This document shows positions 1 through 64,000 of a stretch of DNA of 64,000 nt, piece after piece. Made by a program: the position numbers and the translations under genes. The notes below the pieces were generated by a model. That model made no database searches. It saw nothing but the letters and a program-made list of their open reading frames with translations, and was not told the origin of the DNA. Numbering within the stretch: position 1 is the stretch's first letter; each line of letters starts with the position of its first letter. The DNA comes from a phage. The stretch lies in the sequence record PZ534515.1. One strand, written 5' to 3'.

Positions 1-2
1 GA

Positions 3-5449
<5,447 letters not shown>

Positions 5450-5451
5450 TA

Positions 5452-6600
5452 ATGGCAGTAGGTGAAATTCAAATTAGTGCCTTGCCTCAAGCAGCCTTAC
5501 CAATTGACCTTAGTGATATCTTCCATCTTAAGCAGGGTATTGAGGATAAGAGATGTACTCTTGAGCAATTACTTGCTCCACACTCAAGCCTAAGAAATAA
5601 CCCTCATGGTGTTACTAAAACACAAATTGGTTTAGATAATGTTATTAATGCTCTTCAGTTAGTTGCTGCAAATAACTTATCAGATATTGTTAATGTAGCT
5701 GAGGCAAGAAAAAATCTACAGATTATGTCTTCAGAAGAGGTTAATAGTCTTATTCAACAGCATATTAATGACAAGAGCAACCCACACAATACAACTAAGG
5801 CGCAGGTTGGTTTAAGTAATGTCCAGAACTGGACAACATCTAACCTTTATAATGAAGATGCAGATAAGTATGCTACAGCAAGAGCAGTAAATAACTTGTA
5901 CAAGGCTGTTCAGGCTTCTTATCCAGTAGGTACTATCCATCTCTCTATGAATCCTGCAAACCCCTCTACATATTTAATTTGTGGAGGTACTTGGGAGTTA
6001 GTCTCAAAAGGGAGAGCACTTGTAGGTTATGATAGTGATTCTAGGCCAGTTGGTTCAACGTTTGGTTCACAGACTACTGCACTGACGGTTAATAACATCC
6101 CTGCACATACCCACTCAGTGTACGTCACTGGTGGTGGTCACACTCATGGTGCAACGGCCTCTATCAGTGCTTTTGATTATGGCACTAAAGGTACTACAAC
6201 GTTTGACTACGGAACCAAGACCGTATCTACTTATGACTATGGCAACAGAACAACAAGTGCTGCTGGCTTAACACAAACAACATTCATTAACCGTGGCTAT
6301 GCTGATGGTGGCTGGAGAGGTTTATCGGTTGAGGGGGCAAGCTATGACCCAAGAGCTACGTTGACAACAGCTAACAACCACACTCACTCTGTAGCAATTG
6401 GTGCGCATAATCATACGGTTGGTATTGGTGCTCACAGTCATACTGTTGCAATTGGTTCCCACAACCACTCAGCAACAGTAACAGTAACCGGAGCAGGTGA
6501 ACATTCTCACTCTGGCACAACTGGTCCAACTGGTTCTGGTCAAGCATTTAGTGTTGAACAGCCATCCTTCGTATTGTATGTATGGCAGAGAACAGCTTAA
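5452..6600 (+). CDS. tail fibre protein with His-x-His repeat tip
   Basis: Repeated TKxQxGLxNV fibre-repeat motifs and C-terminal HTHS/HNHT/HSHT repeats; C-terminus similar to that of the next gene. Confidence 0.65.
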   Translation: MAVGEIQISALPQAALPIDLSDIFHLKQGIEDKRCTLEQLLAPHSSLRNNPHGVTKTQIGLDNVINALQLVAANNLSDIVNVAEARKNLQIMSSEEVNSLIQQHINDKSNPHNTTKAQVGLSNVQNWTTSNLYNEDADKYATARAVNNLYKAVQASYPVGTIHLSMNPANPSTYLICGGTWELVSKGRALVGYDSDSRPVGSTFGSQTTALTVNNIPAHTHSVYVTGGGHTHGATASISAFDYGTKGTTTFDYGTKTVSTYDYGNRTTSAAGLTQTTFINRGYADGGWRGLSVEGASYDPRATLTTANNHTHSVAIGAHNHTVGIGAHSHTVAIGSHNHSATVTVTGAGEHSHSGTTGPTGSGQAFSVEQPSFVLYVWQRTA

Positions 6601-6608
6601 TTTCTTTA

Positions 6609-6630
6609 CAGGGGCTTTATAGCCCCTTTT
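6609..6630 (+). terminator. intrinsic terminator-like hairpin
   Basis: ggggct-ttata-agcccc followed by tttt. Confidence 0.5.
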
Positions 6631-6646
6631 AAGAGGAAAATTTATA

Positions 6647-8995
6647 ATGGCAGATTACAAGTTGAGTGAATTAAACTCAATCGACACAATCCGTTCAGAC
6701 GACCTTCTTCATGTCAGGGTTAAAAAGAGACCTGAAATGTTAGGTGATGAAGACCGTCGAATGACCTATCAAGACTTCTTAGCATCTTTTAAACTTGAGA
6801 GATTTGTTCAGATTGCTGGCAGTACTATGACTGGTGACTTAGGTATTGTTAAGTTACTTTATGGTGGTAAGGCAGTATTTGACCCTACAGACTCTTCTGA
6901 GATTACTATGGGGGATGTTTTAAAGACTTTTAAAATCAATGCAAACGGTCTTAAACTAACTATTGCAGATGCTTCAAGGTCTGCAACTGTTTATCATACT
7001 CTGAATAAGCCAAGCCCTAATGAACTTGGGATGAGAACTAATGAAGAGAATGATGCAAGATATGCAAGACTTGCTGTTACAAACTCATTCCAAGCTAAAC
7101 AGAGTGTCGTAGCAAATGGTGAGCAGTTGACACTGAAGACCCCTGCGGGTGCAAGTGAGGCATACTCCGCTATTGTAGGTCGAAATGCCAATAATGATAA
7201 AACTTGGGCTGTTGGGAATCTAACTCAAGGAAGTCTTGATGTTCATCTCGAAAACAGTAGAGGTTCAAGAATCACTCTAGGTGCAATTGTGTCTGTTAAT
7301 AAGGCTCTCGCTATTACTGGACAGGTTCAACCTTCTGACTTCTCTAACTTAGATGCTAGATACTTCACTCAGACAGCAGCTAATCAGAGATTTGCACAGT
7401 TAACTGCTAATAATACTTTTAGTGGTTTAAATACATTCAGCAACGCTGTTAACATTAACTCTAATGCTGCTGCTATCATGCTGCAAAATAAATCTGCAAA
7501 TGAATCTTTATTCATCCTAGCAAAAGACAGTGAAAATAATAACTTGTGGTATATTGGTCAGGGTAGTGCAAGCTATGGTATCACATTACACGATTACAAG
7601 AACGACACCACGATGGTCTTAGACTCGTCTGGTGCTACATTCAACAAGCCTGTAAAAATCACTGGTCAAGTTCAACCTTCAGATTGGGCTAACATTGATT
7701 CAAGGTATGTTCCGAGTTCTCTGACAAGAGTTCTTGCAAGGACTGATTCAGCTAATACTTTCACTAAAGCACAGATTATCTATGCTGGCAGCGACAACCC
7801 TTTTAGACTACAGACAACGGTACAAGACTCTGGAATCTACATGTCTGCACATAATGCTGATGGGAACAGGAGATGGTGGTTGGGTATTGGTGGTGCTGGT
7901 CAAAACACAGTGGCACTTACCAATGATGTAACAAGAAAGTCAATCAATCTTAGTACTAATTTAGATGTGAATACACATGTGAATATTGTTGGGCAAGTAA
8001 GACCAAGTGATTTCTCTAACTTAGATGCTAGATACTTCACTCAGACAGCAGCTAACTCTAGATTTATGCTTGCTGGTGCAACTGGTGCATACACCTCAAC
8101 AGATTGGAATGCTGTTCCTTGGAACGCTAAATCTGGTCTGTATGACGTTCTTGTTGGTGGTGGTTCACAGATGATTCTGCACCTATATCAAGCACAAGGC
8201 TCATGCCCTTCTGCACAGTTGCGTTTCAACTATAAGAATGGTGGTATGTACTACAGGTCTTCAAGAGACGCATTTGGCTTCGAAGTAGATTGGTCTAAGA
8301 TTTACACAGAGGCTCAGAAACCAACCCCTTCAGAGATTGGTGCATACACTAAAACTGAAACTGACCAGAAGATTGCACAGGCAGTAAGTGACTCTACAGA
8401 CCTTAATAAAATCTATCCAGTGGGTATTGTGACATGGTTTAACAGTAATGTTGACCCTAATACAGCACTGCCTGGTCTAACTTGGACGTATCTGAACAAC
8501 GGTGTTGGTAGAACTATCAGAATTGCAGCAGCAAACGGTTCAGATGTTGCTACAACAGGTGGTTCAGATTCTGTGACGTTAGCTGTTGGTAACTTACCTT
8601 CACACACGCACAGTTTTTCTGCGACTACCTCATCGTTTGACTACGGAACAAAAAACACTAACACGACTGGTGCTCACACACACTCTGTAAGTGGCTCTAC
8701 TTCATCTGCTGGTCACCACAACCACGCTATCTCGTGGATTGGTCAGAACTCTACACACTATTCTGGTGGTGGTGGTGGTAGAATCGGTACAGGTCCGGGT
8801 TACACTGATGGGGGTGGTGACCACACCCACTCTGTAAGTGGTACTGCTGCTTCTGCTGGTAACCATGCTCACAGTGTTGGTATTGGTGCTCACAGCCACA
8901 CAGTAAGTGGTAACACTGGTGGTACAGGTTCTGGTTCAGCATTTAGTGTTACTAACCAATTCTACAAGTTAATGGCTTGGGTGAGAACTGCTTAA
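6647..8995 (+). CDS. large tail fibre protein with internal repeats and His-x-His tip
   Basis: 782 aa; three copies of the QVxPSDxxNxDxRY module; Gly-rich HxH C-terminal region like T4 distal fibre tips. Confidence 0.7.
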   Translation: MADYKLSELNSIDTIRSDDLLHVRVKKRPEMLGDEDRRMTYQDFLASFKLERFVQIAGSTMTGDLGIVKLLYGGKAVFDPTDSSEITMGDVLKTFKINANGLKLTIADASRSATVYHTLNKPSPNELGMRTNEENDARYARLAVTNSFQAKQSVVANGEQLTLKTPAGASEAYSAIVGRNANNDKTWAVGNLTQGSLDVHLENSRGSRITLGAIVSVNKALAITGQVQPSDFSNLDARYFTQTAANQRFAQLTANNTFSGLNTFSNAVNINSNAAAIMLQNKSANESLFILAKDSENNNLWYIGQGSASYGITLHDYKNDTTMVLDSSGATFNKPVKITGQVQPSDWANIDSRYVPSSLTRVLARTDSANTFTKAQIIYAGSDNPFRLQTTVQDSGIYMSAHNADGNRRWWLGIGGAGQNTVALTNDVTRKSINLSTNLDVNTHVNIVGQVRPSDFSNLDARYFTQTAANSRFMLAGATGAYTSTDWNAVPWNAKSGLYDVLVGGGSQMILHLYQAQGSCPSAQLRFNYKNGGMYYRSSRDAFGFEVDWSKIYTEAQKPTPSEIGAYTKTETDQKIAQAVSDSTDLNKIYPVGIVTWFNSNVDPNTALPGLTWTYLNNGVGRTIRIAAANGSDVATTGGSDSVTLAVGNLPSHTHSFSATTSSFDYGTKNTNTTGAHTHSVSGSTSSAGHHNHAISWIGQNSTHYSGGGGGRIGTGPGYTDGGGDHTHSVSGTAASAGNHAHSVGIGAHSHTVSGNTGGTGSGSAFSVTNQFYKLMAWVRTA

Positions 8996-9074
8996 TCCCT
9001 TGTTGACTGATTGTTAAGATGGTGTTAATATTCTTTATGGGTATTCTCACCATCTTGGCTGATGAGGTGATTAA

Positions 9075-9272
9075 ATGCCTACAATCCTAGCAATTCTTCT
9101 AAAAAATCTAGGTAGTTTCTTCTGGAAACTCATTTTATCCCTTCTAAGTGAATACATGATTGAGAAAGTGTTCTTTAGGCTTGCAAGATACCTTGCGAGT
9201 AAAACAGACACACCTATTGATGATGAGTTCGTAGATAACTTAGAAAAAGCTTTTAAGGGGGAGAATAAATGA
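9075..9272 (+). CDS. small hydrophobic protein (possible holin-like or membrane protein)
   Basis: 65 aa, hydrophobic N-terminus. Confidence 0.35.
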   Translation: MPTILAILLKNLGSFFWKLILSLLSEYMIEKVFFRLARYLASKTDTPIDDEFVDNLEKAFKGENK

Positions 9273-9640
9273 AGTGGCTAGAGGAAGCTTTTAAAAATAA
9301 TATTGGTGCAATTGTAGTTGGTATTTTTAGTGTTATTGGGATGTATACCACCATGCAAGTCTCGGATGGTAAGCAAGAAGTGTCTATCACAACAAAGTTA
9401 CAGCAGTTAGATAATTATTCCAAAAGTAATTATTCAGCTATTCGTGATTTACAGTCTGATATGAGGCTGCTTCAGCTAGGGATGGAGAACCAGAAAGTCC
9501 AGTTAGAGAATGTTAAGGGAGAGAACGCAAAACTTACTAAGACTCTTGATAAATTCTCTGATAGTGTGAACAATCTGGCTCAGTCAGTATCAGCCCTCCA
9601 AGCTATTACTGAAAAGAACACAAAGAATACTGAAAAGTAA
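9269..9640 (+). CDS. membrane-anchored coiled-coil protein
   Basis: N-terminal TM-like segment IGAIVVGIFSVIGMY then heptad-rich region; ATGA overlap with upstream ORF. Confidence 0.45.
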   Translation: MKWLEEAFKNNIGAIVVGIFSVIGMYTTMQVSDGKQEVSITTKLQQLDNYSKSNYSAIRDLQSDMRLLQLGMENQKVQLENVKGENAKLTKTLDKFSDSVNNLAQSVSALQAITEKNTKNTEK

Positions 9641-9645
9641 AGTTT

Positions 9646-9676
9646 AAGGCTCCTTCTTACGGGAGCCTTTTTTGTT
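9646..9676. terminator. bidirectional terminator between convergent operons
   Basis: aaggctcc-ttcttacg-ggagcctt followed by tttttg; sits between the + gene ending 9640 and the - gene ending 9677. Confidence 0.6.
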
Positions 9677-10576
9677 TTATTTACCTACTGACAAAGGTGC
9701 TTCAATCTTCCCTGCATGTTGGTAGTTGCTAATACCACCAATAAAGTCACTTGCAGTAAGATGTTTCAGGTCACTTAAAGTATTAAGTTGTAAACCAATC
9801 TCAAAAGTAGGTGCATGGAACTCTTCATTGCTCATCAGTTCATAAACCTGCTTCATATGGTTCTGATAAATCTGAGTATCTCCAAAGACACCTATCAAAT
9901 ATCGTGGAGTGTATCCAGTCATCTTACAAAGAACTTCCAGAATAAAACCATAAGACGCAATGTTAAAGGGAAGTCCTAGAAAGGTGTCTACAGAACGCTG
10001 ATACCATTGCAAATCTACTTCACCCTCGTTAGTGATATAAATCTGAAACAGGACATGACAAGGTGCTAAAGCCATTGAGTTTGCTGCAATATCTGCTGCA
10101 TTCCAAGCATTAACAAGCATGTAACGGTCTGTGATATCACCCTTCATCTTCGTTACTAAAGTCTCTAGCTGGTCTACAACACAACCATTATGACCTTCAA
10201 AGTTTCTCCACTGAACTCCGTAGATTCTTCCACCTGCATCCTCTAACCAATCCTGTTCAGAAGAATAATTAGAGCTTAACCAGCGTTTGAAATCATCTGA
10301 CCAGATAGTCCAGCGTTCTCCGTCATTTTCACCCCAAGTACGGTAACGAAGTTCACCCAGTTTATTCTCACCGTTCAGGAACCATAAAGCTTCTCCAATA
10401 ACTTGCCGTGTAAACACCTGTTTAGATGTTAAGAGTGGGAAACCAGTTCGCATATCAAAACGAAACTGAGGTGGAGCAAATGCAGAAATAACATCCCCAG
10501 TTCGTGTAGTGCGCAGTTCACCAACTGATAAAACATGGTTCAGGATATTTTTGTAACTTGTATCTGCTTGTGACAT
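9677..10576 (-). CDS. thyA: thymidylate synthase
   Basis: Catalytic LAPCH motif, RTGxxxxS and FPLLTSK motifs; sits immediately after DHFR as in T4 frd-td. Confidence 0.85.
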   Translation of the reverse strand: MSQADTSYKNILNHVLSVGELRTTRTGDVISAFAPPQFRFDMRTGFPLLTSKQVFTRQVIGEALWFLNGENKLGELRYRTWGENDGERWTIWSDDFKRWLSSNYSSEQDWLEDAGGRIYGVQWRNFEGHNGCVVDQLETLVTKMKGDITDRYMLVNAWNAADIAANSMALAPCHVLFQIYITNEGEVDLQWYQRSVDTFLGLPFNIASYGFILEVLCKMTGYTPRYLIGVFGDTQIYQNHMKQVYELMSNEEFHAPTFEIGLQLNTLSDLKHLTASDFIGGISNYQHAGKIEAPLSVGK

Positions 10577-10577
10577 A

Positions 10578-11123
10578 TCAAAAGTGTCCTTTTACTTGTG
10601 GAACATAAATTTCAAAAGTTGCTTTACCATCCTCTGATGGTTTTGACTGTACCTTTGTAAATACACGGTTATCATACAACTTCTCAAAGAAGTTTTCAAA
10701 AGGTAAATGCACAGTGACCTCTTCAGTAACTTTATGGAAAACTGTATGGAACACTACACCAGCATACGGTAAAGCATTGACAAGGACACCTGCACCACCA
10801 ATTACAAAGACATCTTCATCAATAGAGCTATCAAGATACTTCAAAAATGCTCCAAATGACTCTTTACTGGCTTTAGCATACATTACATCATCTTTGCCAA
10901 AGTCTATGCCTAAGTATGGTACAGAATTTGTTAAGATGAGGTTTGCACGTTCTGGTAAAGGTTTACTCCCCAGAGTCTTGAAAGTTTCGTTACCCATCAC
11001 TACTAAGTTGTTTTTAGTGAGTCTCTTAAACTCTTGCATGTCCTGTTTATGTCGAGGCCACGGCATACCAGTTGGAGTACCAAACTCACCATTTTCACCA
11101 CTTGCAAAGATTAGTTTAATCAT
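10578..11123 (-). CDS. frd: dihydrofolate reductase
   Basis: DHFR N-terminal pattern (MIKLIFA...GMPW...VVMGNETF...RPLPER.NLILT); stop lies 1 nt before thyA start. Confidence 0.85.
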   Translation of the reverse strand: MIKLIFASGENGEFGTPTGMPWPRHKQDMQEFKRLTKNNLVVMGNETFKTLGSKPLPERANLILTNSVPYLGIDFGKDDVMYAKASKESFGAFLKYLDSSIDEDVFVIGGAGVLVNALPYAGVVFHTVFHKVTEEVTVHLPFENFFEKLYDNRVFTKVQSKPSEDGKATFEIYVPQVKGHF

Positions 11124-11380
11124 TTTGTAAATCCTTTCTTAATGAACCAGTTGATAACATTCCTCACAGCTTTATTGCTATGGTAGATTAAGTGTGGTGT
11201 AGGTTGGTATGAACCATAAGCCCAGAATGATAGATGTTCACCACAACCAACACATGTAGTGCTCTCTTCAGCTATATGACCATTAACAATCATATGAACT
11301 TCACCTTGCAAGTCTGTACACCCACAATGTGGACAACGTATAGGCGTTCCATCAGACTCATAGCAGTGTTCAATTTTCAT
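11120..11380 (-). CDS. small zinc-ribbon protein
   Basis: CPHCGC ... CVGCGEH cysteine pairs; ATGA overlap with frd. Confidence 0.5.
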   Translation of the reverse strand: MKIEHCYESDGTPIRCPHCGCTDLQGEVHMIVNGHIAEESTTCVGCGEHLSFWAYGSYQPTPHLIYHSNKAVRNVINWFIKKGFTK

Positions 11381-11896
11381 CTATTTAACCTCAAAAACTG
11401 GTTCAAGAACCAATATAAAGTCTACACAGTCATCTTCTTCATCCAGAATACCATCAAAGTTCTTAGGAACGAAGTCGAAGAGGCTCATAACAAAACAGTC
11501 AGAAGTAACCCTTATAGTGCCTCCCATATTCTCTACAGTTAATACTGTACGACTCTCTTTTACCTCCCTCAGAAGATTACTCACAAAGTCATCTAAGAAG
11601 TACTTCATCAGTGACTTAAAACCTTTAGGGTAATCTGTACCAGAGTATGTTTCAATCTGAGGAACAAGCTTAACATTTATACTAGTCTTTGTTAAGAATG
11701 TATTAGAGAACATACTATCAGGTAACTTGCAAACAGTCTTTCCAGTACCTTCATGTTCAATCTCAACAAAACCAGCTTCGTCGCCACATGTAACTATTTT
11801 AAAAGATGCTTCATTCTCATACTGTGAAGCCATAAACTTTTTAAGCATCACTTTAAGGAAGTCTGCATGAGCATCTTGTAAGAAGATATCAATCAT
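11381..11896 (-). CDS. hypothetical protein
   Basis: 171 aa ORF in minus-strand operon. Confidence 0.5.
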   Translation of the reverse strand: MIDIFLQDAHADFLKVMLKKFMASQYENEASFKIVTCGDEAGFVEIEHEGTGKTVCKLPDSMFSNTFLTKTSINVKLVPQIETYSGTDYPKGFKSLMKYFLDDFVSNLLREVKESRTVLTVENMGGTIRVTSDCFVMSLFDFVPKNFDGILDEEDDCVDFILVLEPVFEVK

Positions 11897-11909
11897 AGTT
11901 AATCACCTA

Positions 11910-12269
11910 TTATGGGAACAGACACTTAATGTCGTCGTTTTTGAAAACGAAACTTGTGTAATTGTGACCATCAACATCCAGCCAAACAGCCTGAACATCT
12001 ACACCATCAAGGTTGTGGTAAAGCTCTTTGATAAAGTGGTCTTTCACAATCTGACTGCTAGTTGTTTCTAGCTTAATGTTTGAGATTGCTGAACCTACAG
12101 CCATATAACCCATGACACGTTTCTTCTCAGTATGCTTAATCTTGCCATCTTTGTAAGCCATAATGAGATTGGAAAGAATCTTTACACCGTAATACTTTTC
12201 AAGGTGAGTAGGTACACCATAAAAGCCTAGTGCGAAGTTTTCGGAGTGGATAATGTTTTCACGTTTCAT
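11910..12269 (-). CDS. hypothetical protein
   Basis: 119 aa ORF in operon. Confidence 0.5.
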   Translation of the reverse strand: MKRENIIHSENFALGFYGVPTHLEKYYGVKILSNLIMAYKDGKIKHTEKKRVMGYMAVGSAISNIKLETTSSQIVKDHFIKELYHNLDGVDVQAVWLDVDGHNYTSFVFKNDDIKCLFP

Positions 12270-12270
12270 A

Positions 12271-12600
12271 TTAATCTGCCAACCTTAAATTGAAATTAAC
12301 ACCAAATTTTTCGCATACTTCCAACATAAACTCAAGAGAGACATTACCAGTGAGATTGATTATGTTGGATACACGAGCCTGAGAGATACCACAAATTTTA
12401 GCAACTTGCTCTTGAGAAAGACCTCTGGATTTAATCTCTCTCTTAAAACGATGTGCAACGAAGTCTCTCATTTCGTCTACATCCATTGGACAAATATAAC
12501 TCTCCATTTCAGCCTCTCTGTCAGCCTCCCAATCATCTTGTGGAGCATAAGGGTCAAAAACCTCATTCATCTTTCTTCTTCCGTTTGCGTGAAGTGTCAA
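12271..12600 (-). CDS. HTH (XRE-like) DNA-binding protein
   Basis: LSQEQVAKICGISQARVSNI helix-turn-helix signature. Confidence 0.5.
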   Translation of the reverse strand: MTLHANGRRKMNEVFDPYAPQDDWEADREAEMESYICPMDVDEMRDFVAHRFKREIKSRGLSQEQVAKICGISQARVSNIINLTGNVSLEFMLEVCEKFGVNFNLRLAD

Positions 12601-12775
12601 TCAATGAATCTATGTTTGTAGCCCTAACCTTTTCACGTTCATCATTAAGATAATCATCAAGAGCCTTTTCAATCTGTGAATCATCTTGACAGATAACTGT
12701 AAAGACTGTAAAGCCATCTGTATCATCAATTATCTTACCATAACCGCTTCTGGGATGTAACTTTTTAAGAGCCAT
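12563..12775 (-). CDS. hypothetical small protein (start uncertain)
   Basis: 70 aa ORF overlapping the downstream gene. Confidence 0.3.
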   Translation of the reverse strand: MALKKLHPRSGYGKIIDDTDGFTVFTVICQDDSQIEKALDDYLNDEREKVRATNIDSLIDTSRKRKKKDE

Positions 12776-12776
12776 A

Positions 12777-13160
12777 TCAAATACCTGTGCAGCTTCTGTT
12801 TTCTAAGAAATACTCAACACCATACATAGCTTTTTGCATCAAATCTTCTTTAAACTGGATACGATGATTGAGCATAGCCTGTACATCAATATCATCAGGG
12901 TGCTTCTCTTTAATATTTGCAGATTGCAGGAAATACTCTGCAAGAACACGATATTGATAGTCAGTTACCTTATCAGTCATCTCTGTTAAAGACTCTTCAG
13001 AGATTGGTTTAAGTAGCTCACCATTAGCCAGAGCAACACCTTTTACAATCTGGCAAGTGTCTTCTGGAACACCTGATAAGTCTACATTTGGAAGTTCTGT
13101 TGCATTGACTGGTAAATTCATTGCCATAACCATTGCAGCAGCTAATAAAATCTTTTTCAT
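12777..13160 (-). CDS. secreted/periplasmic protein with signal peptide
   Basis: MKKILLAAAMVMAMNLPVNA signal-peptide-like N-terminus. Confidence 0.55.
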   Translation of the reverse strand: MKKILLAAAMVMAMNLPVNATELPNVDLSGVPEDTCQIVKGVALANGELLKPISEESLTEMTDKVTDYQYRVLAEYFLQSANIKEKHPDDIDVQAMLNHRIQFKEDLMQKAMYGVEYFLENRSCTGI

Positions 13161-13261
13161 AATGACCTCAAAGTTATATTAAATTTTGTATTACATTGAG
13201 TATAAAAATAAGCTATAACACCTGACTTGTCAACAGATTTTATAGCTTATTTGGCAGATTT

Positions 13262-13536
13262 TTTATAAGGCTACTGCCATCCTTCCATACCATACCACAC
13301 CAAACCACACCATACCGAACCACACCCTACCAAACCCGACCAAACCCGACCGAGCATCACTTAAAAACCCTCTTAGAAGACTCTTAAGTGATGTAATCGA
13401 ATTTTAATGTAGCTCCGATTAACTACCCATACCTCACCTCACCCAACCATACCATGCCTTACCAGACCGCACCTTACCTCATTAAAAGACCCTCTTAAAA
13501 GACCTTTTAAAAAGGAGCCTCCGAAGAGGCTACCTA
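13262..13536 (-). ncRNA. structured non-coding element 1: A/C-rich tracts, 10-bp inverted repeat hairpin, conserved-loop hairpin, terminator
   Basis: ORF-free; modules catcacttaa...ttaagtgatg (13355..13393), aatcg-aattttaatgtagctc-cgatt (13396..13420), attaaaagaccctcttaaaagaccttttaaaaagg, terminator hairpin 13516..13531; all recur rearranged at 14671..14923. Confidence 0.45.
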
Positions 13537-13542
13537 GTCAAC

Positions 13543-13983
13543 TTAGAAAGGTTTTCTGCGTTGCTTGTTAATGTTAGCTTTCATAGCAGCTAAATGGTTT
13601 TGCTGTTCAATCAGTCGTGAACGTTCTTGATGACTAAGTGCCATAGTATTCACATTCTCAATTGCTTGAGTGGCTTGCTTTAAAGCTCGACCAATCTTAC
13701 CAGACATTTTACGTTTTGCAATAGTTGCTTGATGCTTAGGTTCAACCACACGATAACCAACACCCATTGAAGCAACCAGATAAATCTTCTCTTCTTTAAG
13801 AAGCTTCTCAATAAACTTCTCAAGTCGGTTTAGACGTGTAAGCGCATAAGCCTTCATTTCATCTTCGTACTTAACAATGTCACCTTGATAAGTTGGCTTC
13901 ACAATACCTAAGAAGGTATCCATCTCAGAGTGTGATACAGTGTCACCGTAACTAAACTTTGCTGCTAATGCTTTTGTATTCAT
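13543..13983 (-). CDS. hypothetical protein (in repeat-flanked cassette)
   Basis: 146 aa ORF, basic C-terminus. Confidence 0.5.
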   Translation of the reverse strand: MNTKALAAKFSYGDTVSHSEMDTFLGIVKPTYQGDIVKYEDEMKAYALTRLNRLEKFIEKLLKEEKIYLVASMGVGYRVVEPKHQATIAKRKMSGKIGRALKQATQAIENVNTMALSHQERSRLIEQQNHLAAMKANINKQRRKPF

Positions 13984-13985
13984 AA

Positions 13986-14591
<606 letters not shown>

Positions 14592-14670
14592 TTAGTTGAT
14601 TGTTAAGTTGTTTGTAAAGAACCCTCAACAGAAGACTCTTTAGAAACTTGGTAGATTTTTAACGTGGCTA

Positions 14671-14923
14671 CTACCATCCACCCATACCATACTAAACCCG
14701 ACCTTACCTCACCTTACCTAACCTTACCCCAACCTACCCTACCAGACCAAACCTTATTAAAAGACCCTGTTTAAAGACCTTTTAAAAAGGTAAGTCTCAT
14801 TTTAATGTAGCTGAGACTAACTACCCGCACAGAACCTAACCGGACCCGACCTGACATAACCGGACCTAGCCTTGCATTGCCGTACATCACTTAAAAACCC
14901 TCTTAGAAGACCCTTAAGTGATG
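14671..14923 (-). ncRNA. structured non-coding element 2 (paralogue of element 1)
   Basis: Same modules as 13262..13536 in different order; hairpin agtctc-attttaatgtagct-gagact has compensatory stem changes relative to element 1. Confidence 0.45.
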
Positions 14924-14977
14924 CTGGTGAGTACCCGTTGGTTTATGCTGCTCAGTATACTCACCAAATTTTCTATG

Positions 14978-15166
14978 TCAACAACTTTCTAATAAAGTTT
15001 TATGAAGATTTTGCTTAACAACCCGCCTCACATGCCTGTGCTCTTTCTTAATAAAGAGTGACCTCTTCTTGATAGAGCGCCTATTCTTGTAAGTGTTGCT
15101 AGGGTACTTATCATGAACCGGACAACAACTACCCGTATTTGTAAACTTGATAATCTCTCTTTTCAC
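14978..15166 (-). CDS. small basic protein (uncertain)
   Basis: 62 aa Lys/Arg-rich ORF directly downstream of ligase. Confidence 0.3.
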   Translation of the reverse strand: MKREIIKFTNTGSCCPVHDKYPSNTYKNRRSIKKRSLFIKKEHRHVRRVVKQNLHKTLLESC

Positions 15167-16272
15167 TATTCATAATCCCTAATAACTAGCCCGACAGGGA
15201 ACTGTAAAGAACCCTTACGAGTCATCTTCTGGAACTGTACCGTTAAAGGTTTCCCGATAAACTCTTCAGGATGCTCAGCAAGATATTGTTTCTTCTCATG
15301 AGTAGTCTTCCATGAGACATCTACAAAGACGTTAGGAAGAGTCTCTACAACGAACTTGCCATGACCACGTTTATCGGTCTTTACACCAGTCACTTTAAAC
15401 TCTTCAGTGTGCATCTTCTTGTGCTTAATCAAGAAGTATGAACGGTGACAACACTCATAGAAGGAGTCTTCAGAGATTGAACGGTACATTGCACCTTCAA
15501 ACTTAGCTTCAACCCACTTATCATGAGCTTCATCAAACTCTTCCCAAGAATTTACACGACGAGACTTAACAGGGACAACTTTACAGCCATCTCTAAAGTC
15601 ATTCAATGGTGAAGTCTCAATAATATCTCTACGCTCAGGCCACGTCTTAGTACTGTCACAGATATCATACCAGTAAAATTTGAGCAAGTGTCTGTCAGGA
15701 TTGTCTTCATTTTTAATCATGGAGACGATATCTTCTAAGTCCCACCCATGAGCATAAATCTCTCCATCAAATTCATCAACATCTTTGTGGAGCCTTAACA
15801 TTGCCATAATGTCAGGTATTAGCTCAGTAGGTATTTTATAAACAGTATTCTCACGAGAGTATGCTGTAAATACACTACCAATGCTTAAGTGCCTTGAAAT
15901 CCTACAACGGACACCATCCAGTTTTGGTTGAGCATCAGCAGGGAACTTCAGATACTTTGCGTGACTAACCTTTGCAGCATCATGAGCAAGCTGTACACCT
16001 ACCTTCTCAGTATTCTGTGCAGACTCTTTTGTGTAAGCGTAACCCTTGCGGTCAACTTGCTTTTTATACTTAGCAGCAACTTCAAAGAGAGCTTGCTGTT
16101 CAGCGTTACGCTCATTCTTTTTACCGATGTTTTTAGGTTCTGCTGTATACTCTTCAAACATCATCTTGCCATTTTCTTTACCGTAGGTTGTAATAACTTT
16201 GTCACCTACAGCAACACATGACCAGACATTGAAAGAGCCATCTTTATTTTGTTTGTACAGAATTGTCATTTT
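15166..16272 (-). CDS. ATP-dependent DNA ligase
   Basis: Adenylation motif I KLDGVR; likely start is the ATG at 16272 (agagg RBS) rather than the track start 16305. Confidence 0.8.
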   Translation of the reverse strand, partial: KMTILYKQNKDGSFNVWSCVAVGDKVITTYGKENGKMMFEEYTAEPKNIGKKNERNAEQQALFEVAAKYKKQVDRKGYAYTKESAQNTEKVGVQLAHDAAKVSHAKYLKFPADAQPKLDGVRCRISRHLSIGSVFTAYSRENTVYKIPTELIPDIMAMLRLHKDVDEFDGEIYAHGWDLEDIVSMIKNEDNPDRHLLKFYWYDICDSTKTWPERRDIIETSPLNDFRDGCKVVPVKSRRVNSWEEFDEAHDKWVEAKFEGAMYRSISEDSFYECCHRSYFLIKHKKMHTEEFKVTGVKTDKRGHGKFVVETLPNVFVDVSWKTTHEKKQYLAEHPEEFIGKPLTVQFQKMTRKGSLQFPVGLVIRDYE

Positions 16273-16462
16273 TAACCTCTGAGTGATACCAAGTGTAACA
16301 AGCATTACATGCGTAAAGCTCTAAGTCATTTTTATCTGGTTTATGGAAACAGTTTGACCCACAACGACACCGAAATAACTTACCATCAACACGAAGAATG
16401 AATGTTTCAAGCTCACCATCTTCTGTAAGAACTGCGTTCTTAAATTTATCTTCTACGGTCAT
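16244..16462 (-). CDS. small zinc-ribbon protein
   Basis: CRCGS...CNAC cysteine pairs. Confidence 0.45.
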   Translation of the reverse strand: MTVEDKFKNAVLTEDGELETFILRVDGKLFRCRCGSNCFHKPDKNDLELYACNACYTWYHSEVKNDNSVQTK

Positions 16463-16665
16463 TTTCTCTTACCACCAATCTCTACGTCGATAACCTGAAC
16501 ATCACCAGCAACATCAAACTTATGAATGATACTTTCCACAGTGTAAGTCCAACCCTCGATTCGAACCAACTCACCTTCTCGTGGGACAATTGGATTACGT
16601 TGAGCTACGGTTGTAGTGGAGTGAACAACATCATAACAGTAGATATAGTTTACTAGTACTTCCAT
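16459..16665 (-). CDS. hypothetical protein
   Basis: Internal ATG at 16665 has a gagg RBS and avoids the overlap with the upstream gene. Confidence 0.4.
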   Translation of the reverse strand: MEVLVNYIYCYDVVHSTTTVAQRNPIVPREGELVRIEGWTYTVESIIHKFDVAGDVQVIDVEIGGKRK

Positions 16666-16675
16666 CTTGAAAACC

Positions 16676-16912
16676 TCACTCAATAACAGTAGTGTGTGAT
16701 TGACCATTTTTGCCATAGCTATAAGATGTTGTTGTTTGAGAGTTTGGACATCTGACAACAACAATATCTCTGCTTATGGCATCACCATGTAACTTATAGA
16801 CTTTGCAATCTTGCATCTCTGGTGGGAGGCTATAAGAAGCATTTTTATCCTCATAAGAAGGGTTGCAGCCAGCTAGAAAAATAACACCAAGTGCAATTAC
16901 TGCTTTCCACAT
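16676..16912 (-). CDS. putative lipoprotein
   Basis: Signal peptide with lipobox LAGC (MWKAVIALGVIFLAGC). Confidence 0.5.
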   Translation of the reverse strand: MWKAVIALGVIFLAGCNPSYEDKNASYSLPPEMQDCKVYKLHGDAISRDIVVVRCPNSQTTTSYSYGKNGQSHTTVIE

Positions 16913-17100
16913 AACACATCTCCTGTTTTATTGTTCACGATGTTCTACTTCTCTGTATGTACGCCGGTAGTTTATGATGAGTTGTGCTAATTCTTTGCTT
17001 TTAACATCTGAGCGTAGCAGTTGCCAATCAAAACCTTTGCCGACTCTCCCATATAAGCTAAATAGTTTTACTTTGCGTTTCATTTTGGTATCCCCAATAC

Positions 17101-17328
17101 TCAAAGGTCAATACTGATACGTTCGCCTTTAAGGACTCCTGTACGGTCTCTTGCAATCTTACCGTCAATGATAATGATATGCGCAGACATTAAAGAATCA
17201 CGATTAAAACCTTTTACGAACTTGCTAGGCATCACTACAATAAGCATCTCCTGAATCAACTCTGGAGTATAGCAATTGTCGTGAAGTTGCTGGATAACGT
17301 CTGCAAGTGTCATTTTTGGTGTCTCCAA
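17101..17328 (-). CDS. hypothetical protein
   Basis: 75 aa ORF in operon. Confidence 0.4.
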   Translation of the reverse strand: METPKMTLADVIQQLHDNCYTPELIQEMLIVVMPSKFVKGFNRDSLMSAHIIIIDGKIARDRTGVLKGERISIDL

Positions 17329-17519
17329 TATTCAATATCAATAAGCTCTTGTGCAATGCTTTTCAGGTTACCTTTCAAGAAAACCTTCTCAGAACCTGAA
17401 AGAGATGAATTGTCAATTAGTCTGTTCATCCTCTCAAACAACTTCTGCTTACGGTTCTTGATAGTTTCCTTTGAAGCACCTTTCATCATCGCTGCATGGG
17501 TTCTTCCACGGTGGCTCAT
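17310..17519 (-). CDS. hypothetical protein
   Basis: 69 aa ORF downstream of polymerase. Confidence 0.4.
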   Translation of the reverse strand: MSHRGRTHAAMMKGASKETIKNRKQKLFERMNRLIDNSSLSGSEKVFLKGNLKSIAQELIDIEYWRHQK

Positions 17520-17580
17520 AAGCCCTCCTATATAAGATATTGTATAAGGTACTCTTCCATGAGCACCTTGTCAATACTAA

Positions 17581-20280
17581 TTAGTGCACCTCAAGCCAGC
17601 TTTTACCAACCTTACCAGTACCTGTAACAAGTGTTTCTTTCTTAAGACCTAAGTTTTTAGAAGCTTGTCCATAATACCAGTCAGTAACTGCTTTCACATC
17701 TGCCGTCATACTTTCTGGACATTCCCAACTCGTCTCATCGTGATATGCGCAGAGCAAACGAGCACCAATAGCTGGTTGACGACCATTCAACTTCATCAAA
17801 CCTTCGTCAATCATACGACGACAAGCAAGGTTAATTGCCTCATTTTGAATCTGCGCCTCTGAACCCATCAAAAGATAGTTCAACAGTTTGTGTGGAGATT
17901 TACACCACAACCAAGCTCCAGCAACCTTTACAAAACCCCCTTTAGAGATTGCAGCAGTCTTACCAAACACCTCTTCAAGTGCCTTTTTAGTCGCTTTGTA
18001 GTCAGCTTCCAAGTCATCTAGCAGTTTCTTAATTTTAGGCAAACGAATAAAGTAAGTCTGTTTAGTCAGTGCGCCTTCCTGAGTAGTTGCAGCTTTAATC
18101 GTCTTAGCAAACTTCTCATCACCTGCACCGAACAGCAGTGCATAGATACCATTCTTAGCTTTCTTACGACCCTTGCTAATCTCATGGAGAAGGTTCTCAT
18201 CCTGAGTAGCTCGGCAAGTCAAGATATCCTGCTCATCATTCAAGCTAAAGTAAATACTGTTCAGTGTGTGTGCATCAGTCCCTGAATAGACAACGTAAAG
18301 GTCATTCTCAGAGTCATAGCGAAGGTACTTATCAATCTCTGGGTTGAGGTACTCATCAAAGTGTTTGCAGTAATAGCGTCCATCTTCTTGACGAATAAAC
18401 TCAATCTCTTCTTTACCTTGCGTTACCGCTTTGGTGAAGTCTTTGTCACCCATAAAGTTACAAAGAAGAACTAGCTGGGCTGAGTTCATATCTACAGAGA
18501 CAACATTAGTGCCTTCTTCACAAATCCACACTGCCCTCATTGGTTCCCCATAGACAGCAGCACCAGACGGTACGTTTACAATACCATATTGTGTCATACG
18601 TCCAGTTGAAGTACCAAACACCATTGCACCAGCACTAAGGCGACCATCAGGACGAATCTGGTTCAACCAACCTTTTTCATCATCCTTTGAGTTCTCAATA
18701 GTTCTGCGTCTGTGCATCAAAGTATAGTACTTAGCAATCTTCTGTCCAAGCTCACCTTCAATCGTATCATAAGATGATTCAGTAAGTTTTGGTGAAGTAC
18801 GGATTAAGCAAGGTTCAAGCAAATCTGTGTACTTCTTCACAGACCAATTATGCTCAATGTACTGGACACCTTCATGTTCAACATAACTCAAACCACACCG
18901 TTCAACCATCTCCTGCCACTTAGGATGTTTTGTAATCATCTTTTTGTTGTCTTTGAAGCGACAAACCTTAACAGGACGACCATCTGAATCTTTCTTGTAG
19001 TTCCAGTCATCTGGAATCCAACCAACTGATTTCAAGTAGTCTTTAACAACTGCTACCTGAGTCATACGAGAAACTTCGAACTCAATTGGTGTATATGGTG
19101 CATCAATCAAACCTGTGTAGCGACTTGACTCAAGTTCAAAATGGTTAACAACATGACTGTTATAGTACTTCACAGTTTTAACTGTTTTTACTGGCTTCCA
19201 GTCTTTGCATTTCTTACCAATCTTTGCGTTCAACTCATTGCAAATTGCACGAGCATCCTTCATTGCTACAAAACCTTCCTTGTACTCTTCACCAGTTACA
19301 GAGTTGGTTGGTGTATAGCAATTTCTCTTTTCAATGTTAAAAATCTTTGTAGTTGGTTTACCAAATGGCTTGATTTCATATGTCTGCATCTCACCGTTAC
19401 GTACCTGCTGACGATACTTTGTCTTAGGGTACTTGGTAATTCTCTTCAGTCCATCTGCATGACCGAATGCTTCAACATACTCATTCCAAGCTTTTGCAAA
19501 CTCTTCTCCAGTGACTTTACCTTTGGTCTTAATAGTTGGAGGAAGATGTGGTTCAACTTCTGAAGCAAGCTCATTAGTCAATTTGTCAAGTTCCTTTACA
19601 TGGAACTCCATAAGCTCTTTATCAGCTTTCCAACCATTGATAGCTTGTTGACTCATCCAGAAAGATGTTTCTTTAGCTCGCATGTAGGTTTCATAAGTAT
19701 CTACGCCACACTTCTTTAACTTCAGATATTCATTATCCAATGCACGTTTAGCTTTGGCGTTAATACGGATATCCTCTACAACACGAGTGAAGATTTCTGC
19801 ATTCCACACACCCCAATGTTCAATCTCTGGTTTACGGACACCAACACGAGCACCCCATGCAGCCAAACCATGAGCGCCTTTATAGCCCTTTGGAGTTGGT
19901 CTATCCATCCACTGAACACGAGACTGAATAAGAGAATCCTGAAAGAAATTACTCCACGGCTTACACTTTGGATTATCAAAGTTCCACAAATCAGGTGCAA
20001 TGTGATTGAAAACCCACCAGTCATACCCCAGACCATTATGGATGCAAAGTCGTTTTGCCTTTAACGCAAACTCAACACCTTCACGCAAGCCACCCTTAAT
20101 GTACTTGGTATACTTGTGACCGAGGATAGGCTCATCTGTAAAGACCCATACAGGTGGCTCTTCATCGTCAGATTTATAGTCTGCGAAAGCCATTACGTGC
20201 ACTTTAGTGAACTCAAGGAGTAAACCATCAGTTTCTGTATCACCAACTAAATGTAAGTTTTTAAAATCTACGTTTTCCAT
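17581..20280 (-). CDS. family A DNA polymerase with 3'-5' exonuclease domain
   Basis: Exo I motif DTETDGL, motif B KNGIYALLFGAG, motif C YHDE; start set at the ATG preceded by agagggag RBS (track start 20310). Confidence 0.9.
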   Translation of the reverse strand: MENVDFKNLHLVGDTETDGLLLEFTKVHVMAFADYKSDDEEPPVWVFTDEPILGHKYTKYIKGGLREGVEFALKAKRLCIHNGLGYDWWVFNHIAPDLWNFDNPKCKPWSNFFQDSLIQSRVQWMDRPTPKGYKGAHGLAAWGARVGVRKPEIEHWGVWNAEIFTRVVEDIRINAKAKRALDNEYLKLKKCGVDTYETYMRAKETSFWMSQQAINGWKADKELMEFHVKELDKLTNELASEVEPHLPPTIKTKGKVTGEEFAKAWNEYVEAFGHADGLKRITKYPKTKYRQQVRNGEMQTYEIKPFGKPTTKIFNIEKRNCYTPTNSVTGEEYKEGFVAMKDARAICNELNAKIGKKCKDWKPVKTVKTVKYYNSHVVNHFELESSRYTGLIDAPYTPIEFEVSRMTQVAVVKDYLKSVGWIPDDWNYKKDSDGRPVKVCRFKDNKKMITKHPKWQEMVERCGLSYVEHEGVQYIEHNWSVKKYTDLLEPCLIRTSPKLTESSYDTIEGELGQKIAKYYTLMHRRRTIENSKDDEKGWLNQIRPDGRLSAGAMVFGTSTGRMTQYGIVNVPSGAAVYGEPMRAVWICEEGTNVVSVDMNSAQLVLLCNFMGDKDFTKAVTQGKEEIEFIRQEDGRYYCKHFDEYLNPEIDKYLRYDSENDLYVVYSGTDAHTLNSIYFSLNDEQDILTCRATQDENLLHEISKGRKKAKNGIYALLFGAGDEKFAKTIKAATTQEGALTKQTYFIRLPKIKKLLDDLEADYKATKKALEEVFGKTAAISKGGFVKVAGAWLWCKSPHKLLNYLLMGSEAQIQNEAINLACRRMIDEGLMKLNGRQPAIGARLLCAYHDETSWECPESMTADVKAVTDWYYGQASKNLGLKKETLVTGTGKVGKSWLEVH

Positions 20281-20340
20281 TTTTACTCCCTCTAAAATCA
20301 TTAACCTCATACATTACTGCAAAAAATTATAAAAAGCAAG

Positions 20341-20493
20341 TTGACAATGTGCTTGACAAGGTGTTAATCTTTGCGAAGTGGGTTTTTACTTAAAAGGTTA
20401 CTTAACAGTTTAACTATACAGATACTTTAAAACTCTTAAAAGATTATTTAATAGCTTTTAAAAAGCTTTAAAGTATAACGTATAGAATACGTT
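20341..20493. promoter_or_regulatory. divergent control region: tandem TTGACA boxes and two perfect palindromes
   Basis: ttgacaatgtgcttgaca at 20341; palindromes agcttttaaaaagct (20453..20467) and aacgtatagaatacgtt (20477..20493). Confidence 0.4.
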
Positions 20494-20537
20494 AAGATAA
20501 AAGATTAAAACTTAATAGTTACTTAAAAGAGGCTTAC

Positions 20538-20960
20538 ATGCAGAAAATGTTTGTTCACCCAGACATAGCTGACTTTGTTAGAGCTTTGCAGAAGTTGGAA
20601 GAACTTGACATTGCTGCTCAACGGGAATATGCTCACCATCACAGGAGAATGGTTGATATACAACATGAGATAGAGTTGTCTGAAAACTATGAAGATGACT
20701 TAAAATGCTCTGTATTTGAGCATATGAAAGATGTTGCTACAGCGAGGCGTAAAGCTAAAGACACAGTTGCTTTACTAGATTCTCTTAAAAAGAGGTTGCA
20801 AAGTGGTACAGACCTGTGTAATCTAGCGTCACTGATTAACGATGTTGAAACTTCTTGGGATAGACATTACTATCCACGTTCTGAAAAGACACTTGACTTT
20901 TCTTCATCAGAAAACTTAAAATGTTCTAGAAAGAAACTTAACCAACTGAGAGAGAAATAA
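20538..20960 (+). CDS. hypothetical protein
   Basis: 140 aa ORF, first gene of the + operon. Confidence 0.5.
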   Translation: MQKMFVHPDIADFVRALQKLEELDIAAQREYAHHHRRMVDIQHEIELSENYEDDLKCSVFEHMKDVATARRKAKDTVALLDSLKKRLQSGTDLCNLASLINDVETSWDRHYYPRSEKTLDFSSSENLKCSRKKLNQLREK

Positions 20961-20961
20961 T

Positions 20962-21774
20962 ATGAACACTACTGTAGACCAAATGCTTAAAGAAAAAGGT
21001 ATTGACGAAGCATTCTTAATCAATGCCGTAGAAAGCATGGCTATGATTCTTCGTGGAAACAACTACACAGAACGGTTTATGCCTGCAAGCTATAACTTGC
21101 CTAAAGACAAGTCTGATAACGGTGCTTTTGCAGAACAGGTTAACATGATGTTGACAGACACTTCACTAGCTCTGGCATCTATCGCTGTTGGTGTTGACGC
21201 ACTTGCTGAGTTCATTTTTTATGAAATGCAAAAGAATGACTATATCAGGATGTCAGACGAAAATAAAGAACTGTTGCTGACTCAGGATAATGATTCCCTT
21301 ATTGATACAATCATTGCATCAACAAGTGCTGTTATGGCTGCTCTTGAGAAGCGCATGGAAGAGAAGCTTTCACGATATGAAAAGTTTGATTGGGGTGTAG
21401 AAGAGTTAACCCCACGAATCAGAGAGATTATCCAGCAAACTCAAGAGTCTTTAGCAGAAGCTGTGAAAGATGATTATGTAGCTGATGTAGAACCACTACA
21501 GGTGAAGGTCGCTCTGATGATTCCAGCTATTTCTACAATGATGAATATCGTTGCACTAATCCAACTTGCTCAGATGTTGGGTGTAACCATTGAGTTCGTT
21601 GAGGAGATGACTGGTGGTGTCAGTATGCAAGCAATCAATGATGTTTTGGTAAACATTGGTGCTTCAATCATTGAAGAGAAGCTTCGCATTCACTTTGGTG
21701 ATGATTTTGTGAAGCAAGTCTCAGCTATGGCTGAAAAAGAGCACTCACAAATTACTAGTGAACAACTTCACTAA
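20962..21774 (+). CDS. hypothetical acidic protein
   Basis: 270 aa ORF. Confidence 0.5.
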   Translation: MNTTVDQMLKEKGIDEAFLINAVESMAMILRGNNYTERFMPASYNLPKDKSDNGAFAEQVNMMLTDTSLALASIAVGVDALAEFIFYEMQKNDYIRMSDENKELLLTQDNDSLIDTIIASTSAVMAALEKRMEEKLSRYEKFDWGVEELTPRIREIIQQTQESLAEAVKDDYVADVEPLQVKVALMIPAISTMMNIVALIQLAQMLGVTIEFVEEMTGGVSMQAINDVLVNIGASIIEEKLRIHFGDDFVKQVSAMAEKEHSQITSEQLH

Positions 21775-21791
21775 GCATTTATAAATCTTAC

Positions 21792-21816
21792 AAGCCTCCT
21801 TAATTGGGGGCTTTTT
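21792..21816 (+). terminator. intrinsic terminator
   Basis: aagcctcc-ttaatt-gggggctt then tttt; identical sequence recurs on the minus strand at 58362..58388. Confidence 0.55.
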
Positions 21817-21835
21817 AGTAGTTAATGGAGATAAA

Positions 21836-22579
21836 ATGAGTAATATTATCGCATTTACTGGAAAAGCACGCTCTGGAAAGGATACCTCATGTTCTATTGT
21901 CAAGAATATCTTAGAAGATGAGTATGGCTACAATGTTGCAGTAATGGCCTATGCAGACAATCTTAAGCTATCTGCATCAAAGATATTTGACTTGACATGG
22001 AATGACCTTTACGGCGAAACTAAAGAGACTCCACAGGTTTTTGATTTAGCATACTCTGAACTTATGCCTAAAGTTACGGAAGCTATTGAGTTCACCTTCA
22101 GAGATGAACGTTACCATATGGACTTTAAGCTTATGTCAGAGCTAACAGGACGATTAATCATGGAGCTTAAGAAGGTCGCTAAACCGACCATATTGACACG
22201 TCTGGGGTTTAGTAAAAAGTATAAATTCTCATCAAGGCAAATTCAACAGATTTGGGGCACTGAAGTTATCCGTAAAGTTATGGGTGACAAGTTCTGGTCT
22301 AAAGACCTCGAAAAACGGATGGTTCGATTCTTTGAATCTTGTTCACTTAGAAATCAAGAAGGTGTTGTTTTAATCAGTGACTTAAGGTTTGACTCTGAAG
22401 CTGAGTGGTTGAGCAGATTTGCACACCAAACTATTGAAGTAAAAAGAGACAATGTGGATAAAGTTTCATCACATGTTTCAGAAAATGGAATTTCTACCAA
22501 ATATGCGCGTGACATTATCCATAATAATGGTACTCTTGAAGACCTTGAAAGCAAGCTAAGAGCTATCCTGAAAATTTAA
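21836..22579 (+). CDS. deoxynucleoside monophosphate kinase (T4 gp1-like)
   Basis: N-terminal P-loop GKARSGKDT as in T4 dNMP kinase. Confidence 0.65.
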   Translation: MSNIIAFTGKARSGKDTSCSIVKNILEDEYGYNVAVMAYADNLKLSASKIFDLTWNDLYGETKETPQVFDLAYSELMPKVTEAIEFTFRDERYHMDFKLMSELTGRLIMELKKVAKPTILTRLGFSKKYKFSSRQIQQIWGTEVIRKVMGDKFWSKDLEKRMVRFFESCSLRNQEGVVLISDLRFDSEAEWLSRFAHQTIEVKRDNVDKVSSHVSENGISTKYARDIIHNNGTLEDLESKLRAILKI

Positions 22580-22587
22580 AAGAGAGA

Positions 22588-22788
22588 ATGAAGATGAGAG
22601 TAAAAGATAATTTTAAAGTTATTGACCATCGTTTAGTGGAACTCTCATCTCTTTCCGATGAGGTAATGGTTGAACGTCTTAAGAGAGTTGAATCACGAAG
22701 GAAAGAGATTGCAGACGAAATTCATGAACTGGACAAGATTGAAAATGGATTGAAGGCAGAACTACAACGAAGAGGTGCTAATGTCTAA
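22588..22788 (+). CDS. hypothetical coiled-coil protein
   Basis: 66 aa ORF. Confidence 0.4.
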   Translation: MKMRVKDNFKVIDHRLVELSSLSDEVMVERLKRVESRRKEIADEIHELDKIENGLKAELQRRGANV

Positions 22789-24766
22789 AGGTCGTAAATT
22801 GAAAGAGGCTGGTCAGTTTATTGGTCATTGTGCATGTCCACGTTGTGGTTCATCAGATGCTGGTTCAATCTACCACCATGACGATGGTTCTTATTCGATG
22901 ACTTGCTTTAGTTGTAATAAAGGTTTCCCAGAGTGGGATTTTGATAAAGGACAAATCGTGAGCACTTATTCTACTGGTTCAGATAATAAAAACCGTACTT
23001 TCCGTGGAATGGATTTAGACGATGTAAAAGAAAACCTAGAAGCAATGGACTTGAAAGATAGGAAGATTCCTGCAAAAGTCCTTGAACGTTTAGGTATCAA
23101 GGTTGACATTGATAGTGATGGTGAAATTGATGCACATTTCTATCCAACTTACAAACGTAATGAAGATGGCAAGCTAGAGCATGTTGGCTACCGTGTTCGT
23201 CACCGTTACCCAGAAGACCATCCAAAAGAACATCTACGTGGAAAGTTAAAAGACTTTTCAGGTGGTGTTGGAGACATTAAAGGTGAACTGGCAATGTTCG
23301 GTTCATGGATTGCTCCAGAAGGTGGTAACCGTCTATTCATCTGGGAAGGTGAGATGGAGTGTGCCACGGCAATCTACATGACTTCTCTGGCAATTAAAGA
23401 TAAGTCTCGTCGTAAGAATTACTGTCACGTATCTGTTCCATCAGGTGCAAACATTAAGTCTATCAAAGACAACTATCAGTACATCACATCATTTGATGAG
23501 ATTTACTTGTGCTTTGATAACGATGAAGCAGGTGCTAAAGCTACCAAAGAGGCTGCTGGTATCCTACCTATTGAGAAGGTTCGTTTATTCCAGTATCCAG
23601 AAGGTGTAAAAGACCTTAATGAATGGTGGACGAAGTTCTATAAAGAGAAAGATACAGTTCTGGAAGGATTTAAGCAGCGTATCTACAATGCACCCCGTTA
23701 CTGCCCTGCTGGTATCAAGAACTTTGCAGATGGTTTTGAGGCAATGAAGAATCGTGGTCAGATTCCATTGATTCCTTTCCCAGAGTCTTTCGGAGATTTG
23801 AACAGGCTGACTTATGGTGGTTATGGTTTAGGTGAGATTACAACTATTGCAGCACCATCTTCAGTAGGTAAGTCAGCTTACACTCGTGAGATGATTTATT
23901 CCGCTTGGAAAGAAACTGATTATAATATCGGTGTAATCCCTGTAGAAGATACCTATGAAGAGTTGATGGAGATGCTATGTGCAATCCACCTGAGCAAACA
24001 GATTTCTGAGATTCCTTATGATGAACGGGATTGGGATGAATTAAAAGGAGCACACGCAGAACTGTCTAAAGGTCGTCGTATCCATATCGTTGACCATCAA
24101 GGGGCAATTGACCAAGATAACCTGCTAGAGTTTGTTGACTACCTTGTTAACAGCTTAGACTGTAAGATTATTATTCTTGACCCTATTACATTGGCTCTGT
24201 CACGTTCTGATACGGATGAAGAGGAAGTCTTGTCTGAGCTATTGCGTCGTTGCAAACGCTACCAGTATGCACAGGTAAACGTATGTCACGTTCGTAAGAG
24301 TGCAGGTGGTCAGAAAGCCAACTCTGAAGGTGGAGACATCTCTGAAGAGGATATCAAAGGTTCTGGTGCGTATTTCCAGATTTCTATGAATAACATCCTG
24401 TTAATGCGTAACAAGGTTGACCCAGACCCTGTTAAGAAAAACTTGACAAAAATCAAGTTAACTAAGTGTCGTCGTCATGGTAAGTCAACAGGTATTGCTG
24501 GTCATACTTGGTACAATCCAGATACAGGACGTCTTATCAAAGCTTCTGGATGTGGTGTTGATATTGATGGTGCAGCAGAAAATATTCGCCAGCAGTTTGG
24601 TATTGGTGAAGCTGAAGACCATTATGATGACTCTTTACCTCATTATGAGGATGAAGTGTTTGACCGTGAGACTGGTGAAGTCTATACTGAAGAACAGCGT
24701 CAAAGTTCAACGATTCCACCTGTATTAAGTGAGGATGCAGATGACTGCCCGTTCGAAACTGAGTGA
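22781..24766 (+). CDS. T7 gp4-like primase-helicase
   Basis: N-terminal zinc finger CPRCGS...CFSCNK, Walker A SSVGKS in the C-terminal half; likely start ATG 22781 with agagg RBS. Confidence 0.85.
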   Translation: MSKGRKLKEAGQFIGHCACPRCGSSDAGSIYHHDDGSYSMTCFSCNKGFPEWDFDKGQIVSTYSTGSDNKNRTFRGMDLDDVKENLEAMDLKDRKIPAKVLERLGIKVDIDSDGEIDAHFYPTYKRNEDGKLEHVGYRVRHRYPEDHPKEHLRGKLKDFSGGVGDIKGELAMFGSWIAPEGGNRLFIWEGEMECATAIYMTSLAIKDKSRRKNYCHVSVPSGANIKSIKDNYQYITSFDEIYLCFDNDEAGAKATKEAAGILPIEKVRLFQYPEGVKDLNEWWTKFYKEKDTVLEGFKQRIYNAPRYCPAGIKNFADGFEAMKNRGQIPLIPFPESFGDLNRLTYGGYGLGEITTIAAPSSVGKSAYTREMIYSAWKETDYNIGVIPVEDTYEELMEMLCAIHLSKQISEIPYDERDWDELKGAHAELSKGRRIHIVDHQGAIDQDNLLEFVDYLVNSLDCKIIILDPITLALSRSDTDEEEVLSELLRRCKRYQYAQVNVCHVRKSAGGQKANSEGGDISEEDIKGSGAYFQISMNNILLMRNKVDPDPVKKNLTKIKLTKCRRHGKSTGIAGHTWYNPDTGRLIKASGCGVDIDGAAENIRQQFGIGEAEDHYDDSLPHYEDEVFDRETGEVYTEEQRQSSTIPPVLSEDADDCPFETE

Positions 24767-25022
24767 TAGTTATAAAAGAGAGGGGTTCATACCCTTCTTT
24801 GAAGAAAAAAGTTTAAATAAATTTCAGGAAGAGTGTTTGACAAAGGTTGATAGGTTCTATAGAATGCTCTACATGAAATGTGATGGAGGTGTTGAGGTAG
24901 AAGAAAAGTTCCATCACAGCATTATCACAGTCACTATTACTATACCTCAACATAATATTGGTTGGCTGTTTGTAATAAAAGAAAATGTGTTTGAATATCA
25001 AGTATATCGGAGAATATCATGA
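24729..25022 (+). CDS. hypothetical protein
   Basis: 97 aa ORF. Confidence 0.35.
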   Translation: MRMQMTARSKLSDSYKREGFIPFFEEKSLNKFQEECLTKVDRFYRMLYMKCDGGVEVEEKFHHSIITVTITIPQHNIGWLFVIKENVFEYQVYRRIS

Positions 25023-25175
25023 AACACTCTAAAGCATTTGAAAAAGTTTTTGGGGATTCCTTAAAAGCCACTGCTGGCAAACCAGCAAAATACTATGAAG
25101 AGAAACGTGTAAGAACTGGAAAAACTGCACGTAAAGCAGCTTCTAAAGATAAGCACAACTTCCAGTAATTAATAT

Positions 25176-25204
25176 TTGACAATAGAGTATCAACAAACTA
25201 GAAT
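25176..25204 (+). promoter_or_regulatory. sigma70-like promoter
   Basis: TTGACA, 17-nt spacer, TAGAAT, about 35 nt upstream of 25241. Confidence 0.55.
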
Positions 25205-25240
25205 TGGTACTCTTCATAAATTGAGATAGAGGTTTAAATA

Positions 25241-26098
25241 ATGTCTAAAGTTGTTAAAATGAAAGCTCCGGTAGAGAAGTACAACGGTACTGAACGTCAA
25301 ACTCTGCGTTACCTGCTGAAAGATGTTTGGTTTTATTACCTGAACACTTCACCACGTCCGGGAAAAGGTAAATCCATTGATAAGAAATTCCCAGGCAAAG
25401 ACTGCAACTACAGTGTTTCAATTCTGGCAGAAGATGGTAACAAACTGTTTAAAGAGTTCACTAAGTCTAAGAAAAACCCAGAAGGTTGGGATAAAGTTAC
25501 TACTGAAGCAGTTGATGCAGATGACTTCGAAGAGAAGTTTGGTTGCAAACCACCATTTGAAGCAGACACTTACTACATCCTGAAAGTAAGTCGTGCAGCA
25601 GCTTATAAGGATGGTGCTGTGTGGACAGCTAAACAGTCATTCCCTGTAATGCTGATTGAAGAAGTAAACGGTAAGCGTGTAGCTGTTAAACAGCCGATGA
25701 AGAAAATCAAAGCTCAAGCATCTGATAAACATGAAGATGACAAGAACTATGATGTAATTCATCCAGATATTGCAGTCGGTAACGGTTCTTTCGGTAGTGT
25801 GATTCTTTCTACTCACTTCTACACTTTTGAGAACAATGTTCTGACAAAACCTATTCAGGAACAGTTTATCATTGATACCCTTGTACCTTACACTGGTGGT
25901 AACGGTGCTAACGGTGAACCTGAACTGGATGAAGACGAACTGGCTATGCTTGGTCTTGATGGTGTTGAAGATAACGGTGAAATCACTGAAGAAGACGCAA
26001 CAGACCACAAACCTTCTAATGCTTCTGATGATGGCGACGATGAAGACTTGCCAGACCCAGATGATGAAGAAGATGAAGACTTCGATACAGAAGACTAA
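25241..26098 (+). CDS. ssDNA-binding protein-like (gp2.5-type acidic C-terminal tail)
   Basis: C-terminus DDGDDEDLPDPDDEEDEDFDTED (acidic tail with a Phe near the end). Confidence 0.55.
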   Translation: MSKVVKMKAPVEKYNGTERQTLRYLLKDVWFYYLNTSPRPGKGKSIDKKFPGKDCNYSVSILAEDGNKLFKEFTKSKKNPEGWDKVTTEAVDADDFEEKFGCKPPFEADTYYILKVSRAAAYKDGAVWTAKQSFPVMLIEEVNGKRVAVKQPMKKIKAQASDKHEDDKNYDVIHPDIAVGNGSFGSVILSTHFYTFENNVLTKPIQEQFIIDTLVPYTGGNGANGEPELDEDELAMLGLDGVEDNGEITEEDATDHKPSNASDDGDDEDLPDPDDEEDEDFDTED

Positions 26099-26115
26099 TC
26101 TCTAAAAGTTACTTT

Positions 26116-26145
26116 AAAGCCCTGTACTTAGTATGGGGCTTTTTC
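26116..26145 (+). terminator. intrinsic terminator
   Basis: aaagccc-loop-gggcttttt. Confidence 0.5.
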
Positions 26146-26160
26146 ATATGGAGAGTCACA

Positions 26161-27201
26161 ATGGAGAAGTATACACTAACAAAACTTCCCGATTCAGTTA
26201 CACATGTCTTTATTGACTCTGACAGTATTGCCTATAAAGGTGCTTGTGTAGTTGAGAAAGCAAAATATAAATATGTCAATAAACTCACAGCAGAAGAGTC
26301 TGAACCATTTGATAATGCAAAAGATGCTGCAAGATGGTTAGCAGACCAGAGAATCCTTGTAGAAGAGCTTGGCCTAACATTTGATGAAGATGAATGGGAA
26401 AGACAGACTTGGAAAGAAGCTAAGAGTGAAAAAGAAGCTATCATGGCTACTCAGCAGGTTCTTCAGGAATGGCTTAAGGTTGTTGGTAAAGAAAGAACTT
26501 GGGTAGGTTATTTAACAGAGAAGGGTGTACATAAACATAAAGATATTAAAGGTCTTGAGCACCAATATCAAGGTAACCGTAAAGATGCTGTCACACCAAC
26601 ACACTTAGTCGCTTGTCGTGAATATCTTTTATCCAGACCAGAGTTCAAACTCTTAAAGGGTGGATTCGAAGCTGATTCAATCGTAATTGCTAAAGCTGAG
26701 AAGATGGGTAAAAAGGCTGCTCTTATGAGTATTGACAAAGACCTTCGACAAGCTGAAGGGACTTATTGTATTGATATGACTTATGAAAAGTCACCACTAA
26801 TTTTTATTGCTGACAATAATGTTGGTGATATCTGGGATTGCCCTATCAAATCAAAACCAAAAGCTGCAAAAACAGTTGGTGTAGGTTTTAAATTCTTGTG
26901 TTATCAGGCTGTTGCTGGAGATAATGCAGACAACTACTTCGGCCTTAAAGGTGCTGGCAAAGTAGCTGTGATGAATGCTTTGGATGGTAAAGATACCTAC
27001 AAAGAGTGTCTTGATGCTATCTATGAACTCTATGCTAAAAAAGAGTCTTACACCTATGTATCATGGGATGGACAGACTGTTACCAAAACGCCATTAGAGT
27101 TAATGGAACAGCATTTCTTCCTAGCTTATCAAGAGAGAAATCCAAAAGATAATTTCTCTTTTAAGAAATATAATTGGGAGCCATGTATGAATGAAGATTA
27201 A
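26161..27201 (+). CDS. RNase H / 5'-3' exonuclease (FEN family, T4 rnh-like)
   Basis: FIDSDSIAYK, EADSIVIA and SIDKDL segments match the T4 RNase H acidic-cluster pattern. Confidence 0.65.
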   Translation: MEKYTLTKLPDSVTHVFIDSDSIAYKGACVVEKAKYKYVNKLTAEESEPFDNAKDAARWLADQRILVEELGLTFDEDEWERQTWKEAKSEKEAIMATQQVLQEWLKVVGKERTWVGYLTEKGVHKHKDIKGLEHQYQGNRKDAVTPTHLVACREYLLSRPEFKLLKGGFEADSIVIAKAEKMGKKAALMSIDKDLRQAEGTYCIDMTYEKSPLIFIADNNVGDIWDCPIKSKPKAAKTVGVGFKFLCYQAVAGDNADNYFGLKGAGKVAVMNALDGKDTYKECLDAIYELYAKKESYTYVSWDGQTVTKTPLELMEQHFFLAYQERNPKDNFSFKKYNWEPCMNED

Positions 27202-27688
27202 AGGATTTGGCAATTGTCCCACCTATGGACATTGGGTATCTTTATGTGGGGAAGTTGACCCCACTAAACATTTTGGTTTTGTCTATTTAGTACACTGTAA
27301 GAAAACCGGACAATATTATATCGGAAAGAAACAGCTTAATAGCGTGACCAAAAGAAAAGTTGCTGGCAAGACTCGGAAGAAGGTAGTCACTAAGGAGAGT
27401 GATTGGATGACTTATGAGACTTCTTCTGAGTATATTAAAAAAGATATCGAGAGCTTTGGAAAGGAATTTTTTGACTTTTACATTATCCAAACCTACTACA
27501 CGAAAGGTGGCCTAGTTTATGGTGAAGCAAACCTCCAACATAAATTCGATGTAATGACAAAAAGGATTGACTCTAAGCTCAGACTCTTCTACAATGCCAA
27601 TATTGCAGCAATTAAGTTTATTACTAAAGAAACTTATGAAGATGCTGAAAAAAGAATCCATAAGGTAATGAAAGCAAACTGTGCTTGA
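27191..27688 (+). CDS. GIY-YIG homing endonuclease (free-standing)
   Basis: GFVYLVHCKKTGQYYIGKK matches the GIY...YIG motif. Confidence 0.6.
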   Translation: MKIKGFGNCPTYGHWVSLCGEVDPTKHFGFVYLVHCKKTGQYYIGKKQLNSVTKRKVAGKTRKKVVTKESDWMTYETSSEYIKKDIESFGKEFFDFYIIQTYYTKGGLVYGEANLQHKFDVMTKRIDSKLRLFYNANIAAIKFITKETYEDAEKRIHKVMKANCA

Positions 27689-27694
27689 TAACTG

Positions 27695-27958
27695 TTGAGA
27701 GAGAATAAAATGTTTAACAAAAGTAAAGCTGTGAGTCATGTAGCAAAAGTTGACAGCAAGATTGAAGAACTTGAGCGCATTCTTGCAAATGCCAGAGAGT
27801 CAATAATTAAAGAAGTTGAAGCTGTTGAATCTCAAATGCAGCACCTAATGCTTAAACGTCAAGAGCTACGTGAGCATCTAGAATATATTGAAACGCGAGA
27901 GCTAAAGGTTAACAAATATTTTAAGGAGTCCGAATGTTTAACTCAAGAGAATCAGTAA
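27695..27958 (+). CDS. hypothetical coiled-coil protein
   Basis: 87 aa ORF. Confidence 0.4.
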   Translation: MRENKMFNKSKAVSHVAKVDSKIEELERILANARESIIKEVEAVESQMQHLMLKRQELREHLEYIETRELKVNKYFKESECLTQENQ

Positions 27959-28689
27959 AAAACTGGAACCTTCGTTGTGGGAACACTCAAAAGCAACCTT
28001 ACAGTGACGAGTATTGGGAATCTTTAAAGTCTCAATCTCTATGTATGCTTGAAGAAGCAAAAGAGCTTGTGAAAGCAATTGAAGAGAAAGACCCCATTGA
28101 GACACTCGATGCTCAGGCAGATTTGCAATATGTTCTTGACGGTTTGATTTACCTGTCACAACATGACCATAACGGTGCTATGAAAGCTGTTTGCCATAAT
28201 AATGACCTGAAGTACACAGATGACTATGAAGAAGCTTTAAAACGTCTTGCAGATATTGAGAAGCGTACTGGTCAAGAGTGTATTATTCGAATGTCAGTGG
28301 TTGATGGTAAAGAGTGGTATGCGATTGTCCGTGCAGCCGATGGGAAGATTATGAAGCAATCAAATCTCCCTAAAGTACAGCTTGGTGAATACATTGTAGA
28401 GCTTGAAAGCCAAGAACTTTTTGTGGTAGTATCTGAGACATGCGTTATCTGCAAAGGTATTGTAGGTAGCTTAAAGGATTTGGGTGTAGATGGTTTTGTA
28501 GAAGTTAATCCAATTACCTCTAAAGCAGATAAAGATTTCTGTAAAGAGAATGGACTATGGATTGCAGATATTGTCTACTATGATGGTGAGCAGTTCCATG
28601 TAACCTCATACCCGAAACTGAATTATGATGCTAATAACCTGAAGTGCTGGTTAAAAGGGGTTGGTTATAATGGATTCACAGAACATTAA
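27934..28689 (+). CDS. MazG-like nucleotide pyrophosphohydrolase domain protein
   Basis: EEAKELVKAIEEKDPIETLDAQADLQYVL fits the MazG EExxEL...D...E..D pattern. Confidence 0.4.
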   Translation: MFNSRESVKNWNLRCGNTQKQPYSDEYWESLKSQSLCMLEEAKELVKAIEEKDPIETLDAQADLQYVLDGLIYLSQHDHNGAMKAVCHNNDLKYTDDYEEALKRLADIEKRTGQECIIRMSVVDGKEWYAIVRAADGKIMKQSNLPKVQLGEYIVELESQELFVVVSETCVICKGIVGSLKDLGVDGFVEVNPITSKADKDFCKENGLWIADIVYYDGEQFHVTSYPKLNYDANNLKCWLKGVGYNGFTEH

Positions 28690-28993
28690 TAAAGAGGTTG
28701 TGGCTCAGAAGAGCCACTTCTCAAACTACAATATTTCTATGACGGTGTTTATGAATGACCCGTTACTTGAGAAGTATGGTGAGACTCCAGATACACTTCT
28801 GGATAATGAACAAGTTTTAAAAGCAGTCCTGTACAAATATGGGATTGATATTGAGAAAGAATATTCCTTTGAAATCTGCCTACACAGAAATACTTTTGGT
28901 AAAGTTGTAATGGCTCCACTCTTCATGGGTGTAGAAAGAACTGACTATGGTTGGTTATATCTAAAAAGAAACTTGGAGAAATACCGTGTCTAA
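28661..28993 (+). CDS. hypothetical protein
   Basis: 110 aa ORF. Confidence 0.4.
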   Translation: MVIMDSQNINKEVVAQKSHFSNYNISMTVFMNDPLLEKYGETPDTLLDNEQVLKAVLYKYGIDIEKEYSFEICLHRNTFGKVVMAPLFMGVERTDYGWLYLKRNLEKYRV

Positions 28994-29324
28994 AGCAAAA
29001 AAGTTATCTTATGATGACATTATCTCAGGTGCTAAGTTAGGTGTTGACAGTATCGGACAAGATGTTAAGCACGGAGACACAGTTATGTACTGTGATGACC
29101 GAAGAGGTAGAAGTGCAATCTTGTTTGGAAGAGTTGTTTGCAAAATGCGAGGCAATTACGTTGTTGCAGACATGGATGTGAATGTCACACAAAAACTTGA
29201 AACAATTATGGATAATAATACATCATCATGGTTCTCCCTGAATTGTATGCACACATCTTCAGTCACAAAGGTAAGTGATAAGTTTTACGATATGTGGCAG
29301 AATGAGCAAATTTTCAAGATTTAA
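28986..29324 (+). CDS. hypothetical protein
   Basis: 112 aa ORF. Confidence 0.45.
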   Translation: MSKAKKLSYDDIISGAKLGVDSIGQDVKHGDTVMYCDDRRGRSAILFGRVVCKMRGNYVVADMDVNVTQKLETIMDNNTSSWFSLNCMHTSSVTKVSDKFYDMWQNEQIFKI

Positions 29325-29328
29325 ACTA

Positions 29329-29353
29329 GGGAGCCTCTTCGGAGGCTCTTTTC
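29329..29353 (+). terminator. intrinsic terminator
   Basis: ggagcctc-ttcg-gaggctc then tttt. Confidence 0.6.
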
Positions 29354-29370
29354 ATCTGTAGGATTTAAAA

Positions 29371-31605
29371 ATGATTAAGACAATTAAAAAATCAAACGGT
29401 ACAGTAGTAAACTTTGACCCAGAAAGACTGAATAAGTGGGCATCATGGGCAGATAAGCGTGGAATTATCTGGTCAGAAGTCACTATGGAAGCCATGAAAC
29501 GTGTCTACGAGGGTTGCACTACAAAAGAGATGCACCAAGCCATGATTGATGTTTGTGTTGATAAACAAACTCAAGAGTACTCAGACATGGCTGGACGGCT
29601 ACTTCTGGGGATTATCTACAAAGAAGCCTTTGGAGGCTTTACTAAGGTTCCTACGCTGGTTACCTTCGTTAAAAATATGGAGAGAGCAGGACTTTGGGAG
29701 AAGATGGACTATTCTCAGGAAGAGCTTGAATATCTGCAAGGGTACATTGTGCACTCAAAAGATATCTCTTACGGTTATGCAGTTTTGAAACAGTTCAGAG
29801 ACAAGTATGGTATCCGTGATATTAAAACGGGAAGACTTTTTGAGTCACCACAATTTATGTTTATGGGTATGGCTATGAAAGCCTTTGAGAAGCAACCAAA
29901 GCACCGTAGACTGCAAGATGTTATCAAGCTGTACACTTACCTATCTGACCTGAAGATTAATGCTCCTACGCCTTATCTGAATGGTTTAAGAGCTACTAAA
30001 TCAGGTTATGCGTCATGCTGTTTGATTAAGGCAAATGATACCGCTGAGTCTCTAGGTATTGCTGCAAAGGTTGCCTATGACATGACCACAAAGCAAGCTG
30101 GTATTGGTATGCTGATGGAGACTCGCACTATTGGTGATGGTATCCGTCAAAACACTATTGAGCACATGGGTAAACTGCCTTATTACAAGCTTGTACGCTC
30201 ATCTGTAGAGGCAAACAAACAGAAGAGTCGTGGTGGTTCAGCTAACAACTTCTACACTGCTCTAGACCCGCAGATTGAAGATTTACTGCGTTTGAAGCAT
30301 CCTACAACGGTTCCTTCTAAACGTATTAACGAGATGGACTACTCATTTGGTACAAATGATTACTTCTGGCAGTGTGTTCAATATGATACAGACTGGTTGC
30401 TATTCTCTTACAAGGATGCACCAAAGCTCTATGACATGTTCTACACAGCATCTGCTGATGAGTTTGCTATGGCAGTTGGTCATGCAGTGCATTCAGGTGT
30501 CAAACACAGACGTGTGAAGGCTCGTGAAATTGCTAAACTGTTTATCCAGCAGCGTTATGCAACAGGCCGTGTGTATCCATTCTTCACAAATAATGCAAAC
30601 ACACATACACCATTTAAAGAGCCTTTGAAGATGTCAAATCTTTGTATGGAAATTGTGTTGCCAGTGTACGGCTTTGAGAAAGAGACAGACCTTTACAGAG
30701 ATGACGCTGTGAAAGAGGATGGTGAGGTAGCTCTTTGCTTCCTAGCTAGTTTGGTTGCAGGGAGAATTTCAGAAGATGAATACGCTGACGTTGCTTATTA
30801 TGCTCTTGCAATGGTTGACTCCGTTATTGACCTTATGGATTATCCGTATCCGTCGATGCGTAACCATGTTCAGAAGCGTCGTTCTGTTGGGATTGGCCTT
30901 ACAAATGTGGCTCATTACCTTGCGAAAAACTACGTGAACTATTCTTCAAGAGCAGGTAAGACAAAGCTCCATGAGCTTGCTGAAATGCACTCTTACTACT
31001 TACATGAAGCCTCTTTAAGACTTGCTAAAGAACGTGGTGTGCCTGAGTATATGCAGTTCACTAAGTATCCTGAAGGTTGGGTTCCTCCGAAGACAGCTAA
31101 CAGGAAGATTGATGAGAAGCATGATGCAAAACTTCGTTATGATTGGGATGACTTAGCACAACGTATTAAAGAAAATGGTGGAATCCGTAACTCTGTATTA
31201 GAAGCTTACATGCCTAATGAGAGTTCTTCACTGGCAACTAATACGACAAATGGCTTGTACCCAATTCGTGACTTTATTTTAACTAAAAAGTCTGCAACTG
31301 GTAACGTGCTGTTTATTGTTCCAGATTACGAAGAGTTGAAGTATGTCTATGAAATTGCTTGGGATATTGACACCTTTGACCTGATTGATTGTTATGCAAT
31401 TGTTCAAAAGTTCACTGGTCAAGCTATCTCTTCAGATTTCTATGTTGACTATGCAAAGTCTAAGAAGGTATCATTGGCTCAAGCTTTGAAGTACATGATT
31501 TATGCCAACTCAGTAGGTATGAAAACCATGTACTACCTTAACAGTCGCATTGGTGTAGGTAAATCTGCACTGCAAGATGCTTATTGCGAGGGTTGTGGTG
31601 TTTAG
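29371..31605 (+). CDS. nrdA: ribonucleotide reductase large subunit (class I)
   Basis: 744 aa, C-terminal Cys pair (CEGCGV), followed by nrdB and a glutaredoxin-like gene. Confidence 0.8.
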   Translation: MIKTIKKSNGTVVNFDPERLNKWASWADKRGIIWSEVTMEAMKRVYEGCTTKEMHQAMIDVCVDKQTQEYSDMAGRLLLGIIYKEAFGGFTKVPTLVTFVKNMERAGLWEKMDYSQEELEYLQGYIVHSKDISYGYAVLKQFRDKYGIRDIKTGRLFESPQFMFMGMAMKAFEKQPKHRRLQDVIKLYTYLSDLKINAPTPYLNGLRATKSGYASCCLIKANDTAESLGIAAKVAYDMTTKQAGIGMLMETRTIGDGIRQNTIEHMGKLPYYKLVRSSVEANKQKSRGGSANNFYTALDPQIEDLLRLKHPTTVPSKRINEMDYSFGTNDYFWQCVQYDTDWLLFSYKDAPKLYDMFYTASADEFAMAVGHAVHSGVKHRRVKAREIAKLFIQQRYATGRVYPFFTNNANTHTPFKEPLKMSNLCMEIVLPVYGFEKETDLYRDDAVKEDGEVALCFLASLVAGRISEDEYADVAYYALAMVDSVIDLMDYPYPSMRNHVQKRRSVGIGLTNVAHYLAKNYVNYSSRAGKTKLHELAEMHSYYLHEASLRLAKERGVPEYMQFTKYPEGWVPPKTANRKIDEKHDAKLRYDWDDLAQRIKENGGIRNSVLEAYMPNESSSLATNTTNGLYPIRDFILTKKSATGNVLFIVPDYEELKYVYEIAWDIDTFDLIDCYAIVQKFTGQAISSDFYVDYAKSKKVSLAQALKYMIYANSVGMKTMYYLNSRIGVGKSALQDAYCEGCGV

Positions 31606-31659
31606 TTTTAATAACTACGAGGGTCGTAAAAGACCCTCTAAAATTAACTTTGGAGAAAC

Positions 31660-31918
31660 TATGAAAGATTTAATAGCAAATCATGAGTGGCCCATATATT
31701 TGCTCCATAAACCTCGGAAAACGCTGTACTATGTGAGTAGCACAGATATGATGATAAAACAAAATGATGACTCATGGGTCGCTGGTGTCTCTTACATCTC
31801 TACAGCAGATGGTAAAATCTATGCAAGACCTTATGACATGTTTAACAAAGAAAATTGGGAAGTTTTAGACAGAAAACAAGCCTTAGAGATGATAAAGAAA
31901 GGAGAAATCACACTATGA
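31660..31918 (+). CDS. hypothetical protein between nrdA and nrdB
   Basis: Track ORF 31577..31918; start placed at internal ATG after a hairpin. Confidence 0.35.
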
Positions 31919-32988
31919 TTAACCAACACCCAATCTTTTTAGGTGGTGAGAGAAAAACATTTGACTCACTTAATAAGCACTACCCAAAAATCTTTGAGCT
32001 ATATAAACAACAAAAAGCACAAGACTGGTCAGAAGATGAGTTCCCTTTTGAACAATCACGTCTTGATTTTGAGAGTGTACCAGCATCAATGTCAGGTGTA
32101 ATGCTTGAGATTCTTAAGTGGCAATGGGAAGCAGATACCCAAGTTGCTAAGAGTTTAGCATTCGCCTTTGCACCATTTATCTCTGATGACATTTATGCAA
32201 CTGCAATTATGAAGCAGTCTGAGATTGAAAACCTACATGCTCTTACTTACTCAGAGATTGTAAGGCAATGTATTAAAAATCCTGAAACAATCTTAGATGA
32301 GATTAACCAGAACATTGCTGTACAAGACCGATTAAAAACTGTGAATCGTGTTCTTGAAGAATTACTAGATGAAGGCATAAACTATCGTCTGAGTTATGTC
32401 CGTGACTCGCTTCTGGACAAAGACCCTTTACACTTCCATAAAGTGATTCTAAAAGGTCTATTTGCAGTGACTGCACTTGAAGGTATTTCTTTTATGGCAT
32501 CCTTTGCATGTACTTTTGCACTTGATGCTCAAGATAAATTTCAAGGTATTGCTCAAGCTGTCCAGAAAATTATGCTTGACGAAATCCTTCACACTAAAAT
32601 TGATATTGAAGTTTTAAAAGAAACTTTAAGAGATGATGAGTGGCAAAAAGCTTTCCAACAAATTCTTCCAGAGATTAAAGTAATCTTAGATGAAGTAGTT
32701 GAAAGCGAAGAGAAATGGTCGTATTATATCTTCTCCGAAGGACGCGCTGTAGTTGGATTAAATACAAAGCTTCTTCATGAGTGGGTTTACTATAATGCTG
32801 CCCCACTGTATGATATGTTTGGCATTCCCAGAGATTTTGTAGCTCCTAAAGAACCACCTTTGAAGTATATGATTAAGAAGATGGAAATTGATAAAGAGCA
32901 GAATGCTAATCAGGAGCAACAGAACGGTGCGTACTTATTGAATACTGTTGTAGATGATTTGAATAGTGGATTTTTAGAGGTTCCTTAA
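31915..32988 (+). CDS. nrdB: ribonucleotide reductase small subunit (class I)
   Basis: Start ATG 31915 with aaggag RBS; size and position after nrdA. Confidence 0.7.
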   Translation: MINQHPIFLGGERKTFDSLNKHYPKIFELYKQQKAQDWSEDEFPFEQSRLDFESVPASMSGVMLEILKWQWEADTQVAKSLAFAFAPFISDDIYATAIMKQSEIENLHALTYSEIVRQCIKNPETILDEINQNIAVQDRLKTVNRVLEELLDEGINYRLSYVRDSLLDKDPLHFHKVILKGLFAVTALEGISFMASFACTFALDAQDKFQGIAQAVQKIMLDEILHTKIDIEVLKETLRDDEWQKAFQQILPEIKVILDEVVESEEKWSYYIFSEGRAVVGLNTKLLHEWVYYNAAPLYDMFGIPRDFVAPKEPPLKYMIKKMEIDKEQNANQEQQNGAYLLNTVVDDLNSGFLEVP

Positions 32989-33230
32989 TGACTTATGTAA
33001 TTTACTCCAAAACTGGATGCCCTCAGTGTGAGACTGCAAAGAATTTTGCGAAAGCTCGTGGTATTGACCATGTTGTGAGAATGTTAGGGCAGGATTATGA
33101 ACTGTCAGACCTGATGGATATTGCACAGATGCCAGTTCGTCAGATGCCATTCATCATGAAGACTGACGGTCAAAACCTAAAACCTGTTGGAACGCTACAG
33201 AATTTTATGGCAGAGGTGAATAATGCTTAA
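32988..33230 (+). CDS. nrdH: glutaredoxin/NrdH-like redoxin
   Basis: CPQC active-site motif near N-terminus, 80 aa, ATGA overlap with nrdB. Confidence 0.6.
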   Translation: MTYVIYSKTGCPQCETAKNFAKARGIDHVVRMLGQDYELSDLMDIAQMPVRQMPFIMKTDGQNLKPVGTLQNFMAEVNNA

Positions 33231-33435
33231 ACGCCTTTGGGAAGGTTTGGTTGTTGATTCACCAGCTATTGTGATTGGTATGCTTGTTGTTAACCTATTT
33301 ACTGATTTTGAACAAGGTTCGTTGTTCGGAGCCATGTTACTATGGGTTATCTTTGAAATATTAGAGATACAGTTAGGCATCACTGAAAAACTAAGAGAAC
33401 TCTTTTCGAAGTTTTCTAAAAAGATTTAAAATGAA

Positions 33436-33458
33436 AGGGTCTCTTCGGAGACCTTTTT
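33436..33458 (+). terminator. intrinsic terminator
   Basis: ggtctc-ttcg-gagacc then ttttt. Confidence 0.6.
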
Positions 33459-33477
33459 AGCATGTAAAGGGGCAATA

Positions 33478-35622
33478 ATGAACAAAGTACAAATTATTAA
33501 AAAGAATGGCTCACTTGAAGAACCGGATATCAAAAAAGTTTTAGCAGCAGTCACAAAGTCGGCTAACAGGGTTGGGTATAAAGAACTTCCACCAGATGTT
33601 ACCCAAGCTCTTGAGTCAGCATTTATGAGGATTCTGGTAAAGTCCACTAAGCAGAATAATTTGCTCATCTCAGTAAACGATATTCACAGTATTGTTGAGG
33701 GTGCTTTGGCAGAAGTAAATCACGAGATTTATGAGTCTTACTCAACATATAGAAATTACCGTAAAGAGGTTGCTCAAAATTGGGATGAGCTTTACCAGAA
33801 GACTAAAGACACGCTCTTCTTAGGTGACCGTGAAAATGCTAACTTTGACAGCAGTTTAATTTCTACAAAAGGTTCAATTATTCGTGGTTACCTGACTAAA
33901 GAAATCTTTAAACAGTACCATCTAACACCAGAGGAACTTGAAGCCATTGAAAAAGGGTTTATCTATATCCATGATTTAAGAGACCTGATTTTTGGTGGTA
34001 TCAACTGTTGCCTGTTCGACATTGGTAAAGTACTGAAAGGTGGCTTTGAAATGTCTGGCATCGAATACTGTGAACCAAAGTCTGTGCTGTCAGCCTTACA
34101 GGTTATCGGTGATGTAGTTCTTTCAGCAACTGCACAGCAATTTGGTGGTTTTACTTTAGCAGAGATTGATAAGGTGCTTGTACCATATGCTAAGAAGTCT
34201 CTACGCTATCATGCTGAGAAAGCAGCATCTTACGGTATTCCTAAAGAACATTACCATAACTATGTCATGGAGCAGCTACAGATTGAATTAACTCAAGGCT
34301 TCCAGTCACTAGAGATGAAGCTAAATACTGTACCTTGTAGCCGTGGTGATTTCGCATTCACAACTTTAACATTTGGTTTACTTGACTCAGATATGTCTAA
34401 TGAAGACAACCGACTACAATACATGATTGCAAACACTATTCTTGATGTTCGCATGAATGGACAAGGTAAGAGCAAGAAGCCTGTTGTATTCCCTAAACTG
34501 GTTTATATTCATGACCAGAAGAGACACGATGAGAATATCTGTCAAGGTCAACTGTACAGTAAAGCTATTGAGTGTTGCTCTAAAGCAATGTATCCAGATT
34601 TCTTAAGCGTCTCTGGTCATGGTGCTGTAGCAGAAGCTTTTGAGCGTTCTGGCAAGGTAATTTCACCGATGGGTTGCAGAGCCTTCTTATCTCCATATCT
34701 TAATGAGGATGGGGAAGAGTTCTATGTTGGTCGTGCTAACATTGGTGCTGTATCTTTGAACTTACCAATGATTTACCAGTATTCTAAAGAGAATGGTTTA
34801 GATTTCTGGAAAGAGCTTGATAAGTACCTAGAGATGATTCGCAGCTTCCACAAGAAACGCTACGAAATGATTGCTAACATGCCAGCAAGTTCTAACCCTC
34901 TGGCATTCACACAAGGTGGTCTGTACAAAGGGACTAAGAAACCTACTGACAAGGTTGGTTGGGATATCGTGAAGTCCTTCACAGCTTCTTTTGGGGTTAC
35001 TGCTCTGGATGAGTTGTCTGTTCTTGCTGAGGGTAAACGACTTCATGAAGTTGGAAGCTATAGCTTTGCATACGATGTTCTGGCATACATTAACATGAAA
35101 ACTGAAGAGTTTAAGAATGAAGATGGTTTCTTGTATGCGGTATATGGCACTCCAGCAGAATCACTTTGTGGAACTCAGCTAAAACAGTTCAGAGATATGT
35201 TTGGCGTTATCAAAGGTGTTTCTGACAAGGAATACTTTACAAACAGTTTCCATATGAATGTTGCAGCAGACATCTCACCATTTGAGAAGCAGGACTTAGA
35301 AGAGCCATTCTTCCATATCTGTAGAGGTGGTAGAATCCAGTATGTAAGGGTGGCTAACCCAGAAAACTTACCAGCACTTAAAAGTTGTATTACAAGAGGT
35401 ATGTTGAAAGGTTTTTATCAAGGACTTAACTTTGACTTAGCAATCTGTGAGCATTGTGGTAACAGACCAAAGGCTGATGTTGAAGAATGTGAGGTTTGCC
35501 ATTCACATGATATCTCTGTGATTAACAGGGTGTGTGGGTATCTTGGATGGACTAAGATTAAAGGCGAATCCCGAATGAACGATGCAAAAATCGCTGAGAT
35601 TCGTGATAGAATTTCTATGTAA
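33478..35622 (+). CDS. nrdD: anaerobic ribonucleoside-triphosphate reductase
   Basis: C-terminal zinc ribbon CEHCG...CEVCH and glycyl-radical motif RVCGYLG. Confidence 0.85.
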   Translation: MNKVQIIKKNGSLEEPDIKKVLAAVTKSANRVGYKELPPDVTQALESAFMRILVKSTKQNNLLISVNDIHSIVEGALAEVNHEIYESYSTYRNYRKEVAQNWDELYQKTKDTLFLGDRENANFDSSLISTKGSIIRGYLTKEIFKQYHLTPEELEAIEKGFIYIHDLRDLIFGGINCCLFDIGKVLKGGFEMSGIEYCEPKSVLSALQVIGDVVLSATAQQFGGFTLAEIDKVLVPYAKKSLRYHAEKAASYGIPKEHYHNYVMEQLQIELTQGFQSLEMKLNTVPCSRGDFAFTTLTFGLLDSDMSNEDNRLQYMIANTILDVRMNGQGKSKKPVVFPKLVYIHDQKRHDENICQGQLYSKAIECCSKAMYPDFLSVSGHGAVAEAFERSGKVISPMGCRAFLSPYLNEDGEEFYVGRANIGAVSLNLPMIYQYSKENGLDFWKELDKYLEMIRSFHKKRYEMIANMPASSNPLAFTQGGLYKGTKKPTDKVGWDIVKSFTASFGVTALDELSVLAEGKRLHEVGSYSFAYDVLAYINMKTEEFKNEDGFLYAVYGTPAESLCGTQLKQFRDMFGVIKGVSDKEYFTNSFHMNVAADISPFEKQDLEEPFFHICRGGRIQYVRVANPENLPALKSCITRGMLKGFYQGLNFDLAICEHCGNRPKADVEECEVCHSHDISVINRVCGYLGWTKIKGESRMNDAKIAEIRDRISM

Positions 35623-35632
35623 AACTTGACAA

Positions 35633-35671
35633 GGTGATGTGGGTCTTGATAGGCTTACATCACCTTTTTTA
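35633..35671 (+). terminator. intrinsic terminator
   Basis: ggtgatgt...acatcacc stem then tttttt. Confidence 0.55.
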
Positions 35672-35776
35672 TTGGATGTTAGACATGGCAGAGAGTATTA
35701 TTGGGTTGTTCATAGGTTCTGTCTTACTAGGGTTCTTTTTAGGACTTTCTTATTGTGAATTAAGAGGCAAGTTAAA

Positions 35777-35977
35777 ATGCTTAAAATATCAAAAGCACTG
35801 ACACCCATATTCCACATACTAGTCTTCTTCTTTGGGGTTAGTGTCATGGTATGGGGTTTTTCAGACCCACAATGGAGTTTCTCATATCACGGTCAGATGG
35901 ATTTATGGTCATGCTTCAAACCGTTTTTGGGGTTAGCTATAGCATTCAGTGCATTACCAACTAAGGTGAAATTATGA
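35777..35977 (+). CDS. small membrane protein
   Basis: Hydrophobic 66 aa ORF. Confidence 0.35.
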   Translation: MLKISKALTPIFHILVFFFGVSVMVWGFSDPQWSFSYHGQMDLWSCFKPFLGLAIAFSALPTKVKL

Positions 35978-36369
35978 TTAAGTTGAATCAAAAACAGTTA
36001 GAGTGGATTAAAGATTACGCCTCAGAGTGTGGCTCTTGCGAAAAGAATCACGTAAGATACTCAACATTCCACACGGTCTTCACATTGTACATAGGCGACA
36101 ACGTTCTAAGTGATTCCGTAGAAGATGGTGTAGCATTGCCTAATGAGTTACTTGATAAACTAGCTGTAGTCACTGGAACTTGGTCTGAAGAAGATGGTCA
36201 TGAATTATCTGACAATGTTGTCTTCTACACCATTGAAAACATTATGAACCCAGAGTATATTGCACTCATGACTTGTGCACAAGACTGCGTGCTCTTACAA
36301 GACTTCATTAAAGAGCACTGTGAAGAGTTTATTACTAAACAGGTTCCTTGTCAGGTAGTGTTTGAATGA
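35974..36369 (+). CDS. hypothetical protein
   Basis: 131 aa ORF. Confidence 0.45.
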   Translation: MIKLNQKQLEWIKDYASECGSCEKNHVRYSTFHTVFTLYIGDNVLSDSVEDGVALPNELLDKLAVVTGTWSEEDGHELSDNVVFYTIENIMNPEYIALMTCAQDCVLLQDFIKEHCEEFITKQVPCQVVFE

Positions 36370-36418
36370 GTAAAACAATTCGAAGAAAAGGTTTGAATAA
36401 TATTGGTGAGGTAACTAG

Positions 36419-36904
36419 ATGAATTACATGGAGATTCGACCATTTGACACAGCTAATGGTGAAGGGGTTCGTGTAAGCCTCTTCGTAGCTGGTTGTAAGC
36501 ATCACTGTGAAGGCTGCTTTAACAGGGAGTCTTGGAAGTTTAATGCTGGTAAAGAGTTTACTTATGCAAACCTCTACGGCATCATTAAGTTAATGGATGA
36601 TAAGGCCATCAGTGGGTTGTCAATACTTGGTGGAGAGCCTCTTGATGATAGGAACATTCAAGAGGTCACCAACATATGTAAACGTATTAAAACTGTTTAT
36701 CCAGAAAAGTCTATATGGCTTTGGACAGGTTTTCAGTTACACGAAAAAATTCATCTAGATGTGATGAAATATGTTGACGTGGTGATTGATGGTAAGTATG
36801 ATTCTTCTAAACCAACAGTTAAACCATATCGTGGTTCTGATAACCAAAACCTCTGGAGAAAAGAGTATGGGTGGCAAGGCGATTGTCAATGGCGAGCAGA
36901 GTAA
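36419..36904 (+). CDS. nrdG: anaerobic RNR activating protein (radical SAM)
   Basis: Radical-SAM cysteine cluster CKHHCEGC near N-terminus; follows nrdD. Confidence 0.75.
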   Translation: MNYMEIRPFDTANGEGVRVSLFVAGCKHHCEGCFNRESWKFNAGKEFTYANLYGIIKLMDDKAISGLSILGGEPLDDRNIQEVTNICKRIKTVYPEKSIWLWTGFQLHEKIHLDVMKYVDVVIDGKYDSSKPTVKPYRGSDNQNLWRKEYGWQGDCQWRAE

Positions 36905-36941
36905 ATCTCGTCGTAAAATTGGCTACGGGAAAGGTGAGATA

Positions 36942-37232
36942 ATGATTATCTCTTTTAATAGTGCTTTATTAGGCACTTATAAGGTCAAGACCGAACTCCT
37001 TGATGAGTGGAAAAAGTATACAAACTCACTGTTTGGTAATGTTGGAATGGAAGCCTTAGCAGAGATTGAGAAGGTGGGAACATTCGAAGTTATTGGTAAA
37101 GGCCACTTTACAATGTTCTACAAAACAAATTTAACGTTGGTGACAGTATTGTTGGTGTCACTGAAGAAGAACTTAAAACATTTTGTGAAAAGATTGAGAG
37201 AGATACGAAATGGGAATCTGGAACAGTTTTAA
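36942..37232 (+). CDS. hypothetical protein
   Basis: In-frame ATG with aaggtgag RBS inside track ORF 36786..37232. Confidence 0.35.
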   Translation: MIISFNSALLGTYKVKTELLDEWKKYTNSLFGNVGMEALAEIEKVGTFEVIGKGHFTMFYKTNLTLVTVLLVSLKKNLKHFVKRLREIRNGNLEQF

Positions 37233-37467
37233 ATCAAAAGTAAAAGCAGCACTGGCATCACTAGGTATGCTCACTGGTGTTGACGTTACTCATCTCATGC
37301 AGAACTTCAAGATGGATGAGAAACTAGCTAATGAGATTATGAAAAGTATCTATGTAGGTCGTGGTAAAGGTGGTAAAAAACAAGCACATCGACCAACTGG
37401 TGCAGCAGCTATTAAACGTGCAGCTAAGAAAGCTCGTAACCGTAAACGTAACAAGAAGGCTAAATAA
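37210..37467 (+). CDS. small basic protein
   Basis: Lys/Arg-rich C-terminus. Confidence 0.4.
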   Translation: MGIWNSFKSKVKAALASLGMLTGVDVTHLMQNFKMDEKLANEIMKSIYVGRGKGGKKQAHRPTGAAAIKRAAKKARNRKRNKKAK

Positions 37468-37469
37468 TC

Positions 37470-37790
37470 ATGAGCAAAGTTTATAACACTCGTAAATTAC
37501 AGATTTTCGTACTGTGCCAATTTATGGCTAAAGAGTATAACTACTACTACTGCGGTACAGGGTTCATTAGCGATGATGACGGCTCATATCTACCATTCAA
37601 AGAGGCTGTAAAACTCTTCAATGAAGAGGAAAGCTCTAAGAAAGATATTGAAAAGGTTAAGCTAACCTACAGCAAGAAAGATAAGAAGATTATCTGCCTA
37701 GATAACTTTGTAAAAGTTACTGGAGAAGCAAAAGAGTTTATGGATGAGAGTGAAATCTCGTTCACAAGTATCTTGAAAGTAGCTCAGTAA
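37470..37790 (+). CDS. hypothetical protein
   Basis: 106 aa ORF. Confidence 0.45.
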   Translation: MSKVYNTRKLQIFVLCQFMAKEYNYYYCGTGFISDDDGSYLPFKEAVKLFNEEESSKKDIEKVKLTYSKKDKKIICLDNFVKVTGEAKEFMDESEISFTSILKVAQ

Positions 37791-37801
37791 ACAGATACTA
37801 T

Positions 37802-37832
37802 AAGGGGACTGTAAAGGTTCCCTTTTTATTTT
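37802..37832 (+). terminator. terminator-like hairpin
   Basis: aaggg-loop-ccctt then ttttatttt. Confidence 0.4.
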
Positions 37833-37841
37833 GGAGATAAA

Positions 37842-38357
37842 ATGTATCTGTCAAATCTAAAACGTTCGGCTGCAATGTCAGTTCTAAGACTAAGCTTTGA
37901 AGAACGTCAAGAGTTCATTGACTCCCACCAATACGACCCTTCTAACTCAAATCACATGGTTCTCTGGAATCGTGATAGTACTCGTGAAAGAGCACTATTC
38001 CGCTATTATCCACATTACACCATAGACAACCTGTATGAATGTTTTGTTGTTAAGAACACCATTGCAGTGCTCAATAAGCTTTGTAGATACACAGGCAACC
38101 AGTCCTTCACATTAGGTCACCACAAACCTGTTACAAAAGGTGGCGAGCATCATTGTGCAAACTGGTTTATCCAAACTAAATCTGATAATCAGAAGCAGGG
38201 AGATAGCCTTCTAAGCATCCCTAAGATGACCTATGAAGAGCAAGAGAAATATATCAAAAATAATATGCCAGATGTGCTTGACAACAACTATACAGATTTG
38301 GCAATATCTCTCCTGTTGAAGTTTGAGACAGTTTATAGGGCAACTTACAATGGCTAA
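37842..38357 (+). CDS. HNH homing endonuclease
   Basis: GHHKPVTKGGEHHCANWFIQTKSDNQKQGD matches the HNH core. Confidence 0.6.
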   Translation: MYLSNLKRSAAMSVLRLSFEERQEFIDSHQYDPSNSNHMVLWNRDSTRERALFRYYPHYTIDNLYECFVVKNTIAVLNKLCRYTGNQSFTLGHHKPVTKGGEHHCANWFIQTKSDNQKQGDSLLSIPKMTYEEQEKYIKNNMPDVLDNNYTDLAISLLLKFETVYRATYNG

Positions 38358-38628
38358 AGAGAAGTGGGAGATTTTACCACTAGTCAGTGAGGGTGGCAAT
38401 GGTTGTGAAATGTACATGATACGAGGTCATGTTCCAGAACCAATTGCACTTGAGATGGTAAACAATTTTACAGATGGCTCTTACAAAGACTTAGGAGAAC
38501 CAACTGTCAAGCAACAATGGGTTAAACCTGTACCAGACAGCACAGGCAACTGTAGTGTACTTTATCACGTTGTAGACCCTGCAAAATGCAAATCTGCAAT
38601 GGCAGTAACAAACGTAACTTTTGATTAA
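38350..38628 (+). CDS. hypothetical protein
   Basis: Start at internal ATG (MAKEKW...) of track ORF 38323..38628. Confidence 0.35.
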   Translation: MAKEKWEILPLVSEGGNGCEMYMIRGHVPEPIALEMVNNFTDGSYKDLGEPTVKQQWVKPVPDSTGNCSVLYHVVDPAKCKSAMAVTNVTFD

Positions 38629-38641
38629 GAGAGAGAGAGCT

Positions 38642-39523
38642 ATGAAAACTATTATTGAAGCCGTTGTCACCGCACAAGAGAAATTCTTCCACACAGAAAA
38701 ATTTAATATCATCCAATTCCCATCTGGAGAAATTGGTGGAAACTTCTCTGAAGACTTTGTTAAGTTTACTGAGCGTAATGCTGGTAAGATTGACAATGTT
38801 ATATTGACTGTACAGGGATATGATAAAGATACACTGTTTGCATTAGCTTTGGCTAAGGATGCCGTTGACAGTCTTGTTCCATACAAATCAGCGATGAAAA
38901 CCGTTGTTTTCGGGTTCTTACCGAATGCTCGATATGACCGCCATATATTCAAAGGTGATTCAGCAGCACTGAAAGCCTTTGCCAACCTCGTTAATGCAAT
39001 GGGTTTTGATGCAGTATGTGCTCTTGACCCTCACAGTAATGTTGCAGAAAACTTATTTAAGTGTTTTCAGAGCATGAAGCAAAAAGATGTAGCAGCACAC
39101 TTTGCAAGTGACCCACGCATTGATTTCTTGGTAGCCCCAGATGCAGGTGCAGCTAAGAAGACTGAAGAGACTGCTAAAGAGGTGGATAAACCATATATCA
39201 CAATGTCTAAAGTACGCAACCTTAAGACTGGTGAAATTACTGGTATGCGAATCCTTGATGCTGTTGATTTGACCGATAAAACTGTCATGATTCTTGATGA
39301 TATTTGTGATGGAGGCCGAACCTTCATAGAAGCAGCTAAACATCTTCGTGAAGCAGGTGCAAAACGTGTGGAACTCTATGTAACTCATGGTATTTTCTCT
39401 AAAGGTGTTGAAAACTTACTTGACAATGGTATTGACCATATCTACACTACAAACTCTTTAGGGGAAGCTAAAGACCGTGGATTAACACATTATGCCCAAG
39501 TTACTGTAGTAACCATTGATTGA
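38642..39523 (+). CDS. prs: ribose-phosphate pyrophosphokinase-like protein (candidate ADP-ribose pyrophosphokinase, NARP1 Adps)
   Basis: PRPP-binding loop VMILDDICDGGRT; ATG at 38642 after agagagagag (track uses TTG at 38621); directly upstream of the NAMPT-like gene. Confidence 0.7.
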   Translation: MKTIIEAVVTAQEKFFHTEKFNIIQFPSGEIGGNFSEDFVKFTERNAGKIDNVILTVQGYDKDTLFALALAKDAVDSLVPYKSAMKTVVFGFLPNARYDRHIFKGDSAALKAFANLVNAMGFDAVCALDPHSNVAENLFKCFQSMKQKDVAAHFASDPRIDFLVAPDAGAAKKTEETAKEVDKPYITMSKVRNLKTGEITGMRILDAVDLTDKTVMILDDICDGGRTFIEAAKHLREAGAKRVELYVTHGIFSKGVENLLDNGIDHIYTTNSLGEAKDRGLTHYAQVTVVTID

Positions 39524-39532
39524 AACTTTATA

Positions 39533-39554
39533 GGGGCTTCAAAGCCCCATTTTG
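39533..39554 (+). terminator. hairpin/attenuator between the prs-like and nadV-like genes
   Basis: ggggctt-ca-aagcccc then attttg; same hairpin recurs at 44655. Confidence 0.45.
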
Positions 39555-39568
39555 AGAGAGATTAAAAG

Positions 39569-41350
39569 ATGACTAAATCACTTTATGCAGTACCAGCAGG
39601 TTTAAATGCAGATGCTTACAAATCTGGTCATGTTTACCAGTACCCTAGTGCAACAGATTACTTGATGTTTAACCTGACACCACGTAGTGATAAATGGTTT
39701 AACAGCCCTTTAGCAATTGATGGTGTAGTAGCTTTTGGTATTCAACGTTTTGTTAAAGATTACTTGATAGACCACTGGAATACCACCTTCTTTGAACGTG
39801 ACAAAAAAGAAGCAATTGATGAAATCTTAGAAGTCATGAACGGTGTTCTGGGTAAAGATGCTATTGGTCGAGAACATTGGGAAGCACTTCACGACTTAGG
39901 TTATCTACCAGTTGAAGTATACGCTGTAGAAGAAGGCACAGTTGTCCCTATGCGTGTTCCAATGATTGTATTCCAGAACACTGTTTCAGGTTTCCATTGG
40001 GTAGCAGGATATCTGGAAGATGCTTTCTCTGCTGAGATTTGGAAGGCTTGTACCATTGCGACTATTGCATTGCACTACAAACGTATCTGTAAGAAGTGGT
40101 CTGACCTTACTTGTGACAATGACTTGCATTTACCTTATCAGTGCCATGACTTTGCTATGCGTGGTATGTCCGGCTTTACCGATGACGCATTTAACGCTGT
40201 AGGTCACTTAACCAGCTTTAAAGGGACTGATAGCTTCCCTGCTGTATATACAGCTAAACGCATCTATGGACAGTCCTACCCAATCTCTGAGATTGGTGGT
40301 TCTGTACCAGCCACTGAACACTCTGTCATGTGTGCAAACATTGCTTGGGAAGGTGGTAATGAATTGATTGAAGAGGAAAGACGCTTTAGAGGTGAGTTGC
40401 AAACCTTCCGTCGTTTCTTAACAGAAACTTACCCAACTGGTATTGTAAGTATTGTTTCAGATACTTATAATTTCTGGAGAACTGTATCAGTGATACTACC
40501 AGAACTCCGTAAAGAGATTATGGAACGTGATGGCAAACTGGTAATTCGTCCTGACTCTGGCGACCCTGTACATATTGTCACAGGTTATAAAGCAATCCAC
40601 TTAGAGTGTGCTAAAAAGGCTTATTACGAACACCTAAGCAAGCTGGAAGCCAGCGACACAATGTTGAATGCTGTTCTGAACATGAAGCTTGAAAACATCA
40701 ACTACGGCATTGCTGGGTGGCTACTGTCAGAAGGTTACGAAATGGTTGTTGACAGAGAAGACTTTGAAGTTGCCGATACAGTGATGTTGAAAAATGCTTA
40801 TATGGTTGGTTCTGCAAACGTTGTAACACGTCCTGTAGCAGAGATTGATGGAGCTATCAAGACACTGTATAACATCTTTGGGGGAACTATCAACTCTAAA
40901 GGTTTTAAAGTACTGGATGAGCACATCGGACTTATTTATGGTGACTCTATCACGTTGGAACGTGCAAACGAAATCTTGAAGCGTTTGTATGAAATGGGTT
41001 TTGCAAGCTCTAACGTGGTGTTTGGTGTAGGTTCTTACACTTACCAGTACATGACTCGTGACACTTTTGCATTTGCTGTCAAAGCAACTCTTGCAAGCAT
41101 TGGTGGTAAAGAGATTATGCTTGCAAAAGACCCTAAAACAGATAGTGGTGTTAAGAAGTCTGCTTTTGGTGGTGTAGCACCTATGTGGGATGGTGATAAG
41201 CTGAAAGCTGTAGATGGCTATGGATTCCAGAGCTTTGCAGATGTGCTTGAACATCCAGCTTGTGCTTTACGTTTAGTCTTTAGTGACTCTGAGCAGTTCG
41301 GTTACACATCTCTTGGTGATATTCGAAATAATATTGACAAGCAACTTTAA
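39569..41350 (+). CDS. nadV: nicotinamide phosphoribosyltransferase-like protein (candidate NARP1 Namat)
   Basis: 593 aa; NAMPT-like N-terminus (DAYKSGH); paired with the prs-like gene. Confidence 0.75.
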   Translation: MTKSLYAVPAGLNADAYKSGHVYQYPSATDYLMFNLTPRSDKWFNSPLAIDGVVAFGIQRFVKDYLIDHWNTTFFERDKKEAIDEILEVMNGVLGKDAIGREHWEALHDLGYLPVEVYAVEEGTVVPMRVPMIVFQNTVSGFHWVAGYLEDAFSAEIWKACTIATIALHYKRICKKWSDLTCDNDLHLPYQCHDFAMRGMSGFTDDAFNAVGHLTSFKGTDSFPAVYTAKRIYGQSYPISEIGGSVPATEHSVMCANIAWEGGNELIEEERRFRGELQTFRRFLTETYPTGIVSIVSDTYNFWRTVSVILPELRKEIMERDGKLVIRPDSGDPVHIVTGYKAIHLECAKKAYYEHLSKLEASDTMLNAVLNMKLENINYGIAGWLLSEGYEMVVDREDFEVADTVMLKNAYMVGSANVVTRPVAEIDGAIKTLYNIFGGTINSKGFKVLDEHIGLIYGDSITLERANEILKRLYEMGFASSNVVFGVGSYTYQYMTRDTFAFAVKATLASIGGKEIMLAKDPKTDSGVKKSAFGGVAPMWDGDKLKAVDGYGFQSFADVLEHPACALRLVFSDSEQFGYTSLGDIRNNIDKQL

Positions 41351-41363
41351 AAGTATATGATAA

Positions 41364-41387
41364 GAGGCTCCTATGGGAGCCTTTTTA
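41364..41387 (+). terminator. intrinsic terminator
   Basis: aggctcc-tat-gggagcct then ttttt. Confidence 0.6.
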
Positions 41388-41403
41388 ATTTCTGGAGAAT
41401 GCT

Positions 41404-41748
41404 ATGGACAACCTTTCCATATGGTTTAACAAGAAACCTGTACAACCGAAATACTTACAAGTTGCCTATACAGACATCCTTGAAGTTCTCGGTAAAGAAA
41501 AGTTTGAAAAGTTTTGTGAAGGCATCTACAATCATCACTGCCAATTTGCTACAAAAGAAGGTATGTTTGTCATAGAACAGTTCTTTGGCAGAGACCCAGA
41601 TGACTACGAAGAGATTAGCTTTGTAATGAAATACATGATAGAGTATATTGAAAATCGTGGATTCGAAGTTAATCCTGAATTTTATGAGCACGAGGGTGTA
41701 CCTTTAGCAAAAGGTTTTGATGGAATACTTGTTAGCTGGACTTGGTGA
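41404..41748 (+). CDS. hypothetical protein
   Basis: 114 aa ORF. Confidence 0.45.
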   Translation: MDNLSIWFNKKPVQPKYLQVAYTDILEVLGKEKFEKFCEGIYNHHCQFATKEGMFVIEQFFGRDPDDYEEISFVMKYMIEYIENRGFEVNPEFYEHEGVPLAKGFDGILVSWTW

Positions 41749-42089
41749 AAATTATGAAAATCAAAGAAATGAACATCAATATTGTCTTAGAAGAACGCTG
41801 GGAGAACATCAAGAAGCCTGAAAAGGGTCATAAGTTCCTCAACAAAATCTTAGTAGCAGCTAAAGAAGAACTGACTGGCAAGGTTGCAGCAGCAATTACA
41901 ATAAAGGTCTGTGTAAAAGGTCTTCCAGACAATCACCAATTTGCACTTGACGAGTTTAAAGAAAGCTTCTACAATCCAAACAAACAGATGCTTGAAAGTA
42001 ACTTTGCAGTATCTACAAGTATCGTCCATGATAGAAGCTTCATCCTTTACAAGAATATGAGAGGTGAGTCATGCAAGCATATTGGATAG
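41742..42089 (+). CDS. hypothetical protein
   Basis: 115 aa ORF. Confidence 0.45.
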   Translation: MVKIMKIKEMNINIVLEERWENIKKPEKGHKFLNKILVAAKEELTGKVAAAITIKVCVKGLPDNHQFALDEFKESFYNPNKQMLESNFAVSTSIVHDRSFILYKNMRGESCKHIG

Positions 42090-42247
42090 AAATTTTACTG
42101 TCACTTGGTAGTGTAGCAGTGTTCGTTTACCTTCTTTGCAAGTACTATGCAGAGCACAAAAAATGTGACTTCTGTAATGGGGAAGGTTATACAAGAACAG
42201 GCTGTTGCCCTATATGTGGTGGTTCTGGTAAAATGTTTAATAAGTAA
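42071..42247 (+). CDS. small membrane protein with C-terminal zinc ribbon (58 aa, below track cutoff)
   Basis: My own translation: hydrophobic N-terminus then CDFCNGEG...CPICGGSG. Confidence 0.3.
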   Translation: MQAYWIEILLSLGSVAVFVYLLCKYYAEHKKCDFCNGEGYTRTGCCPICGGSGKMFNK

Positions 42248-42275
42248 TTTAACAGCAAACTAAGAGGAAAGTATT

Positions 42276-44642
42276 ATGCGCATGGTAAATGACCACGCAG
42301 AAGTGATTAAGAGTTCAACTTCTTTAGAGACGTCTCAAGCACAGATTACAATGACACCCGAAATGTTCAGCCTTTTAAGTTCTGGTGTATACACCTTTAA
42401 AGAAAGGGCAGTTATTCGTGAACTGTCATGTAACGCAGTAGATGCTCAGAAAGAGGCTGGAAAAGAGAACATTCCGTTCCATGTGCATTTACCTACTCGT
42501 TTTGAGCCTTACTTTGAAGTTCGTGATTTTGGAACTGGATTGACTCATGATAAAGTTATGAGTTTGTATCTAAACTATGGGGCTTCTACGAAGAATGACT
42601 CTAATGACTACATTGGTGCAATGGGTATCGGCTCAAAATCCCCATTTGCAATTGCTCAGTCATTCACAGTGTCCAGTTATGTTGATGGTGTTGTTAATAA
42701 GTACTCTGTTTATCTTGAGAATGGTATTCCTCAAGTAACTAAGCTGACCACCAACCCAACAAAAGAACCTAATGGTTTAGCTGTACGTGTAGCAGTTGCT
42801 GACCATCGTATCTCAAAGTTCTTTGAAGAGGCTGGTCACGTATACTCATACTTTGCTGTAAAACCGGAAAGTAATATCGAGTATGACGATGTATTATCAG
42901 ATATGAATGTCATTGCCCGTGAAGAAGGTGTTTATGATGCCATGATTCATAAGCAAAGCTGGCGTTCTAGTGGTAACAGGACAGAGTTTAATGTGGTGAT
43001 GGGTAACATTGCCTACCCTGTTAACATGGAAGCATTACTTGGTGATGATTTCTTTAAAGTCTTGCCAGAATTTTTCCGTAGGAGCGTAGACCTTGTAAAC
43101 ATCTACATGCCTATTGGCTCAGTTGCTATTGCAGCTTCTCGTGAAGCATTGCAGATGAATGACACGACAAAAAATGTTATCATTGAGGCTACTAAAAAGA
43201 TAACTGAAGCAATTACAAAGGATGTTATCAAGAAAGTTAACAGCCAACCTACACTCATGGATGCTGCACAGGCTTATGCTGAGTTACGTTTGAACTCACG
43301 AGAGATGTTTAATGCTGTGTGTCCAAAGCTAGAGTGGGGAGGTGTTAAGCTTGATTCTCTGGAAGAAGAATTACTAAATATTCGTCGTGGAATTATCTAT
43401 GCAGAAGACGGCTCAGTCATCTATGAACGTGACGGTAAAGGTAATATTAAGGTTGATAGGAACGGAAACAACATCCCTAAAGTAGATTATCTTTATGACC
43501 CAGTTGCTTATGTTAAGTTCAACTCTTTAGAGAGTAAGATTCGTGCGACATCACTTTCCTACACTCAAGAGGCAAGTATGTTCAATATTTTTGGCGCAAT
43601 GCGTAAAAGCCAAATTGAACAGTTTTTGTTTGTTATAAATGACCGTCGCAATAAAAACGGTACTGAGAAGACTGTAGGACGCAATCAAATCTTGCGTGGT
43701 GCATGTCGAGACTATGCCAGTGAGTCAAGTCTGTTTCACAGATACAATGGTATCGTCTTTGTATTCTCTACTGAGAAAGAGTTAGACGACCTAATCAATC
43801 TACACAAACTTGATAAAAGCTTGTTAAAGATTGTAAAGATGTCTGATAAGGAACATCATTATCAGCGTAAAGAAGCTGTAAGAGGTGTTGTAAAACTCTG
43901 GAAAGCTGTTCCAGCAGAAGGTGTAGCTTCCTATAAAGAGGTGTCAGAAGACTTAGACACAATTGAAGAGCCTCAACTTTATATCAAGGCAGTAGGTGAT
44001 ACTGTTGATGGTGAATGTTTTTGCTCGTCTCCAGAAGATGTAGCTAAGTCAGTTGCCAATGTCATTGAAAAGACAGTCTATGTTTTCCGAAAAGCAAATT
44101 GGAAAAAGATACCAGAAGACTGGATTGAAGTAGATGAGAAGCTCTTGAACGACAGCTTAACTGATGTTCACTGGATTAATCATAACAGGTATATGACACG
44201 TATCTATATGAATGGTGTCCTAGACCTTACAAGCAGTTGGATTATTGCCAGAAACTTTACGTTCAATAACAGGAAGATTTCTCGCGGTTATTGCTATTCA
44301 CGAGATACAAACAAAACTATCTTCTTAGAAGGTAATGAAGATGCTGTTGAGGCAATGTTTGGTAAAATCCAATACGTTGCTGCACCGTTTGCATACACTT
44401 ACACTATTAGTCGGTTGCAAACTTTGAAAGAGTGCCTTGACAATGATACAAAGCTGTACAAGAAAATTAAGAAAGCTGGTGACCGTATGGTCATTAAGGT
44501 GACAAACTATCTTTCAAAAAGAAAACAAGAAAACTTCTTGCTTTCTCATTTAGATTGGAATAAAGTGTCACCCATCGAAGTGAGTAAGTTCTTAGGCTTT
44601 GATGTGAAGTGTGTTCCAGAAGGGACTACAATTTACGATTAA
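42276..44642 (+). CDS. rIIA: rIIA-like protein (GHKL/Hsp90-type ATPase domain)
   Basis: N-terminal GHKL motifs RELSCNAVDA, RDFGTGLTHD, IGAMGIGSKSPF; 788 aa; followed by an rIIB-sized gene. Confidence 0.65.
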   Translation: MRMVNDHAEVIKSSTSLETSQAQITMTPEMFSLLSSGVYTFKERAVIRELSCNAVDAQKEAGKENIPFHVHLPTRFEPYFEVRDFGTGLTHDKVMSLYLNYGASTKNDSNDYIGAMGIGSKSPFAIAQSFTVSSYVDGVVNKYSVYLENGIPQVTKLTTNPTKEPNGLAVRVAVADHRISKFFEEAGHVYSYFAVKPESNIEYDDVLSDMNVIAREEGVYDAMIHKQSWRSSGNRTEFNVVMGNIAYPVNMEALLGDDFFKVLPEFFRRSVDLVNIYMPIGSVAIAASREALQMNDTTKNVIIEATKKITEAITKDVIKKVNSQPTLMDAAQAYAELRLNSREMFNAVCPKLEWGGVKLDSLEEELLNIRRGIIYAEDGSVIYERDGKGNIKVDRNGNNIPKVDYLYDPVAYVKFNSLESKIRATSLSYTQEASMFNIFGAMRKSQIEQFLFVINDRRNKNGTEKTVGRNQILRGACRDYASESSLFHRYNGIVFVFSTEKELDDLINLHKLDKSLLKIVKMSDKEHHYQRKEAVRGVVKLWKAVPAEGVASYKEVSEDLDTIEEPQLYIKAVGDTVDGECFCSSPEDVAKSVANVIEKTVYVFRKANWKKIPEDWIEVDEKLLNDSLTDVHWINHNRYMTRIYMNGVLDLTSSWIIARNFTFNNRKISRGYCYSRDTNKTIFLEGNEDAVEAMFGKIQYVAAPFAYTYTISRLQTLKECLDNDTKLYKKIKKAGDRMVIKVTNYLSKRKQENFLLSHLDWNKVSPIEVSKFLGFDVKCVPEGTTIYD

Positions 44643-44647
44643 AGTGT

Positions 44648-44677
44648 TTGACAAGGGGCTTCAAAGCCCCTTAGAAT
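44648..44677 (+). promoter_or_regulatory. promoter with hairpin occupying the spacer
   Basis: TTGACA, spacer aggggcttcaaagcccc (perfect hairpin), then TAGAAT. Confidence 0.5.
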
Positions 44678-44721
44678 AGCCTCACAAAATGATTTATTAA
44701 CTAACAAGAGAGAGTAATAAG

Positions 44722-45831
44722 ATGACTACTAAAACTAAAGCACAGATTGACGCAGAAATTTACAAACTGGTTAAAGAAGGTAAGCTGACTAAAACAGCTA
44801 TTGCACAGAAGTTCAATACTTCAACCCGTTCAGTTGGTCGTGCTGTAGAGCGTCATGAAGCAACCTTAAAAGGCAAGAAAAAGGTAGCTTCGACACCAGC
44901 TAAGAAGACTTTGAAGCAAGTTGCTAAGACCTTTAAAAAGAAAGCTGACAAACCAGTTGAAAAGGTCGTTAAAGAGTCTGTACAGAAAGCTCCAGTAAAT
45001 AAACTGCATGAAGCTATGCAGAAAGATGACAAGATTGAATACATGATTACTGGTGACTCTGTAATTATGACTTATGGTTCAGAATCTGAAATTGTTGAGT
45101 CTACTCATCCGAACTATCAAGAGATTGTAGTTCATGTTGTGAAAGGTGAGTTCAAGAAAGCCTTTGAACTGATGAATATTCGTAAGTCTATCGAAAACTT
45201 CACTCAGGGTGCTATCACAATCAAAGGTGACAAGTTATTCTACGGTGCTGTTGAGATGCGTTCTACTCTGGTTGACCGTATTCTTCACATGATGAAGACT
45301 GGGGATAAAGGTTTTGAACGACTTGTAATGTTCTTCGAAAAACTGATGGAAAATCCATCTAAAGATTCTGTAGAACAACTTTGGGGATTTGTATCTCACC
45401 TTGATGTTGAAATTGATGAAGAGGGTTACATCATTGGTTGGAAGAAAGTCTCTACTCGTGAAGGCAAGCTGGTTGACTCACACACCTACAAAGTGCCTAA
45501 TGATTTGGGTAACATTGTAGAAATGCCACGTTGGATGGTTGATAATAACCGTAACGTAACTTGCTCTCAAGGTCTTCATGTTGGTGCTTGGGATTATGTT
45601 CGTTGCTTCTCAGGAGATACAATCCTGAAGGTTCGTGTCCATCCACGAGATGTTGTATCTGTTCCGACTGATTACAACGATATGAAGATGCGTTCATCCC
45701 GTTATGAAGTTGCAGCAATCGTTGATAATCAACGTAAAGTTCTGAAAGCATGGGATGGTAAGACTGAAGCTTTGCATGTCATCGTTGGTACTGCTGGGGA
45801 ACTCATCTCTCAACGTAAACGTGAAATCTAA
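44722..45831 (+). CDS. rIIB: rIIB-like protein
   Basis: 369 aa, immediately downstream of the rIIA-like gene; call by synteny and size only. Confidence 0.45.
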   Translation: MTTKTKAQIDAEIYKLVKEGKLTKTAIAQKFNTSTRSVGRAVERHEATLKGKKKVASTPAKKTLKQVAKTFKKKADKPVEKVVKESVQKAPVNKLHEAMQKDDKIEYMITGDSVIMTYGSESEIVESTHPNYQEIVVHVVKGEFKKAFELMNIRKSIENFTQGAITIKGDKLFYGAVEMRSTLVDRILHMMKTGDKGFERLVMFFEKLMENPSKDSVEQLWGFVSHLDVEIDEEGYIIGWKKVSTREGKLVDSHTYKVPNDLGNIVEMPRWMVDNNRNVTCSQGLHVGAWDYVRCFSGDTILKVRVHPRDVVSVPTDYNDMKMRSSRYEVAAIVDNQRKVLKAWDGKTEALHVIVGTAGELISQRKREI

Positions 45832-45848
45832 TAAGTAATTTCTTAAAA

Positions 45849-45870
45849 GGCTGCTTCGGCGGCCTTTTTT
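45849..45870 (+). terminator. intrinsic terminator
   Basis: ggctgc-ttcg-gcggcc then tttttt. Confidence 0.55.
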
Positions 45871-45931
45871 ATTTGTATTTTGTGCAGAGTGCTGTATAAT
45901 TGTGGTCACGATAAACTAAACAGGAGAACCA

Positions 45932-46480
45932 ATGAAGAAGTTGATTCTAGGTTTGTGCTTAATGTTTACAGCACACTTATCTTATGCAGTTGACTGCCCA
46001 GAGCTATCAATTAGCCAAAAAGTAAACATGTTAAAAGCTTACCAGTATGGTGAGAATAATATGGGTAAAGGTTGGGGTATCACTCTAGCTGCTATAGCCT
46101 TACAAGAGTCAGAGTTAGGTCTGAATGTAGAGAATAAAAAGACACATGATTATGGTATCTTCCAGAATCACTTGAAGACTGTTGTAAAGCGTAACAAAAT
46201 CAGTCCTAATGTGGCTAAAAAGAAACTCTTAAAAGATTTTGACTATGCTGCAAAGGAAACACACAAAGAGCTTGAGTTTTGGACGAAGGTACATGGTCAA
46301 CCAAAGTCAAAGAAGACTTTACAAAAAGTTTTAGCATCATATAATGCTGGGTATTCGTACAAAATTCCTAAAGCTAAGAAATACTCTCAAGATGTCTATA
46401 ACAATATGAAAGTCATCGCTCAATGTGAATTTGCAACAAACATTTCTAAGGTAAATCATGAAAAAATTAAGAAAGTCTGA
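45932..46480 (+). CDS. secreted lytic transglycosylase-like protein
   Basis: Signal peptide MKKLILGLCLMFTAHLSYA; ES...YGIFQ motif reminiscent of the SLT catalytic region. Confidence 0.4.
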   Translation: MKKLILGLCLMFTAHLSYAVDCPELSISQKVNMLKAYQYGENNMGKGWGITLAAIALQESELGLNVENKKTHDYGIFQNHLKTVVKRNKISPNVAKKKLLKDFDYAAKETHKELEFWTKVHGQPKSKKTLQKVLASYNAGYSYKIPKAKKYSQDVYNNMKVIAQCEFATNISKVNHEKIKKV

Positions 46481-47153
46481 TGAAGTACTGTGTCATGCTT
46501 ACGACTTGCATCCTCATGAGTTAGGTCTTGATTCCTGTATATGGACTCCAGAACAGTGCAGGGATTTTGAAGACACTGCAAGAGAAGTTGTATGTTCACT
46601 TGAAGAGTTCCACACGTCAGAACCAGTTGTGAACGTTGTGGACAAAGAGACTGGACAATCTCTAGGTGTAAGACGTGACAGTTTAGTCATAGTCAATAAA
46701 GACCTTGTAGAAAAAGGTAACCTCATCTTAGCAGATATTGATGGTGTTCTTACAAATTTTAATCACGAAGATTGCTCAACGGAATTGACTGATGGGTCAT
46801 TCTCACAGTACACTAATCTTCTTGACTCTGTAAGAGCAAAACCAACGTATGTTTTTAGTATTATTGATGCAATTGCTAATCATGCTGCCATTGGACTCTT
46901 GACAGCGAGAGGTGAATCTCAGAGAATACCTACTGAGATGTTTTTAAGGCATAACATAGAGCACGATTACATGCTTTTTATGCGTGGTTTTGGAACTAAC
47001 TCTATAAATGCAGAAAGTTTGAAAGTTAGGATGATTCAGTCTTGCATTCTTCCTTACTTTGATATAGTATGTTTTATAGAAGATACAGAGAATAATGTTC
47101 AGAAGGTAAACAGAATCCTTCCGCACATTAAAACTATGTTAGTAAAACATTGA
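46458..47153 (+). CDS. HAD-like hydrolase (putative phosphatase/nucleotidase)
   Basis: DIDGVLT resembles HAD motif I; start uncertain. Confidence 0.35.
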   Translation: MKKLRKSDEVLCHAYDLHPHELGLDSCIWTPEQCRDFEDTAREVVCSLEEFHTSEPVVNVVDKETGQSLGVRRDSLVIVNKDLVEKGNLILADIDGVLTNFNHEDCSTELTDGSFSQYTNLLDSVRAKPTYVFSIIDAIANHAAIGLLTARGESQRIPTEMFLRHNIEHDYMLFMRGFGTNSINAESLKVRMIQSCILPYFDIVCFIEDTENNVQKVNRILPHIKTMLVKH

Positions 47154-47163
47154 GAGAAAACTT

Positions 47164-47628
47164 ATGAACAATATCATTACGGTAGCACTGGACGTTACGG
47201 CAAACAAATCTGAAGTAGTTCGTAACATTATCAAAAGCAACTTTGAGGGTAAAATCTTCCGTGCTGTCAATGTAAAAGCAGATGGTAACATCCGAGAATA
47301 CCGTGCTCTTCTGAATGTTAAGAAACACGTCAAAGGTGCTGGTTCAACGACTGCACACAAAGAAAACCTGATAACTATCTATGATATGGGTATGGCTTCA
47401 GAGTTAGGTGCTGAAGGTATCGTTAAAGAAGGTGCTCCGTATCGCTCTTTCAATCTGGAAACTGCTCTTATGCTTTCCTTTACAAGTGGTTCTAAAACAA
47501 CTACTTATCTCTTTACTGATGCTGCAACGGTATCTGCTATCAAGGATAGCACCGTCAAAGCTGGGGTAGCTGCTGCTGCAAAAGCTTCTTCGATGGCTGC
47601 AAATGTCCTTGCTAAAGTCCTCGGTTAA
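47164..47628 (+). CDS. hypothetical protein
   Basis: 154 aa ORF, Ala-rich C-terminus. Confidence 0.5.
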   Translation: MNNIITVALDVTANKSEVVRNIIKSNFEGKIFRAVNVKADGNIREYRALLNVKKHVKGAGSTTAHKENLITIYDMGMASELGAEGIVKEGAPYRSFNLETALMLSFTSGSKTTTYLFTDAATVSAIKDSTVKAGVAAAAKASSMAANVLAKVLG

Positions 47629-47640
47629 GGTTAAGATACA

Positions 47641-47661
47641 GGCTCCTTCGGGAGCCTTTTT
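47641..47661 (+). terminator. intrinsic terminator
   Basis: ggctcc-ttcg-ggagcc then ttttt. Confidence 0.6.
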
Positions 47662-47680
47662 CATTTCAGGAGATTGTTAA

Positions 47681-48028
47681 ATGACATTTAAAGAGTTCTG
47701 TCAAGCTACTTTTATAATTGTTTTCTTAGTTGGGGCAGGTGTCTGGGGAGGATACTCTTACAGAGACTATCAAGTTGCTGAAGCTGAGCTAAACAATGAG
47801 AAACTAATAAGTGTTGCTAAAGATGCTTATCAGGAAGGTTTAGCCACACTCAGCACCAATTACAAAAATGATTTGAAAGATGTGCTTGCTAAGAATAAGC
47901 ATACAAAAGAGGTACTAACATATGAAAAAACTAAGCCAGAGTTTTATAATGTTTGTGTTACTGATAATTATGTCAGGGTGTTCAACGAACAAAGTGAACA
48001 GTACATTCAAAAACTCCCAAGTAAGTGA
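47681..48028 (+). CDS. i-spanin (Rz-like)
   Basis: N-terminal TM segment FIIVFLVGAGVWGG then periplasmic domain; overlaps the lipoprotein ORF in another frame. Confidence 0.5.
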   Translation: MTFKEFCQATFIIVFLVGAGVWGGYSYRDYQVAEAELNNEKLISVAKDAYQEGLATLSTNYKNDLKDVLAKNKHTKEVLTYEKTKPEFYNVCVTDNYVRVFNEQSEQYIQKLPSK

Positions 48029-48191
48029 GAGTGACAAGTACACTCAAGAAGAGTCAAGATTCACTGTCAAAGGTAATACTGGTAGTGATGTGGCAGCAGC
48101 CCTTGAGTTTTATCGTGATGGTTTTTACCAGTGCACAATCAAAGCTAATAACCTTATTGATATGATTTTATTAGGAAACAAACAGCAATGA
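47922..48191 (+). CDS. o-spanin (Rz1-like lipoprotein)
   Basis: Signal peptide with lipobox MSGC; start lies inside the i-spanin gene in a different frame. Confidence 0.55.
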   Translation: MKKLSQSFIMFVLLIIMSGCSTNKVNSTFKNSQVSESDKYTQEESRFTVKGNTGSDVAAALEFYRDGFYQCTIKANNLIDMILLGNKQQ

Positions 48192-48457
48192 CAGAGAATG
48201 AAGATACGTTCTATGTAGAAGGGTACTTACTGCTACCACGACCAAAAGAAACTTATATGCGGGTTGATTTCTCACCAACCATTATGGATAATGTGATGTG
48301 TCATATCTTTATGCAAGGTGTCACAGCACAACTTAAGCATGTTGGTAAAGAGTGCAAAATAAAGGTTGACACTCATCCAGAAATCAAAGAGAATCACTAC
48401 ACATGGTTCTTACCAGACTCTAAAGAAATCTTAGCAGTTCTTAAAACGAGGAAGTAA
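48188..48457 (+). CDS. hypothetical protein
   Basis: 89 aa ORF, ATGA overlap. Confidence 0.45.
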   Translation: MTENEDTFYVEGYLLLPRPKETYMRVDFSPTIMDNVMCHIFMQGVTAQLKHVGKECKIKVDTHPEIKENHYTWFLPDSKEILAVLKTRK

Positions 48458-48459
48458 CT

Positions 48460-48786
48460 ATGCAGATTAATGGAAGAGACTTTGTAGCCGTTTACTACGA
48501 GAAAGATAAAGAAGTTGGAGTAGCACAAGTATCTTATGGTAATGGTAAGTGGCTATATGGAACAATCGCAGTAGTCGGAACAAGAAGTGATACAAAAACT
48601 TTTAAAGATTGTGTTGACCTTCTTGAAGAATCCATCCACAATCATTGGTGTCTGATATGGATGACTGACAACGAAGTGATAGAACGCTTCAAAAAGATTG
48701 GTATCAACATTGATAGCATTGAGCATGTTGATTTATACGAGCTAACTGAGAAGGTAAACTATGAGAGTAATACTAGCCAGAGATAA
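48460..48786 (+). CDS. hypothetical protein
   Basis: 108 aa ORF. Confidence 0.45.
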   Translation: MQINGRDFVAVYYEKDKEVGVAQVSYGNGKWLYGTIAVVGTRSDTKTFKDCVDLLEESIHNHWCLIWMTDNEVIERFKKIGINIDSIEHVDLYELTEKVNYESNTSQR

Positions 48787-48988
48787 AAAGACACGGAAAC
48801 TTATCAGGTCAGCAGTGTTCATTGGACGAAATGAGGTCATACCATTTACAGCAAATGATGTGATAGCTTACCGGAAGAACTTAGTATTCACTGACTGTTT
48901 ACGTGGCTTCATCTCTGAACCATTGGAAGACTTTAAAAGTCGCTGTGGTAAAGGTATCATCATTCAAGAGGCAATTATTCATGGCTGA
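48761..48988 (+). CDS. hypothetical protein
   Basis: 75 aa ORF. Confidence 0.35.
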   Translation: MRVILARDKKTRKLIRSAVFIGRNEVIPFTANDVIAYRKNLVFTDCLRGFISEPLEDFKSRCGKGIIIQEAIIHG

Positions 48989-49181
48989 CTTCTGCAAAGA
49001 CTGTGCTATCGAAATGTTCGGACGTGATACAGGTGACTTAAAAGGTCTTATCACTGAAGATGACTTTAAAGCTGGCTATGCAATGCCAGTAATCTGTGAA
49101 GGTTGTGGATGTATCTGGGTAGACCACGAAGGACAACGTGTAAAACCTTCAGAAGATAAAGAATCTTGGGAGAGATGCTAA
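48981..49181 (+). CDS. small zinc-ribbon protein co-transcribed with macro-domain gene
   Basis: CKDC ... CEGCGC; ATG 48981 with caagagg RBS; stop overlaps macro gene start. Confidence 0.4.
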   Translation: MADFCKDCAIEMFGRDTGDLKGLITEDDFKAGYAMPVICEGCGCIWVDHEGQRVKPSEDKESWERC

Positions 49182-49967
49182 ATGGGTATTGTAAAAATCA
49201 TCAATGGGGATATCTTCTCCGCATTTGATAAAGGTAAGTTTGATATCATTGGTCACGGTTGCAACTGTATGAACTTAATGGGTGCGGGTATCGCTGACAA
49301 GATTTCTAAACTTTACCCAAAAGCATATGAGACCGATACAGAAGTTTATCTGTATACAGGTGGTATAGGCCACAAACCCTGTGAAAATTTACTAGGCAAC
49401 TTCTCTGTAGCACGTTTAAAACAAGGCCGTATAGCTAACCTTTACACTCAGCTTCACACTGGTAAAGATGCCAGATACAGTGCTTTAGAGTCATCTCTGA
49501 AACAGCTTAACAGATACTGTGAAGTTAATCAGTTGAAGAAAGTTGGTTTACCTATGATTGGTGCAGGTATCGGTGGACTTGACCCTCAAGCCGTCACCGT
49601 TATCATTAATCAGGTGATGAAGAGTGTAGATGTCTATCTATATGTCTACGAAGGAGAGATGTACCACAAGTTACGCTCAGGTTGGAAGAACTACTGTGAA
49701 CCAGAATACTTTGCAGGTGTAGTAGTGTTCACAGATAACACAGTTACCCTCTTCAGACGAAGAAAAGGTAAGGTACATCAAAGTAACCCTCCGGTTGAAA
49801 AGATGTCTCTAAGTAACGCTCTAGTTACCCACCTGTCGAAGAGCAATCACAGAATTGCAGTAACATTTGGCAGTGATGCAGATACATATATCTATGCAAG
49901 AAATGATGAGGATGTTGAGGAAATTTTCTCTTCACCGGAAGTTACCTTCTTAGACGCAAAGAACTAA
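49182..49967 (+). CDS. macro-domain protein (ADP-ribose binding/hydrolase)
   Basis: N-terminal IINGDIF...GHGCNCMNLMGAGIA matches the macro-domain Gly-rich ADP-ribose-binding region. Confidence 0.65.
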   Translation: MGIVKIINGDIFSAFDKGKFDIIGHGCNCMNLMGAGIADKISKLYPKAYETDTEVYLYTGGIGHKPCENLLGNFSVARLKQGRIANLYTQLHTGKDARYSALESSLKQLNRYCEVNQLKKVGLPMIGAGIGGLDPQAVTVIINQVMKSVDVYLYVYEGEMYHKLRSGWKNYCEPEYFAGVVVFTDNTVTLFRRRKGKVHQSNPPVEKMSLSNALVTHLSKSNHRIAVTFGSDADTYIYARNDEDVEEIFSSPEVTFLDAKN

Positions 49968-50040
49968 GAAACTCTGTAGAATATTCACAATAGACTAAGC
50001 CTTTCTTATCTGGTAAATTTTCAGGTAAGGAGGGCTTTTT

Positions 50041-50231
50041 CATTTTAGAATTGTGCAGGTAGAGTTCTGTAGAGAAATCTGTAGAGAGAATTTTGAACTC
50101 CAAAGAGAAAATTTATTTTCAAACTGTGCAGGTAATCTCCAAAGAGCTTTTTCATTTTCAAAACGTGCAGAACCCACTCAGGTCGGGCAAGAAAAATCAT
50201 TTTAGAATTGTGCAGGTAGGTGGGTGCAGGT
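50041..50231 (+). repeat. four direct copies of an approximately 21-bp motif (cattttagaattgtgcaggta)
   Basis: Copies at 50041..50061, 50114..50134, 50152..50171 (degenerate) and 50198..50218, plus nested ctgtagaga x2. Confidence 0.6.
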
Positions 50232-50394
50232 GGGAATGTCGCCATTTCTCACAAGGCTACCACATCTGGAAATAAAAGTCAACAGAAAAATTTGTAGCGG
50301 ATTGAAAAATAATTATTGATTGTAGTTCTGTTTTGTGGTAGTCGCGCGCACCCGTTTCATTACAATTCTTGCAAAAATATTTTTAAAATTCCTA

Positions 50395-50423
50395 TTGACT
50401 CTTTGAGTATGGTTATCTAATAT
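50395..50423 (+). promoter_or_regulatory. strong sigma70-like promoter heading the small-gene array
   Basis: TTGACT, 17-nt spacer, TAATAT; followed by hairpin gggcaagcaagccc and leader ctaaactggagaatccaaaATG. Confidence 0.55.
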
Positions 50424-50472
50424 TTGCATCAGACGGGCAAGCAAGCCCACTTCCTAAACTGGAGAATCCAAA

Positions 50473-50679
50473 ATGATGTACAGTCGCGAATTGATGGTTA
50501 CAACCAACGTTAACACAAAGGCAAAACGTTTTTATATGCAAGTGTGCGGCGCATGGCGTAGAATATCAGAAGCTGATTATTGCAACTATGTAGAAACGGC
50601 AATTAACTCTAATTGCTACCTAACAAAGAATACAAAGCGACATATAAAACAGACAGCGGTTTACTATTACGATATATAA
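50473..50679 (+). CDS. small early-type protein 1
   Basis: 68 aa ORF behind promoter and leader. Confidence 0.45.
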   Translation: MMYSRELMVTTNVNTKAKRFYMQVCGAWRRISEADYCNYVETAINSNCYLTKNTKRHIKQTAVYYYDI

Positions 50680-50767
50680 AAAGTACTTTACAAGGGGCTT
50701 AAAAGTTGATATCTTAAGCCCCAGATAAAGAGCTTTACTAACTTACCTTAAACTAGGAGATTCTAAA

Positions 50768-51148
50768 ATGGCTTATCGTGCACCGAAATTCATCAATAAA
50801 GACAACTTCCGCAACGCACTGGAGAAGTCACTTGATGAAAAATTTAACGGTAAATTGATTATTGTTCACGCATTCAATTTTAAGTATGATATTAATGGGA
50901 ATAAAATCAACCATTACACGGCAACCATGATAGATGGTACACTATCAAGTGAAAAAGCCGTACTGAATGCACTTGCTGGACGCGGTAAAAACCTGATAAA
51001 ATGTGATAAGCGACGTTATCAGGGTGGCGCATATGGTTATGATGATGCTGTTTACCATCTTGAAAACATGGGCTATTCAGTGGAAAAAGCTGGAGTGTCT
51101 CAAATAATCGGCAGTGACGGCTATGTGACAATTTTCAAAATTAACTAA
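50768..51148 (+). CDS. small early-type protein 2
   Basis: 126 aa ORF behind type A cassette. Confidence 0.5.
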   Translation: MAYRAPKFINKDNFRNALEKSLDEKFNGKLIIVHAFNFKYDINGNKINHYTATMIDGTLSSEKAVLNALAGRGKNLIKCDKRRYQGGAYGYDDAVYHLENMGYSVEKAGVSQIIGSDGYVTIFKIN

Positions 51149-51236
51149 TAAAGTACTTTACAGGGGGCTTATAGTTCGATAAAGTAAGCCCCAGATAAAG
51201 AGCTTTACCACTAAATCCTAAATTGGAGATTCAAAA

Positions 51237-51527
51237 ATGGCTATTATTAAAAACGTTGTAATTCCTGCAAAAACTCGTGATGACGCTCGCATCATGGCGA
51301 AAAAGTTAGGCGGGAAAGTGGTTGACAACGGAAAACAAACTGCTGTAAGGTGGAACGTGAAGGCGGATAAACAAATGAATTTAAAAAATTCACCAATAAA
51401 CTTTTTTACATGTGTAAACACTATCGGGAAAACGAATGTATACACTAAAAAGGCATATATCAGACGCATCGCCATGACGTCACCTATTCGCACAATGAGA
51501 AGTCATGCAAAGCTGAAAATTAAGTAA
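51237..51527 (+). CDS. small early-type protein 3
   Basis: 96 aa ORF behind type A cassette. Confidence 0.5.
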   Translation: MAIIKNVVIPAKTRDDARIMAKKLGGKVVDNGKQTAVRWNVKADKQMNLKNSPINFFTCVNTIGKTNVYTKKAYIRRIAMTSPIRTMRSHAKLKIK

Positions 51528-51617
51528 TAGAGTACTTTACAGGGGGCTTAAAAGCTGATATCTTAAGCCCCAGATAAAGAGCTTTACCACTCAATCCTTA
51601 AACTAGGAGATTCAAAA

Positions 51618-52130
51618 ATGAAAACTGTAGACGCTACCTTTGAAGTTGTAAAAGAAAAATTTTCCATCATTTACGAAGCTGTCAATTGCTACGAAGCAAG
51701 CCATAATCTTGATAATTGGAAGTTTACAGATGACCATCAAGGCGGTGTGACTATTAAAAACCCCAACTGTCAGCGTAATGGATTTAAATATGCAATTCCT
51801 TTACATTACAGCCTTAAACAGCTTTCAATTGACTATGCAAAACAAGGCCGGGAAAATCCATCGAAAGAGGCTTACATCAGCTTACAGAAAGAACTAGAAA
51901 GAGATTTAGAGGCTTCAGAATATAACATCGCCGCGAAAGTTGTAGATGCAAACGGTAGCACGGTTTTAGAGAGTTTTTATATTGGTTATGCTTTCGATTG
52001 GTGCTACAGTGACGGCGATGATTTAGATGACAGACTAAAAGAGGAAGTGAACAACGCAGACGCAGAATCTGAAGTATTAGAACGCTTGGAAGCATTAAAA
52101 GATTCAGTGATGAATATCTTTAAGAACTAA
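51618..52130 (+). CDS. small early-type protein 4
   Basis: 170 aa ORF behind type A cassette. Confidence 0.5.
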   Translation: MKTVDATFEVVKEKFSIIYEAVNCYEASHNLDNWKFTDDHQGGVTIKNPNCQRNGFKYAIPLHYSLKQLSIDYAKQGRENPSKEAYISLQKELERDLEASEYNIAAKVVDANGSTVLESFYIGYAFDWCYSDGDDLDDRLKEEVNNADAESEVLERLEALKDSVMNIFKN

Positions 52131-52222
52131 ATAGATTTCTTTACACGGGGCTAACAAGCTGGTAGGATAGCCCCAGATAAAGAGATTTATCAAATAAAGC
52201 CCTTAAACTAGGAGATTCAAAA

Positions 52223-52519
52223 ATGAAATTATCAAATCAAGTGCGTGAAAATCTAAGCAAATTACTCAATAAAATTGATTTTATCGAGACATCAAGAAAT
52301 AGTCATGATGTTATGGAATGGTTACACGGCAAAATAAAAGGCCGTCGCGTAGTAATTTGCTTATGGAATAGTTGCAGGGAGTATAAAAAGCCTGTATTGC
52401 AAATTAATGTTTATGATGATACTTTTAAAAGTCCTGTTAAATCTGAAAGTGATTTATTAGAAGCTTATGAGATAACTGTAAATGGTAAAGTATCACGCAG
52501 AGAGGTAACACCATGCTAA
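52223..52519 (+). CDS. small early-type protein 5
   Basis: 98 aa ORF behind type A cassette. Confidence 0.5.
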   Translation: MKLSNQVRENLSKLLNKIDFIETSRNSHDVMEWLHGKIKGRRVVICLWNSCREYKKPVLQINVYDDTFKSPVKSESDLLEAYEITVNGKVSRREVTPC

Positions 52520-52845
52520 TGATGGGCATCACTGCAATCATCGCCATTATAGCACTTTATAAGGCTTACAGCGCCTACAATCTGGCAAGTAAGGCAATCA
52601 CGCAACAGGTCAATAATAGCCTTGTAATGAGCTTTCTGGAGCGTTTAAGTGATGAGCAAATAAAGCGGCTAGAAATGAGCTTCAGATTCAAAGCGAAAAC
52701 CTATCAGATAAGTGATATCTTCAAAGATGATTTTCAGTTAGTCGATGATTATAATTCACTGATAAATGCTTTAAATATCAGTGACTTAAAAGACTACTAC
52801 GCTGTAATTGTTCAAGAATTGAGCAAACGAAAAAATTTCTCTTGA
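52513..52845 (+). CDS. small membrane protein 6
   Basis: 110 aa, N-terminal TM-like segment GITAIIAIIALY; translationally coupled. Confidence 0.45.
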   Translation: MLMMGITAIIAIIALYKAYSAYNLASKAITQQVNNSLVMSFLERLSDEQIKRLEMSFRFKAKTYQISDIFKDDFQLVDDYNSLINALNISDLKDYYAVIVQELSKRKNFS

Positions 52846-52932
52846 TTTTGGTTTTTAAAACAAGTAAATTACTAATCAACGGGAGGGATGACCTCCCCAC
52901 TAAGTAAAGTCCTTAAACTAGGAGATTAGAAA

Positions 52933-53205
52933 ATGTATACTACTAACAACGGTCGTACTCTAAATGTAACTTTGCGCCACTATGTGAACGGTGTAATGCA
53001 CTTCGAGGATTTACAAGCCGAACAACATATCTTAGATTGGCAACTTGCAGGACTCCAAAAAACTGCTACAGGATACGGGAAAAAGATTCCAACCAGTTGG
53101 AAAGTATACTACGAAGGCCGTTTGCGCAGAATTTATCAAGATGTGCATAGCAATAGCGCAACAAGTTACATCATGGTAAAAGGCAAAAAGCTGCATTTAG
53201 TATAA
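52933..53205 (+). CDS. small early-type protein 7
   Basis: 90 aa ORF behind type B cassette. Confidence 0.5.
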   Translation: MYTTNNGRTLNVTLRHYVNGVMHFEDLQAEQHILDWQLAGLQKTATGYGKKIPTSWKVYYEGRLRRIYQDVHSNSATSYIMVKGKKLHLV

Positions 53206-53291
53206 AGTACTTTACAAGGGGCTTATAGTTCGATAAAGTAAGCCCCAGATAAAGAGCTTTACCACTAAATCCTAAATTGGAGAACTTAAAA

Positions 53292-53696
53292 ATGGCTATT
53301 AATAATCGCGAGTTATCAATCTTAAAAGCACGTTTGACCGTTAACCGGATTAATGTTATTACGTCATCAGCACCGGACGAAACATTGCACAACATTATTG
53401 GGAAGATTCAAAGCGTTATCTTAGACGTTGAAAACGTAAAAAACTCATTGGCTGACGTTGCAGCAGGTATCACGCTAGACGGTGCACAATATGAAATGAC
53501 CGACATGTTAGGCAAATCTAAGGTAATGAATAAAGAGCTTGATTTGAAAATGTTTCGATTTGCTGTTAAAGTGTGGCTATCTGTCGAGTATGACGCTAAT
53601 TTTGCAATCGCTGACTTTTTCGCAACATGGTTGCAACGTAACTTAACAAATCACGATTTTCGTAATATCTGTGATGCAATTTACGCAGAACTATAA
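53292..53696 (+). CDS. small early-type protein 8
   Basis: Start at the ATG that follows the conserved leader (track start 53277 lies within the leader). Confidence 0.5.
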   Translation: MAINNRELSILKARLTVNRINVITSSAPDETLHNIIGKIQSVILDVENVKNSLADVAAGITLDGAQYEMTDMLGKSKVMNKELDLKMFRFAVKVWLSVEYDANFAIADFFATWLQRNLTNHDFRNICDAIYAEL

Positions 53697-53797
53697 AAAT
53701 TTTTGTTGACACTGGTTTTCAGATAGATTAAATTACACATCAACGGGGCTGGAATGACCTTCCCCACTAAATAAAGTCCTAAACTGGAGATTCAAAA

Positions 53798-54001
53798 ATG
53801 GCTATTATTAACGGTTTAACCATTGAAACTACACACATCAAAGATATTAAAGTTGGTGATGTAGTCCTTTCCCACGGCGTAGAGAAAACTGTTACTGCAA
53901 AGGATATCAAAGAGGATTCTTTCATGGGTAGGACTCTCTTCGGTGATTCTTATTGCTTAGGTTATCTTGCAGTTTTAAAAGTTGTCAAAAATAACCGATA
54001 A
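53798..54001 (+). CDS. small early-type protein 9
   Basis: 67 aa ORF behind type B cassette with TTGACA-17-TAAATT promoter at 53705. Confidence 0.5.
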   Translation: MAIINGLTIETTHIKDIKVGDVVLSHGVEKTVTAKDIKEDSFMGRTLFGDSYCLGYLAVLKVVKNNR

Positions 54002-54093
54002 AGTACTTTACAAGGGGCTTAAAAGTTGATATCTTAAGCCCCAGATAAAGAGCTTTACCACTAAATCAAGTCCTTAAACTAGGAGATTCAAAA

Positions 54094-54636
54094 ATGAAAT
54101 GCTTTCACGGTACTACTCAAGAAAATTTTATCAACCTGATTAATAACGGTGATAAGCCATCAGGTGCATGGAATTGTTCGGATATGGATGGGAATTTTTA
54201 CGTTTATCCAGAAAATAAAATCTATGGCGACGATGAGGAAGAGATAATCTCTGAAGGTATCCAGCAAGCTCTGGGCAATGCCGCTATCACCGCAGCTTTC
54301 CAGATGAAAACCCAAAATATTGTTATCTTAGAACTTGATATTCCAGAAGATGAGTTAAACGATGATTATTCTTGTGATAATATGTCTGGCGTGGCAAGTT
54401 TTACAGAATATTTCGATTTAAACTGGATTAAAAAGGTTTACACCACTGAATTTAATGCTATGTTTTCACCATTTTGTCTGCCTTCACTGGATAACCCGAA
54501 TTTAAGCTATATTGACGAGTCTCTGGAACTTCTCGCTAAAAGCGTTCAACAGTCCGACAGTATTCAAGTTTTTTGTGACATCATGGACACACTGACGGGA
54601 AACATCATAGAAAGAGATTTAAAGAGCTTTTTCTGA
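54094..54636 (+). CDS. small early-type protein 10 (acidic)
   Basis: 180 aa ORF behind type A cassette. Confidence 0.5.
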   Translation: MKCFHGTTQENFINLINNGDKPSGAWNCSDMDGNFYVYPENKIYGDDEEEIISEGIQQALGNAAITAAFQMKTQNIVILELDIPEDELNDDYSCDNMSGVASFTEYFDLNWIKKVYTTEFNAMFSPFCLPSLDNPNLSYIDESLELLAKSVQQSDSIQVFCDIMDTLTGNIIERDLKSFF

Positions 54637-54702
54637 AAACCTATACAATCACCTTATAAACACTATTCAGCCCCTGTAAGGGGCTTTTAAGAGGCTTAAA
54701 TC

Positions 54703-54936
54703 ATGCTTACAACTGTTTATCTCATCCTTTCTATTTGTAACGGTCATTCATGTGATTTTAAAGGGCTTGAGGAGTTTACAGGAAGTAAAGAAAATGCCGT
54801 TCAGGTCTGTCAGATAGCAAGACAAGACTACCCCGCCAGTGATGACATTCAGTGTTATTTTAAGACAGAAGACAGCGACGGCGTTTATTTTGACAGCGTT
54901 GATGGTCAATATGAAATTATCATTGAAAAAGACTAG
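54703..54936 (+). CDS. small early-type protein 11
   Basis: 77 aa ORF; preceded by hairpin agcccctgtaaggggctttt rather than a cassette. Confidence 0.45.
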   Translation: MLTTVYLILSICNGHSCDFKGLEEFTGSKENAVQVCQIARQDYPASDDIQCYFKTEDSDGVYFDSVDGQYEIIIEKD

Positions 54937-55025
54937 ACAAGCCTGATAAAAGTCTGTAAATTGTCAATCAACGGGAGGGATGACCTCCCAACTAAACAAA
55001 GTCCTTAAACTAGGAGATTCAAAAA

Positions 55026-55366
55026 TGGCTTATGTAACCGTAATTACCAATAAAGAAGATTCATCTTGGTCAACTCAAGTAAGTGACAAGATGTCACCTA
55101 TGCAGTGCCTAAAATACTTTGAGCAATGGAACAAAGGTGAGGAAACAAGCCCCTTTCAAGTAATGCAGGTTATTCATACAGACAACGAAGGGAATAAAAC
55201 TGTTTTGAATAGTGAGTACTATGCAACCAGATTCGAAACGAGAAGTAAAGCAATGAGGCTCTTACGTGAATCCGGTTACTCTCATATTGCCGCGCTAATC
55301 TGGGATGACCTCCTAAAAAGTCAGCGTATCAGCTATGTAAAACCTGAAAAAATATTTATCAGCTAA
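55026..55366 (+). CDS. small early-type protein 12
   Basis: Start at the leader ATG 55026 (track start 54980 is an in-frame read-through of the leader). Confidence 0.5.
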
Positions 55367-55585
55367 TCAATAACTTACAAAAAACTTTTAAAAAAGTGTT
55401 GACAATGCCCCTTGACATTGGTAACTTTGTTCGAGGGGGTTTATCTAAAAGGATTCACTTAAAAGATTCTTTATAGATAAACTTAAAAAATTGCTTGCAA
55501 TCAGCTATCAAAACAAGTAAATTACTAATCAACGGGAGGGATAACCTCCCCACTAAGTAAAGTCCTTAAACTAGGAGATTCAAAA

Positions 55586-56116
55586 ATGAACAAATTTCAA
55601 GCTATCAACTACATTCGCTCAATCCATGTAATGTCAAAGCCTGTTAAAGACACCTATGAATTTCGTTGCAATGGTGTACACTTTGCAACCATCACTAAAT
55701 CAGAAAACGGGACTTATTACATTCATCGTCGTAATGTTGCAACCGTTGTAGTCTCTCACTTTATGCAAGCCGTTGCGGAACTCCTCCCGATGTTTTTAGG
55801 GCTTTACTTGGATGAGTGTAAGAATATCCGTAACCACGTTAAAAGCCTTTTAAACGGTTATAAAATGGCTTATGAACGTTCTATTCATAATTTGAACAAG
55901 TTCTATAAAGCCCCTGAAAACACCGTATCAATGGCATACGCTGTAAAGGGTGAGGCGGTGAGTCTCTTCGAAGTGGAAGAAATCGAGCTTTATGACCATC
56001 GCCCCAATGGTTACGCTAAAACTCTCGGTGAAGGTTTAACGTTTAACATCAAGAACTTAGAAAAAACTTTAAGAGATATTGAAAAAGATATTGACGAGAC
56101 AATCAAAAATCTGTAA
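55586..56116 (+). CDS. small early-type protein 13
   Basis: 176 aa ORF behind type B cassette. Confidence 0.5.
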   Translation: MNKFQAINYIRSIHVMSKPVKDTYEFRCNGVHFATITKSENGTYYIHRRNVATVVVSHFMQAVAELLPMFLGLYLDECKNIRNHVKSLLNGYKMAYERSIHNLNKFYKAPENTVSMAYAVKGEAVSLFEVEEIELYDHRPNGYAKTLGEGLTFNIKNLEKTLRDIEKDIDETIKNL

Positions 56117-56181
56117 ATTATCAATCAACGGGAGGGATAACCTCCCCACTAAGTAAAGTCCTTAAACTAGGAGTTATCAAG

Positions 56182-56445
56182 ATGGAAAACGTAGAATTAA
56201 CCACACTTTTACAAATTGCAACCGATAAAGAAAACGTAGCATTAATTCACCGCATCGAAAGTGATTTGTTCAATGGTGAAATCATCAAAGAGTCTTACGA
56301 AGTTGTCGGATTCAAAGATGGTAAAACGTTTGGATTCTTTGACCTCGACAAAGGCAACGCTGTTACAAATTACGATGTTTTATCTTGTGAGATTCTTACA
56401 AAATACAACGAAAAAAGGCTTGCAACATACACCAACATGCAGTAA
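56182..56445 (+). CDS. small early-type protein 14
   Basis: 87 aa ORF behind type B cassette. Confidence 0.5.
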   Translation: MENVELTTLLQIATDKENVALIHRIESDLFNGEIIKESYEVVGFKDGKTFGFFDLDKGNAVTNYDVLSCEILTKYNEKRLATYTNMQ

Positions 56446-56511
56446 ATTACTAATCAACGGGAGGTAATGACCTCCCCACTAAACAAAGTCCTTAAACTAG
56501 GAGATTCAAAA

Positions 56512-56760
56512 ATGGCAACTATCCGCGCAACTGTTAACGAATTTGGCTTCTACTCTCTGGATGTTAAATTTGACCTTGTAGGCACTGACAACGCCTTTGA
56601 AATGGTGAAAGGTCTTATCAGTCAGACCATCAAAGACTATAATCCTTCTGATGAGTTCTGGAAAGAAACAAAACAGGAAGTTCTTAAAGATGGTTACACT
56701 TTTCACTATTGGGGAGAAAAAATCGTCTCCCTGTACTACAACAAACAAGATTATAACTAA
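56512..56760 (+). CDS. small early-type protein 15
   Basis: Start at the leader ATG 56512 (track start 56467 is leader read-through). Confidence 0.5.
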   Translation: MATIRATVNEFGFYSLDVKFDLVGTDNAFEMVKGLISQTIKDYNPSDEFWKETKQEVLKDGYTFHYWGEKIVSLYYNKQDYN

Positions 56761-56798
56761 TCGACGCAGCGGGGCTAAATAGCCCCAGATACCTTTAC

Positions 56799-56824
56799 AG
56801 CCCCTTTCCAATAGGGGCTTTTTT
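56799..56824 (+). terminator. strong intrinsic terminator ending the small-gene array
   Basis: agcccct-ttccaat-aggggct followed by tttttt; preceded by a second hairpin ggggctaaatagcccc. Confidence 0.7.
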
Positions 56825-56825
56825 A

Positions 56826-58353
56826 CGTCTTATGAAATGCCTATACAATCCTTTCCCTTTCCTTTCCAGAATCTTACTAGACCTTAAAAAGCAATAACTC
56901 TATAGCTTACTCTATAGCCTTTTATCAAATCAACTTAAATATAAGCCCATAACCCGAAAGGGAAGGGCAACCATTTAAACGCTCTATAAAGCCCTATAAC
57001 AGCCTTATCAACCCAACTTAAGGGATTGCATTACCTCACCCTTAAAAGCCCTTTATAAAGCTTTCTAGAGCCTTAAAAGAATCTTATAAGGTTGTAAGCT
57101 TTATCATCTCGTTAGTATCTTATGAACTACTAGAAAGGGCTTGTTAGTGTTTTAAAAGTATGTTATAGGGGCTATAAAGTTGCTTAAAAGTAGCTTAAAA
57201 GTTACGTAAATGCTAGCCCCCTTAACATTTTCTTAACAATTTCTTAACAAACCCTACATAGTTATGCTTTTAAGGCACTTGTTAGCAACTTGTTAGCCCC
57301 TTGTTAAATCTCTGTTAAAACCATGTAAAAGCCTTGTAAGAGTCTTTGACATAGCCTTTAAAGCCCCTGTAAAGCCCTATAAAGAGCTTTCTACATAGTT
57401 GGGGTGTAATTACTAGGAAGAGACTTAAAAGAGCTTACAAGGAGCTATAGAGAGCTTTTAAGAGGGCTATTTAGAGAATCACTAAGAAAGAGAGGGAACG
57501 ATAAGAAAAGAGATAGTGACCATGTTAATAGCTTGTTAAAAAGATTAAACACTTGTTAGGAACTTGTTAATTATCTTAACAAAATAACTCTTTAAAATTA
57601 ACTTGTTAGCTCTTGTTAGTCATCTGTTAAGCATCTGTAAAGACTATTCAGCACTTGTTAGAAAACTGTTAAGCCCTTGTTAGTTCTGTTAAGAAACTGT
57701 TAAGACCTCTGAAGAGATGTTAAGAAGATGTAGCAACTGTTAAGAGATTGTTAATGATATTTTAAAATTCTGCAAAGGGGATGTTACAGGGATGTTAAGG
57801 GCTACCAAGCAGATATACATCTTCTACAGATATTTTTGAGTTCCTTCAAAGACCCTAAAAAATGACTTGATAGTCCTATTTTATAAAAATTTTAAAATTC
57901 TGAATAATTACCTAGACAGTCTTTTAAAAATACAGGCATAAACAGGCTTATAAGATACCTTGTTAGTACCGTGTTAGACCTTGTGAGATAAGGTCTGTAA
58001 AGATATTCCTGTTAAGTTTGTTAAAACAGTCTATATAGAGGCTTAGTAATACCTAGTGAACACCTATAGAGGGTAACATAGCTGACATAGAGATTAAGAG
58101 GTGTATAGGGGCTTCTAAGAGTGTGTAGATGTATGGTTAAGGTGATTGTATAGGTTGTTAAGAAGGCTTGTTAGAAGAGTGTTTAGAAGGGCTATACAGA
58201 GGGGCTATTAAGACCACTAGATAGTTACTAAGATACTATATAGTACTATATAACTATATATAGAGAGTAAGCTTAAGGAGGTTGTTAAGAAGGATAGATA
58301 TTTTATTCACATATGATGGTGACCCAGAGGTTGGGACAACCGATAAAATTTTA
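56826..58353. repeat. ORF-free repeat-dense region (phased cttgttag/ctgttaag units, ctataaag units)
   Basis: No ORF of 60 aa or more on either strand over about 1.5 kb; 57600..57760 carries about 12 ttgttag/tgttaag units at roughly 10-11 bp spacing. Confidence 0.6.
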
Positions 58354-58361
58354 TAAAAATT

Positions 58362-58388
58362 AAAAAGCCCCCAATTAAGGAGGCTCTT
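58362..58388 (-). terminator. intrinsic terminator for the minus-strand operon
   Basis: Reverse complement reads agcctcc-ttaatt-gggggct then ttttt, identical to the terminator at 21792. Confidence 0.55.
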
Positions 58389-58396
58389 AAGATATT

Positions 58397-58945
58397 TTAA
58401 ATCAATGTTTCCAGAACTGTCTTCAGTGATGACTTGGTTGTCTGATAAAAATGAGTAAATCCGTTGTTGTTATCAAATATCTGCATCATGATATCATCTC
58501 CCTTGATTGGGTACACTCGGATATCATAATGGAACCCATTAAAGACAGCAGAACCATTACAGAATGCACTAAAGTCATCCACTGAGATGTACTCTTCATG
58601 ACCTGTGATTTTTATACAGATACCTTTACTCGGTCTCTTAGGGTTGATATCTTCCATCACAGACATACTCTGTCCACCAAGAGATACCATAGTGACCACT
58701 TTACGGTTCTTCTGTCTAAAGTACATTTTAACTTTCTGTAAAGTGTCTTCATAGAACGGATAAGACTTCTCTACAAAGATTCCTTCTAATGGCTCTTTAC
58801 CGTTTACAATACCTCTGGTATGACGTACTGAGAAGATAAGTTGCTCTAGTATGTCAAGGCTTTCTTCGGAGAGTGCTTCCCGAATATCATTCCAGTCAAG
58901 GACTAGGTAGTTGCCTTCAACTTCTTTTAAGTTATCTTTTTTCAT
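58397..58945 (-). CDS. hypothetical protein
   Basis: Start placed at ATG 58945 (MKKDNLKEV...) to avoid overlap; track start is TTG at 58990. Confidence 0.45.
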   Translation of the reverse strand: MKKDNLKEVEGNYLVLDWNDIREALSEESLDILEQLIFSVRHTRGIVNGKEPLEGIFVEKSYPFYEDTLQKVKMYFRQKNRKVVTMVSLGGQSMSVMEDINPKRPSKGICIKITGHEEYISVDDFSAFCNGSAVFNGFHYDIRVYPIKGDDIMMQIFDNNNGFTHFYQTTKSSLKTVLETLI

Positions 58946-58958
58946 ATCTATCACACCA

Positions 58959-59423
58959 TTATCGTAAAACTTGGTAATCTGGAACAGCAAACTTGTTGTC
59001 TTTGTTTTTAATGAGGTCTTCTTTTGTTACAAAGAATGTAAGACCACATAAGTGTGTATAGTGGCTACCATACTCAAATACTTTAAGTAAGTATTCGCCA
59101 TCATCATAAACATGCTCTACTACACCTTTTGCAACAATCTTTCCTGTCTTGAAGTCTTTAAGAGGGTATACGTTACCAACTTTAGGAACTGTTTTCATCT
59201 CAGGTTCTTTTAGTTTCTCACCAACTTCTACATCACCTAGTAAGTGAGAACTCTCAAAAGCTACATATTGCATATAAGCTTCTGAGCATTCCCAGATAAA
59301 GCAATGTACAAGAGCCTTAGCAGCATGTCTTGAACAATTCAACTTATCACAAATCTCTTTGTACATTTCATCTTTAGTTGAGTTGTCAAGCATTGCTTTT
59401 TGAACAACTTCTTTAATTTTCAT
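58959..59423 (-). CDS. hypothetical protein
   Basis: 154 aa ORF. Confidence 0.5.
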   Translation of the reverse strand: MKIKEVVQKAMLDNSTKDEMYKEICDKLNCSRHAAKALVHCFIWECSEAYMQYVAFESSHLLGDVEVGEKLKEPEMKTVPKVGNVYPLKDFKTGKIVAKGVVEHVYDDGEYLLKVFEYGSHYTHLCGLTFFVTKEDLIKNKDNKFAVPDYQVLR

Positions 59424-59476
59424 TTCGCTACCTTCTAAGTTTCTACAAAGGGGCTATCAAGTAACCCCTCAAGTTA

Positions 59477-59701
59477 TTACTCAGACTTTTCAGTCTTCTT
59501 ATCAGATTTCTTACTAGTCTTCTTCTCAGCTTTCTGTTCAGGTTCCTTCTCAGAAGTTGCCTTGATAACCATATCAAGAAGCTCTGATAGGTCACTCTTC
59601 AGCAAAGTAACAGGCTGCTCATTGTAGAAGTTTTTGTCAAGATAAACTTTGAACTCTTCAATAGAAGGAAATCCAAAAATTGGTACAGGTGTCTTAATCA
59701 T
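59477..59701 (-). CDS. hypothetical protein with Lys-rich C-terminus
   Basis: 74 aa ORF. Confidence 0.4.
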   Translation of the reverse strand: MIKTPVPIFGFPSIEEFKVYLDKNFYNEQPVTLLKSDLSELLDMVIKATSEKEPEQKAEKKTSKKSDKKTEKSE

Positions 59702-59777
59702 TACTTAGTTTCTCCATAGGCATCTTTTAAGATTGCCTTGTTAATCATTTCAGCGATTGCAAAACGAACACATACAG

Positions 59778-60281
59778 CTATAATTGTAGGTTGCATTCTT
59801 TACTTACCTCTTCAAGTTTAACCTCAGAGTCCTTAAGTCGTTTCTTATGAACTCTGAATCTCATTAGTGAGATGATGATACCAACTAAAGGAACAGCATA
59901 CAAGTACCAAACATCATATACCTTTGCAGTAATCTGTGTAATGGTTAAGTCTTGAGCTATGGAACTGATTGCTGATACTGCCAGTAATGTTGCTAAGAAA
60001 AATGCCAGTACCATGACAATACTTAAACAACCTCTGGCATGGTGTTCATGCTTAATGCACTTATTCTTTTCGTCAACAACCCTGTTGTAGTCATTTGTAA
60101 AGTCTCTGTAGAAAGCTTTCAAATATTCTTTATTGTAGCCTTCAAAGCAACCTGTACCATACCAATAATCACCACCAAAATGTGCTATGATACCGGTATC
60201 TCCATTTGGTTTGGTTACTCTCAAAGAAGTATGATGACGAGTATCCTGATAATCTATCTTGTATCTTTCTTCGTAAATCAT
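59778..60281 (-). CDS. membrane protein
   Basis: Two hydrophobic segments; start at the ATG in ATGA overlap with upstream stop, gagagg RBS. Confidence 0.45.
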   Translation of the reverse strand: MIYEERYKIDYQDTRHHTSLRVTKPNGDTGIIAHFGGDYWYGTGCFEGYNKEYLKAFYRDFTNDYNRVVDEKNKCIKHEHHARGCLSIVMVLAFFLATLLAVSAISSIAQDLTITQITAKVYDVWYLYAVPLVGIIISLMRFRVHKKRLKDSEVKLEEVSKECNLQL

Positions 60282-60496
60282 TTTCCAACCTCTCTCAATC
60301 GTTTGTTCCACTCAAGGTCAACAAGTCTTTGCAGGACTTTCCCTCTAGGTGTTACACCTTTTAAATCTGCATCGTAGCAACGGTAAAAGTCACCTTCAGC
60401 ATGTTTACCATAACATTTTCTGATATTCTGACTTCTACGATATTGCTCTAACAGGGACAGTTTGTAGTAATCTTCAACTGTAGTTAGTTTTTTCAT
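60278..60496 (-). CDS. hypothetical protein
   Basis: 72 aa ORF. Confidence 0.4.
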   Translation of the reverse strand: MKKLTTVEDYYKLSLLEQYRRSQNIRKCYGKHAEGDFYRCYDADLKGVTPRGKVLQRLVDLEWNKRLREVGK

Positions 60497-61038
60497 TCTT
60501 TCACCATAGCATTTCTGAACTGACGTTGAGTTTCTCTTGTAATTTCGTCTGGAGTAAACCCTGCTTTCAGCATATCTCTGAAAAGAACTTCTAAGTGATT
60601 CTTTTCAATAATGTAAATTGCATTCTGCACAGATGCCTTAAGTTCCTTCAGGTCACTGCTAATTTCTTCGCACTTGTTGACAATCTCTGTATCAACTTTC
60701 TTAAAGACTGGCATGGTATATCTACGACCACCATTGGCAGCATCCATGAAAAATTTAAAAGATTCCTCAGAGTCCTTTAAAGCAATCCCTATAAAGTTCT
60801 TGTAAGCACCTGTGAAAGCTAAAGACTCAATCTCAGCAGTTGAGTATACAGTTCCTGCACACAGTCTTGCGGAGGTACTAAATGTGTGGTTTGGTGTTAT
60901 GTCAAAGTCTAAGTTCTTCAGTGGTCGAAAATAAACTGTGCCAGTATGCGAGATATGTGTTACAACAGCCTCCACACTCTTTGAAGGGTTCTGTTTAACA
61001 TACAAAATAATTTTATCGTGTTCTTTCACTTTAGGCAT
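60493..61038 (-). CDS. hypothetical protein
   Basis: 181 aa ORF. Confidence 0.5.
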   Translation of the reverse strand: MPKVKEHDKIILYVKQNPSKSVEAVVTHISHTGTVYFRPLKNLDFDITPNHTFSTSARLCAGTVYSTAEIESLAFTGAYKNFIGIALKDSEESFKFFMDAANGGRRYTMPVFKKVDTEIVNKCEEISSDLKELKASVQNAIYIIEKNHLEVLFRDMLKAGFTPDEITRETQRQFRNAMVKE

Positions 61039-61110
61039 ATCTATTCTCCAGAAACTAAAAAGGGAACTACCTCTCGATAGCTCCCATCATAGTTAATATT
61101 GTATACTTGG

Positions 61111-61692
61111 TCAAGAGTATTTTTTAGGCAGTAATGCGCTGCGCTTGTTGCTCTCTTCACTCAATAGTGCGATAAATTCATCACCTTTCCCTTTCCACGG
61201 GCTGAATGAAGGGATATGCTCACGAATGGCTTCAATCACTGTCTTCAGTGCTGTATTTTTCATCCACCAGTCAGAATCTGCTGATGCTACAACATAGTAC
61301 CCGCCATCATCGGTCAGAATTGGCTCTGAGATACACGGTGAAATCAGAGTGGTGATAATTGAACCGTTGTTCATATAGTATGTGCGCTTCATAACCTTTT
61401 CAAGAAGCTTGTGAAGGTCACCAAACAGTGTTACAAGTTCTTTATGGTCAATGTCTTTTTCGAGATTAGCTCGATACTTCAAAAGTGCAGCATCAACTTC
61501 TCTGTCATTAAACTTGAAGTACTGGACTTCATCAACAAGGCAGACACTAATGTTATTAACATTCATAGTCAACTTGCAAACTTTTGCAGGGGAATTGATA
61601 CTTGGTTGAAAAAGTGCAACACACCCTTCAATGTTTCCAAAATGTTGGACTAATGTTACTTGTGGGATAATATCCTGTTGCTCTTCGGACAT
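61111..61692 (-). CDS. hypothetical protein
   Basis: 193 aa ORF. Confidence 0.5.
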   Translation of the reverse strand: MSEEQQDIIPQVTLVQHFGNIEGCVALFQPSINSPAKVCKLTMNVNNISVCLVDEVQYFKFNDREVDAALLKYRANLEKDIDHKELVTLFGDLHKLLEKVMKRTYYMNNGSIITTLISPCISEPILTDDGGYYVVASADSDWWMKNTALKTVIEAIREHIPSFSPWKGKGDEFIALLSEESNKRSALLPKKYS

Positions 61693-62036
61693 TACAGTTT
61701 CCTCATTAAATACTTTTTAAGTTGTGTGTTAGGTTTCTCAAAAACTTCTATAGAAGATATCTTGACAGATTCACCACGCATACCTGTATGCTTGAATATG
61801 TAGTACTCTAACATCCCTATATACTTTGCTGGTAAGTCATGTTTGACATACACCGTTACAGAATCTTCAAATTCAACAACCTTTGTACCATCTTTGTAGT
61901 TGAACTCTTTAGGATGGTTATAGTTGTCAATGTCATACATTAAAAAGAGTCTTTTCCGTTGCATGTCAAGCTTATTGGTTAAAGACTCTTTGATATCTGA
62001 GAAGTTTTTATAGACCGTTACGTGGAGCTTACTCAT
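61692..62036 (-). CDS. hypothetical protein
   Basis: 114 aa ORF. Confidence 0.5.
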   Translation of the reverse strand: MSKLHVTVYKNFSDIKESLTNKLDMQRKRLFLMYDIDNYNHPKEFNYKDGTKVVEFEDSVTVYVKHDLPAKYIGMLEYYIFKHTGMRGESVKISSIEVFEKPNTQLKKYLMRKL

Positions 62037-62322
62037 CGTTAAACTCTCTGACGAAGAAATAGTTGACTTTATTGTTACCTACCATAAGGTCAAAGCAGGT
62101 GTTCTCAAAAGGTTTGTTGTAGGCATCATATGAAGTGTACGTATCAGCTACTTGTTTAGTATTGAGCTTTTTACTTGATGGGTTTAAGAGGCCACCATAC
62201 AGTTTCTTGATAGCCTCTTCTACAACAGACCAGATAATTTCGTCAGTAATTTCTTCGTACAGGTCAAGTTCACGCTCTAGTGAGAAGTCACAAATAGGGA
62301 AAATAACCTGTACTTTACTCAT
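62029..62322 (-). CDS. hypothetical protein
   Basis: 97 aa ORF. Confidence 0.45.
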   Translation of the reverse strand: MSKVQVIFPICDFSLERELDLYEEITDEIIWSVVEEAIKKLYGGLLNPSSKKLNTKQVADTYTSYDAYNKPFENTCFDLMVGNNKVNYFFVREFNDE

Positions 62323-62741
62323 TAACGAATAACCTGTGTGACTTGAATTGCTTCAGTTACTGATAAGTCCCCAACAGTCTCTTCTTTGATGAAGGTGAAG
62401 GTTAGCTCAATAGGTTCTTGCTCTTCTTCTTCTTCTTCTTCTTCTTCTTGCTCAACTGGAACACCGTTAAGCTCATCAAAGATTGATTGAGTCGTCCAGT
62501 CTTCACCACCATCTGGGTAGTGGATTGCGTAAAGAGGGAACTCCCTGTCAAACCAACCAAATACAGGGCAGCCATCTTCATCATCTCGCACTCGATGAAG
62601 GGTGCTTCCAGACCCTGTAAAACAAAGGAATAAATCTCCGTTGCACTTGAATATTACTGCGTCGGCAAAACCAATGTCCTCTCGACCATCATGGCCAAAC
62701 GTGTCCACCTTTACTTGAATACTTCTAACATCTTTATTCAT
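62322..62741 (-). CDS. hypothetical protein with poly-Glu tract
   Basis: EQEEEEEEEEEQE encoded by a (CTT)9 repeat at 62421..62450. Confidence 0.5.
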   Translation of the reverse strand: MNKDVRSIQVKVDTFGHDGREDIGFADAVIFKCNGDLFLCFTGSGSTLHRVRDDEDGCPVFGWFDREFPLYAIHYPDGGEDWTTQSIFDELNGVPVEQEEEEEEEEEQEPIELTFTFIKEETVGDLSVTEAIQVTQVIR

Positions 62742-63132
62742 AAAAACCTCTCTCTGCTTGTTCGATTTTTGCTCTTAAAGTTTCGCAATGCTGCAAATGG
62801 TAGTTAGCTTCTTGTTCATGTGTTGCTAACTGCCTTTCCAGAACAGTTTTATAGTAACCTGCAAGTTGCTCTTTTGTCAATGGGTGCTCTGAAATAATAT
62901 CAAGTCCACTTTCACCAAGAGGATTGAATTGTCCATGTTCATTGACATTGTAAGTCTCAAACTTGAACAGGCCATTGTTCACAGACTCAATAGGTGACAG
63001 TTCAACAAGCTCTACAGTAAACCGTGTATACACCTTGTCGCCTCTTGAAACCACATTGTTTCCGACAATGCGTACAAGCGAACCATTACGTGTGTACTTA
63101 AAAGTTCCAAAGTCACTAGCCCAAAGCTTCAT
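62734..63132 (-). CDS. hypothetical protein
   Basis: 132 aa ORF. Confidence 0.5.
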   Translation of the reverse strand: MKLWASDFGTFKYTRNGSLVRIVGNNVVSRGDKVYTRFTVELVELSPIESVNNGLFKFETYNVNEHGQFNPLGESGLDIISEHPLTKEQLAGYYKTVLERQLATHEQEANYHLQHCETLRAKIEQAERGFYE

Positions 63133-63146
63133 AGTTTTCTCCTTAG

Positions 63147-63172
63147 AAAATAAAAAGGCTCCCGAAGGAGCC
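63147..63172 (-). terminator. intrinsic terminator after lysozyme gene
   Basis: ggctcc-cgaa-ggagcc; on the minus strand followed by tttttatttt. Confidence 0.55.
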
Positions 63173-63182
63173 TATGAAGATA

Positions 63183-63647
63183 TTACTTTGGATATACACT
63201 GTCAAGGTAAATGTCAGCTTCCATTCTACGTCTGTTTTTCAGACCGTTTGAAGTGACCTTCTGACCTTTGACTGTAACCTTGTTCCACCACTGCATAGCT
63301 TCTGCACAACCTACCTTGTTACCAGCATTGTGGCGCTTGATAAATGTAGAATCCTGCATAGCTGTGATACCGATGTTGTATGTTTCACTTACAAGTGCAT
63401 CGAACTCATTCTGAGAAGTTGGAACCTTGATAGCTTTATTCACTGCTGCAACAAACTTCTCAACATCCGCGAGAAGATACTGTTCAGCTTGTTCAGCAGT
63501 GATTTTCATACCCATCTTAACAGGTTTTCCGTCAATACGGATTGTACCATACCCAATTGTTGGGATTCCGGCAGAGTCTTCGTAAGCCTCTAACTTCAGA
63601 CCTTCAAAGAACTTAATGGCTTCTAAACCTTTTCTTGAGAGTTGCAT
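63183..63647 (-). CDS. T4-type lysozyme (endolysin, GH24-like)
   Basis: GLKLEAYEDSAGIPTIGYGT resembles the T4 lysozyme catalytic region (E...D...T). Confidence 0.75.
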   Translation of the reverse strand: MQLSRKGLEAIKFFEGLKLEAYEDSAGIPTIGYGTIRIDGKPVKMGMKITAEQAEQYLLADVEKFVAAVNKAIKVPTSQNEFDALVSETYNIGITAMQDSTFIKRHNAGNKVGCAEAMQWWNKVTVKGQKVTSNGLKNRRRMEADIYLDSVYPK

Positions 63648-64000
63648 TATGCCTCCCCTGCTGGGTTAACTGTAACTGTTGCCGCATTAGACGTTACAGA
63701 GCCACCTGCACCAGTAACTACACAGGTGTAGCTTCCTGCATCAGCAGTGGTTGCACCTTCTTTGGTGTAAGTTGCAGCAGTTGCGTCTAGGATGTTTTCC
63801 TCACCCTTCTTCCACTGATAACCTGTTGCACCTGTTGCCACAACATTCAGTGTTAAGGTCTCACCTTCAGTGATTTCTTGATTGGCTGGCTGTTGAGTGA
63901 TAACTGGCAAAGCATTTACCGTGATTGTTGCAGGACTAGAAGTAACGGAACCACCAGCACCTGTCACAACGCAAGTATATGAACCTGCATCTGCTGGAAG
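63647..64000 (-). CDS. Ig-like repeat domain protein, 5'-truncated (start beyond window)
   Basis: Frame is open to the window end; tandem repeats of ...DAGSYTCVVTGAGGSVTS... Confidence 0.55.
   Translation of the reverse strand, partial: LPADAGSYTCVVTGAGGSVTSSPATITVNALPVITQQPANQEITEGETLTLNVVATGATGYQWKKGEENILDATAATYTKEGATTADAGSYTCVVTGAGGSVTSNAATVTVNPAGEA

What the first reader, a model, noticed from the sequence alone, without database searches (positions are those of the whole stretch)
48981..49967. Macro-domain gene translationally coupled to a small zinc-ribbon gene
Seen in sequence: a 66-aa Cys-rich protein (CKDC...CEGCGC) whose stop overlaps the start of a 261-aa protein with a macro-domain N-terminus (GHGCNCMNLMGAGIA). 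Established knowledge: macro domains bind or hydrolyse ADP-ribose adducts, and phage macro proteins can reverse ADP-ribosylation-based host defences. Inference: with the NARP1-like pair 8 kb upstream, the phage may both remove ADP-ribose modifications and recycle the released ADP-ribose into NAD+.
Basis: partly seen in the sequence, partly recalled or inferred. Interest (0 to 1): 0.55.

Follow-up and report, generated by a model that had tools for sequence, protein, structure and literature searches.

The report
Phage anti-DarT macrodomain beside unrelated zinc-finger gene
This Felix-O1-like phage carries a relative of the phage T4 enzyme that strips ADP-ribose off DNA to defeat the bacterial DarTG2 defence; the small zinc-binding gene in front of it looks like an unrelated neighbour, so the finding is mostly a new member of a recently described family.

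Summary
Both genes exist as described. The small gene's TAA stop abuts the macro gene's ATG; it does not overlap it. The window is a Felixounavirus, about 96% identical to Bas63.

The 261-aa protein has a confident macro fold over residues 1-157, of the TARG1/DarG/Poa1p class. It also has a 105-residue C-terminal domain with no detectable relative.

It belongs to phrog_335 together with T4 Tk.4 (34% identity, same HGCNC / NLYTQ / PxIGAGIGG motifs). A 2025 preprint showed Tk.4 ("AdfM") is required for T4 to resist DarTG2. The catalytic Lys of DarG, TARG1 and PhiKZ AdfM is an invariant Gln here, as in SCO6735.

The most likely function is therefore removal of DarT2-type ADP-ribose from phage DNA. 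This rests on homology and has not been shown for this protein.

The zinc-ribbon gene (phrog_2210) is a widespread small phage gene (T5.062 is 66% identical). It lies next to a macro gene only in Ounavirinae and is exchanged independently of it. I found no evidence that the two work as a pair.

In other phages this macro family sits inside or beside NARP1 or NARP2 operons.

Verdict: new member of a known kind, with moderate interest.

The parts
48981..49181 (+). 66-aa acidic (pI 4.4) Cys4 protein of family phrog_2210, a putative zinc ribbon. It is a neighbour of the macro gene, probably not its partner.
   Evidence: ORF and sequence. phrog_2210 at E 1e-40. No Pfam match. Invariant M1 A2 C5 C8 C39 E40 C42 G51. 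1056 clusters (at 50% identity) in the exhaustive search. T5.062 is 66% identical. pI.
49168..49174 (+). SD-like GGGAGAG inside the 3' end of the small gene, 8-14 nt upstream of the macro ATG
   Evidence: Read directly from the sequence.
49182..49967 (+). 261-aa two-domain macro protein. It is the orthologue of Bas63 gp95, annotated 'putative phosphatase'.
49182..49652 (+). Macro domain (residues 1-157) of the TARG1/DarG/Poa1p class and the Gln-type AdfM (T4 Tk.4) family, phrog_335
   Evidence: Pfam Macro. DarG profiles at 1.7e-13 and 7.6e-14. Foldseek hits to TARG1 and DarG. Profile versus PDB. 34% identity and E 1e-23 to a T4-type Tk.4 (PP01). Same PHROG as T4 Tk.4.
49263..49265 (+). Codon of Asn28 (in HGCNC). 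It aligns with PhiKZ AdfM N23, which that paper equates with DarG N22.
   Evidence: Invariant in 32 homologues. Alignment A6. Residue numbering from PMC13309987.
49449..49451 (+). Codon of Gln90 (in NLYTQ). It occupies the position of the catalytic Lys of TARG1 (K84), DarG (K80) and PhiKZ AdfM (K78). T4 Tk.4 and SCO6735 (Q85) also have Gln here.
   Evidence: SCO6735 Q85 from PMC9411070.
49653..49964 (+). C-terminal domain (residues 158-261), six predicted beta-strands and one helix, with no recognisable relative outside orthologues of this protein
49997..50037 (+). Terminator-like hairpin (17 pairs, followed by TTTCATTTT) that ends the transcription unit 30 nt after the macro stop codon
47640..47657 (+). 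Terminator-like hairpin upstream of the 7-gene unit (spanins, three small ORFs, the Zn gene and the macro gene)
38642..41350 (+). Context: the NARP1 operon, Adps 38642-39523 and Namat 39569-41350. Its end lies 7.8 kb upstream of the macro gene.
   Evidence: Function shown for the Bas63 orthologues in bioRxiv 10.1101/2024.02.11.579819.

Best explanation
The 261-aa protein is an orphan, antitoxin-like ADP-ribosyl hydrolase of the AdfM (T4 Tk.4) family.

Proposed mechanism:
1. Its macro domain binds the ADP-ribose that a host DarT2-type toxin attaches to thymidines in single-stranded phage DNA.
2. It hydrolyses the ribose-base bond, releasing free ADP-ribose and restoring replicable DNA. The phage thereby escapes DarTG2 abortive defence.
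3. Catalysis does not use the Lys of DarG or TARG1. An invariant Gln sits at that position, as in Streptomyces SCO6735, where the Gln is essential and a water-based mechanism was proposed.
4. The C-terminal domain is specific to Ounavirinae-like phages and of unknown role. I infer that it helps bind DNA or DarT.

The upstream 66-aa Cys4 protein is an independent small phage gene that happens to be co-transcribed. It is not a required partner.

What is shown here: the fold, family membership, motif conservation and gene context. What is inferred from homology: the substrate and the anti-DarT2 role.
For: Fold and class:
- Macro fold and TARG1/DarG/Poa1p class.
- The best library profiles are DarG.

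Family membership:
- Same PHROG (phrog_335) and the same four motifs as T4 Tk.4.
- 34% identity and E 1e-23 over the whole macro domain against the PP01 Tk.4 orthologue.
- T4 tk.4 was the single HIDEN-SEQ hit on DarTG2, and a clean knockout sensitises T4 (bioRxiv 10.1101/2025.11.20.689424).
- PhiKZ gp104 AdfM removes DarT2 ADP-ribose from DNA (PMC13309987).

Active site:
- Asn28 and Gln90 are invariant in 32 homologues.
- A macro enzyme with Gln at this position, SCO6735, cleaves thymidine-linked ADPr-DNA (PMC9411070).

Host and context:
- The hosts carry such systems: EPEC E. coli has a thymidine-specific DarTG (PMC7003065).
- No adjacent ADP-ribosyltransferase is annotated within +/-12 kb in Bas63, which fits an orphan antitoxin.
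Against: - There is no experiment on this protein or on any Felixounavirus. Identity to the tested T4 protein is only 34%.
- The T4 evidence is genetic and comes from a preprint. No substrate was demonstrated for the Gln-type family.
- The HxCNC motif is shared with yeast Poa1p, an ADP-ribose-1''-phosphatase. Sequence alone therefore does not separate DNA-adduct hydrolysis from action on small molecules.
- Recurrent placement of this family inside NAD+ reconstitution operons hints at a metabolite-level role.
- The PhageMaP study of Bas63 across 12 defence strains does not mention this gene, but DarTG was not among the systems named.
- The extra C-terminal domain is unexplained.
Confidence: 0.55

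Rival explanations
1. The macro domain mainly processes soluble ADP-ribose derivatives and works with NAD+ reconstitution. Candidate substrates are ADPR-1''-phosphate or the cyclic phosphate that forms from ADPR-PP, O-acyl-ADPR from sirtuins, and 1''-2'/1''-3' gcADPR signals from TIR systems. It would turn them into free ADPR, which Adps and Namat rebuild into NAD+. It would also quench signals or toxic metabolites.
For: Gln-type macro genes lie inside or next to NARP operons in other phages:
- L086: Adps / macro / Namat with overlapping ORFs.
- L119, L156 and a remnant in L117, all upstream of Adps. That is 3 of 16 non-Ounavirinae NARP1 loci.
- L066/L067 and L076: NadM-SLOG-Nampt-(NADAR)-Macro islands.

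Other points:
- The HxCNC motif is shared with the ADPR-1''-phosphatase Poa1p.
- The NARP1 paper reports an ADPR-cyclic-phosphate ion alongside ADPR-PP (bioRxiv 10.1101/2024.02.11.579819).
- Iyer et al. argue that phage macro domains mostly target small ADPr derivatives (PMC9503650).
Against: - T4 carries the same family, and there the family is needed specifically against DarTG2. I am not aware of a NARP1 operon in T4 (own knowledge, not checked here).
- In this window the macro gene is 7.8 kb from NARP1, with at least one terminator-like hairpin between them.
- Only 3 of 39 distinct macro loci have NAD genes within 4 kb.
- Two of the three Poa1p residues for which mutant structures were deposited (S30, F152) are not conserved here.
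- The NARP papers I read never mention a macro gene.
Confidence: 0.25
2. The macro domain reverses ADP-ribosylation of protein or RNA rather than DNA. The modification could come from host defence ARTs (for example mRNA-modifying CmdT-like toxins) or from an ART encoded by the phage itself.
For: - TARG1, the top structural and sequence match, is a protein and nucleic-acid ADP-ribosyl hydrolase.
- Macro domains are versatile across substrates (PMC9503650).
- RNA-ADPr reversing macro enzymes exist (PMC11833690, abstract only).
Against: - TARG1's Lys84/Asp125 dyad is absent here: Gln90 and Gly align with them.
- No ART is annotated in the 27 kb around the gene in Bas63.
- The only functional data for the family point to DarTG2.
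Confidence: 0.12
3. The Zn-ribbon protein and the macro protein form a two-component unit. The acidic Cys4 protein would act as a regulatory, DNA-mimicking or DarT-binding subunit, made in fixed ratio through translational coupling.
For: - There is a 0-1 nt spacer between the two genes in all 30 Ounavirinae-type loci examined.
- The small protein is acidic, pI 4.4.
- A divergent phage (L081) has an unrelated CPKC...CNEC protein overlapping the start of its two-domain macro gene.
- phrog_2210 domains are occasionally fused to enzymes, a MazG-like pyrophosphatase and a cupin.
Against: - The two genes reassort independently. In L029/L030 the small gene is 98-100% identical but the macro gene only about 52%. 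L017 shows the reverse. The breakpoints fall at the gene junction.
- L031/L032 have a 260-aa macro gene directly after the o-spanin gene, with no small gene.
- 26 of 29 phrog_2210 lineages have no macro gene within 3 kb, and their neighbours are unrelated to each other.
- Small ORFs with two CxxC motifs are not enriched upstream of macro genes: L077 among the roughly 39 diverse viral-contig lineages, plus L081 among the contigs fetched separately, against a 4.5% background.
- T5 has a 66%-identical copy yet is strongly restricted by DarTG2 (PMC11825919).
Confidence: 0.08

Closest known systems
T4 Tk.4 = AdfM (anti-DarT factor macrodomain), bioRxiv 10.1101/2025.11.20.689424
   Same: - Same PHROG, phrog_335.
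- The PP01 Tk.4 orthologue is 34% identical over the whole macro domain.
- Identical HGCNC, MG(A/S)G(I/V)A, NLYTQ and P(R/M)IGAGIG motifs, including Gln at the catalytic-Lys position.
- An orphan phage gene in an early or accessory region.
   Different: - Tk.4 is a single domain of 155 aa. This protein carries an extra 105-residue C-terminal domain of unknown fold.
- The genomic neighbours differ (vs and tk in T4).
- The anti-DarTG2 function is shown for T4 only.
PhiKZ gp104 AdfM (Cell Rep 2026, PMC13309987) and the bacterial DarG2 macrodomain (PDB 5M31, 5M3E, 5M3I)
   Same: - Macro fold of the same class.
- The conserved Asn is present (N28 aligns with PhiKZ N23).
- DarG profiles are the best library hits.
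   Different: - Only 22-25% identity (E 2e-5 to gp104).
- The catalytic Lys (K78 in gp104, K80 in DarG) is replaced by Gln90.
- There is no DarG-type DarT-binding C-terminal domain: the NCBIfam DarG score is 50.6 against a cut-off of 250, and only the macro part matches.
- There is no phage-nucleus context.
Streptomyces coelicolor SCO6735 (PDB 5E3B; PMC9411070)
   Same: - A member of the ALC1-like class with Gln in place of the catalytic Lys, yet it cleaves thymidine-linked ADPr-DNA and protects from DarT.
- The family profile matches 5E3B at E 3.5e-15.
   Different: - It is a bacterial chromosomal gene.
- It has no C-terminal extension.
- Pairwise similarity is too low for 5E3B to appear in the single-sequence search.
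Human TARG1/OARD1 and yeast Poa1p
   Same: - Top structural matches: TARG1 target-normalised TM-score 0.80-0.84, Poa1p 0.74.
- The HxCNC motif is shared with Poa1p. This is the source of the GenBank label 'phosphatase'.
   Different: - The TARG1 Lys84/Asp125 dyad is absent.
- Poa1p S30 and F152 are not conserved.
- Both are eukaryotic housekeeping enzymes.
phrog_2210 / T5.062 (the small protein)
   Same: - 66% identity to T5.062.
- Same invariant MAD(F/Y)C...C...CEGCG signature.
   Different: - No function is known for any member.
- In T5 the gene lies among tRNA genes next to an HNH endonuclease, with no macro gene nearby.

Membership tests
Macro domain superfamily (Pfam PF01661) | Profile score above the curated threshold, and the alpha/beta macro fold | tested here: met
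   32.6 bits against a gathering threshold of 22, residues 25-141. AF2 pLDDT 85.8. Foldseek E 1e-9, probability 1.0, to TARG1 and DarG.
ALC1-like / TARG1-DarG-Poa1p class of macrodomains | Closest sequence and structure relatives fall in this class rather than in the MacroD, PARG or viral nsP3 classes | tested here: met
   Profile versus PDB: TARG1 9e-17, Mtb DarG 4e-16, Poa1p 2e-15, SCO6735 3.5e-15. The viral nsP3 macrodomains that appear score 0.01 or weaker. Foldseek gives the same order.
AdfM, T4 Tk.4 type (phrog_335, Gln-type) | Homology to T4 Tk.4 across the whole macro domain, with the shared HGCNC / NLYTQ / PxIGAGIG motifs | tested here: met
   BLASTP 34% identity, E 1e-23, against the PP01 orthologue. 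T4 Tk.4 itself carries the motifs. Both hit phrog_335, at 1e-113 and 1e-65.
AdfM, T4 Tk.4 type (phrog_335, Gln-type) | Single-domain protein of about 150-160 aa | tested here: not met
   The protein is 261 aa with an extra C-terminal domain. That domain is shared only by the 246-264-aa homologues recovered in the protein search and the Ounavirinae-size viral contigs.
AdfM, T4 Tk.4 type (phrog_335, Gln-type) | Confers resistance to DarTG2 | not testable with these tools
   This needs phage genetics. No paper in the library reports it for Bas63 or any Felixounavirus.
DarG2 antitoxin / PhiKZ-type AdfM | Catalytic Lys (DarG K80, PhiKZ K78) and the conserved Asn (N22/N23) | tested here: not met
   The Asn is present (N28), but the Lys position holds Gln90, which is invariant in the family.
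DarG2 antitoxin | C-terminal DarT-binding domain and an adjacent darT toxin gene | tested here: not met
SCO6735-like Gln-type DNA ADP-ribosyl hydrolases | Gln at the position of the TARG1/DarG catalytic Lys, within an ALC1-like macro fold | tested here: met
   Q90 aligns with TARG1 K84. The equivalence K84 = K80 = SCO6735 Q85 is taken from PMC9411070. I did not obtain a direct alignment to 5E3B.
Poa1p-type ADP-ribose-1''-phosphatase (the GenBank 'phosphatase' label) | Conservation of the three residues for which Poa1p mutant structures were deposited (H23, S30, F152) | tested here: inconclusive
   H23 aligns with H25 (invariant). S30 aligns with L32 and F152 with G131. The PDB entry titles name those mutants. 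Enzyme activity cannot be tested here.
Zinc ribbon (the small protein) | Two CxxC knuckles conserved across the family, and a zinc-ribbon fold | tested here: inconclusive
   C5, C8, C39 and C42 are invariant in 27 diverse members. There is no Pfam zinc-ribbon match.
NARP1 (context genes) | Adps plus Namat pair orthologous to Bas63 genes 79-80 | tested here: met
   94% and 97% identity to the Bas63 locus. Annotation. Function from bioRxiv 10.1101/2024.02.11.579819.

The most novel reading that the evidence does not exclude
The Gln-type phage macrodomain is a functional third component of phage NAD+ reconstitution.

It would release free ADP-ribose from DarT2-modified DNA, or from other ADPr adducts, signals and by-products. 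That supplies the substrate that Adps and Namat rebuild into NAD+.

The counter-defence would then not become an NAD+-draining futile cycle, in which DarT2 consumes NAD+ as fast as the hydrolase clears the DNA. Instead it would close into an ATP-driven NAD+ cycle.

In Ounavirinae the lineage-specific C-terminal domain, and possibly the co-translated Cys4 protein, would adapt the enzyme to this role.
Probability: 0.15. Interest if true: 0.65.

Novelty: new member of a known kind. Interest (0 to 1): 0.4.

Why it matters
If the assignment holds:
- Felixounaviruses, which are common therapeutic and typing phages of E. coli and Salmonella, carry a ready-made counter to DarTG2.
- The AdfM family would extend to about 2,860 of 50,697 deposited phage genomes.
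- A Gln-type active site would be the common phage solution, rather than the Lys-type site of DarG.

The recurrent placement of this macro family inside NARP1 and NARP2 operons is not discussed in the NARP papers I read. It gives a concrete, testable link between two counter-defence strategies: adduct removal and NAD+ rebuilding.

The zinc-ribbon part of the finding matters less. It points to a large, uncharacterised family of small phage proteins, phrog_2210.

Tried and rejected
- Zn-ribbon enrichment upstream of macro genes. Among the roughly 39 diverse viral-contig macro lineages only L077 has a small upstream ORF with two CxxC motifs, and L081 among the contigs fetched separately. This matches a 4.5% background. 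Rejected as a general pairing.
- Direct alignment to a bacterial DarG. A tblastn search of plasmids returned only generic 'macro domain-containing' genes. I used PhiKZ gp104 and TARG1 instead.
- Experimental data on Bas63 gp94/gp95. The PhageMaP text has no mention of them, and no supplement is held. The HIDEN-SEQ preprint did not include Bas63.
- A single-sequence Adps scan found only Ounavirinae. It had to be repeated with a two-sequence alignment.
- PADLOC and NCBIfam gave nothing for the small protein or the 75-aa upstream ORF.
- A conserved partner gene for phrog_2210 across lineages was considered and rejected. Neighbours are unrelated between lineages.
Full report
**What is there**

The window is a Felixounavirus (Ounavirinae) genome segment. 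It is about 96% identical to Escherichia phages mio and JohannRWettstein/Bas63 across 48000-51000.

The two genes of the finding are real.
- The small gene runs from ATG 48981 to TAA 49179-49181 and encodes 66 aa.
- The macro gene runs from ATG 49182 to 49967 and encodes 261 aa.
- They correspond to Bas63 bas63_0094 ('hypothetical protein') and bas63_0095 ('putative phosphatase').

One detail needs correcting. The small gene's stop abuts the macro start (TAAATG) and does not overlap it. An SD-like GGGAGAG lies at 49168-49174. The true overlap is upstream, where the small gene's ATGGCTGA overlaps the stop of the 75-aa ORF 48761-48988.

The pair is the tail of a seven-gene run of overlapping or abutting ORFs:
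- i-spanin, 47681-48028
- o-spanin, 47922-48191
- three small ORFs
- the Zn gene
- the macro gene

Terminator-like hairpins at 47640-47657 and 49997-50037 bracket this run. Tight junctions are therefore the rule here and are not a mark of this particular pair.

**The macro domain**

Several lines agree on the fold and class.
- Pfam Macro scores 32.6 bits against a threshold of 22.
- The best library profiles are the DarG antitoxin models of NCBIfam (1.7e-13) and PADLOC (7.6e-14). Both match the macro part only and fall far below the equivalog cut-off.
- An AF2 model built on 32 homologues has mean pLDDT 85.8 and pTM 0.84.
- Foldseek against the PDB ranks TARG1 first (E 1e-9, target-normalised TM-score 0.80-0.84). 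T. aquaticus DarG, Poa1p and M. tuberculosis DarG follow.
- The family profile hits TARG1 (9e-17), Mtb DarG (4e-16), Poa1p (2e-15) and SCO6735/5E3B (3.5e-15).

**Active site**

In 32 homologues the invariant residues include H25, G26, N28, C29, N86, T89, Q90, P124, G127 and G129.

Alignments to TARG1 and to PhiKZ gp104 place the residues as follows.
- Q90 of NLYTQ falls on TARG1 K84 and PhiKZ K78.
- N28 falls on PhiKZ N23.

According to PMC13309987 and PMC9411070, these correspond to DarG N22 and K80. The Asn is therefore kept, but the catalytic Lys is replaced by an invariant Gln.

That is the situation described for SCO6735. Its Gln85 occupies the Lys position and is essential, and the enzyme still removes thymidine-linked ADP-ribose from DNA and protects against DarT (PMC9411070).

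The HxCNC motif is also shared with yeast Poa1p, an ADPR-1''-phosphatase. This explains the legacy 'phosphatase' label. It also means that sequence alone does not fix the substrate.

**Closest characterised relative**

A tblastn search of 50,697 phage records finds relatives in 2,860. These include the T-even gene tk.4.

T4 Tk.4 carries the same HGCNC, MGSGVA, NLYTQ and PRIGAGIG motifs.
- The PP01 orthologue is 34% identical over the whole domain, E 1e-23.
- T4 Tk.4, the window protein and the NARP-associated macro proteins all fall in phrog_335.

A November 2025 preprint reports that tk.4 was the single significant transposon-sequencing hit on a DarTG2 host. A clean knockout sensitises T4, and the authors named the gene adfM (bioRxiv 10.1101/2025.11.20.689424).

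A 2026 Cell Reports paper independently gave the same name to PhiKZ gp104, which removes DarT2 modifications from DNA (PMC13309987). That protein is of the Lys type and is only 25% identical to ours.

The window protein is thus a member of the Gln-type AdfM family. Its anti-DarT2 role is inferred from a 34%-identical homologue and is not demonstrated.

**The C-terminal domain**

Residues 158-261 form six predicted beta-strands and one helix. The pLDDT is 75-92 in the full model and 76 when the domain is modelled alone.
- It has no Pfam match.
- In BFVD it finds only its own orthologue from phage SUSP2.

The domain is present, at low identity, in the 246-264-aa homologues found in Ounavirinae-size genomes and a few metagenomic relatives. 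It is absent from the roughly 150-aa majority, including T4. Its role is unknown. It does not resemble the DarT-binding domain of DarG.

**The zinc-ribbon gene**

The small protein is acidic (pI 4.4) and belongs to phrog_2210, a family of unknown function. The word-indexed search found only 12 relatives. The exhaustive HMMER search found 1,056 clusters (at 50% identity) at E <= 1e-3 and 390 at E <= 1e-10.

The family signature is an invariant M1 A2 ... C5 ... C8 ... C39 E40 ... C42 ... G51.

Five observations argue against a functional pair with the macro gene.
1. Of 29 distinct lineages carrying the gene, only three have a macro gene within 3 kb: two Ounavirinae groups and one Ounavirinae-size (84.7-kb) contig. 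Their neighbours are otherwise unrelated. T5.062 is 66% identical and lies among tRNA genes beside an HNH endonuclease.
2. T5 is strongly restricted by DarTG2 despite carrying that copy (PMC11825919).
3. Close relatives of the window swap the two genes independently.
   - In L029 nucleotide identity is 91-98% up to the junction and 48-63% across the macro gene.
   - In L017 only the small gene is divergent (73-77% against about 95% elsewhere).
   - In L022 only the small gene is conserved.
4. L031/L032 carry a 260-aa macro gene directly after the o-spanin, with no small gene.
5. Small ORFs with two CxxC motifs are not enriched upstream of macro genes. They make up 3 of 53 small ORFs in this window.

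One counter-hint remains. A divergent phage (L081) has an unrelated CPKC...CNEC protein overlapping the start of its two-domain macro gene.

**The NARP1 link**

The ORFs at 38642-39523 and 39569-41350 are the orthologues of Bas63 genes 79 and 80. Those genes were shown to rebuild NAD+ from ADP-ribose and nicotinamide via ADPR-PP (bioRxiv 10.1101/2024.02.11.579819). They were independently found as counters to Sir2-HerA (bioRxiv 10.1101/2024.10.10.617714).

In this window they lie 7.8 kb from the macro gene. rIIA, rIIB, the polynucleotide kinase gene and the spanins lie between.

Elsewhere, however, the same macro family is physically tied to NAD+ genes.
- In Vibrio phage 184E37-2 the macro gene sits between the Adps-like and Namat-like genes, with overlapping ORFs.
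- In an alignment-based sample of 16 non-Ounavirinae NARP1 loci, three have a Gln-type macro gene, or its remnant, within 2 kb upstream of Adps: L117, L119 and L156.
- L156 reads Macro / nicotinamidase-like / Adps / Namat / NadE-like. These labels are my reading of the sequences.
- NARP2-type islands L066/L067 and L076 read NadM / SLOG / Nampt / (NADAR) / Macro ... sirtuin.

A rough chance estimate can be made. Assume about 41% of myoviruses carry a macro gene (PMC9503650), placed at random in a 100-kb genome. Then about 0.4 of 16 loci would show such proximity, and P(>=3) is about 0.01. This is my estimate and is not phylogenetically corrected.

From the macro side the link is weaker: 3 of 39 distinct loci have NAD genes within 4 kb.

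The chemistry is coherent.
- DarT2 turns NAD+ into a DNA adduct plus nicotinamide.
- The hydrolase frees ADP-ribose.
- NARP1 needs exactly ADP-ribose plus nicotinamide.

None of the three NARP papers I read mentions a macro gene. Iyer et al. did note ADPr-processing domains next to NAD+ salvage genes (PMC9503650). It is better grounded than adjacency at 8 kb would suggest, and I keep it as the 'novel case'.

**Verdict**

The macro gene is a new, two-domain member of the recently described AdfM counter-defence family, of the Gln type. It most likely removes DarT2-type ADP-ribose from phage DNA (confidence 0.55). The main rival is a role on soluble ADPr derivatives coupled to NAD+ reconstitution (0.25).

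The zinc-ribbon gene is a promiscuous small phage gene of unknown function, and its adjacency here is lineage-specific synteny.

Interest is moderate. The family assignment is unsurprising to a specialist. The unexplained C-terminal domain, the Gln-type active site shared with T4 AdfM, and the recurrent embedding in NARP operons are worth a targeted experiment.

Noticed in passing
window 50040-50215: Four copies of a 19-nt motif, TCATTTTMRAAHYGTGCAG, lie 39-73 nt apart (start to start) just downstream of the macro terminator. They occur nowhere else in the 64-kb window (0.04 expected by chance). Bas63 annotates two small minus-strand ORFs across this stretch. They could be a repeated promoter or regulatory element; this is unexplained.
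   Followed up: partly
window 48981-48988; loci L161-L238: The invariant start M-A-D of phrog_2210 is encoded as ATGGCTGA. That sequence contains a TGA in the frame of the upstream gene. In about 12 of 29 distinct lineages an unrelated upstream gene ends in this TGA, giving an 8-nt overlap and a C-terminal ...NG...DG or ...HG. The small gene behaves like a cassette that brings its own coupling junction.
   Followed up: partly
P0155, P0159: Some phrog_2210 domains are fused at their C-terminus to a MazG-like pyrophosphatase (phrog_5658) or to a cupin / 'cysteine dioxygenase'-like domain (phrog_4786). These could be true fusions or merged gene calls.
   Followed up: no
L029/L030, L017, L022 versus window 48900-50000: There is sharp mosaicism, with breakpoints at the small-gene / macro-gene junction. 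The macro gene alone is replaced in L029/L030, and the small gene alone is replaced in L017.
   Followed up: yes
L066, L067, L076, L156, L086: NAD+/ADPr gene islands occur in unrelated phages:
- NadM-like / SLOG-like / Nampt / NADAR-like / Macro ... sirtuin-like (L066, L067, L076).
- Macro / nicotinamidase-like / Adps / Namat / NadE-like (L156).
- Adps / Macro / Namat (L086).
The domain labels other than Adps, Namat and Macro are my reading of the sequences and were not checked against profiles.
   Followed up: partly
L117 5461-5685 and 6867-7370; L121, L126, L127, L132, L140, L143: L117 has only a 74-aa C-terminal remnant of the macro gene upstream of Adps, and an HNH-like ORF inserted between Adps and Namat. 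In several Ounavirinae contigs Namat starts about 470 nt further from Adps than in this window, which suggests an insertion between the two NARP1 genes.
   Followed up: no
literature: PMC13309987 and bioRxiv 10.1101/2025.11.20.689424: The name AdfM was given independently to two macro proteins, PhiKZ gp104 (Lys-type) and T4 Tk.4 (Gln-type). The Gln-type window protein, a 34%-identical relative of Tk.4, shares only 22-25% identity with gp104 and differs at the catalytic residue.
   Followed up: yes
window 11120-11380 (-) and 42071-42247 (+): Two other small ORFs in the window carry two CxxC motifs: an 86-aa ORF, and a 58-aa ORF with an N-terminal hydrophobic stretch and CDFC...CPIC.
   Followed up: no
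L081 2810-3001: In a divergent phage whose two-domain macro protein is 35% identical to ours, a 63-aa CPKC...CNEC protein overlaps the macro start. It has weak DnaJ-CXXCXGXG and Lar-like Pfam hits and no detectable similarity to phrog_2210.
   Followed up: partly

Follow-up and report, generated by a model that had tools for sequence, protein, structure and literature searches.

Four conserved direct repeats in front of the small-gene array of Felix O1-like phages: a probable lineage-specific protein-binding element

A cluster of four direct repeats lies in a 505-bp non-coding gap (49968-50472) of the analysed phage DNA, a stretch of 64,000 nt from sequence record PZ534515.1 that is referred to as the window. 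The repeats share one orientation and a bipartite unit. They are found as a cluster nowhere else in the genome and are kept in the same place across related genera, where one half of the unit has changed in all copies together. This array is probably a lineage-specific, cis-acting DNA element to which a protein binds. The 2.5 kb round the array show 92-96% identity to many Felixounavirus genomes (Felix O1-like myoviruses, ~86-89 kb) and, judged by its sequence, the window is a Felixounavirus.

The features of the locus are summarized in Table 1. The array fills the gap from the terminator of the macro-domain gene toward the first sigma70-type promoter and ends 180 bp short of that promoter, the single repeats being 180-350 bp away from the nearest one. 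The macro-domain gene is the last of the upstream transcription unit and is found immediately 5' of the array in all relatives examined. Its terminator is a strong one and corresponds to t13 of the Felix O1 listing (PMC3185647). The stem of this terminator shows compensatory base changes across nine phages, and its T-tract doubles as the left part of repeat 1. Moreover, the tail CTTTTTYATTT is common to three terminators of the upstream operon and to repeat 3. The conserved A/T-rich block is placed between the array and the first promoter. The first small gene extends from 50473 to 50679 and opens an array of ~20 genes, whose 20 proteins (50473-56757) match no Pfam family and no PHROG of known function. 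Almost all of the small genes (50473-56760) have their own promoter and the leader TAAACTAGGAGATTCAAAA. The repeat motif is absent from the promoters and leaders of these ~20 genes.

Table 1. Coordinates of the repeats and of the neighbouring features in the window.
Feature	Position	Strand	Sequence or basis
Macro-domain ('phosphatase') gene	49182..49967	+	Pfam Macro, E 8e-8
Rho-independent terminator	49997..50037	+	terminator scan
Repeat 1	50035..50061	+	CTTTTT CATTTT AGAATT GTGCAGGTA
Repeat 2 with leader	50098..50134	+	CTCCAAAGAG AAAATT TATTTT CAAACT GTGCAGGTA
Repeat 3 with leader	50137..50173	+	CTCCAAAGAG CTTTTT CATTTT CAAAAC GTGCAGAAC
Repeat 4	50192..50218	+	AAAAAT CATTTT AGAATT GTGCAGGTA
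Extra right half-site GTGCAGGTG	50224..50232	+	without left half
Conserved A/T-rich block	50272..50330	+	aaaagtcaaSagaaaaatttgtagMggattgaaaaataatt...; tail alignment and entropy profile
First sigma70-type promoter of the small-gene array	50395..50423	+	TTGACT-17-TAATAT
Terminal-repeat region / physical genome end	57216..57806	+	blastn of Pr103Blw 1-1260, annotated 581-bp repeat_region

The unit of the array reads, from 5' to 3', an A5 or T5 tract, (T)CATTTY, exactly six variable A/T-rich bases and GTGCAGGTA. Repeat 3 carries the variant right half GTGCAGAAC in place of GTGCAGGTA. The tract in front of CATTTY is A5 in some copies and T5 in others, a flip that preserves the shape of the DNA and not the sequence of an RNA. 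The distances from start to start are 73, 39 and 45 bp in the window. Exact matches to ATTTTMRAAHYGTGCAG are located at 50042, 50115, 50154 and 50199, and in shuffled sequences five matches with up to two mismatches were reached in none of 100 trials. All four exact matches are on the plus strand with only 0.41 expected by chance, which bears out the four direct repeats described in the sequence-only reading. Its start positions 50041 and 50198 (both cattttagaattgtgcaggta) as well as 50114 (copy 2, tattttcaaactgtgcaggta) are correct, and the third copy (cattttcaaaacgtgcagaa) begins at 50153 and not at 50152. The motif of ~21 bp given there does repeat, but the unit is longer and extends over 28-34 nt on repeat search, the A5/T5 tract included plus the CTCCAAAGAG block for copies 2 and 3. 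From the extra gtgcagg copies that it placed at 50216..50231 a single additional half-site stands (GTGCAGGT at 50224-50231); the other copy of GTGCAGGT is part of repeat 4 (50210-50217). The extra half-site GTGCAGGTG sits in a G-rich variable segment which is confined to one sub-lineage.

The cluster is unique in the window genome and in phiEa21-4. A position weight matrix was built on 34 repeat copies from nine phages and was run over the window and the remaining 23 kb, which were taken from a 96%-identical genome. The four array sites score 37-46 bits. Outside the array 12 bits are exceeded only once, by a match of 13.7 bits at 45860 that corresponds to the T-rich tail of the terminator behind rIIB. 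A regex scan of the complete Erwinia phage phiEa21-4 genome found exactly four core matches, all of them within the array at 9324-9453 (0.25 in shuffles). The region 45840-45932 of the window contains the terminator after rIIB followed by TATTTGTATTTTGTGCAG, which represents a weak single match to the repeat motif and lies across a TATAAT (45895) that precedes the next gene.

In wV8, FO1a, SUSP2 (Suspvirus), Mordin and Sf13 (Mooglevirus) and phiEa21-4 (Kolesnikvirus) the array takes the same position, behind the terminator of the macro gene and ahead of the first early promoter. L030, a divergent 88-kb metagenomic phage, has it as well, with four copies matching the regex and one degenerate copy. 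The copy number is four in most genomes and three in one sub-lineage. When 2.9 million viral contigs were scanned with a two-copy pattern, 32 loci were obtained, 31 of which belong to Ounavirinae-sized contigs or to fragments of such genomes. None of 289 matching records lacks the array, these records having been gathered by similarity to the array region itself. The spacing of the units varies across phages from 37 to 77 bp: Felixounavirus and Suspvirus have 73/39/45, Mooglevirus has 75/41/45 and Kolesnikvirus 37/37/39. Within a unit the half-sites are separated by 6 nt without exception.

The right half-site changed in concert, i.e. in all copies together, between phage lineages. All copies read CAGGTA in the phages of E. 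coli, Salmonella and Citrobacter, whereas CATAGG or CATAAG stands in all copies from Erwinia phages and in most of those from L030. Within 18 distinct Felixounavirus sequences the column entropy amounts to 0.09 for the cores and 0.19 for the spacers, compared to 0.21 for the terminator with the sequence upstream and 0.59 for the 150 bp downstream. Order, copy number and sequence of the array are kept across genera with flanking non-coding DNA that has diverged beyond alignment. Two contigs of the scans deserve separate mention. In the IMG/VR contig 3300045988_004180 (L084/L032) a GC-rich sequence that does not resemble the phage DNA at this place directly follows repeat 3, and the contig looks like a chimeric assembly joined within the array. 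The unrelated 10-kb IMG/VR contig L022 exhibits two 50-bp tandem repeats with the core TCATTTT-N6-GTGCAG (~3898-3990, reverse strand) in front of an operon with large ORFs (151, 543, 127 and 535 aa). As this contig has no protein similarity to the window, the match is probably a coincidence.

In wV8, Felix O1, Suspvirus and Mooglevirus a C-rich tract comes after repeat 4, and on the complementary strand it forms a canonical G-quadruplex motif, e.g. GGGGAGAGGGGGAGTAAGAGGGGGAGAGGGG. The tract is found at ~1790-1830 in L002 and ~1725-1760 in L003, also in L012 and L009, which is equivalent to positions 50232-50275 of the window. The window carries a G-rich plus-strand variant with an extra GTGCAGGTGGG instead, and no canonical G-quadruplex motif was detected on either strand of its 64 kb. 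Four independent assemblies break at the C-rich tract, namely KhF1 (L004/L005), Andreotti (start of L098) and the IMG/VR contigs L080 and L081. The KhF1 sequence decays to Ns and homopolymer errors just past ...ctcttactcc, and the Andreotti contig stops at the tract with a fold-back artefact. Both metagenome contigs end at an identical base, one of them running into the Nextera adaptor. The breaks suggest that the polymerase stalls at a stable structure or, possibly, that one strand of the virion DNA is interrupted.

The position of the array relative to the physical end of the genome was derived from the terminal repeats of related phages. The direct terminal repeats of Felixounavirus are short and comprise 581 bp in Pr103Blw and 613 bp in Ro111lw according to PhageTerm; for UAB_Phi87, Bal31 digestion with run-off sequencing gave 608 bp (PMC8303462, PMC6454146, PMC4837284). 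The array was considered as terminal repeat or packaging site and rejected, as the terminal repeat of Pr103Blw maps ~7 kb off (Table 1). Likewise, the record ends of KhF1 which overlap at the array are not a terminus; they represent a low-quality read tail full of Ns. The terminal repeat begins ~7.0 kb and ends ~7.6 kb past repeat 4 with the small-gene cassette in between. Hence, a terminal early cassette of 7-8 kb, corresponding to ~8-9% of the genome, has its inner edge at the array. In seven genomes of five lineages the array is 7.0-8.3 kb away from a conserved landmark close to the right end of the repeat, and the gene content of this interval differs among the genomes. The terminal repeat together with its flank (57216-58400) is non-coding and contains ~25 copies of CTTGTTAG or CTGTTAAG, with TTAACA at the start of the repeat. 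The equivalent regions of phiEa21-4 and L030 are filled with the same CTTGTTAG, CTGTTAAG and TTAACA motifs, and L030 has a second TTAACA cluster immediately after its four-repeat array.

A rigid bipartite unit combined with flexible spacing and a concerted change of one half-site is expected of sites for a single co-evolving protein, and we infer from this combination that the array is bound by a protein. The proposal of the sequence-only reading that the repeats could be binding sites for a phage regulator agrees with the anatomy, i.e. with the asymmetric bipartite unit, the fixed 6-nt gap, the unique cluster and the concerted change of the right half. The motif search across the genome and its relatives, which it had put forward, located a unique cluster at the same place across related genera. 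The further suggestion that the array controls the switch into the small genes is awkward, because each small gene has a promoter of its own and none of these has the motif.

The concerted change between CAGGTA and CATAGG favours a co-evolving phage factor over a conserved host factor. All hosts are Enterobacterales, and their DNA-binding factors such as DnaA are assumed to be near identical. A host factor is therefore a poor explanation for the change in the right half. Sites for IHF, Fis, Lrp, Fur and CRP were compared by eye with their consensus sequences, and none fits. A Chi-like protective function was also rejected: GCAGGTGG at 50226 differs from Chi at one base, the variant of the Erwinia phages does not resemble Chi, and the one true Chi of the window is located elsewhere. 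Among 30 neighbouring proteins no binding or initiator protein was recognised by Pfam and PHROGs, the only matches being the Macro domain and a polynucleotide kinase; most proteins of the phage are orphans.

Based on this analysis, a single sequence-specific DNA-binding protein, probably a product of the phage itself, would dock onto the four repeats in tandem. It would recognise each site by the half-sites (T)CATTTY and GTGCAGGTA, which are separated by exactly six bases and have an A- or T-tract alongside. With all four sites occupied, a joint nucleoprotein complex would form where the 7-8 kb terminal cassette of small early genes has its inner border. This complex may represent an iteron-like assembly site at which replication, or the loading of the replication machinery, begins, and the adjacent A/T-rich block and the strong early promoter might assist the start. 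Such an origin role is speculative, and we put it forward as our preferred but tentative guess, with the balance leaning against it.

The origin role is favoured by the presence of four asymmetric direct repeats within a long stretch of non-coding DNA, beside an A/T-rich segment and a strong promoter. Iteron arrays consist of at least three direct repeats of ~17-22 bp in one orientation, and the window has four plus-strand copies with a core of 21-27 bp. The spacing, however, is not helically phased (~22 bp or whole turns), and a common phase across lineages was not found. The phage carries a primase/helicase and a polymerase of the T7 type (PMC3185647). DnaA boxes (TTWTNCACA) are approached in the window with three mismatches by ACCTGCACA in three copies and with two mismatches by TTCTGCACG, and every right half-site of the Erwinia phages (CTATGCACA, TTATGCACG) is one mismatch away. 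Systems with a T7-type primase/helicase and polymerase are not known to have an iteron origin, which counts against the origin role. A 40-bp window at 50355 is among the least stable 0.5%, but coincides with the UP region of the promoter, and at the scale of 100 bp the A/T-rich region on the side of the array has a stability rank of only 5%. GC skew shows no shift at the array; since it follows gene orientation only, it is uninformative as an origin marker.

A more classical candidate for the replication origin is the region 20310-20538, which counts against the array in this role. It is a divergent, palindromic intergenic region beside a 909-aa minus-strand gene that is read as the DNA polymerase. 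It contains a 27-nt palindrome, the repeated CTTAAAAGRTTAYTTAAYAG, the least stable 100-bp window of the sequence and a sign change of the GC skew.

Other explanations concern the nature of the repeats themselves. That the copies are promoters for a phage-modified RNA polymerase, as also proposed in the sequence-only reading, would agree with the A/T-rich unit and with a TAGAAT seven bases before GCAGG in copies 1 and 4. This hexamer, resembling a -10 element, is however placed in the variable 6-nt linker and is missing from the remaining copies. Moreover, a promoter class should recur before many operons, yet the motif occurs nowhere else in the window genome or in complete phiEa21-4, and neither a gene directly after the repeats nor a conserved ORF following them is present. 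The claim found no support, and we consider such promoters very unlikely. The accompanying remark that the unit does not fit a sigma70 -35/-10 layout was right, as no site was called at 50040-50390 on either strand; by eye and promoter scan none of the sigma70, sigma54, MotA-type and extended -10 layouts fits. A small ORF was rejected as well, with no stop-free frame common to the relatives. ORFs at the array are annotated as wV8 gp13, FO1a gp14 and Mordin gp014 on strands that differ between annotators, and the spacing differences (73/75/77, 39/41, 37) break the reading frame. If the array acted as RNA, it could give rise to a repeated small RNA with units of 37-45 nt, for example a mimic of a type III antitoxin (ToxI/pseudo-ToxI). 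The unit lengths of 39 and 45 nt in the window and 37-39 nt in the Erwinia phages are within the range of type III antitoxin repeats, and the minus-strand copy of each unit has AAAAU, which includes the AA/AU cleavage motif of ToxN (PMC5086642). Even so, there is no Rfam match with E values up to 10, and RNAalifold on nine phages supports the terminator hairpin only, without covarying pairs in the repeats on either strand. The folding energy equals that of shuffles (z = -0.11), no conserved RNA or single-strand DNA structure was found in the repeats, and the flip from A5 to T5 alters the RNA sequence. Furthermore, the terminator is located upstream and not downstream of the repeats, no promoter feeds them and no toxin gene is adjacent. 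Related repeats are absent from E. coli genomes, plasmids and 185,579 genomes of bacterial species (one per species), a scan which returned unrelated tandem repeats only. An element acting at the RNA level is thereby largely refuted, and hardly any likelihood is left to it. Functionless leftovers, finally, might have arisen from tandem duplications of the terminator tail and the sequence following it. The T-type left half CTTTTTYATTT is indeed identical to the tails of two terminators of the same operon (45864 and 47656). Against this stand copy number, order and sequence that are kept across genera with unalignable flanks, a conservation exceeding that of the surroundings, and a half-site change that is concerted across copies, so that leftovers appear highly improbable.

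Two further readings accept a bound protein and differ from the iteron-like assembly site in its purpose. An early or middle protein of the phage on four sites just past the terminator could form a boundary or regulatory element, acting either as a roadblock or insulator or as an architectural switch, as known from phi29 with its four p4 sites. Transcription of the upstream operon and that of the terminal early cassette would thereby be kept apart, or the shut-off of the cassette would be aided. The array extends exactly between two transcription units, from the T-tract of the terminator to 180 bp before the early promoter, and its position is conserved in all genera examined. Temporal regulation of transcription in Felix O1-like phages is stated as not known (PMC3185647). 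Nevertheless, direct repression by one array is impossible, given ~20 small genes with motif-free promoters and leaders of their own; the distance of the sites to the nearest promoter and the already strong terminator upstream weigh in the same direction. A boundary role is rather unlikely, yet a serious alternative. A host or phage protein might otherwise pause DNA transfer at the array in the style of the T5 injection stop, or the array might mark off the first 7-8 kb with the takeover genes in another manner. By analogy to T5 this would be consistent with a distance to the right-end landmark that is held in seven genomes despite differing gene content, and with a cassette whose share of the genome is near the 7.9% of the T5 first-step segment (bioRxiv 10.1101/866236). 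DnaA boxes were proposed by Davison as the T5 stop signal (bioRxiv 10.1101/866236), and the right half-sites of the Erwinia phages come within one mismatch of such a box. The sites of the window, however, are two to three mismatches off the consensus, large inverted repeats or palindromes with paired DnaA boxes as in T5 were not found at the array, and the distance to the landmark varies by more than 1 kb. No report of a two-step DNA transfer in Felix O1-like phages was found in the literature. A checkpoint of DNA entry is thus quite improbable. The wider idea drawn from the analogy to the siphovirus T5, an array that would load or anchor a terminal chromosomal domain of 7-8 kb and act as an entry checkpoint in a subfamily of contractile-tailed phages, we regard as strongly doubtful. 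If the checkpoint were real, takeover genes would be delivered and expressed ahead of the release of the remaining genome.

Our literature search on Felix O1-like phages yielded no description of the array repeats or of a replication origin. The repeats given in the Felix O1 genome paper all measure at least 24 bp and are sited elsewhere (PMC3185647). In the wV8 record repeats of promoter regions are annotated and the array repeats are not, and in several public records the array is masked by spurious ORF calls. The array is newly described and subfamily-wide, while the general type of element is familiar. Unique and conserved in the genera examined, it is the clearest candidate for a control site in the genome of phages that serve Salmonella diagnostics and biocontrol. 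It provides a short, defined probe for the search of the binding protein as well as a defined target for deletion, with replication, early shut-off and DNA entry as the processes to look at.

Compared to known systems, the array resembles ToxI and pseudo-ToxI in being made of tandem units of 36-45 nt in a phage intergenic region (PMC3475682, PMC5086642). It differs by having no Rfam match, conserved fold or bacterial counterpart and by the wrong order of promoter and terminator. The p4 sites of phi29 are inverted repeats overlapping the promoters they regulate. Like the array, they comprise four sites in one intergenic control region with half-sites rich in A/T-tracts, and p4 is a small phage regulator; unlike them, the array repeats are direct and at least 180 bp away from any promoter. 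The stop-signal region of T5 (Repeat Region 3) shares with the array conserved non-coding repeats ~8-9% in from a physical end, which bound a cassette of small takeover genes and are better conserved than the surrounding genes (bioRxiv 10.1101/866236). Repeat Region 3 is part of a 10-kb terminal repeat and over its 1.2 kb is full of inverted repeats and palindromes as well as consensus DnaA boxes in pairs, whereas the array has four direct repeats in ~190 bp outside a terminal repeat of ~0.6 kb. Iteron-type origins are known from the lambda ori with the O protein, from plasmid origins with RepA or pi and from the oriE iterons of phage T4. The array departs from them by an unphased spacing of 37-77 bp instead of ~22 bp and by lacking a recognisable initiator gene among its neighbours and, in the window, a consensus DnaA box. 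With these origins it has in common asymmetric direct repeats of ~20 bp that occur several times in the same orientation, one cluster per genome, a non-coding site beside A/T-rich sequence and a promoter, and a repeat specific to the lineage.

Follow-up and report, generated by a model that had tools for sequence, protein, structure and literature searches.

Why would a phage set near-identical spacers in front of one small gene after another when the genes themselves have nothing in common, and what do such spacers do? The question arises at positions 50395-56824 of a 64,000-nucleotide stretch of phage sequence record PZ534515.1 (the window), which is a Felixounavirus, that is, a Felix O1-like myophage; BPS15Q2 and SapYZU01 are ~90% identical to it. 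An original prediction made from the letters alone had proposed that standardized promoter/leader spacers each precede an unrelated small gene here. That picture was borne out: the elements it named lie where it placed them, and the spacers have the form of sigma70-type units. Its count of twelve holds for six type A and six type B cassettes, but a 13th, divergent B-like cassette before gene 1 (the entry cassette) had been missed.

Gene inventory and cassette positions

The region encodes 15 small ORFs of 67 to 180 amino acids on the + strand (Table 1). Their products are mutually dissimilar in an all-versus-all BLASTP comparison, no Pfam domain was found in any of the 15, and each matches a separate PHROG, all of unknown function. 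Longer ORFs from 54980 and 56467 open at an ATG inside a type B hairpin loop; the true starts are 55025 and 56512, because the leader places them there, and g8 begins at ATG 53292, not at TTG 53277. Two genes are without a cassette of their own, g6, which overlaps g5, and g11, which follows a terminator-like hairpin. The idea that such a region houses anti-defense or host shut-off factors is weakly addressed by these data: a structure model of g10 suggests an ADP-ribosyltransferase-like fold, and the Bas63 orthologue of this gene is conditionally important (PMC11482910).

None of the array patterns is expected by chance. Motifs CTTTACANGGGGCT and TAAATTNNNNATCAACGGG each have 6 matches against 0.00 expected and CCTWAAAYTRGGAG has 9 against 0.20; copies of the cassette motifs occur on the + strand only, between 50.4 and 56.6 kb, and are absent from the rest of the 64 kb.

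Table 1. Genes, cassettes and terminators of the array (window coordinates; all on the + strand; energies in kcal/mol)
Feature	Position	Details
Terminator t13 (Felix O1 name)	49997-50046	Intrinsic; 17-pair stem, then T run; closes upstream unit, ahead of array (PMC3185647, table)
Entry cassette, divergent B-like	50395-50472	-35 TTGACT 50395-50400; 17-bp spacing; -10 TAATAT 50418-50423; hairpin GGGCaagcaaGCCC (GGGC..GCCC) 50435-50448; leader CCTAAACTGGAG
g1	50473-50679	68 aa; phrog_5293
Type A cassette 1	50680-50767	TTTACA 50687-50692; -10 TATCTT 50710-50715, TGn-extended; long hairpin 50680-50736, -20.2, z -3.4; leader present
g2	50768-51148	126 aa; phrog_4495
Type A cassette 2	51149-51236	TTTACA 51157-51162; TAAAGT 51180-51185; -22.4, z -4.1
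g3	51237-51527	96 aa; phrog_5089
Type A cassette 3	51528-51617	TTTACA 51536-51541; TATCTT 51559-51564; -22.0, z -3.9
g4	51618-52130	170 aa; phrog_4190
Type A cassette 4 (subtype)	52131-52222	TTTACA 52140-52145; TAGGAT 52163-52168; -22.2, z -4.8; outer stem ATAGATTT/AGATTTAT covaries with standard TAAAGT/GCTTTA
g5	52223-52519	98 aa; one cassette common to g5 and g6 (52223-52845)
g6	52513-52845	110 aa; 7-nt overlap with g5
Type B cassette 1	52842-52932	-35 TTGATT 52842-52847, overlaps g6 stop codon; -10 TAAATT 52865-52870; hairpin GGGAGGgatgaCCTCCC 52881-52897; leader
g7	52933-53205	90 aa; phrog_3436
Type A cassette 5	53206-53291	TTTACA 53211-53216; TAAAGT 53234-53239; -21.6, z -5.5
g8	53292-53696	134 aa; phrog_4327
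Type B cassette 2	53697-53797	-35 TTGACA 53706-53711; TAAATT 53729-53734; degenerate hairpin GGGGCTGGaatgaCCTTCCCC 53745-53765
g9	53798-54001	67 aa; phrog_3623
Type A cassette 6	54002-54093	TTTACA 54007-54012; TATCTT 54030-54035; -21.1, z -4.7
g10	54094-54636	180 aa; orthologue of Bas63 g107
Spacer without A or B cassette	54637-54702	Hairpin GCCCCTgtaAGGGGC and TTTT (54670-54688), then SD AAGAGG; equivalent site in wV8 annotated as rho-independent terminator
g11	54703-54936	77 aa; phrog_4640
Type B cassette 3	54934-55024	-35 TAGACA 54934-54939, overlaps g11 stop codon; TAAATT 54957-54962; hairpin 54973-54989
g12	55025-55366	113 aa; phrog_4318
Type B cassette 4	55495-55585	3' part of 219-nt spacer; -35 TTGCAA 55495-55500; TAAATT 55518-55523; hairpin 55534-55550
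g13	55586-56116	176 aa; phrog_4725
Type B cassette 5	56091-56181	-35 TTGACG 56091-56096, inside g13; TAAATT 56114-56119, overlaps g13 stop TAA; hairpin 56130-56146; leader variant GGAGTTATCAAGATG
g14	56182-56445	87 aa; phrog_7022
Type B cassette 6	56420-56511	-35 TTGCAA 56420-56425; TAAATT 56443-56448, overlaps g14 stop codon; hairpin GGGAGGTaatgACCTCCC 56459-56476
g15	56512-56760	82 aa; phrog_4559
Type A remnant, promoter-less	56771-56799	GGGGCTAaaTAGCCCC-AGATAcCTTTACA; present in H12 too
Terminator t23 (Felix O1 name)	56799-56825	Intrinsic; closes array (PMC3185647)

Promoters and leaders

Type A cassettes have the predicted promoter layout TTTACA-17-TAnnnT. They were compared across 51 unique copies from 15 phages in four genera of the Ounavirinae (Felixounavirus, including the window, Mooglevirus, Suspvirus, and Kolesnikvirus), among which CTTTACA and the T, A, and T of the -10 are invariant and the surrounding loop varies. 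TTTACA-16..18-TAnnnT fits 77 of 78 unique type A copies, with 17 bp in 70; the fitting copies have 12 different -10 hexamers, and TG stands at -15/-14 in 38 of them. A consensus promoter scan of the window detected all six type A promoters and three of the six of type B. An alternative type A -10, (T)AAAGT lying over the upstream stop codon, would place the hairpin in the 5' UTR; its -35 is weak (at least 4/6 matches in 15 of 72 copies) and TGn is present in 13 of 72.

In type B, a -35, a 17-bp spacer, and TAAATT are followed after 10 nt by a GC hairpin, so that the predicted mRNA would begin with about 3 unpaired nucleotides. These promoters had been described as either TG-extended or supplied with a TTGACA-like -35. 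The latter is true of all six, each of which matches TTGACA in at least 4 of 6 positions 17 bp from the -10, but the TG (cTGTAAATT) abuts the hexamer and is thus one base off the canonical TGn position.

Both types have in common a 3' module that is longer than the leader and runs from CCACTAA onward, with the form CCACTAA...CCT(T)AAACT(A)GGAG, 8 nt, and then ATG. The leader had been said to be the same everywhere; 9 of the 12 cassettes do have one identical form (CCTTAAACTAGGAG), whereas in the remaining three and before gene 1 it reads CCTAAA(C/T)TGGAG.

Structure of the hairpins

A 9-bp inverted repeat had been reported in type A and interpreted as a plausible operator for a dimeric regulator. 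In the window the inner stem has 9 bp in three copies, 8 bp plus a U.G pair in two, and 7 bp in one, and the whole dyad is far longer, with arms of 23 to 33 nt that are 72 to 79% complementary. RNAalifold resolved three nested pairing blocks. Paired cells make up 95.8%, compared with 91.4% in shuffles and at most 59% in slid registers. The covariation score was 0.136, against 0.068 in shuffles, and was matched by none of 500. Compensatory G-C to U-A changes occur at two pairs, in 10 and 8 sequences, counts that represent nonindependent events because the copies are related by descent and gene conversion. There are 87 G.U cells but only 15 A.C cells. Given these compensatory changes and this bias, the element is asymmetric as DNA and points to a structure of the sense strand. 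Folding also favors the + strand, in 39 of 51 copies of type A and 31 of 45 of type B, although strand bias alone is no proof of a role in RNA, since G.T pairs form in single-stranded DNA too. The window copies of type A fold at -20 to -22 kcal/mol (z -3.4 to -5.5). Judged by sequence comparison, the dyad of type A forms the tip of a three-block hairpin of ~20 bp, a nucleic acid structure of the sense strand rather than a symmetric operator.

Type B stems are very diverse in sequence, yet pairing is always kept (GGGAGG/CCTCCC, GGGGAGGG/CCTTCCCC, GGGC/GCCC, GGGGG/CCCCC), including a switch between GGTTGA/TCAACC and GGTTCA/TGAACC. Such freedom of sequence, together with the short unpaired 5' end, fits the suggestion that this hairpin lies at the start of the mRNA. 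Because no U tract follows a type A or type B hairpin in the window, neither is a canonical intrinsic terminator.

Comparison among relatives

Arrays in relatives contain 9 to 20 genes drawn from 36 families, and 192 of 256 intergenic gaps, at 55 to 110 nt, are as long as one cassette. What distinguishes related phages is the presence or absence of whole units, each a gene with its cassette. In Felix O1, g9-g11 and g14 are missing and the cassettes at both junctions are chimeric, with one crossover after the -10 and the other between hairpin and leader; in Michonne one gene is duplicated in tandem and one cassette is empty. The two cassette types keep mostly to fixed slots, but the type at a given slot can vary between phages, as at g2, g10, and g12, each of which is preceded by either type, depending on the phage. 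The entry cassette is conserved, and hairpin variants are common to several slots within one genome, a sign of homogenization. The region is modular in these whole-unit differences, but the term hyper-modular overstates the case: gene order is largely conserved across the four genera, and turnover is therefore modest.

In Felix O1, ORFs 16, 20, 21, and 22 peak at 5 min by RT-PCR and ORFs 17, 19, and 23 at 25 min, a coarse and mixed timing (PMC3185647) that agrees, for some array genes, with the proposal of an early region. We found no mapped transcript 5' or 3' ends in the Felix O1 and Felixounavirus promoter and transcript literature. In Felix O1, wV8, and Mordin the repeats are recorded only as "direct repeats" or "SAS-like." At the level of sequence, the cassettes match point by point the definition of the PeSL (promoter-early stem-loop) already described for T4-like phages, here in a Felix O1-like phage. 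Promoter and terminator activities of PeSLs have been demonstrated experimentally in RB49/phi1 (PMC2839356).

Proposed model and alternatives

The repeats, their pattern of conservation, the base-pair covariation, and the cassette-bounded indels were observed directly, and they support the model, to which we assign a probability of roughly 0.7, that the locus is an array of PeSL-type expression cassettes (promoter, hairpin, leader) shuffled by homologous recombination. Each unit would extend from the stop codon of one gene to the ATG of the next. Promoter activity, start sites, early timing, and hairpin roles are predictions of the model, in which host sigma70 RNA polymerase would read both promoter forms, TTTACA-17-TAnnnT (TGn-extended in about half of copies) in type A and a TTGACA-like hexamer, 17 bp, and TAAATT in type B. 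The G+C-rich hairpin would act as a sense-strand structure, and the common leader would give every gene the same strong ribosome-binding site.

The two hairpins would act differently. Transcription of type B is predicted to start ~3 nt before the hairpin, yielding an mRNA with a 5'-terminal stem-loop, and such stem-loops protect E. coli mRNAs from 5'-end-dependent decay. The type A promoter would be buried in its three-block hairpin of ~60 nt and ~20 bp: the 5' arm would contain the -35, and the -10 would lie across the apical loop and 3' arm. Its own transcript would start just past the inner stem and so be without the hairpin, which would form solely in transcripts that read through from upstream. 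In these it would delimit or insulate the preceding message at its 3' end, whether as an attenuator, a processing site, or a 3' stabilizer.

How far could the hairpins be explained otherwise? Type A might be mainly an RNase III-type processing site, its embedded promoter being secondary, that cuts read-through polycistronic RNA into monocistronic mRNAs ending in a stabilizing hairpin; RNase III-type sites lie between the early genes of T7. The ~20-bp helix, which is interrupted by internal loops of 1x1 and 3x3 and capped by an 11-nt apical loop, sits exactly between stop codon and leader and is followed by no U tract, its outer blocks covary, and a promoter-less remnant is kept at the end of the array. 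We nevertheless consider this reading doubtful, since 20 bp broken by internal loops is the lower limit for substrates and since a promoter, but not processing, accounts for the constant TA..T of the loop and for TTTACA 17 bp away; one hairpin could, all the same, serve in both ways. Joint control of the six type A promoters by a dimeric regulator, of phage or host origin, is improbable. The dyad does overlap the core promoter, the usual place for a repressor, the flanking CTTTA and TAAAG blocks and GATAAAGA are invariant in four genera, and UAB_Phi87 ORF111, located elsewhere in relatives, is annotated as a putative transcriptional regulator. As DNA, however, the arms are asymmetric, in keeping with the overall G.U bias, one pair being T.G in 29 and another in 44 of the 51 copies; they change in concert with pairing kept (GGGG/CCCC to GGTG/CACC), the inner stem varies among 7, 8, and 9 bp, and pairing in three blocks over ~57 nt far exceeds a dimer site. 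The type B hairpins, unrelated in sequence, follow the same logic.

Types A and B might instead be two temporal classes, one of which (type A as "middle"?) needs a phage-encoded modifier of host RNA polymerase. It is true that two sharply distinct templates persist side by side across genera, type A has a nonconsensus -35 and a weak -10, and Felix O1 array genes peak at two times. This division is nonetheless unlikely: each type includes genes with either peak (type A, ORFs 16 and 20 at 5 min and ORF17 at 25 min; type B, ORFs 21 and 22 at 5 min and ORFs 19 and 23 at 25 min), three slots accept either type, both types fit sigma70 rules, and the Felix O1 authors did not find a polymerase-modifying factor (PMC3185647). 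We give very little credence to the hairpins being single-stranded-DNA recombination sites, like integron attC, for a dedicated phage recombinase, with expression a side function. They are imperfect ~60-nt palindromes with unpaired bases and one-strand bias, the unit of change is one gene and one cassette, empty and tandem cassettes occur, and those who described the PeSL raised, as a speculation, a recombination protein that binds the stem-loop (PMC2839356). Against this, the annotations of the relatives examined show neither an integrase nor a recombinase next to the array, gene order is syntenic, and the differing crossover points at the Felix O1 junctions are what general homologous recombination would give. 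Least credible of all is that the repeats are functionless leftovers of a single ancestral spacer that was duplicated again and again; their similarity could be due to gene conversion or recent duplication, which would not account for position-specific invariance of the -35, the T/A/T of the -10, GATAAAGA, and the SD amid free variation elsewhere, compensatory changes across four genera, and 17-bp spacing in 70 of 77 copies.

The model of PeSL-type cassettes also bears on how these arrays evolve. Near-identical units of ~90 bp flank every gene, which leads us to expect homologous recombination between them. Genes would be deleted, duplicated, replaced, or re-headed, one gene and cassette at a time, and the same process would homogenize the cassettes within a genome. 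The plug-in design of the expression unit would thus also let genes be gained, lost, and swapped by recombination.

Identity and organization of the array

The array matches 255 phage records, nearly all of them Felix O1-like (Ounavirinae, Felixounavirus), with the best matches being Salmonella phages BPS15Q2 and SapYZU01 (~90% identity, 99% of the query covered). It is the counterpart of Felix O1 ORFs 15 to 23, bracketed by the published Felix O1 terminators t13 and t23, with a macro-domain "phosphatase" gene directly upstream. The repeats reported in the original prediction were confirmed at copy numbers far over shuffle expectation: the type A core CTTTACANGGGGCT and the type B core TAAATTNNNNATCAACGGG occur six times each, against 0.00 expected, and the leader CCTWAAAYTRGGAG nine times, against 0.20, all on the plus strand and within the array, with none elsewhere in the 64 kb. 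The leader had been described as the same in every cassette, which holds for nine of twelve, the other three carrying the variant CCTAAA(C/T)TGGAG. Spacers run 65 to 101 nt from stop codon to ATG, and the upstream stop codon lies inside the outer stem in type A and over the -35 or -10 in four of the six type B cassettes (1, 3, 5, and 6).

The fifteen genes, g1 to g15, are as small, dissimilar, and domain-less as had been claimed. Comparison of the 15 proteins with one another revealed no resemblance, a Pfam search of all of them found no domain, and PHROGs placed each in its own family, all of unknown function.

The Felix O1 genome paper lists the two cassette types as 57-bp (type A) and 39-bp (type B) "direct repeats," outside the predicted promoters, and its authors stated that secondary promoters and the organization and temporal control of transcription were unknown (PMC3185647). 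The cassettes are annotated as DR_1 to DR_9 in the GenBank record of phage wV8, and the repeats go unmentioned in the wV8 paper. A literature search found no transcript-end data for Felix O1-like phages.

Features of the array, its surroundings, and related loci (positions are in the window unless another record or locus is named)
Feature	Position	Description
Array	50395-56824	Plus strand; fifteen ORFs (g1 to g15) of 67-180 aa
g1		Headed by a divergent B-like entry cassette: TTGACT-17-TAATAT, GGGC..GCCC hairpin, leader of the common kind
g2-g5, g8, g10		Headed by type A cassettes
g7, g9, g12-g15		Headed by type B cassettes
g6		Overlaps g5
g11		Preceded by a terminator-like hairpin, GCCCCTgtaAGGGGC then TTTT
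Promoter and hairpin	6595-6650	CTTTACA-GGGGCTttatAGCCCC-TTTT at 6604; GGGGCT/AGCCCC hairpin
Promoter and hairpin	44640-44720	TTGACA-GGGGCTTcaaAGCCCC-TAGAAT; GGGGCT/AGCCCC hairpin; before a gene starting near 44716
Noncoding stretch before array	49968-50472	505 bp
Intrinsic terminator (scan)	49997-50037	Plus strand
Repeats	50031-50215	After the terminator; four ~40-bp repeats ending TGTGCAG(GTA)
Motif CCTATACAATC, first copy	54642-54652	~20 nt before the internal terminator-like hairpin
U-tract terminator	54670-54688	Proposed unit boundary
ORF from hairpin-loop ATG	54980-55024	Starts at 54980
5' extra of g12-g13 spacer	55367-55494	TTGACA (55399)-17-TAACTT (55422)
Inverted repeat, g12-g13 spacer	55439-55482	18-nt arms, 83% complementary
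Leader, example	55561-55577	Pyrimidine tract and Shine-Dalgarno (SD) sequence
ORF from hairpin-loop ATG	56467-56511	Starts at 56467
U-tract terminator	56799-56825	Proposed unit boundary; 56799-56819 in the plus-strand scan
Promoter-like sequence	56822-56849	TTTACG-16-TACAAT
Noncoding stretch after array	56826-58390	1.5 kb; then convergent genes on the minus strand
Motif CCTATACAATC, second copy	56833-56843	Just past the terminal terminator
Michonne duplication	L004 7349-7520	Tandem g3-homologue duplicate and "empty" cassette
Mordin tandem cassettes	L005 2091-2200	Two type A cassettes, no gene between
adrianh_77	L011 6294-6680	Loop-ATG start annotated
Array in GU169904.1	129114-135080	Labeled Staphylococcus phage SA1 (147 kb); 89.6% identity

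Type A cassettes carry a predicted promoter inside a long hairpin

The type A dyad was originally described as a 9-bp stem; the inner stems are 7 to 9 bp, and the whole is far longer, reaching from the upstream gene's stop codon to the C that opens the shared leader (CCACTAA...). Its layout is TAAAGT-a-CTTTA-caa-GGGGCTTAA ... TTAAGCCCC-aga-TAAAG-a-GCTTTA, with arms of 23 to 33 nt that are 72 to 79% complementary; the stem begins 1 to 2 nt past the -35, and the -10 falls in the loop and the 3' arm. Folded as RNA, the six window copies form a three-block hairpin of -20.2 to -22.4 kcal/mol (z, -3.4 to -5.5).

Our collection of type A copies numbered 94, drawn from 16 phages that represent four genera (Felixounavirus, Mooglevirus, Suspvirus, and Kolesnikvirus), and the 51 unique copies present in 15 of them were aligned. 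Three elements show no variation: CTTTACA; the T, A, and T positions of a hexamer that follows 17 bp later; and GATAAAGA. The remainder of the loop varies freely. The pattern TTTACA-16..18-TAnnnT fits 77 of 78 unique copies, with a 17-bp spacing in 70, and the -10 takes the form of twelve different hexamers, with TG at -15/-14 in 38 copies. That precisely the positions required by sigma70 are invariant in an otherwise variable unpaired loop is the strongest sequence argument that type A is a promoter, whose predicted start site would be the A of AGATAAAG, just beyond the inner stem.

RNAalifold recovered the three nested blocks from the alignment. In this structure 95.8% of cells are paired, compared to 91.4% in shuffles, and no more than 59% pair once the partner columns are slid. 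The outer block shows compensatory changes from G-C to U-A in 10 sequences, a subtype of the g5 slot; the inner block of the 8 Kolesnikvirus copies, also by compensatory change, has GGTG/CACC in place of GGGG/CCCC; and two pairs are mostly U.G (29 of 51 and 44 of 51). The covariation score is 0.136 versus 0.068 in shuffles, none of 500 of which reached 0.136, and the cells hold 87 G.U versus 15 A.C, counts that overstate the number of independent events because the copies are related by descent and conversion. Folding favors the plus strand over its complement in 39 of the 51 copies, a bias to be read with the caveat that G.T pairs can form in single-stranded DNA too. We regard the hairpin and its strand as established; that it acts as an RNA we infer.

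A (T)AAAGT lying over the stop codon could serve as the -10 in place of the TAnnnT hexamer, a minor possibility in which a -35 with at least 4 of 6 matches is available in only 15 of 72 copies and a TGn extension in just 13 of 72. The original prediction had seen in the inverted repeat a plausible operator for a dimeric regulator. A symmetric protein site would not tolerate G.T positions, because G.T is A.C on the opposite strand, and G.T breaks the symmetry in most copies; this asymmetry, the compensatory changes between the arms, a stem length that varies from 7 to 9 bp, and pairing that extends over ~20 bp argue against a palindromic operator, and that reading was rejected. The sequence GTACTTTACA resembles the MotA box TGCTTtA. 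In T4, box and hexamer are ~12 nt apart, a spacing that the 19 nt from GTACTTTACA to any TAnnnT hexamer does not fit, and the MotA-box reading was rejected.

As hairpins at gene boundaries, the cassettes might also be taken for rho-independent terminators. After the type A hairpin comes AGAUAAAGAG, and after the type B hairpin CACUAAGUAAAG; since neither includes a U tract, neither hairpin is a canonical terminator. A plus-strand scan for intrinsic terminators found only two, one before the array and one at its end, and none at the cassettes. Rfam covariance models gave three chance-level hits (E, 0.1 to 0.8), far under gathering scores and none on a cassette. The reading we retain for type A is that of a predicted promoter embedded in a strand-specific hairpin.

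A promoter with a GGGGCT/AGCCCC hairpin occurs at two further places in the window (see the table), so the design is not confined to the array.

Type B cassettes and the shared leader

In every one of the six type B copies, TAAATT is preceded at exactly 17 bp by a -35-like hexamer that matches TTGACA at 4 or more of 6 positions; the TG extension originally reported is one base out of register. With the TTTACA-17-TAnnnT of type A, these predicted promoters favor the proposal that standard promoter and leader units precede unrelated genes.

A G+C-rich hairpin begins 10 nt past the type B -10 (...ATCAAC) in all copies. Its position is fixed throughout the relatives, and its stem sequences are many and unrelated: GGGAGG/CCTCCC, GGGGAGGG/CCTTCCCC (one G.U pair), GGGC/GCCC, GGGGC/GCCCC, GGGGG/CCCCC, GGGGAAG/CTTCCCC, and GGTTGA/TCAACC versus GGTTCA/TGAACC. 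Of 45 unique type B hairpins, 31 fold more stably on the plus strand. With transcription predicted to start 7 to 8 nt past the -10, the mRNA would open with ~3 unpaired nucleotides and then the stem, in agreement with the original suggestion that this hairpin may stabilize the mRNA 5' end. In Escherichia coli, a stem-loop only a few nucleotides from the start of the message is known to give protection from 5'-end-dependent decay.

The hairpin loop contains an ATG (gATGAcc) that opens longer in-frame ORFs at two places in the window; ORFs starting at these loop ATGs are artifacts. At least one GenBank record annotates such a start, for adrianh_77 of phage adrianh, and it is probably wrong because the leader and SD lie 45 nt downstream.

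In all 13 leaders, a pyrimidine tract 8 to 10 nt upstream of the SD could pair with it (UCCU-UAAACU-AGGA), and the leaders of Erwinia phages keep the pairing with different sequences (CCUU-AUA-AAGG and CCUC-AAA-GAGG). A weak hairpin occluding the SD is suggested by these sequences, and only suggested.

Cassettes as substrates for recombination

Among GenBank phages, the type A cassette is found at 1,994 places in 289 records and the type B cassette at 1,269 places in 242 records, all of them Ounavirinae save a few oddly labeled ones; Erwinia and Hafnia phages retain only the promoter/hairpin portion of type A. A Felix O1-type array in a record labeled Staphylococcus phage SA1, and a match in one Campylobacter-labeled record, probably reflect mixed or mislabeled assemblies.

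Seventeen arrays comprised 9 to 20 genes each, from 36 families, and among nine Felixounavirus arrays seven families were constant and eleven variable. Intergenic gaps were 55 to 110 nt, the size of one cassette, in 192 of 256 cases, which implies that genes are gained and lost one at a time, each together with one cassette. Junctions in Felix O1 itself bear out the original view of a modular region. This phage is without g9 to g11, and the sole cassette before its g12 homologue is chimeric, with a 5' part (through the hairpin) from the g9 slot, the cassette position heading g9, and a 3' part from the g12 slot; it is also without g14, and the leftover cassette passes from g14-slot to g15-slot sequence directly after the -10. 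The "empty" cassette of Michonne, whose leader and ATG are fused directly to the next CTTTACA, the tandem g3-homologue duplicate of the same phage, and the tandem cassettes of Mordin look like scars of cassette-cassette recombination. Genes are also found behind the other template: g2 is headed by type B in wV8 and H12, g12 by type A in wV8, Michonne, and SUSP1, and g10 by type B in SFPB. Hairpin variants are common to several slots per genome, as with GGGAGGTAATAGCCTCCCC at three slots of adrianh, which indicates intragenomic homogenization. Turnover is moderate, because gene order is largely conserved across genera.

Comparison with known systems

The closest known system is the PeSL (promoter-early stem-loop) cassette, described in the T4-like phages RB49/phi1, PST, and nt-1 (Arbiol et al. 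2010, PMC2839356; Comeau et al. 2014, PMC4122927). A PeSL starts at a stop codon, continues through an AT-rich stretch and a sigma70 promoter, and ends in an SD and ATG; its GGGG...CCCC stem-loop, which includes G.T pairs, occupies one of three places, between the -35 and -10, on top of the -10, or immediately downstream of it (PMC2839356). PeSLs are found in clusters ahead of small uncharacterized genes, and modular shuffling takes place through them (PMC2839356; PMC4122927). "Mini-circles" excised through recombination of one cassette with another are also described (Arbiol 2010, PMC2839356). Experiments have demonstrated both promoter and terminator activity: transcription is ended or attenuated at the stem-loop, and lacZ assays show strong promoter activity in vivo (Arbiol 2010, PMC2839356). 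Neither paper mentions Felix O1-like phages (PMC2839356, PMC4122927).

The array has the same organization. Types A and B both have predicted sigma70-like -35 and -10 elements downstream of AT-rich stretches, such as aaaaaaTTGCTTGCAA and tttttaaaattcctaTTGACT; the stem-loop lies between the -35 and -10 or over the -10 in type A and just past the -10 in type B; and the spacers run as units from a stop codon to an SD and start codon. The cassettes are grouped in a variable region, ahead of small genes that have no known function, with the caveat that many array genes are conserved across genera, and their indels are cassette bounded with internal crossovers, as at the Felix O1 junctions, in Michonne, and in the swaps at g2, g10, and g12. 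The PeSLs are known from T4-like myoviruses, and the array belongs to Ounavirinae with genomes of 85 to 90 kb, a difference of scope and not of mechanism. No sequence similarity was found between the array cassettes and the T4-like cassettes tested here. PeSLs of T4-like phages form a loose family, whereas the array has two tight templates with a long shared leader; its type A stem-loop is lengthened to a ~20-bp three-block hairpin engulfing the whole promoter; and its plasticity is lower, genes and slots being largely syntenic in four genera. Judged from sequence, the array is a set of PeSL-type cassettes in Ounavirinae, with a twist of its own in the placing of a promoter within a conserved ~20-bp strand-specific hairpin.

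The Mordin genome announcement had noticed the leader and likened it to the start-associated sequences (SAS) of cluster K mycobacteriophages (PMC4611695). Both SAS/ESAS and the leader are short conserved sequences directly before the start codons of many small genes in one genome arm. Inverted repeats accompany the ESAS upstream. SAS/ESAS differ in sequence, host, and phage group, and the array leader, unlike SAS, is plainly an SD with its upstream context, tied to recognizable sigma70 promoters.

In T4, many strong host-polymerase promoters (UP, -35, TGn, and -10) drive small nonessential early genes, among them ADP-ribosyltransferases, and GGAG is the typical SD of early messages and the target of RegB (Hinton 2010, PMC2988021). 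The array resembles this early region in its apparently strong host-type promoters, small genes, and GGAG SD, but T4 early promoters are not embedded in a common ~90-bp cassette. No homologues of MotA, AsiA, Alt, or RegB were identified in Felix O1-like phages (PMC3185647).

Type A hairpins also appear similar to those of T7, being long, imperfect, intergenic, and free of a U tract. In T7, long imperfect RNase III processing hairpins without U tracts separate the early cistrons transcribed by host polymerase. The T7 early genes have three upstream promoters in common, whereas the array has one per gene. Integrons and morons, like the array, add or lose small unrelated genes singly, and the attC site of integrons, like the array hairpins, is an imperfect palindrome with folding on one strand. 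Morons bring their own promoter and terminator, but their flanks are not near-identical as those of the array are; integrons rely on a single Pc, whereas each array gene has its own promoter. None of the relatives examined has an annotated integrase or recombinase beside the array, and reading of the six window cassettes revealed no attC R/L boxes (RYYYAAC/GTTRRRY).

Sequences flanking the array

Short repeats with a period of 11 bp (CTTGTTAAG, CTGTAAAGCC, and CTATAAAGCC) crowd the noncoding stretch after the array, and some of them are similar, on the minus strand, to the type A half-site CTTTACAGGGGCT. This stretch, which has a counterpart of similar size in every relative examined, may be an origin or an array of protein-binding sites. 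The ~40-bp repeats in the noncoding stretch before the array are conserved in Citrobacter phage Michonne. All arrays of Felixounavirus, Mooglevirus, and Suspvirus retain a g12-g13 spacer of 195 to 223 nt, whose extra 5' sequence may be a small RNA or a regulatory site. The motif CCTATACAATC, present twice, could be a -10 (TACAAT).

Proposed mechanism and significance

Drawing on the anatomy, conservation, and covariation of the cassettes and their cassette-bounded rearrangements, we propose that host sigma70 polymerase would start independently at 13 cassettes soon after infection and that the common leader would give every unrelated gene an equally strong ribosome-binding site. Type B messages would be shielded by their 5' stem-loop. 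The long type A hairpin would form only in RNA read through from upstream, where it might insulate, process, or stabilize the 3' end of the preceding message, the DNA encoding it being the next promoter. Larger units would be bounded by the two U-tract terminators, and homologous recombination between near-identical cassettes would add, remove, duplicate, and rehead genes. Felix O1 RT-PCR (PMC3185647) supports early timing only partially: four ORFs (16, 20, 21, and 22) peaked at 5 min and three (17, 19, and 23) at 25 min; the peaks do not correlate with cassette type, and a temporal split between types A and B was rejected.

A more far-reaching interpretation, to which we give roughly a one-in-four chance, is that the ~60 nt of type A serve two uses, as a sigma70 promoter in double-stranded DNA and, in read-through RNA, as a hairpin that ends, processes, or insulates the prior message. 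Small genes would thereby become self-contained, uniformly expressed monocistronic modules, and the "socket" would have been kept across Ounavirinae as an entry point for early genes. A further possibility is that the nascent hairpin, or folding of the nontemplate strand, directly gates the embedded promoter and so couples upstream read-through to downstream initiation.

Salmonella and E. coli typing, biocontrol, and therapy all make wide use of Felix O1-like phages. Reading their "direct repeats" as promoter/hairpin/leader cassettes yields a testable transcription map of ~6.4 kb with 13 predicted starts, and the cassettes are compact, ready-made parts for engineering these phages. The variable array genes become priority candidates for host-takeover or counterdefense functions; structure prediction, applied to g10 only, suggests that this variable gene encodes an ADP-ribosyltransferase-like protein. 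The PeSL concept is extended beyond the T4-like phages, which supports the view of standard expression sockets as a general means for virulent phages to pick up and try out small accessory genes.

Follow-up and report, generated by a model that had tools for sequence, protein, structure and literature searches.

A phased 11-bp TGTTA array in the probable direct terminal repeat of a Felix O1-type phage genome

Bacteriophage T7 (Teseptimavirus) has a short, exact, non-permuted and non-coding direct terminal repeat (DTR), and a short oriented word recurs through the repeat and its flanks about once per helical turn: the T7 terminal repeat and both flanks contain 13 copies of CCTAAAG in a single orientation, with a period of 13. 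To our knowledge, the function of the T7 repeats is still not known. In lambda (the R sites of cosB), P1 (the pac hexamers) and SPP1 (the pacL and pacR boxes), several short repeated protein-binding elements adjoin the terminase cut. The closest described relatives of the DNA analyzed here are the Felixounavirus phages and other Ounavirinae. Short terminal repeats were inferred for Felix O1 by comparing its PFGE size with its sequence length (PMC3185647), a 608-bp DTR was mapped in UAB_Phi87 by Bal31 digestion and run-off sequencing (PMC4837284), and PhageTerm gave the published 613-bp DTR of Ro111lw (PMC6454146). Where the genome ends lie is already known in the Felix O1-type group, and the identity of the region described below is not new. 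Its internal anatomy, an 11-bp array within the DTR, appears to be undescribed in the literature.

We analyzed a 64,000-nt stretch of phage DNA (record PZ534515.1), referred to here as the window. Its sequence matches identify the window as the genome of a Felix O1-type myophage (Felixounavirus), with the assembly running through the ends; the region of interest matched 257 phage records, nearly all of them Felixounavirus or relatives, at 80-95% identity. An earlier note on this DNA had described an ORF-free region at a convergent transcription boundary, and both parts of that description were borne out. Neither strand carries an ORF of at least 60 aa between 56812 and 58396 (1585 bp), the only long stretch of this kind in the window, where the runner-up gap measures 389 bp; lowering the cut-off to 30 aa adds a single ORF of 35 aa (57445-57552). 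On the left, the plus-strand gene array heading to the right end of the genome has its final ORF stop at 56760 and is closed by a Rho-independent terminator (56799-56824, plus strand) with the stem AGCCCCTTTCCAATAGGGGCT (56799-56819) followed by TTTTTT. On the right, the minus-strand operon heading to the left end of the genome is closed by a second Rho-independent terminator (58363-58388, minus strand), right beside which the ORF at 58397-58990 (minus strand) ends. Because the two terminators lie on the plus (56799-56819) and minus (58388-58363) strands, transcription converges on the region, and nothing is encoded there because the neighboring gene blocks run toward the ends and stop at their terminators. 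A promoter scan yielded 12 sites against 7.4 ± 2.4 expected, which is no significant excess, and a tRNA scan of the window found none. An RNA gene in the region was rejected, as an Rfam scan of 56600-58600 returned sub-threshold chance matches only (mir-708, Phe leader and drz-agam-1).

By homology, the ORF-free region is the concatemer-junction or terminal region of the phage genome, and the genome ends and the DTR very probably lie at 57214-57808, with the ends of this isolate placed from relatives at about 93% identity. A homologous 618-bp sequence of UAB_69, annotated as 'DTR', corresponds to 57214-57808 and outlines a single collapsed DTR copy of 595 bp. The D4 and Ro111lw records each have a prefix identical to their suffix, an exact repeat of 581 and 613 bp, respectively, that starts with GCCCCCTTAAC (57216) and ends with GGGCTACC (57806); both map to 57216-57806 in the window, which we take as the read-start (PhageTerm)-type boundaries. 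Other records have one end at these positions (E9, H12 and NBEco004 at 57216; ZX4221 and NBEco005 at 57806), and in Erwinia phage M7 the exact DTR measures 444 bp and its ends are homologous. The UAB_Phi87 record (JN225449.1) was opened away from the ends, so we predicted its SpeI end fragments with ends at the homologous boundaries; these came to 4431 and 2751 bp, about 70-110 bp off the published Bal31-sensitive fragments of 4322 and 2819 bp (PMC4837284). Of the readings offered in the earlier note, the joined physical ends of a linear genome is thus the one that agrees with the termini of relatives, which fall at 57214/57216 and 57806/57808 with the DTR between them (PMC4837284, PMC6454146). 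Compared with the DTRs of UAB_Phi87 (608 bp), Ro111lw (613 bp), UAB_69 and M7 (444 bp), the region has 88-95% identity, the same boundary motifs, a similar length and the same position between two convergent early-gene blocks. Nothing essential differs; the window holds one copy in mid-sequence because its assembly runs through the ends.

The two boundaries are imperfect inverted copies of each other. The left boundary motif, TAGCCCCCTTAACAT, occupies 57214-57228, and the right boundary, ATGTTAAGGGCTACCAA (57792-57808, plus strand), consists of the last unit plus the cut-site context; its reverse complement contains TAGCCCTTAACAT. The sequence past the right boundary, gcagatatacat, persists even in Erwinia phage M7 (gtagatatacaa). 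Written as TAGCC-N(1-4)-TTWACAT and GGSYACYAA, the boundary motifs each occur once in the window, 595 bp apart, and both are unique in each of 13 relatives from four genera, giving DTR lengths of 443-618 bp. The motifs find the DTR in any Ounavirinae genome without reads, and annotators learn from the present result where this genome truly starts and ends; records opened elsewhere, or called 'complete' from assembly overlaps of 64 or 127 bp, misstate the physical ends. What appear as 'DTRs' in KMM2 (64 bp) and NJ12 (127 bp) are overlaps of the assembly that fall within the true repeat, and neither was accepted as evidence for ends. Some GenBank records mark only short 'repeat_region' features inside the DTR.

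The DTR is filled with phased TGTTA units. Against expectations from the rate in the remainder of the window, TGTTAG occurs 11 times in the region (0.26 expected) and TGTTAA 17 times (1.1 expected), and the strand bias of these units is strong (28 on the plus strand, 4 on the minus strand). Autocorrelation relative to dinucleotide shuffles reached z = 11.0 for lag 11 and echoed at lags 21-22 and 31-32, and the lag-11 periodicity is seen in the left flank, the center and the right flank but not in two coding controls. Exact TGTTA-N6-TGTTA pairs within the DTR numbered 13 at a center-to-center distance of 11 bp, compared with four at 22 bp, one at 10 bp and none at 12 bp. In total, the DTR holds about 26-30 TGTTA(A/G) units at exact 11-bp spacing, and these point outward, toward both boundaries.

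A position weight matrix (PWM) map of the units places three inverted TGTTAA units next to the left end (57219-57251, minus strand), where two overlapping ArcA-type boxes lie at 57222-57239 and 57233-57250. The first plus-strand array follows at 57266-57376, with 6-7 units in 11-bp steps (57266-57332) and then two more (57355-57376). The center of the DTR (57380-57520) is purine-rich and TGTTA-free, with no strong unit in the map, and contains GCTWTWAAG-type words and an imperfect palindrome; a sub-threshold Rfam hairpin match overlaps it at 57371-57471. Next comes a plus-strand group at 57521-57583 with four plus-strand units, one inverted unit (57573-57583) and ArcA-type boxes of 17.7 and 15.0 bits. 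The main array spans 57602-57757 on the plus strand. This is the fragment singled out in the earlier note as about 12 octamers between 57600 and 57760 at intervals of 10-11 bp, and the PWM scan gives 14 plus-strand TGTTA(A/G) units there with steps of 9-11 or 20 bp. The array as such therefore stands, but its limits and period need correction: units fill the whole region beyond 57600-57760, and the period is 11 rather than 10-11.

Relatives keep the phasing and the cores of the array while its spacers drift, a comparison that the earlier note had proposed. Mean pairwise identity is 0.925 in core columns versus 0.781 in spacer columns (p = 5e-10), and 77% of core columns are invariant versus 48% of spacer columns. 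The long indels among Felixouna-, Moogle- and Suspvirus DTRs all measure 10, 11 or 22 bp; relatives vary by 11- or 22-bp deletions in the first plus-strand array (57266-57376), and the main array (57602-57757) keeps its cores and varies in its spacers. Lag-11 periodicity is present in every DTR compared. Counted from the left end, TWACA cores stand at offsets 10, 21 and 32 in the window, Felix O1, Moogle, SUSP1 and M7, which represent four genera, and in M7 the unit orientation flips in the DTR interior. The DTRs of the four genera otherwise barely align, yet the motif, its spacing and the end offsets persist.

On balance we consider it probable that this is a Felixounavirus genome assembled through its ends, in which the region is the terminal DTR and carries a protein-binding array for terminase cutting. 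That the TGTTA array itself serves packaging or end processing is put forward more tentatively, at somewhat short of an even chance. Under this model, the two conserved boundaries, TAGCCCCCTTAACAT and ATGTTAAGGGCTACCAA, would be where terminase cuts the concatemer, and after cutting the repeat would be duplicated by synthesis, following the duplication during packaging modeled for T7 (PMC10438801). The TGTTA units would form a head-to-tail protein-binding array that marks the repeat, positions or organizes cutting and possibly pairs the ends. The most likely candidate to bind it would be the small terminase subunit or another phage protein, with host ArcA-P as a serious alternative. The earlier suggestion of an array binding a packaging-type protein is made plausible by the conservation of cores over spacers, the unit-sized indels and the fixed end offsets in four genera, but the protein itself was not found. 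Eight flanking proteins and four encoded near the large terminase, whose own gene is outside the window, were scanned against Pfam and PHROG and gave no DNA-binding or small-terminase match; the sole match was a Cro/C1-type HTH regulator encoded elsewhere in the genome. In UAB_Phi87, the genes beside the large terminase likewise yielded no small terminase, their PHROG matches being of 'unknown function'. The mapped ends adjoin the repeated elements: with the boundaries taken as 57214-57808, the core of the end unit is 9 nt away on the left and 11 nt away on the right. The offset of the cut from the last unit differs by 2-4 nt between the two boundaries, and a simple symmetric-recognition model is therefore imperfect.

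The comparison with T7 has limits. The flank words CTATAAAG and CTTAAAAG even resemble CCTAAAG. T7 is a podovirus that encodes its own RNA polymerase, the length of its repeat is 160 bp against about 595 bp here, and its word is a different one with a period of 13 rather than 11. T7 also lacks an orientation flip at the left end, and it has promoters and early genes after that end instead of convergent transcription. Since the function of the T7 repeats is not known, the analogy does not establish a packaging role. The lambda, P1 and SPP1 systems differ in having cohesive or headful ends and 3-7 elements, whereas here an exact DTR has two cut sites about 590 bp apart and an array that fills the space between them. 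For work on how short-DTR myophages recognize and duplicate their ends, the oriented 11-bp array with its fixed cut-site offsets offers concrete elements to mutate.

Other accounts of the region have to be weighed against a fixed terminal repeat with a bound array. If packaging were headful from a pac site, the ends would be permuted and the region would not be a fixed terminal repeat. A PhageTerm result reported for the Felixounavirus SEP1 (PMC13431587) favors this, but Bal31 digestion and run-off sequencing of UAB_Phi87 (PMC4837284), the same ends in at least seven independent records and the exact DTR of Erwinia phage M7 make it highly improbable. The phased repeats might instead be iterons of a phage replication origin, where an initiator binds and a nearby AT-rich stretch unwinds. 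Lambda ori and P1 oriR do have phased direct repeats adjoining an AT-rich stretch, and the region has many such repeats, a 40-mer of 87.5% AT at 57870-57916, about 60 bp from the array, and a cumulative GC skew peak around 54-59 kb. However, the skew turn coincides with the gene-strand switch and therefore does not indicate replication. Unit length and number also differ, with about 30 units of 11 bp here versus the typical 4-6 iterons of 17-22 bp. There is one DnaA-like box only, with one mismatch, and no DnaA-box cluster; no initiator-like gene is adjacent, the neighbors being without an informative domain; and the array is contained in the DTR, where its units keep fixed distances to the cut sites. 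The replication origin proposed in the earlier note thus gained no positive support beyond the AT-rich 40-mer, and we regard it as unlikely. It is slightly less likely still that the array has no specific binder, being either a slippage-made satellite tolerated in a gene-free end region or a matter of DNA shape alone (curvature by helical phasing). Indels of exactly one or two units do show expansion and contraction of the array through slippage or unequal exchange, and simple 11-bp tandem repeats are found in many unrelated viral contigs. Yet conserved cores with drifting spacers (0.925 vs 0.781) are the opposite of homogenized satellite DNA, and the motif, spacing and end offsets are kept across four genera whose DTRs can barely be aligned.

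A further account leaves the identity of the DTR unchanged and replaces the binder: the TGTTA array could be bound by host ArcA-P or a close OmpR/PhoB-type relative, a possibility that we hold to be doubtful but weightier than the origin. ArcA-P would then act as an accessory host factor for end processing, end pairing or packaging, or the array would be a decoy that titrates it. IHF at lambda cos and ArcA in Xer recombination at psi are precedents for such host factors. ArcA sites are direct repeats with the core 5'-TGTTA-3' at 11 bp center to center and extra units at 11 or 22 bp (PMC4173790; PMC3798270), and TGTTA direct repeats in the DTR peak sharply at the same distances (13 pairs at 11 bp and 4 at 22 bp). 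We built an ArcA PWM for an 18-bp box from 115 ChIP-seq E. coli ArcA boxes, which themselves score 9.6-21.6 bits (mean 15.8). With this matrix, the 595-bp DTR has 16 boxes of at least 10 bits, and of the nine boxes in the 64-kb window that reach 15 bits, seven are in the DTR; the two left-end boxes, at 22.8 and 22.6 bits, exceed all 115 training sites (maximum 21.6). All 13 relatives have 13-18 boxes of at least 10 bits, compared with 0.5-0.8 from shuffles. The hosts are all Enterobacterales, and tblastn of the window and UAB_Phi87 with an ArcA query sequence found no phage homologue (best E = 2.4). Repeat patterns of the PhoP, PhoB and CpxR types were absent from the window. Against ArcA, C stands at -3 in 40% of the phage units and G at +3 in 29%, each of which occurs in 3% of ArcA boxes, and the spacers are not AT-rich (GCCCC-like spacers are common), unlike the ArcA preference for A/T at -3, A/C/T at +3 and an A/T-rich spacer. 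These phages also plaque in aerobic culture, where ArcA-P is low. In addition, packaging sites are usually read by phage proteins, we found no literature linking Felix O1 or Felixounavirus with ArcA, and more than 100 unrelated viral contigs carry 11-bp TGTTA arrays as well, for the most part simple tandem repeats. An IMG/VR scan for four TGTTA units at 11 bp gave at least 120 stretches; among the matches listed, 13 were Ounavirinae and most others consisted of perfect tandem repeats. TGTTA units at 11 bp therefore lack specificity and are uninformative on hosts.

The Ounavirinae DTR may thus, with low likelihood, be a super-array of candidate host ArcA-type boxes, among them the high-scoring triple unit 9 nt from the left end, with ArcA-P or another OmpR/PhoB-type winged-helix protein coating or bridging the genome ends. 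Like E. coli ArcA-P sites, it has the TGTTA core, the 11-bp and occasional 22-bp spacing and PWM scores within or above the ChIP-verified range. The chromosomal sites differ in having 2-5 units that overlap promoters, whereas the phage has about 26-30 units in a promoter-less terminal repeat. If ArcA binding were true, these phages would provide a new example in which a lytic phage recruits or titrates, at the ends of its genome, a global redox regulator of its host. The redox state of the gut host would then influence end protection, end pairing, concatemer processing or, through titration of ArcA-P, host metabolic control, and this would bear on Felix O1-type phages applied in diagnostics and therapy in the anaerobic gut.

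The DNA on either side of the DTR is unique and non-coding. The left flank (56826-57213) very probably lies just inside the right-hand DTR copy in the virion, and in D4 and Ro111lw the corresponding sequence immediately precedes the terminal DTR copy. Words of the CTATAAAG and CTTAAAAG types are abundant in this flank and phased at 10-11 bp (autocorrelation z of 4.5 for lag 10 and 5.5 for lag 11). The earlier note had named these words as a dominant component of the region; they are enriched, but only moderately (15 in the region, 84 in the window). The right flank (57809-58353) very probably lies just inside the left-hand DTR copy, and its counterpart in D4 and Ro111lw comes after the left DTR copy. 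Along with the AT-rich stretch at 57870-57916, it contains scattered unit pairs at 57959-57980, 58008-58027, 58154-58177 and 58281-58291.

An earlier note had described a region free of open reading frames, where transcription converges and about 12 phased repeat copies occur. We found that ORFs of at least 60 aa are absent from both strands of 56812-58396 (1585 bp), and no other such gap in the 64-kb window exceeds 389 bp; with a 30-aa cut-off a single ORF of 35 aa appears inside. A terminator scan placed terminators at 56799-56819 (+ strand) and 58388-58363 (- strand), both facing into the region, so the gap and the converging transcription are borne out. TGTTAG (11 copies, 0.26 expected) and TGTTAA (17 copies, 1.1 expected) exceed expectations drawn from the remainder of the window, nearly all on the + strand. 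Autocorrelation against dinucleotide shuffles gave a lag-11 signal of z = 11, echoed at lags 21-22 and 31-32; it was seen in all three sub-segments of the region and not in coding controls. The array is thus phased as claimed and the count is higher, with 14 + strand units at 57602-57757 and ~30 across the central 600 bp in a PWM map. Toward the right margin of the non-coding DNA, at 58233-58262, is a short tandem repeat of ACTATATAG type (period 8-10, ~3 copies).

Matches to the region came from 257 phage records (80-95% identity), almost all of them Felixounavirus and related Ounavirinae infecting E. coli, Salmonella, Shigella and Citrobacter. Raising the search sensitivity brought in Suspvirus and, with weak matches, the Erwinia Kolesnikviruses. 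In every matching relative the region sits between the same pair of convergent blocks, made up of small hypothetical genes. The records of D4, H12, E9 and Ro111lw start at window position 57216, where NBEco004, matched in reverse orientation, ends, and those of ZX4221 and NBEco005 end at 57806. An exact repeat occurs at both record ends of D4 (581 bp) and Ro111lw (613 bp), starting with GCCCCCTTAAC and ending with GGGCTACC. The Ro111lw repeat was published as a T7-like short direct terminal repeat (DTR) from PhageTerm (PMC6454146), and D4 and sister phages have been reported as DTR phages (PMC11737134). A 618-bp feature labeled DTR in the UAB_69 record is homologous to 57214-57808, limits that extend 2 bases further on each side than the record ends of the other relatives. 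The DTR of UAB_Phi87 measured 608 bp by Bal31 digestion and run-off sequencing, and the SpeI fragments sensitive to Bal31 were 4322 and 2819 bp long (PMC4837284); if its ends lie at the corresponding boundaries in JN225449.1, the predicted SpeI end fragments are 4431 and 2751 bp. Short terminal repeats were also inferred from PFGE for Felix O1 (PMC3185647). Across 13 relatives representing four genera, both boundary motifs are single-copy in every one and delimit repeats of 443-618 bp; in Erwinia phage M7 the DTR is an exact repeat of 444 bp whose ends are recognizably homologous.

Because the ends of relatives map inside the region, the window runs through the genome ends. Sequence comparison indicates that 57214-57808 is one collapsed DTR copy, that the left flank (56826-57213) is part of the right end of the virion DNA, and that the right flank (57809-58353) is part of its left end. 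Both adjoining gene blocks are read toward the ends, with transcription stopping just short of the non-coding terminal DNA. Joined physical ends, offered in the earlier note as an alternative, was therefore the right reading, and one already known for Felixounavirus. Headful packaging has been reported for SEP1 from PhageTerm (PMC13431587), but we gave that call less weight than wet-lab end mapping. The record-end repeats of KMM2 (64 bp) and NJ12 (127 bp) were rejected as DTRs, since they are assembly overlaps inside the true DTR; hence the "complete, DTR" call for KMM2 (bioRxiv 10.1101/2023.06.01.543199) misses the physical ends.

The DTR is filled with units of consensus yTGTTA(A/G)g. Exact TGTTA pairs are spaced by 11 bp (n=13), 22 bp (n=4) or 10 bp (n=1), never by 12 bp. 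Three inverted units stand at the left end, with offsets of 10, 21 and 32 relative to the terminus, and almost all others are rightward, so the units point outward to both boundaries. The same three offsets recur in Felix O1, Moogle, SUSP1 and M7, the last of which has the left 40% of its repeat inverted. The boundaries are imperfect inverted copies of one another (left, TAGCCCCCTTAACAT; right, reverse complement, TAGCCCTTAACAT), and the sequences immediately outside them are conserved, M7 included. In an alignment of 12 DTRs that excludes M7, with TGTTA cores defined on the window sequence, itself one of the rows, mean pairwise identity was 0.925 in core versus 0.781 in spacer columns (p=5e-10), and 77% versus 48% of columns were invariant. 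All long indels were 10, 11 or 22 bp. Relatives thus keep the phasing, a point the earlier note had marked for checking, and conserve cores over spacers. We consider it established where the ends lie, how far the DTR extends, and that its units are conserved and phased.

TGTTA is absent from the DTR center (57380-57520), where there are words of the GCTWTWAAG type, the dominant class in the flanks too. Three of the words found at 56826-57213 and 57380-57520, CTATAAAG, CTTAAAAG and CTGTAAAG, are similar to CCTAAAG, the junction repeat of T7; 57-bp intergenic repeats containing CTTAAAAG and CTGTAAAG have been reported from elsewhere in the early region of Felix O1 (PMC3185647). An imperfect palindrome in the center (57371-57471) gave a sub-threshold Rfam match to mir-708 (26.6 bits, gathering score 71) and is almost certainly just a hairpin-like repeat. 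A 22-bp palindromic element, AATTGGTATTGTTACCAATCCC, is absent from the window but lies at DTR position 364 in Ro111lw and 392 in UAB_69 and UAB_Phi87, so that a conserved 27-bp landmark falls to one side of it or the other depending on the phage; the placement suggests that a block of two units moved or was gained independently.

We propose that terminase would cut concatemers at both boundary motifs, with DNA synthesis duplicating the DTR as the T7-type model describes (PMC10438801). The head-to-tail 11-bp array may serve as a protein-binding track that marks the repeat, positions the cuts and possibly pairs the ends. Such a packaging array, suggested previously, is plausible and backed by conservation, but Pfam and PHROG scans of eight flanking and four large-terminase-adjacent proteins gave no small terminase or other candidate binder. 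In T7, which we checked directly, the 160-bp repeat and both flanks carry 13 CCTAAAG copies in one orientation with period 13, by analogy the closest architectural precedent for the DTR array. To our knowledge, the T7 repeats have no known role. The other proposal, that phased repeats mark a replication origin, found no support: the region has just one DnaA-like box, the same scans showed no initiator-like gene among its neighbors, and the GC-skew turn falls where the gene strand changes. An AT-rich 40-mer (87.5% A+T) lies at 57870-57916 in left-end subterminal DNA, ~60 bp right of the DTR.

We also considered binding by the host regulator ArcA. E. coli ArcA-P sites are direct repeats with a TGTTA core spaced 11 bp center to center, with extra units at 11 or 22 bp (PMC4173790; PMC3798270), and the phage units match them in core, spacing and PWM score. 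An 18-bp PWM from 115 ChIP-seq boxes (Table S3, PMC3798270), which reproduced the published scores, found 16 boxes of at least 10 bits in the 595-bp DTR. Of the nine boxes in the window that reach 15 bits, seven lie in the DTR. Two at the left end (22.8 and 22.6 bits) outscore every training site. All 13 relatives keep the terminal ArcA-type site and have 13-18 boxes of at least 10 bits, versus 0.5-0.8 expected from shuffles. However, the phage units have C at -3 in 40% and G at +3 in 29%, each 3% in ArcA boxes, and their spacers are not AT-rich. A literature search returned no paper connecting these phages with ArcA, tblastn with an approximate query found no ArcA homologue in the window or UAB_Phi87, and TGTTA arrays at 11 bp occur in many unrelated viral contigs among the IMG/VR matches listed, mostly as simple tandem repeats. 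On these sequence features, ArcA binding would be a serious but rather unlikely reading; it is safer to say that the array has an architecture read by winged-helix proteins binding head to tail. Neither the internal array nor its ArcA-box match is described in the papers we consulted, and both are cheap to test.

A tRNA scan found no tRNA genes in the 64-kb window, although relatives have ~22; the tRNA cluster and large terminase gene are located in the part of the genome outside it. In three unrelated, AT-rich IMG/VR contigs (L032, L072 and L088), a four-unit site, CAATGTTAAGCCAATGTTAAGAAATTGTTA(AG/CC)..., lies upstream of genes. This site has a TGTTAAG unit at 11 bp in common with the phage array and looks like an operator.
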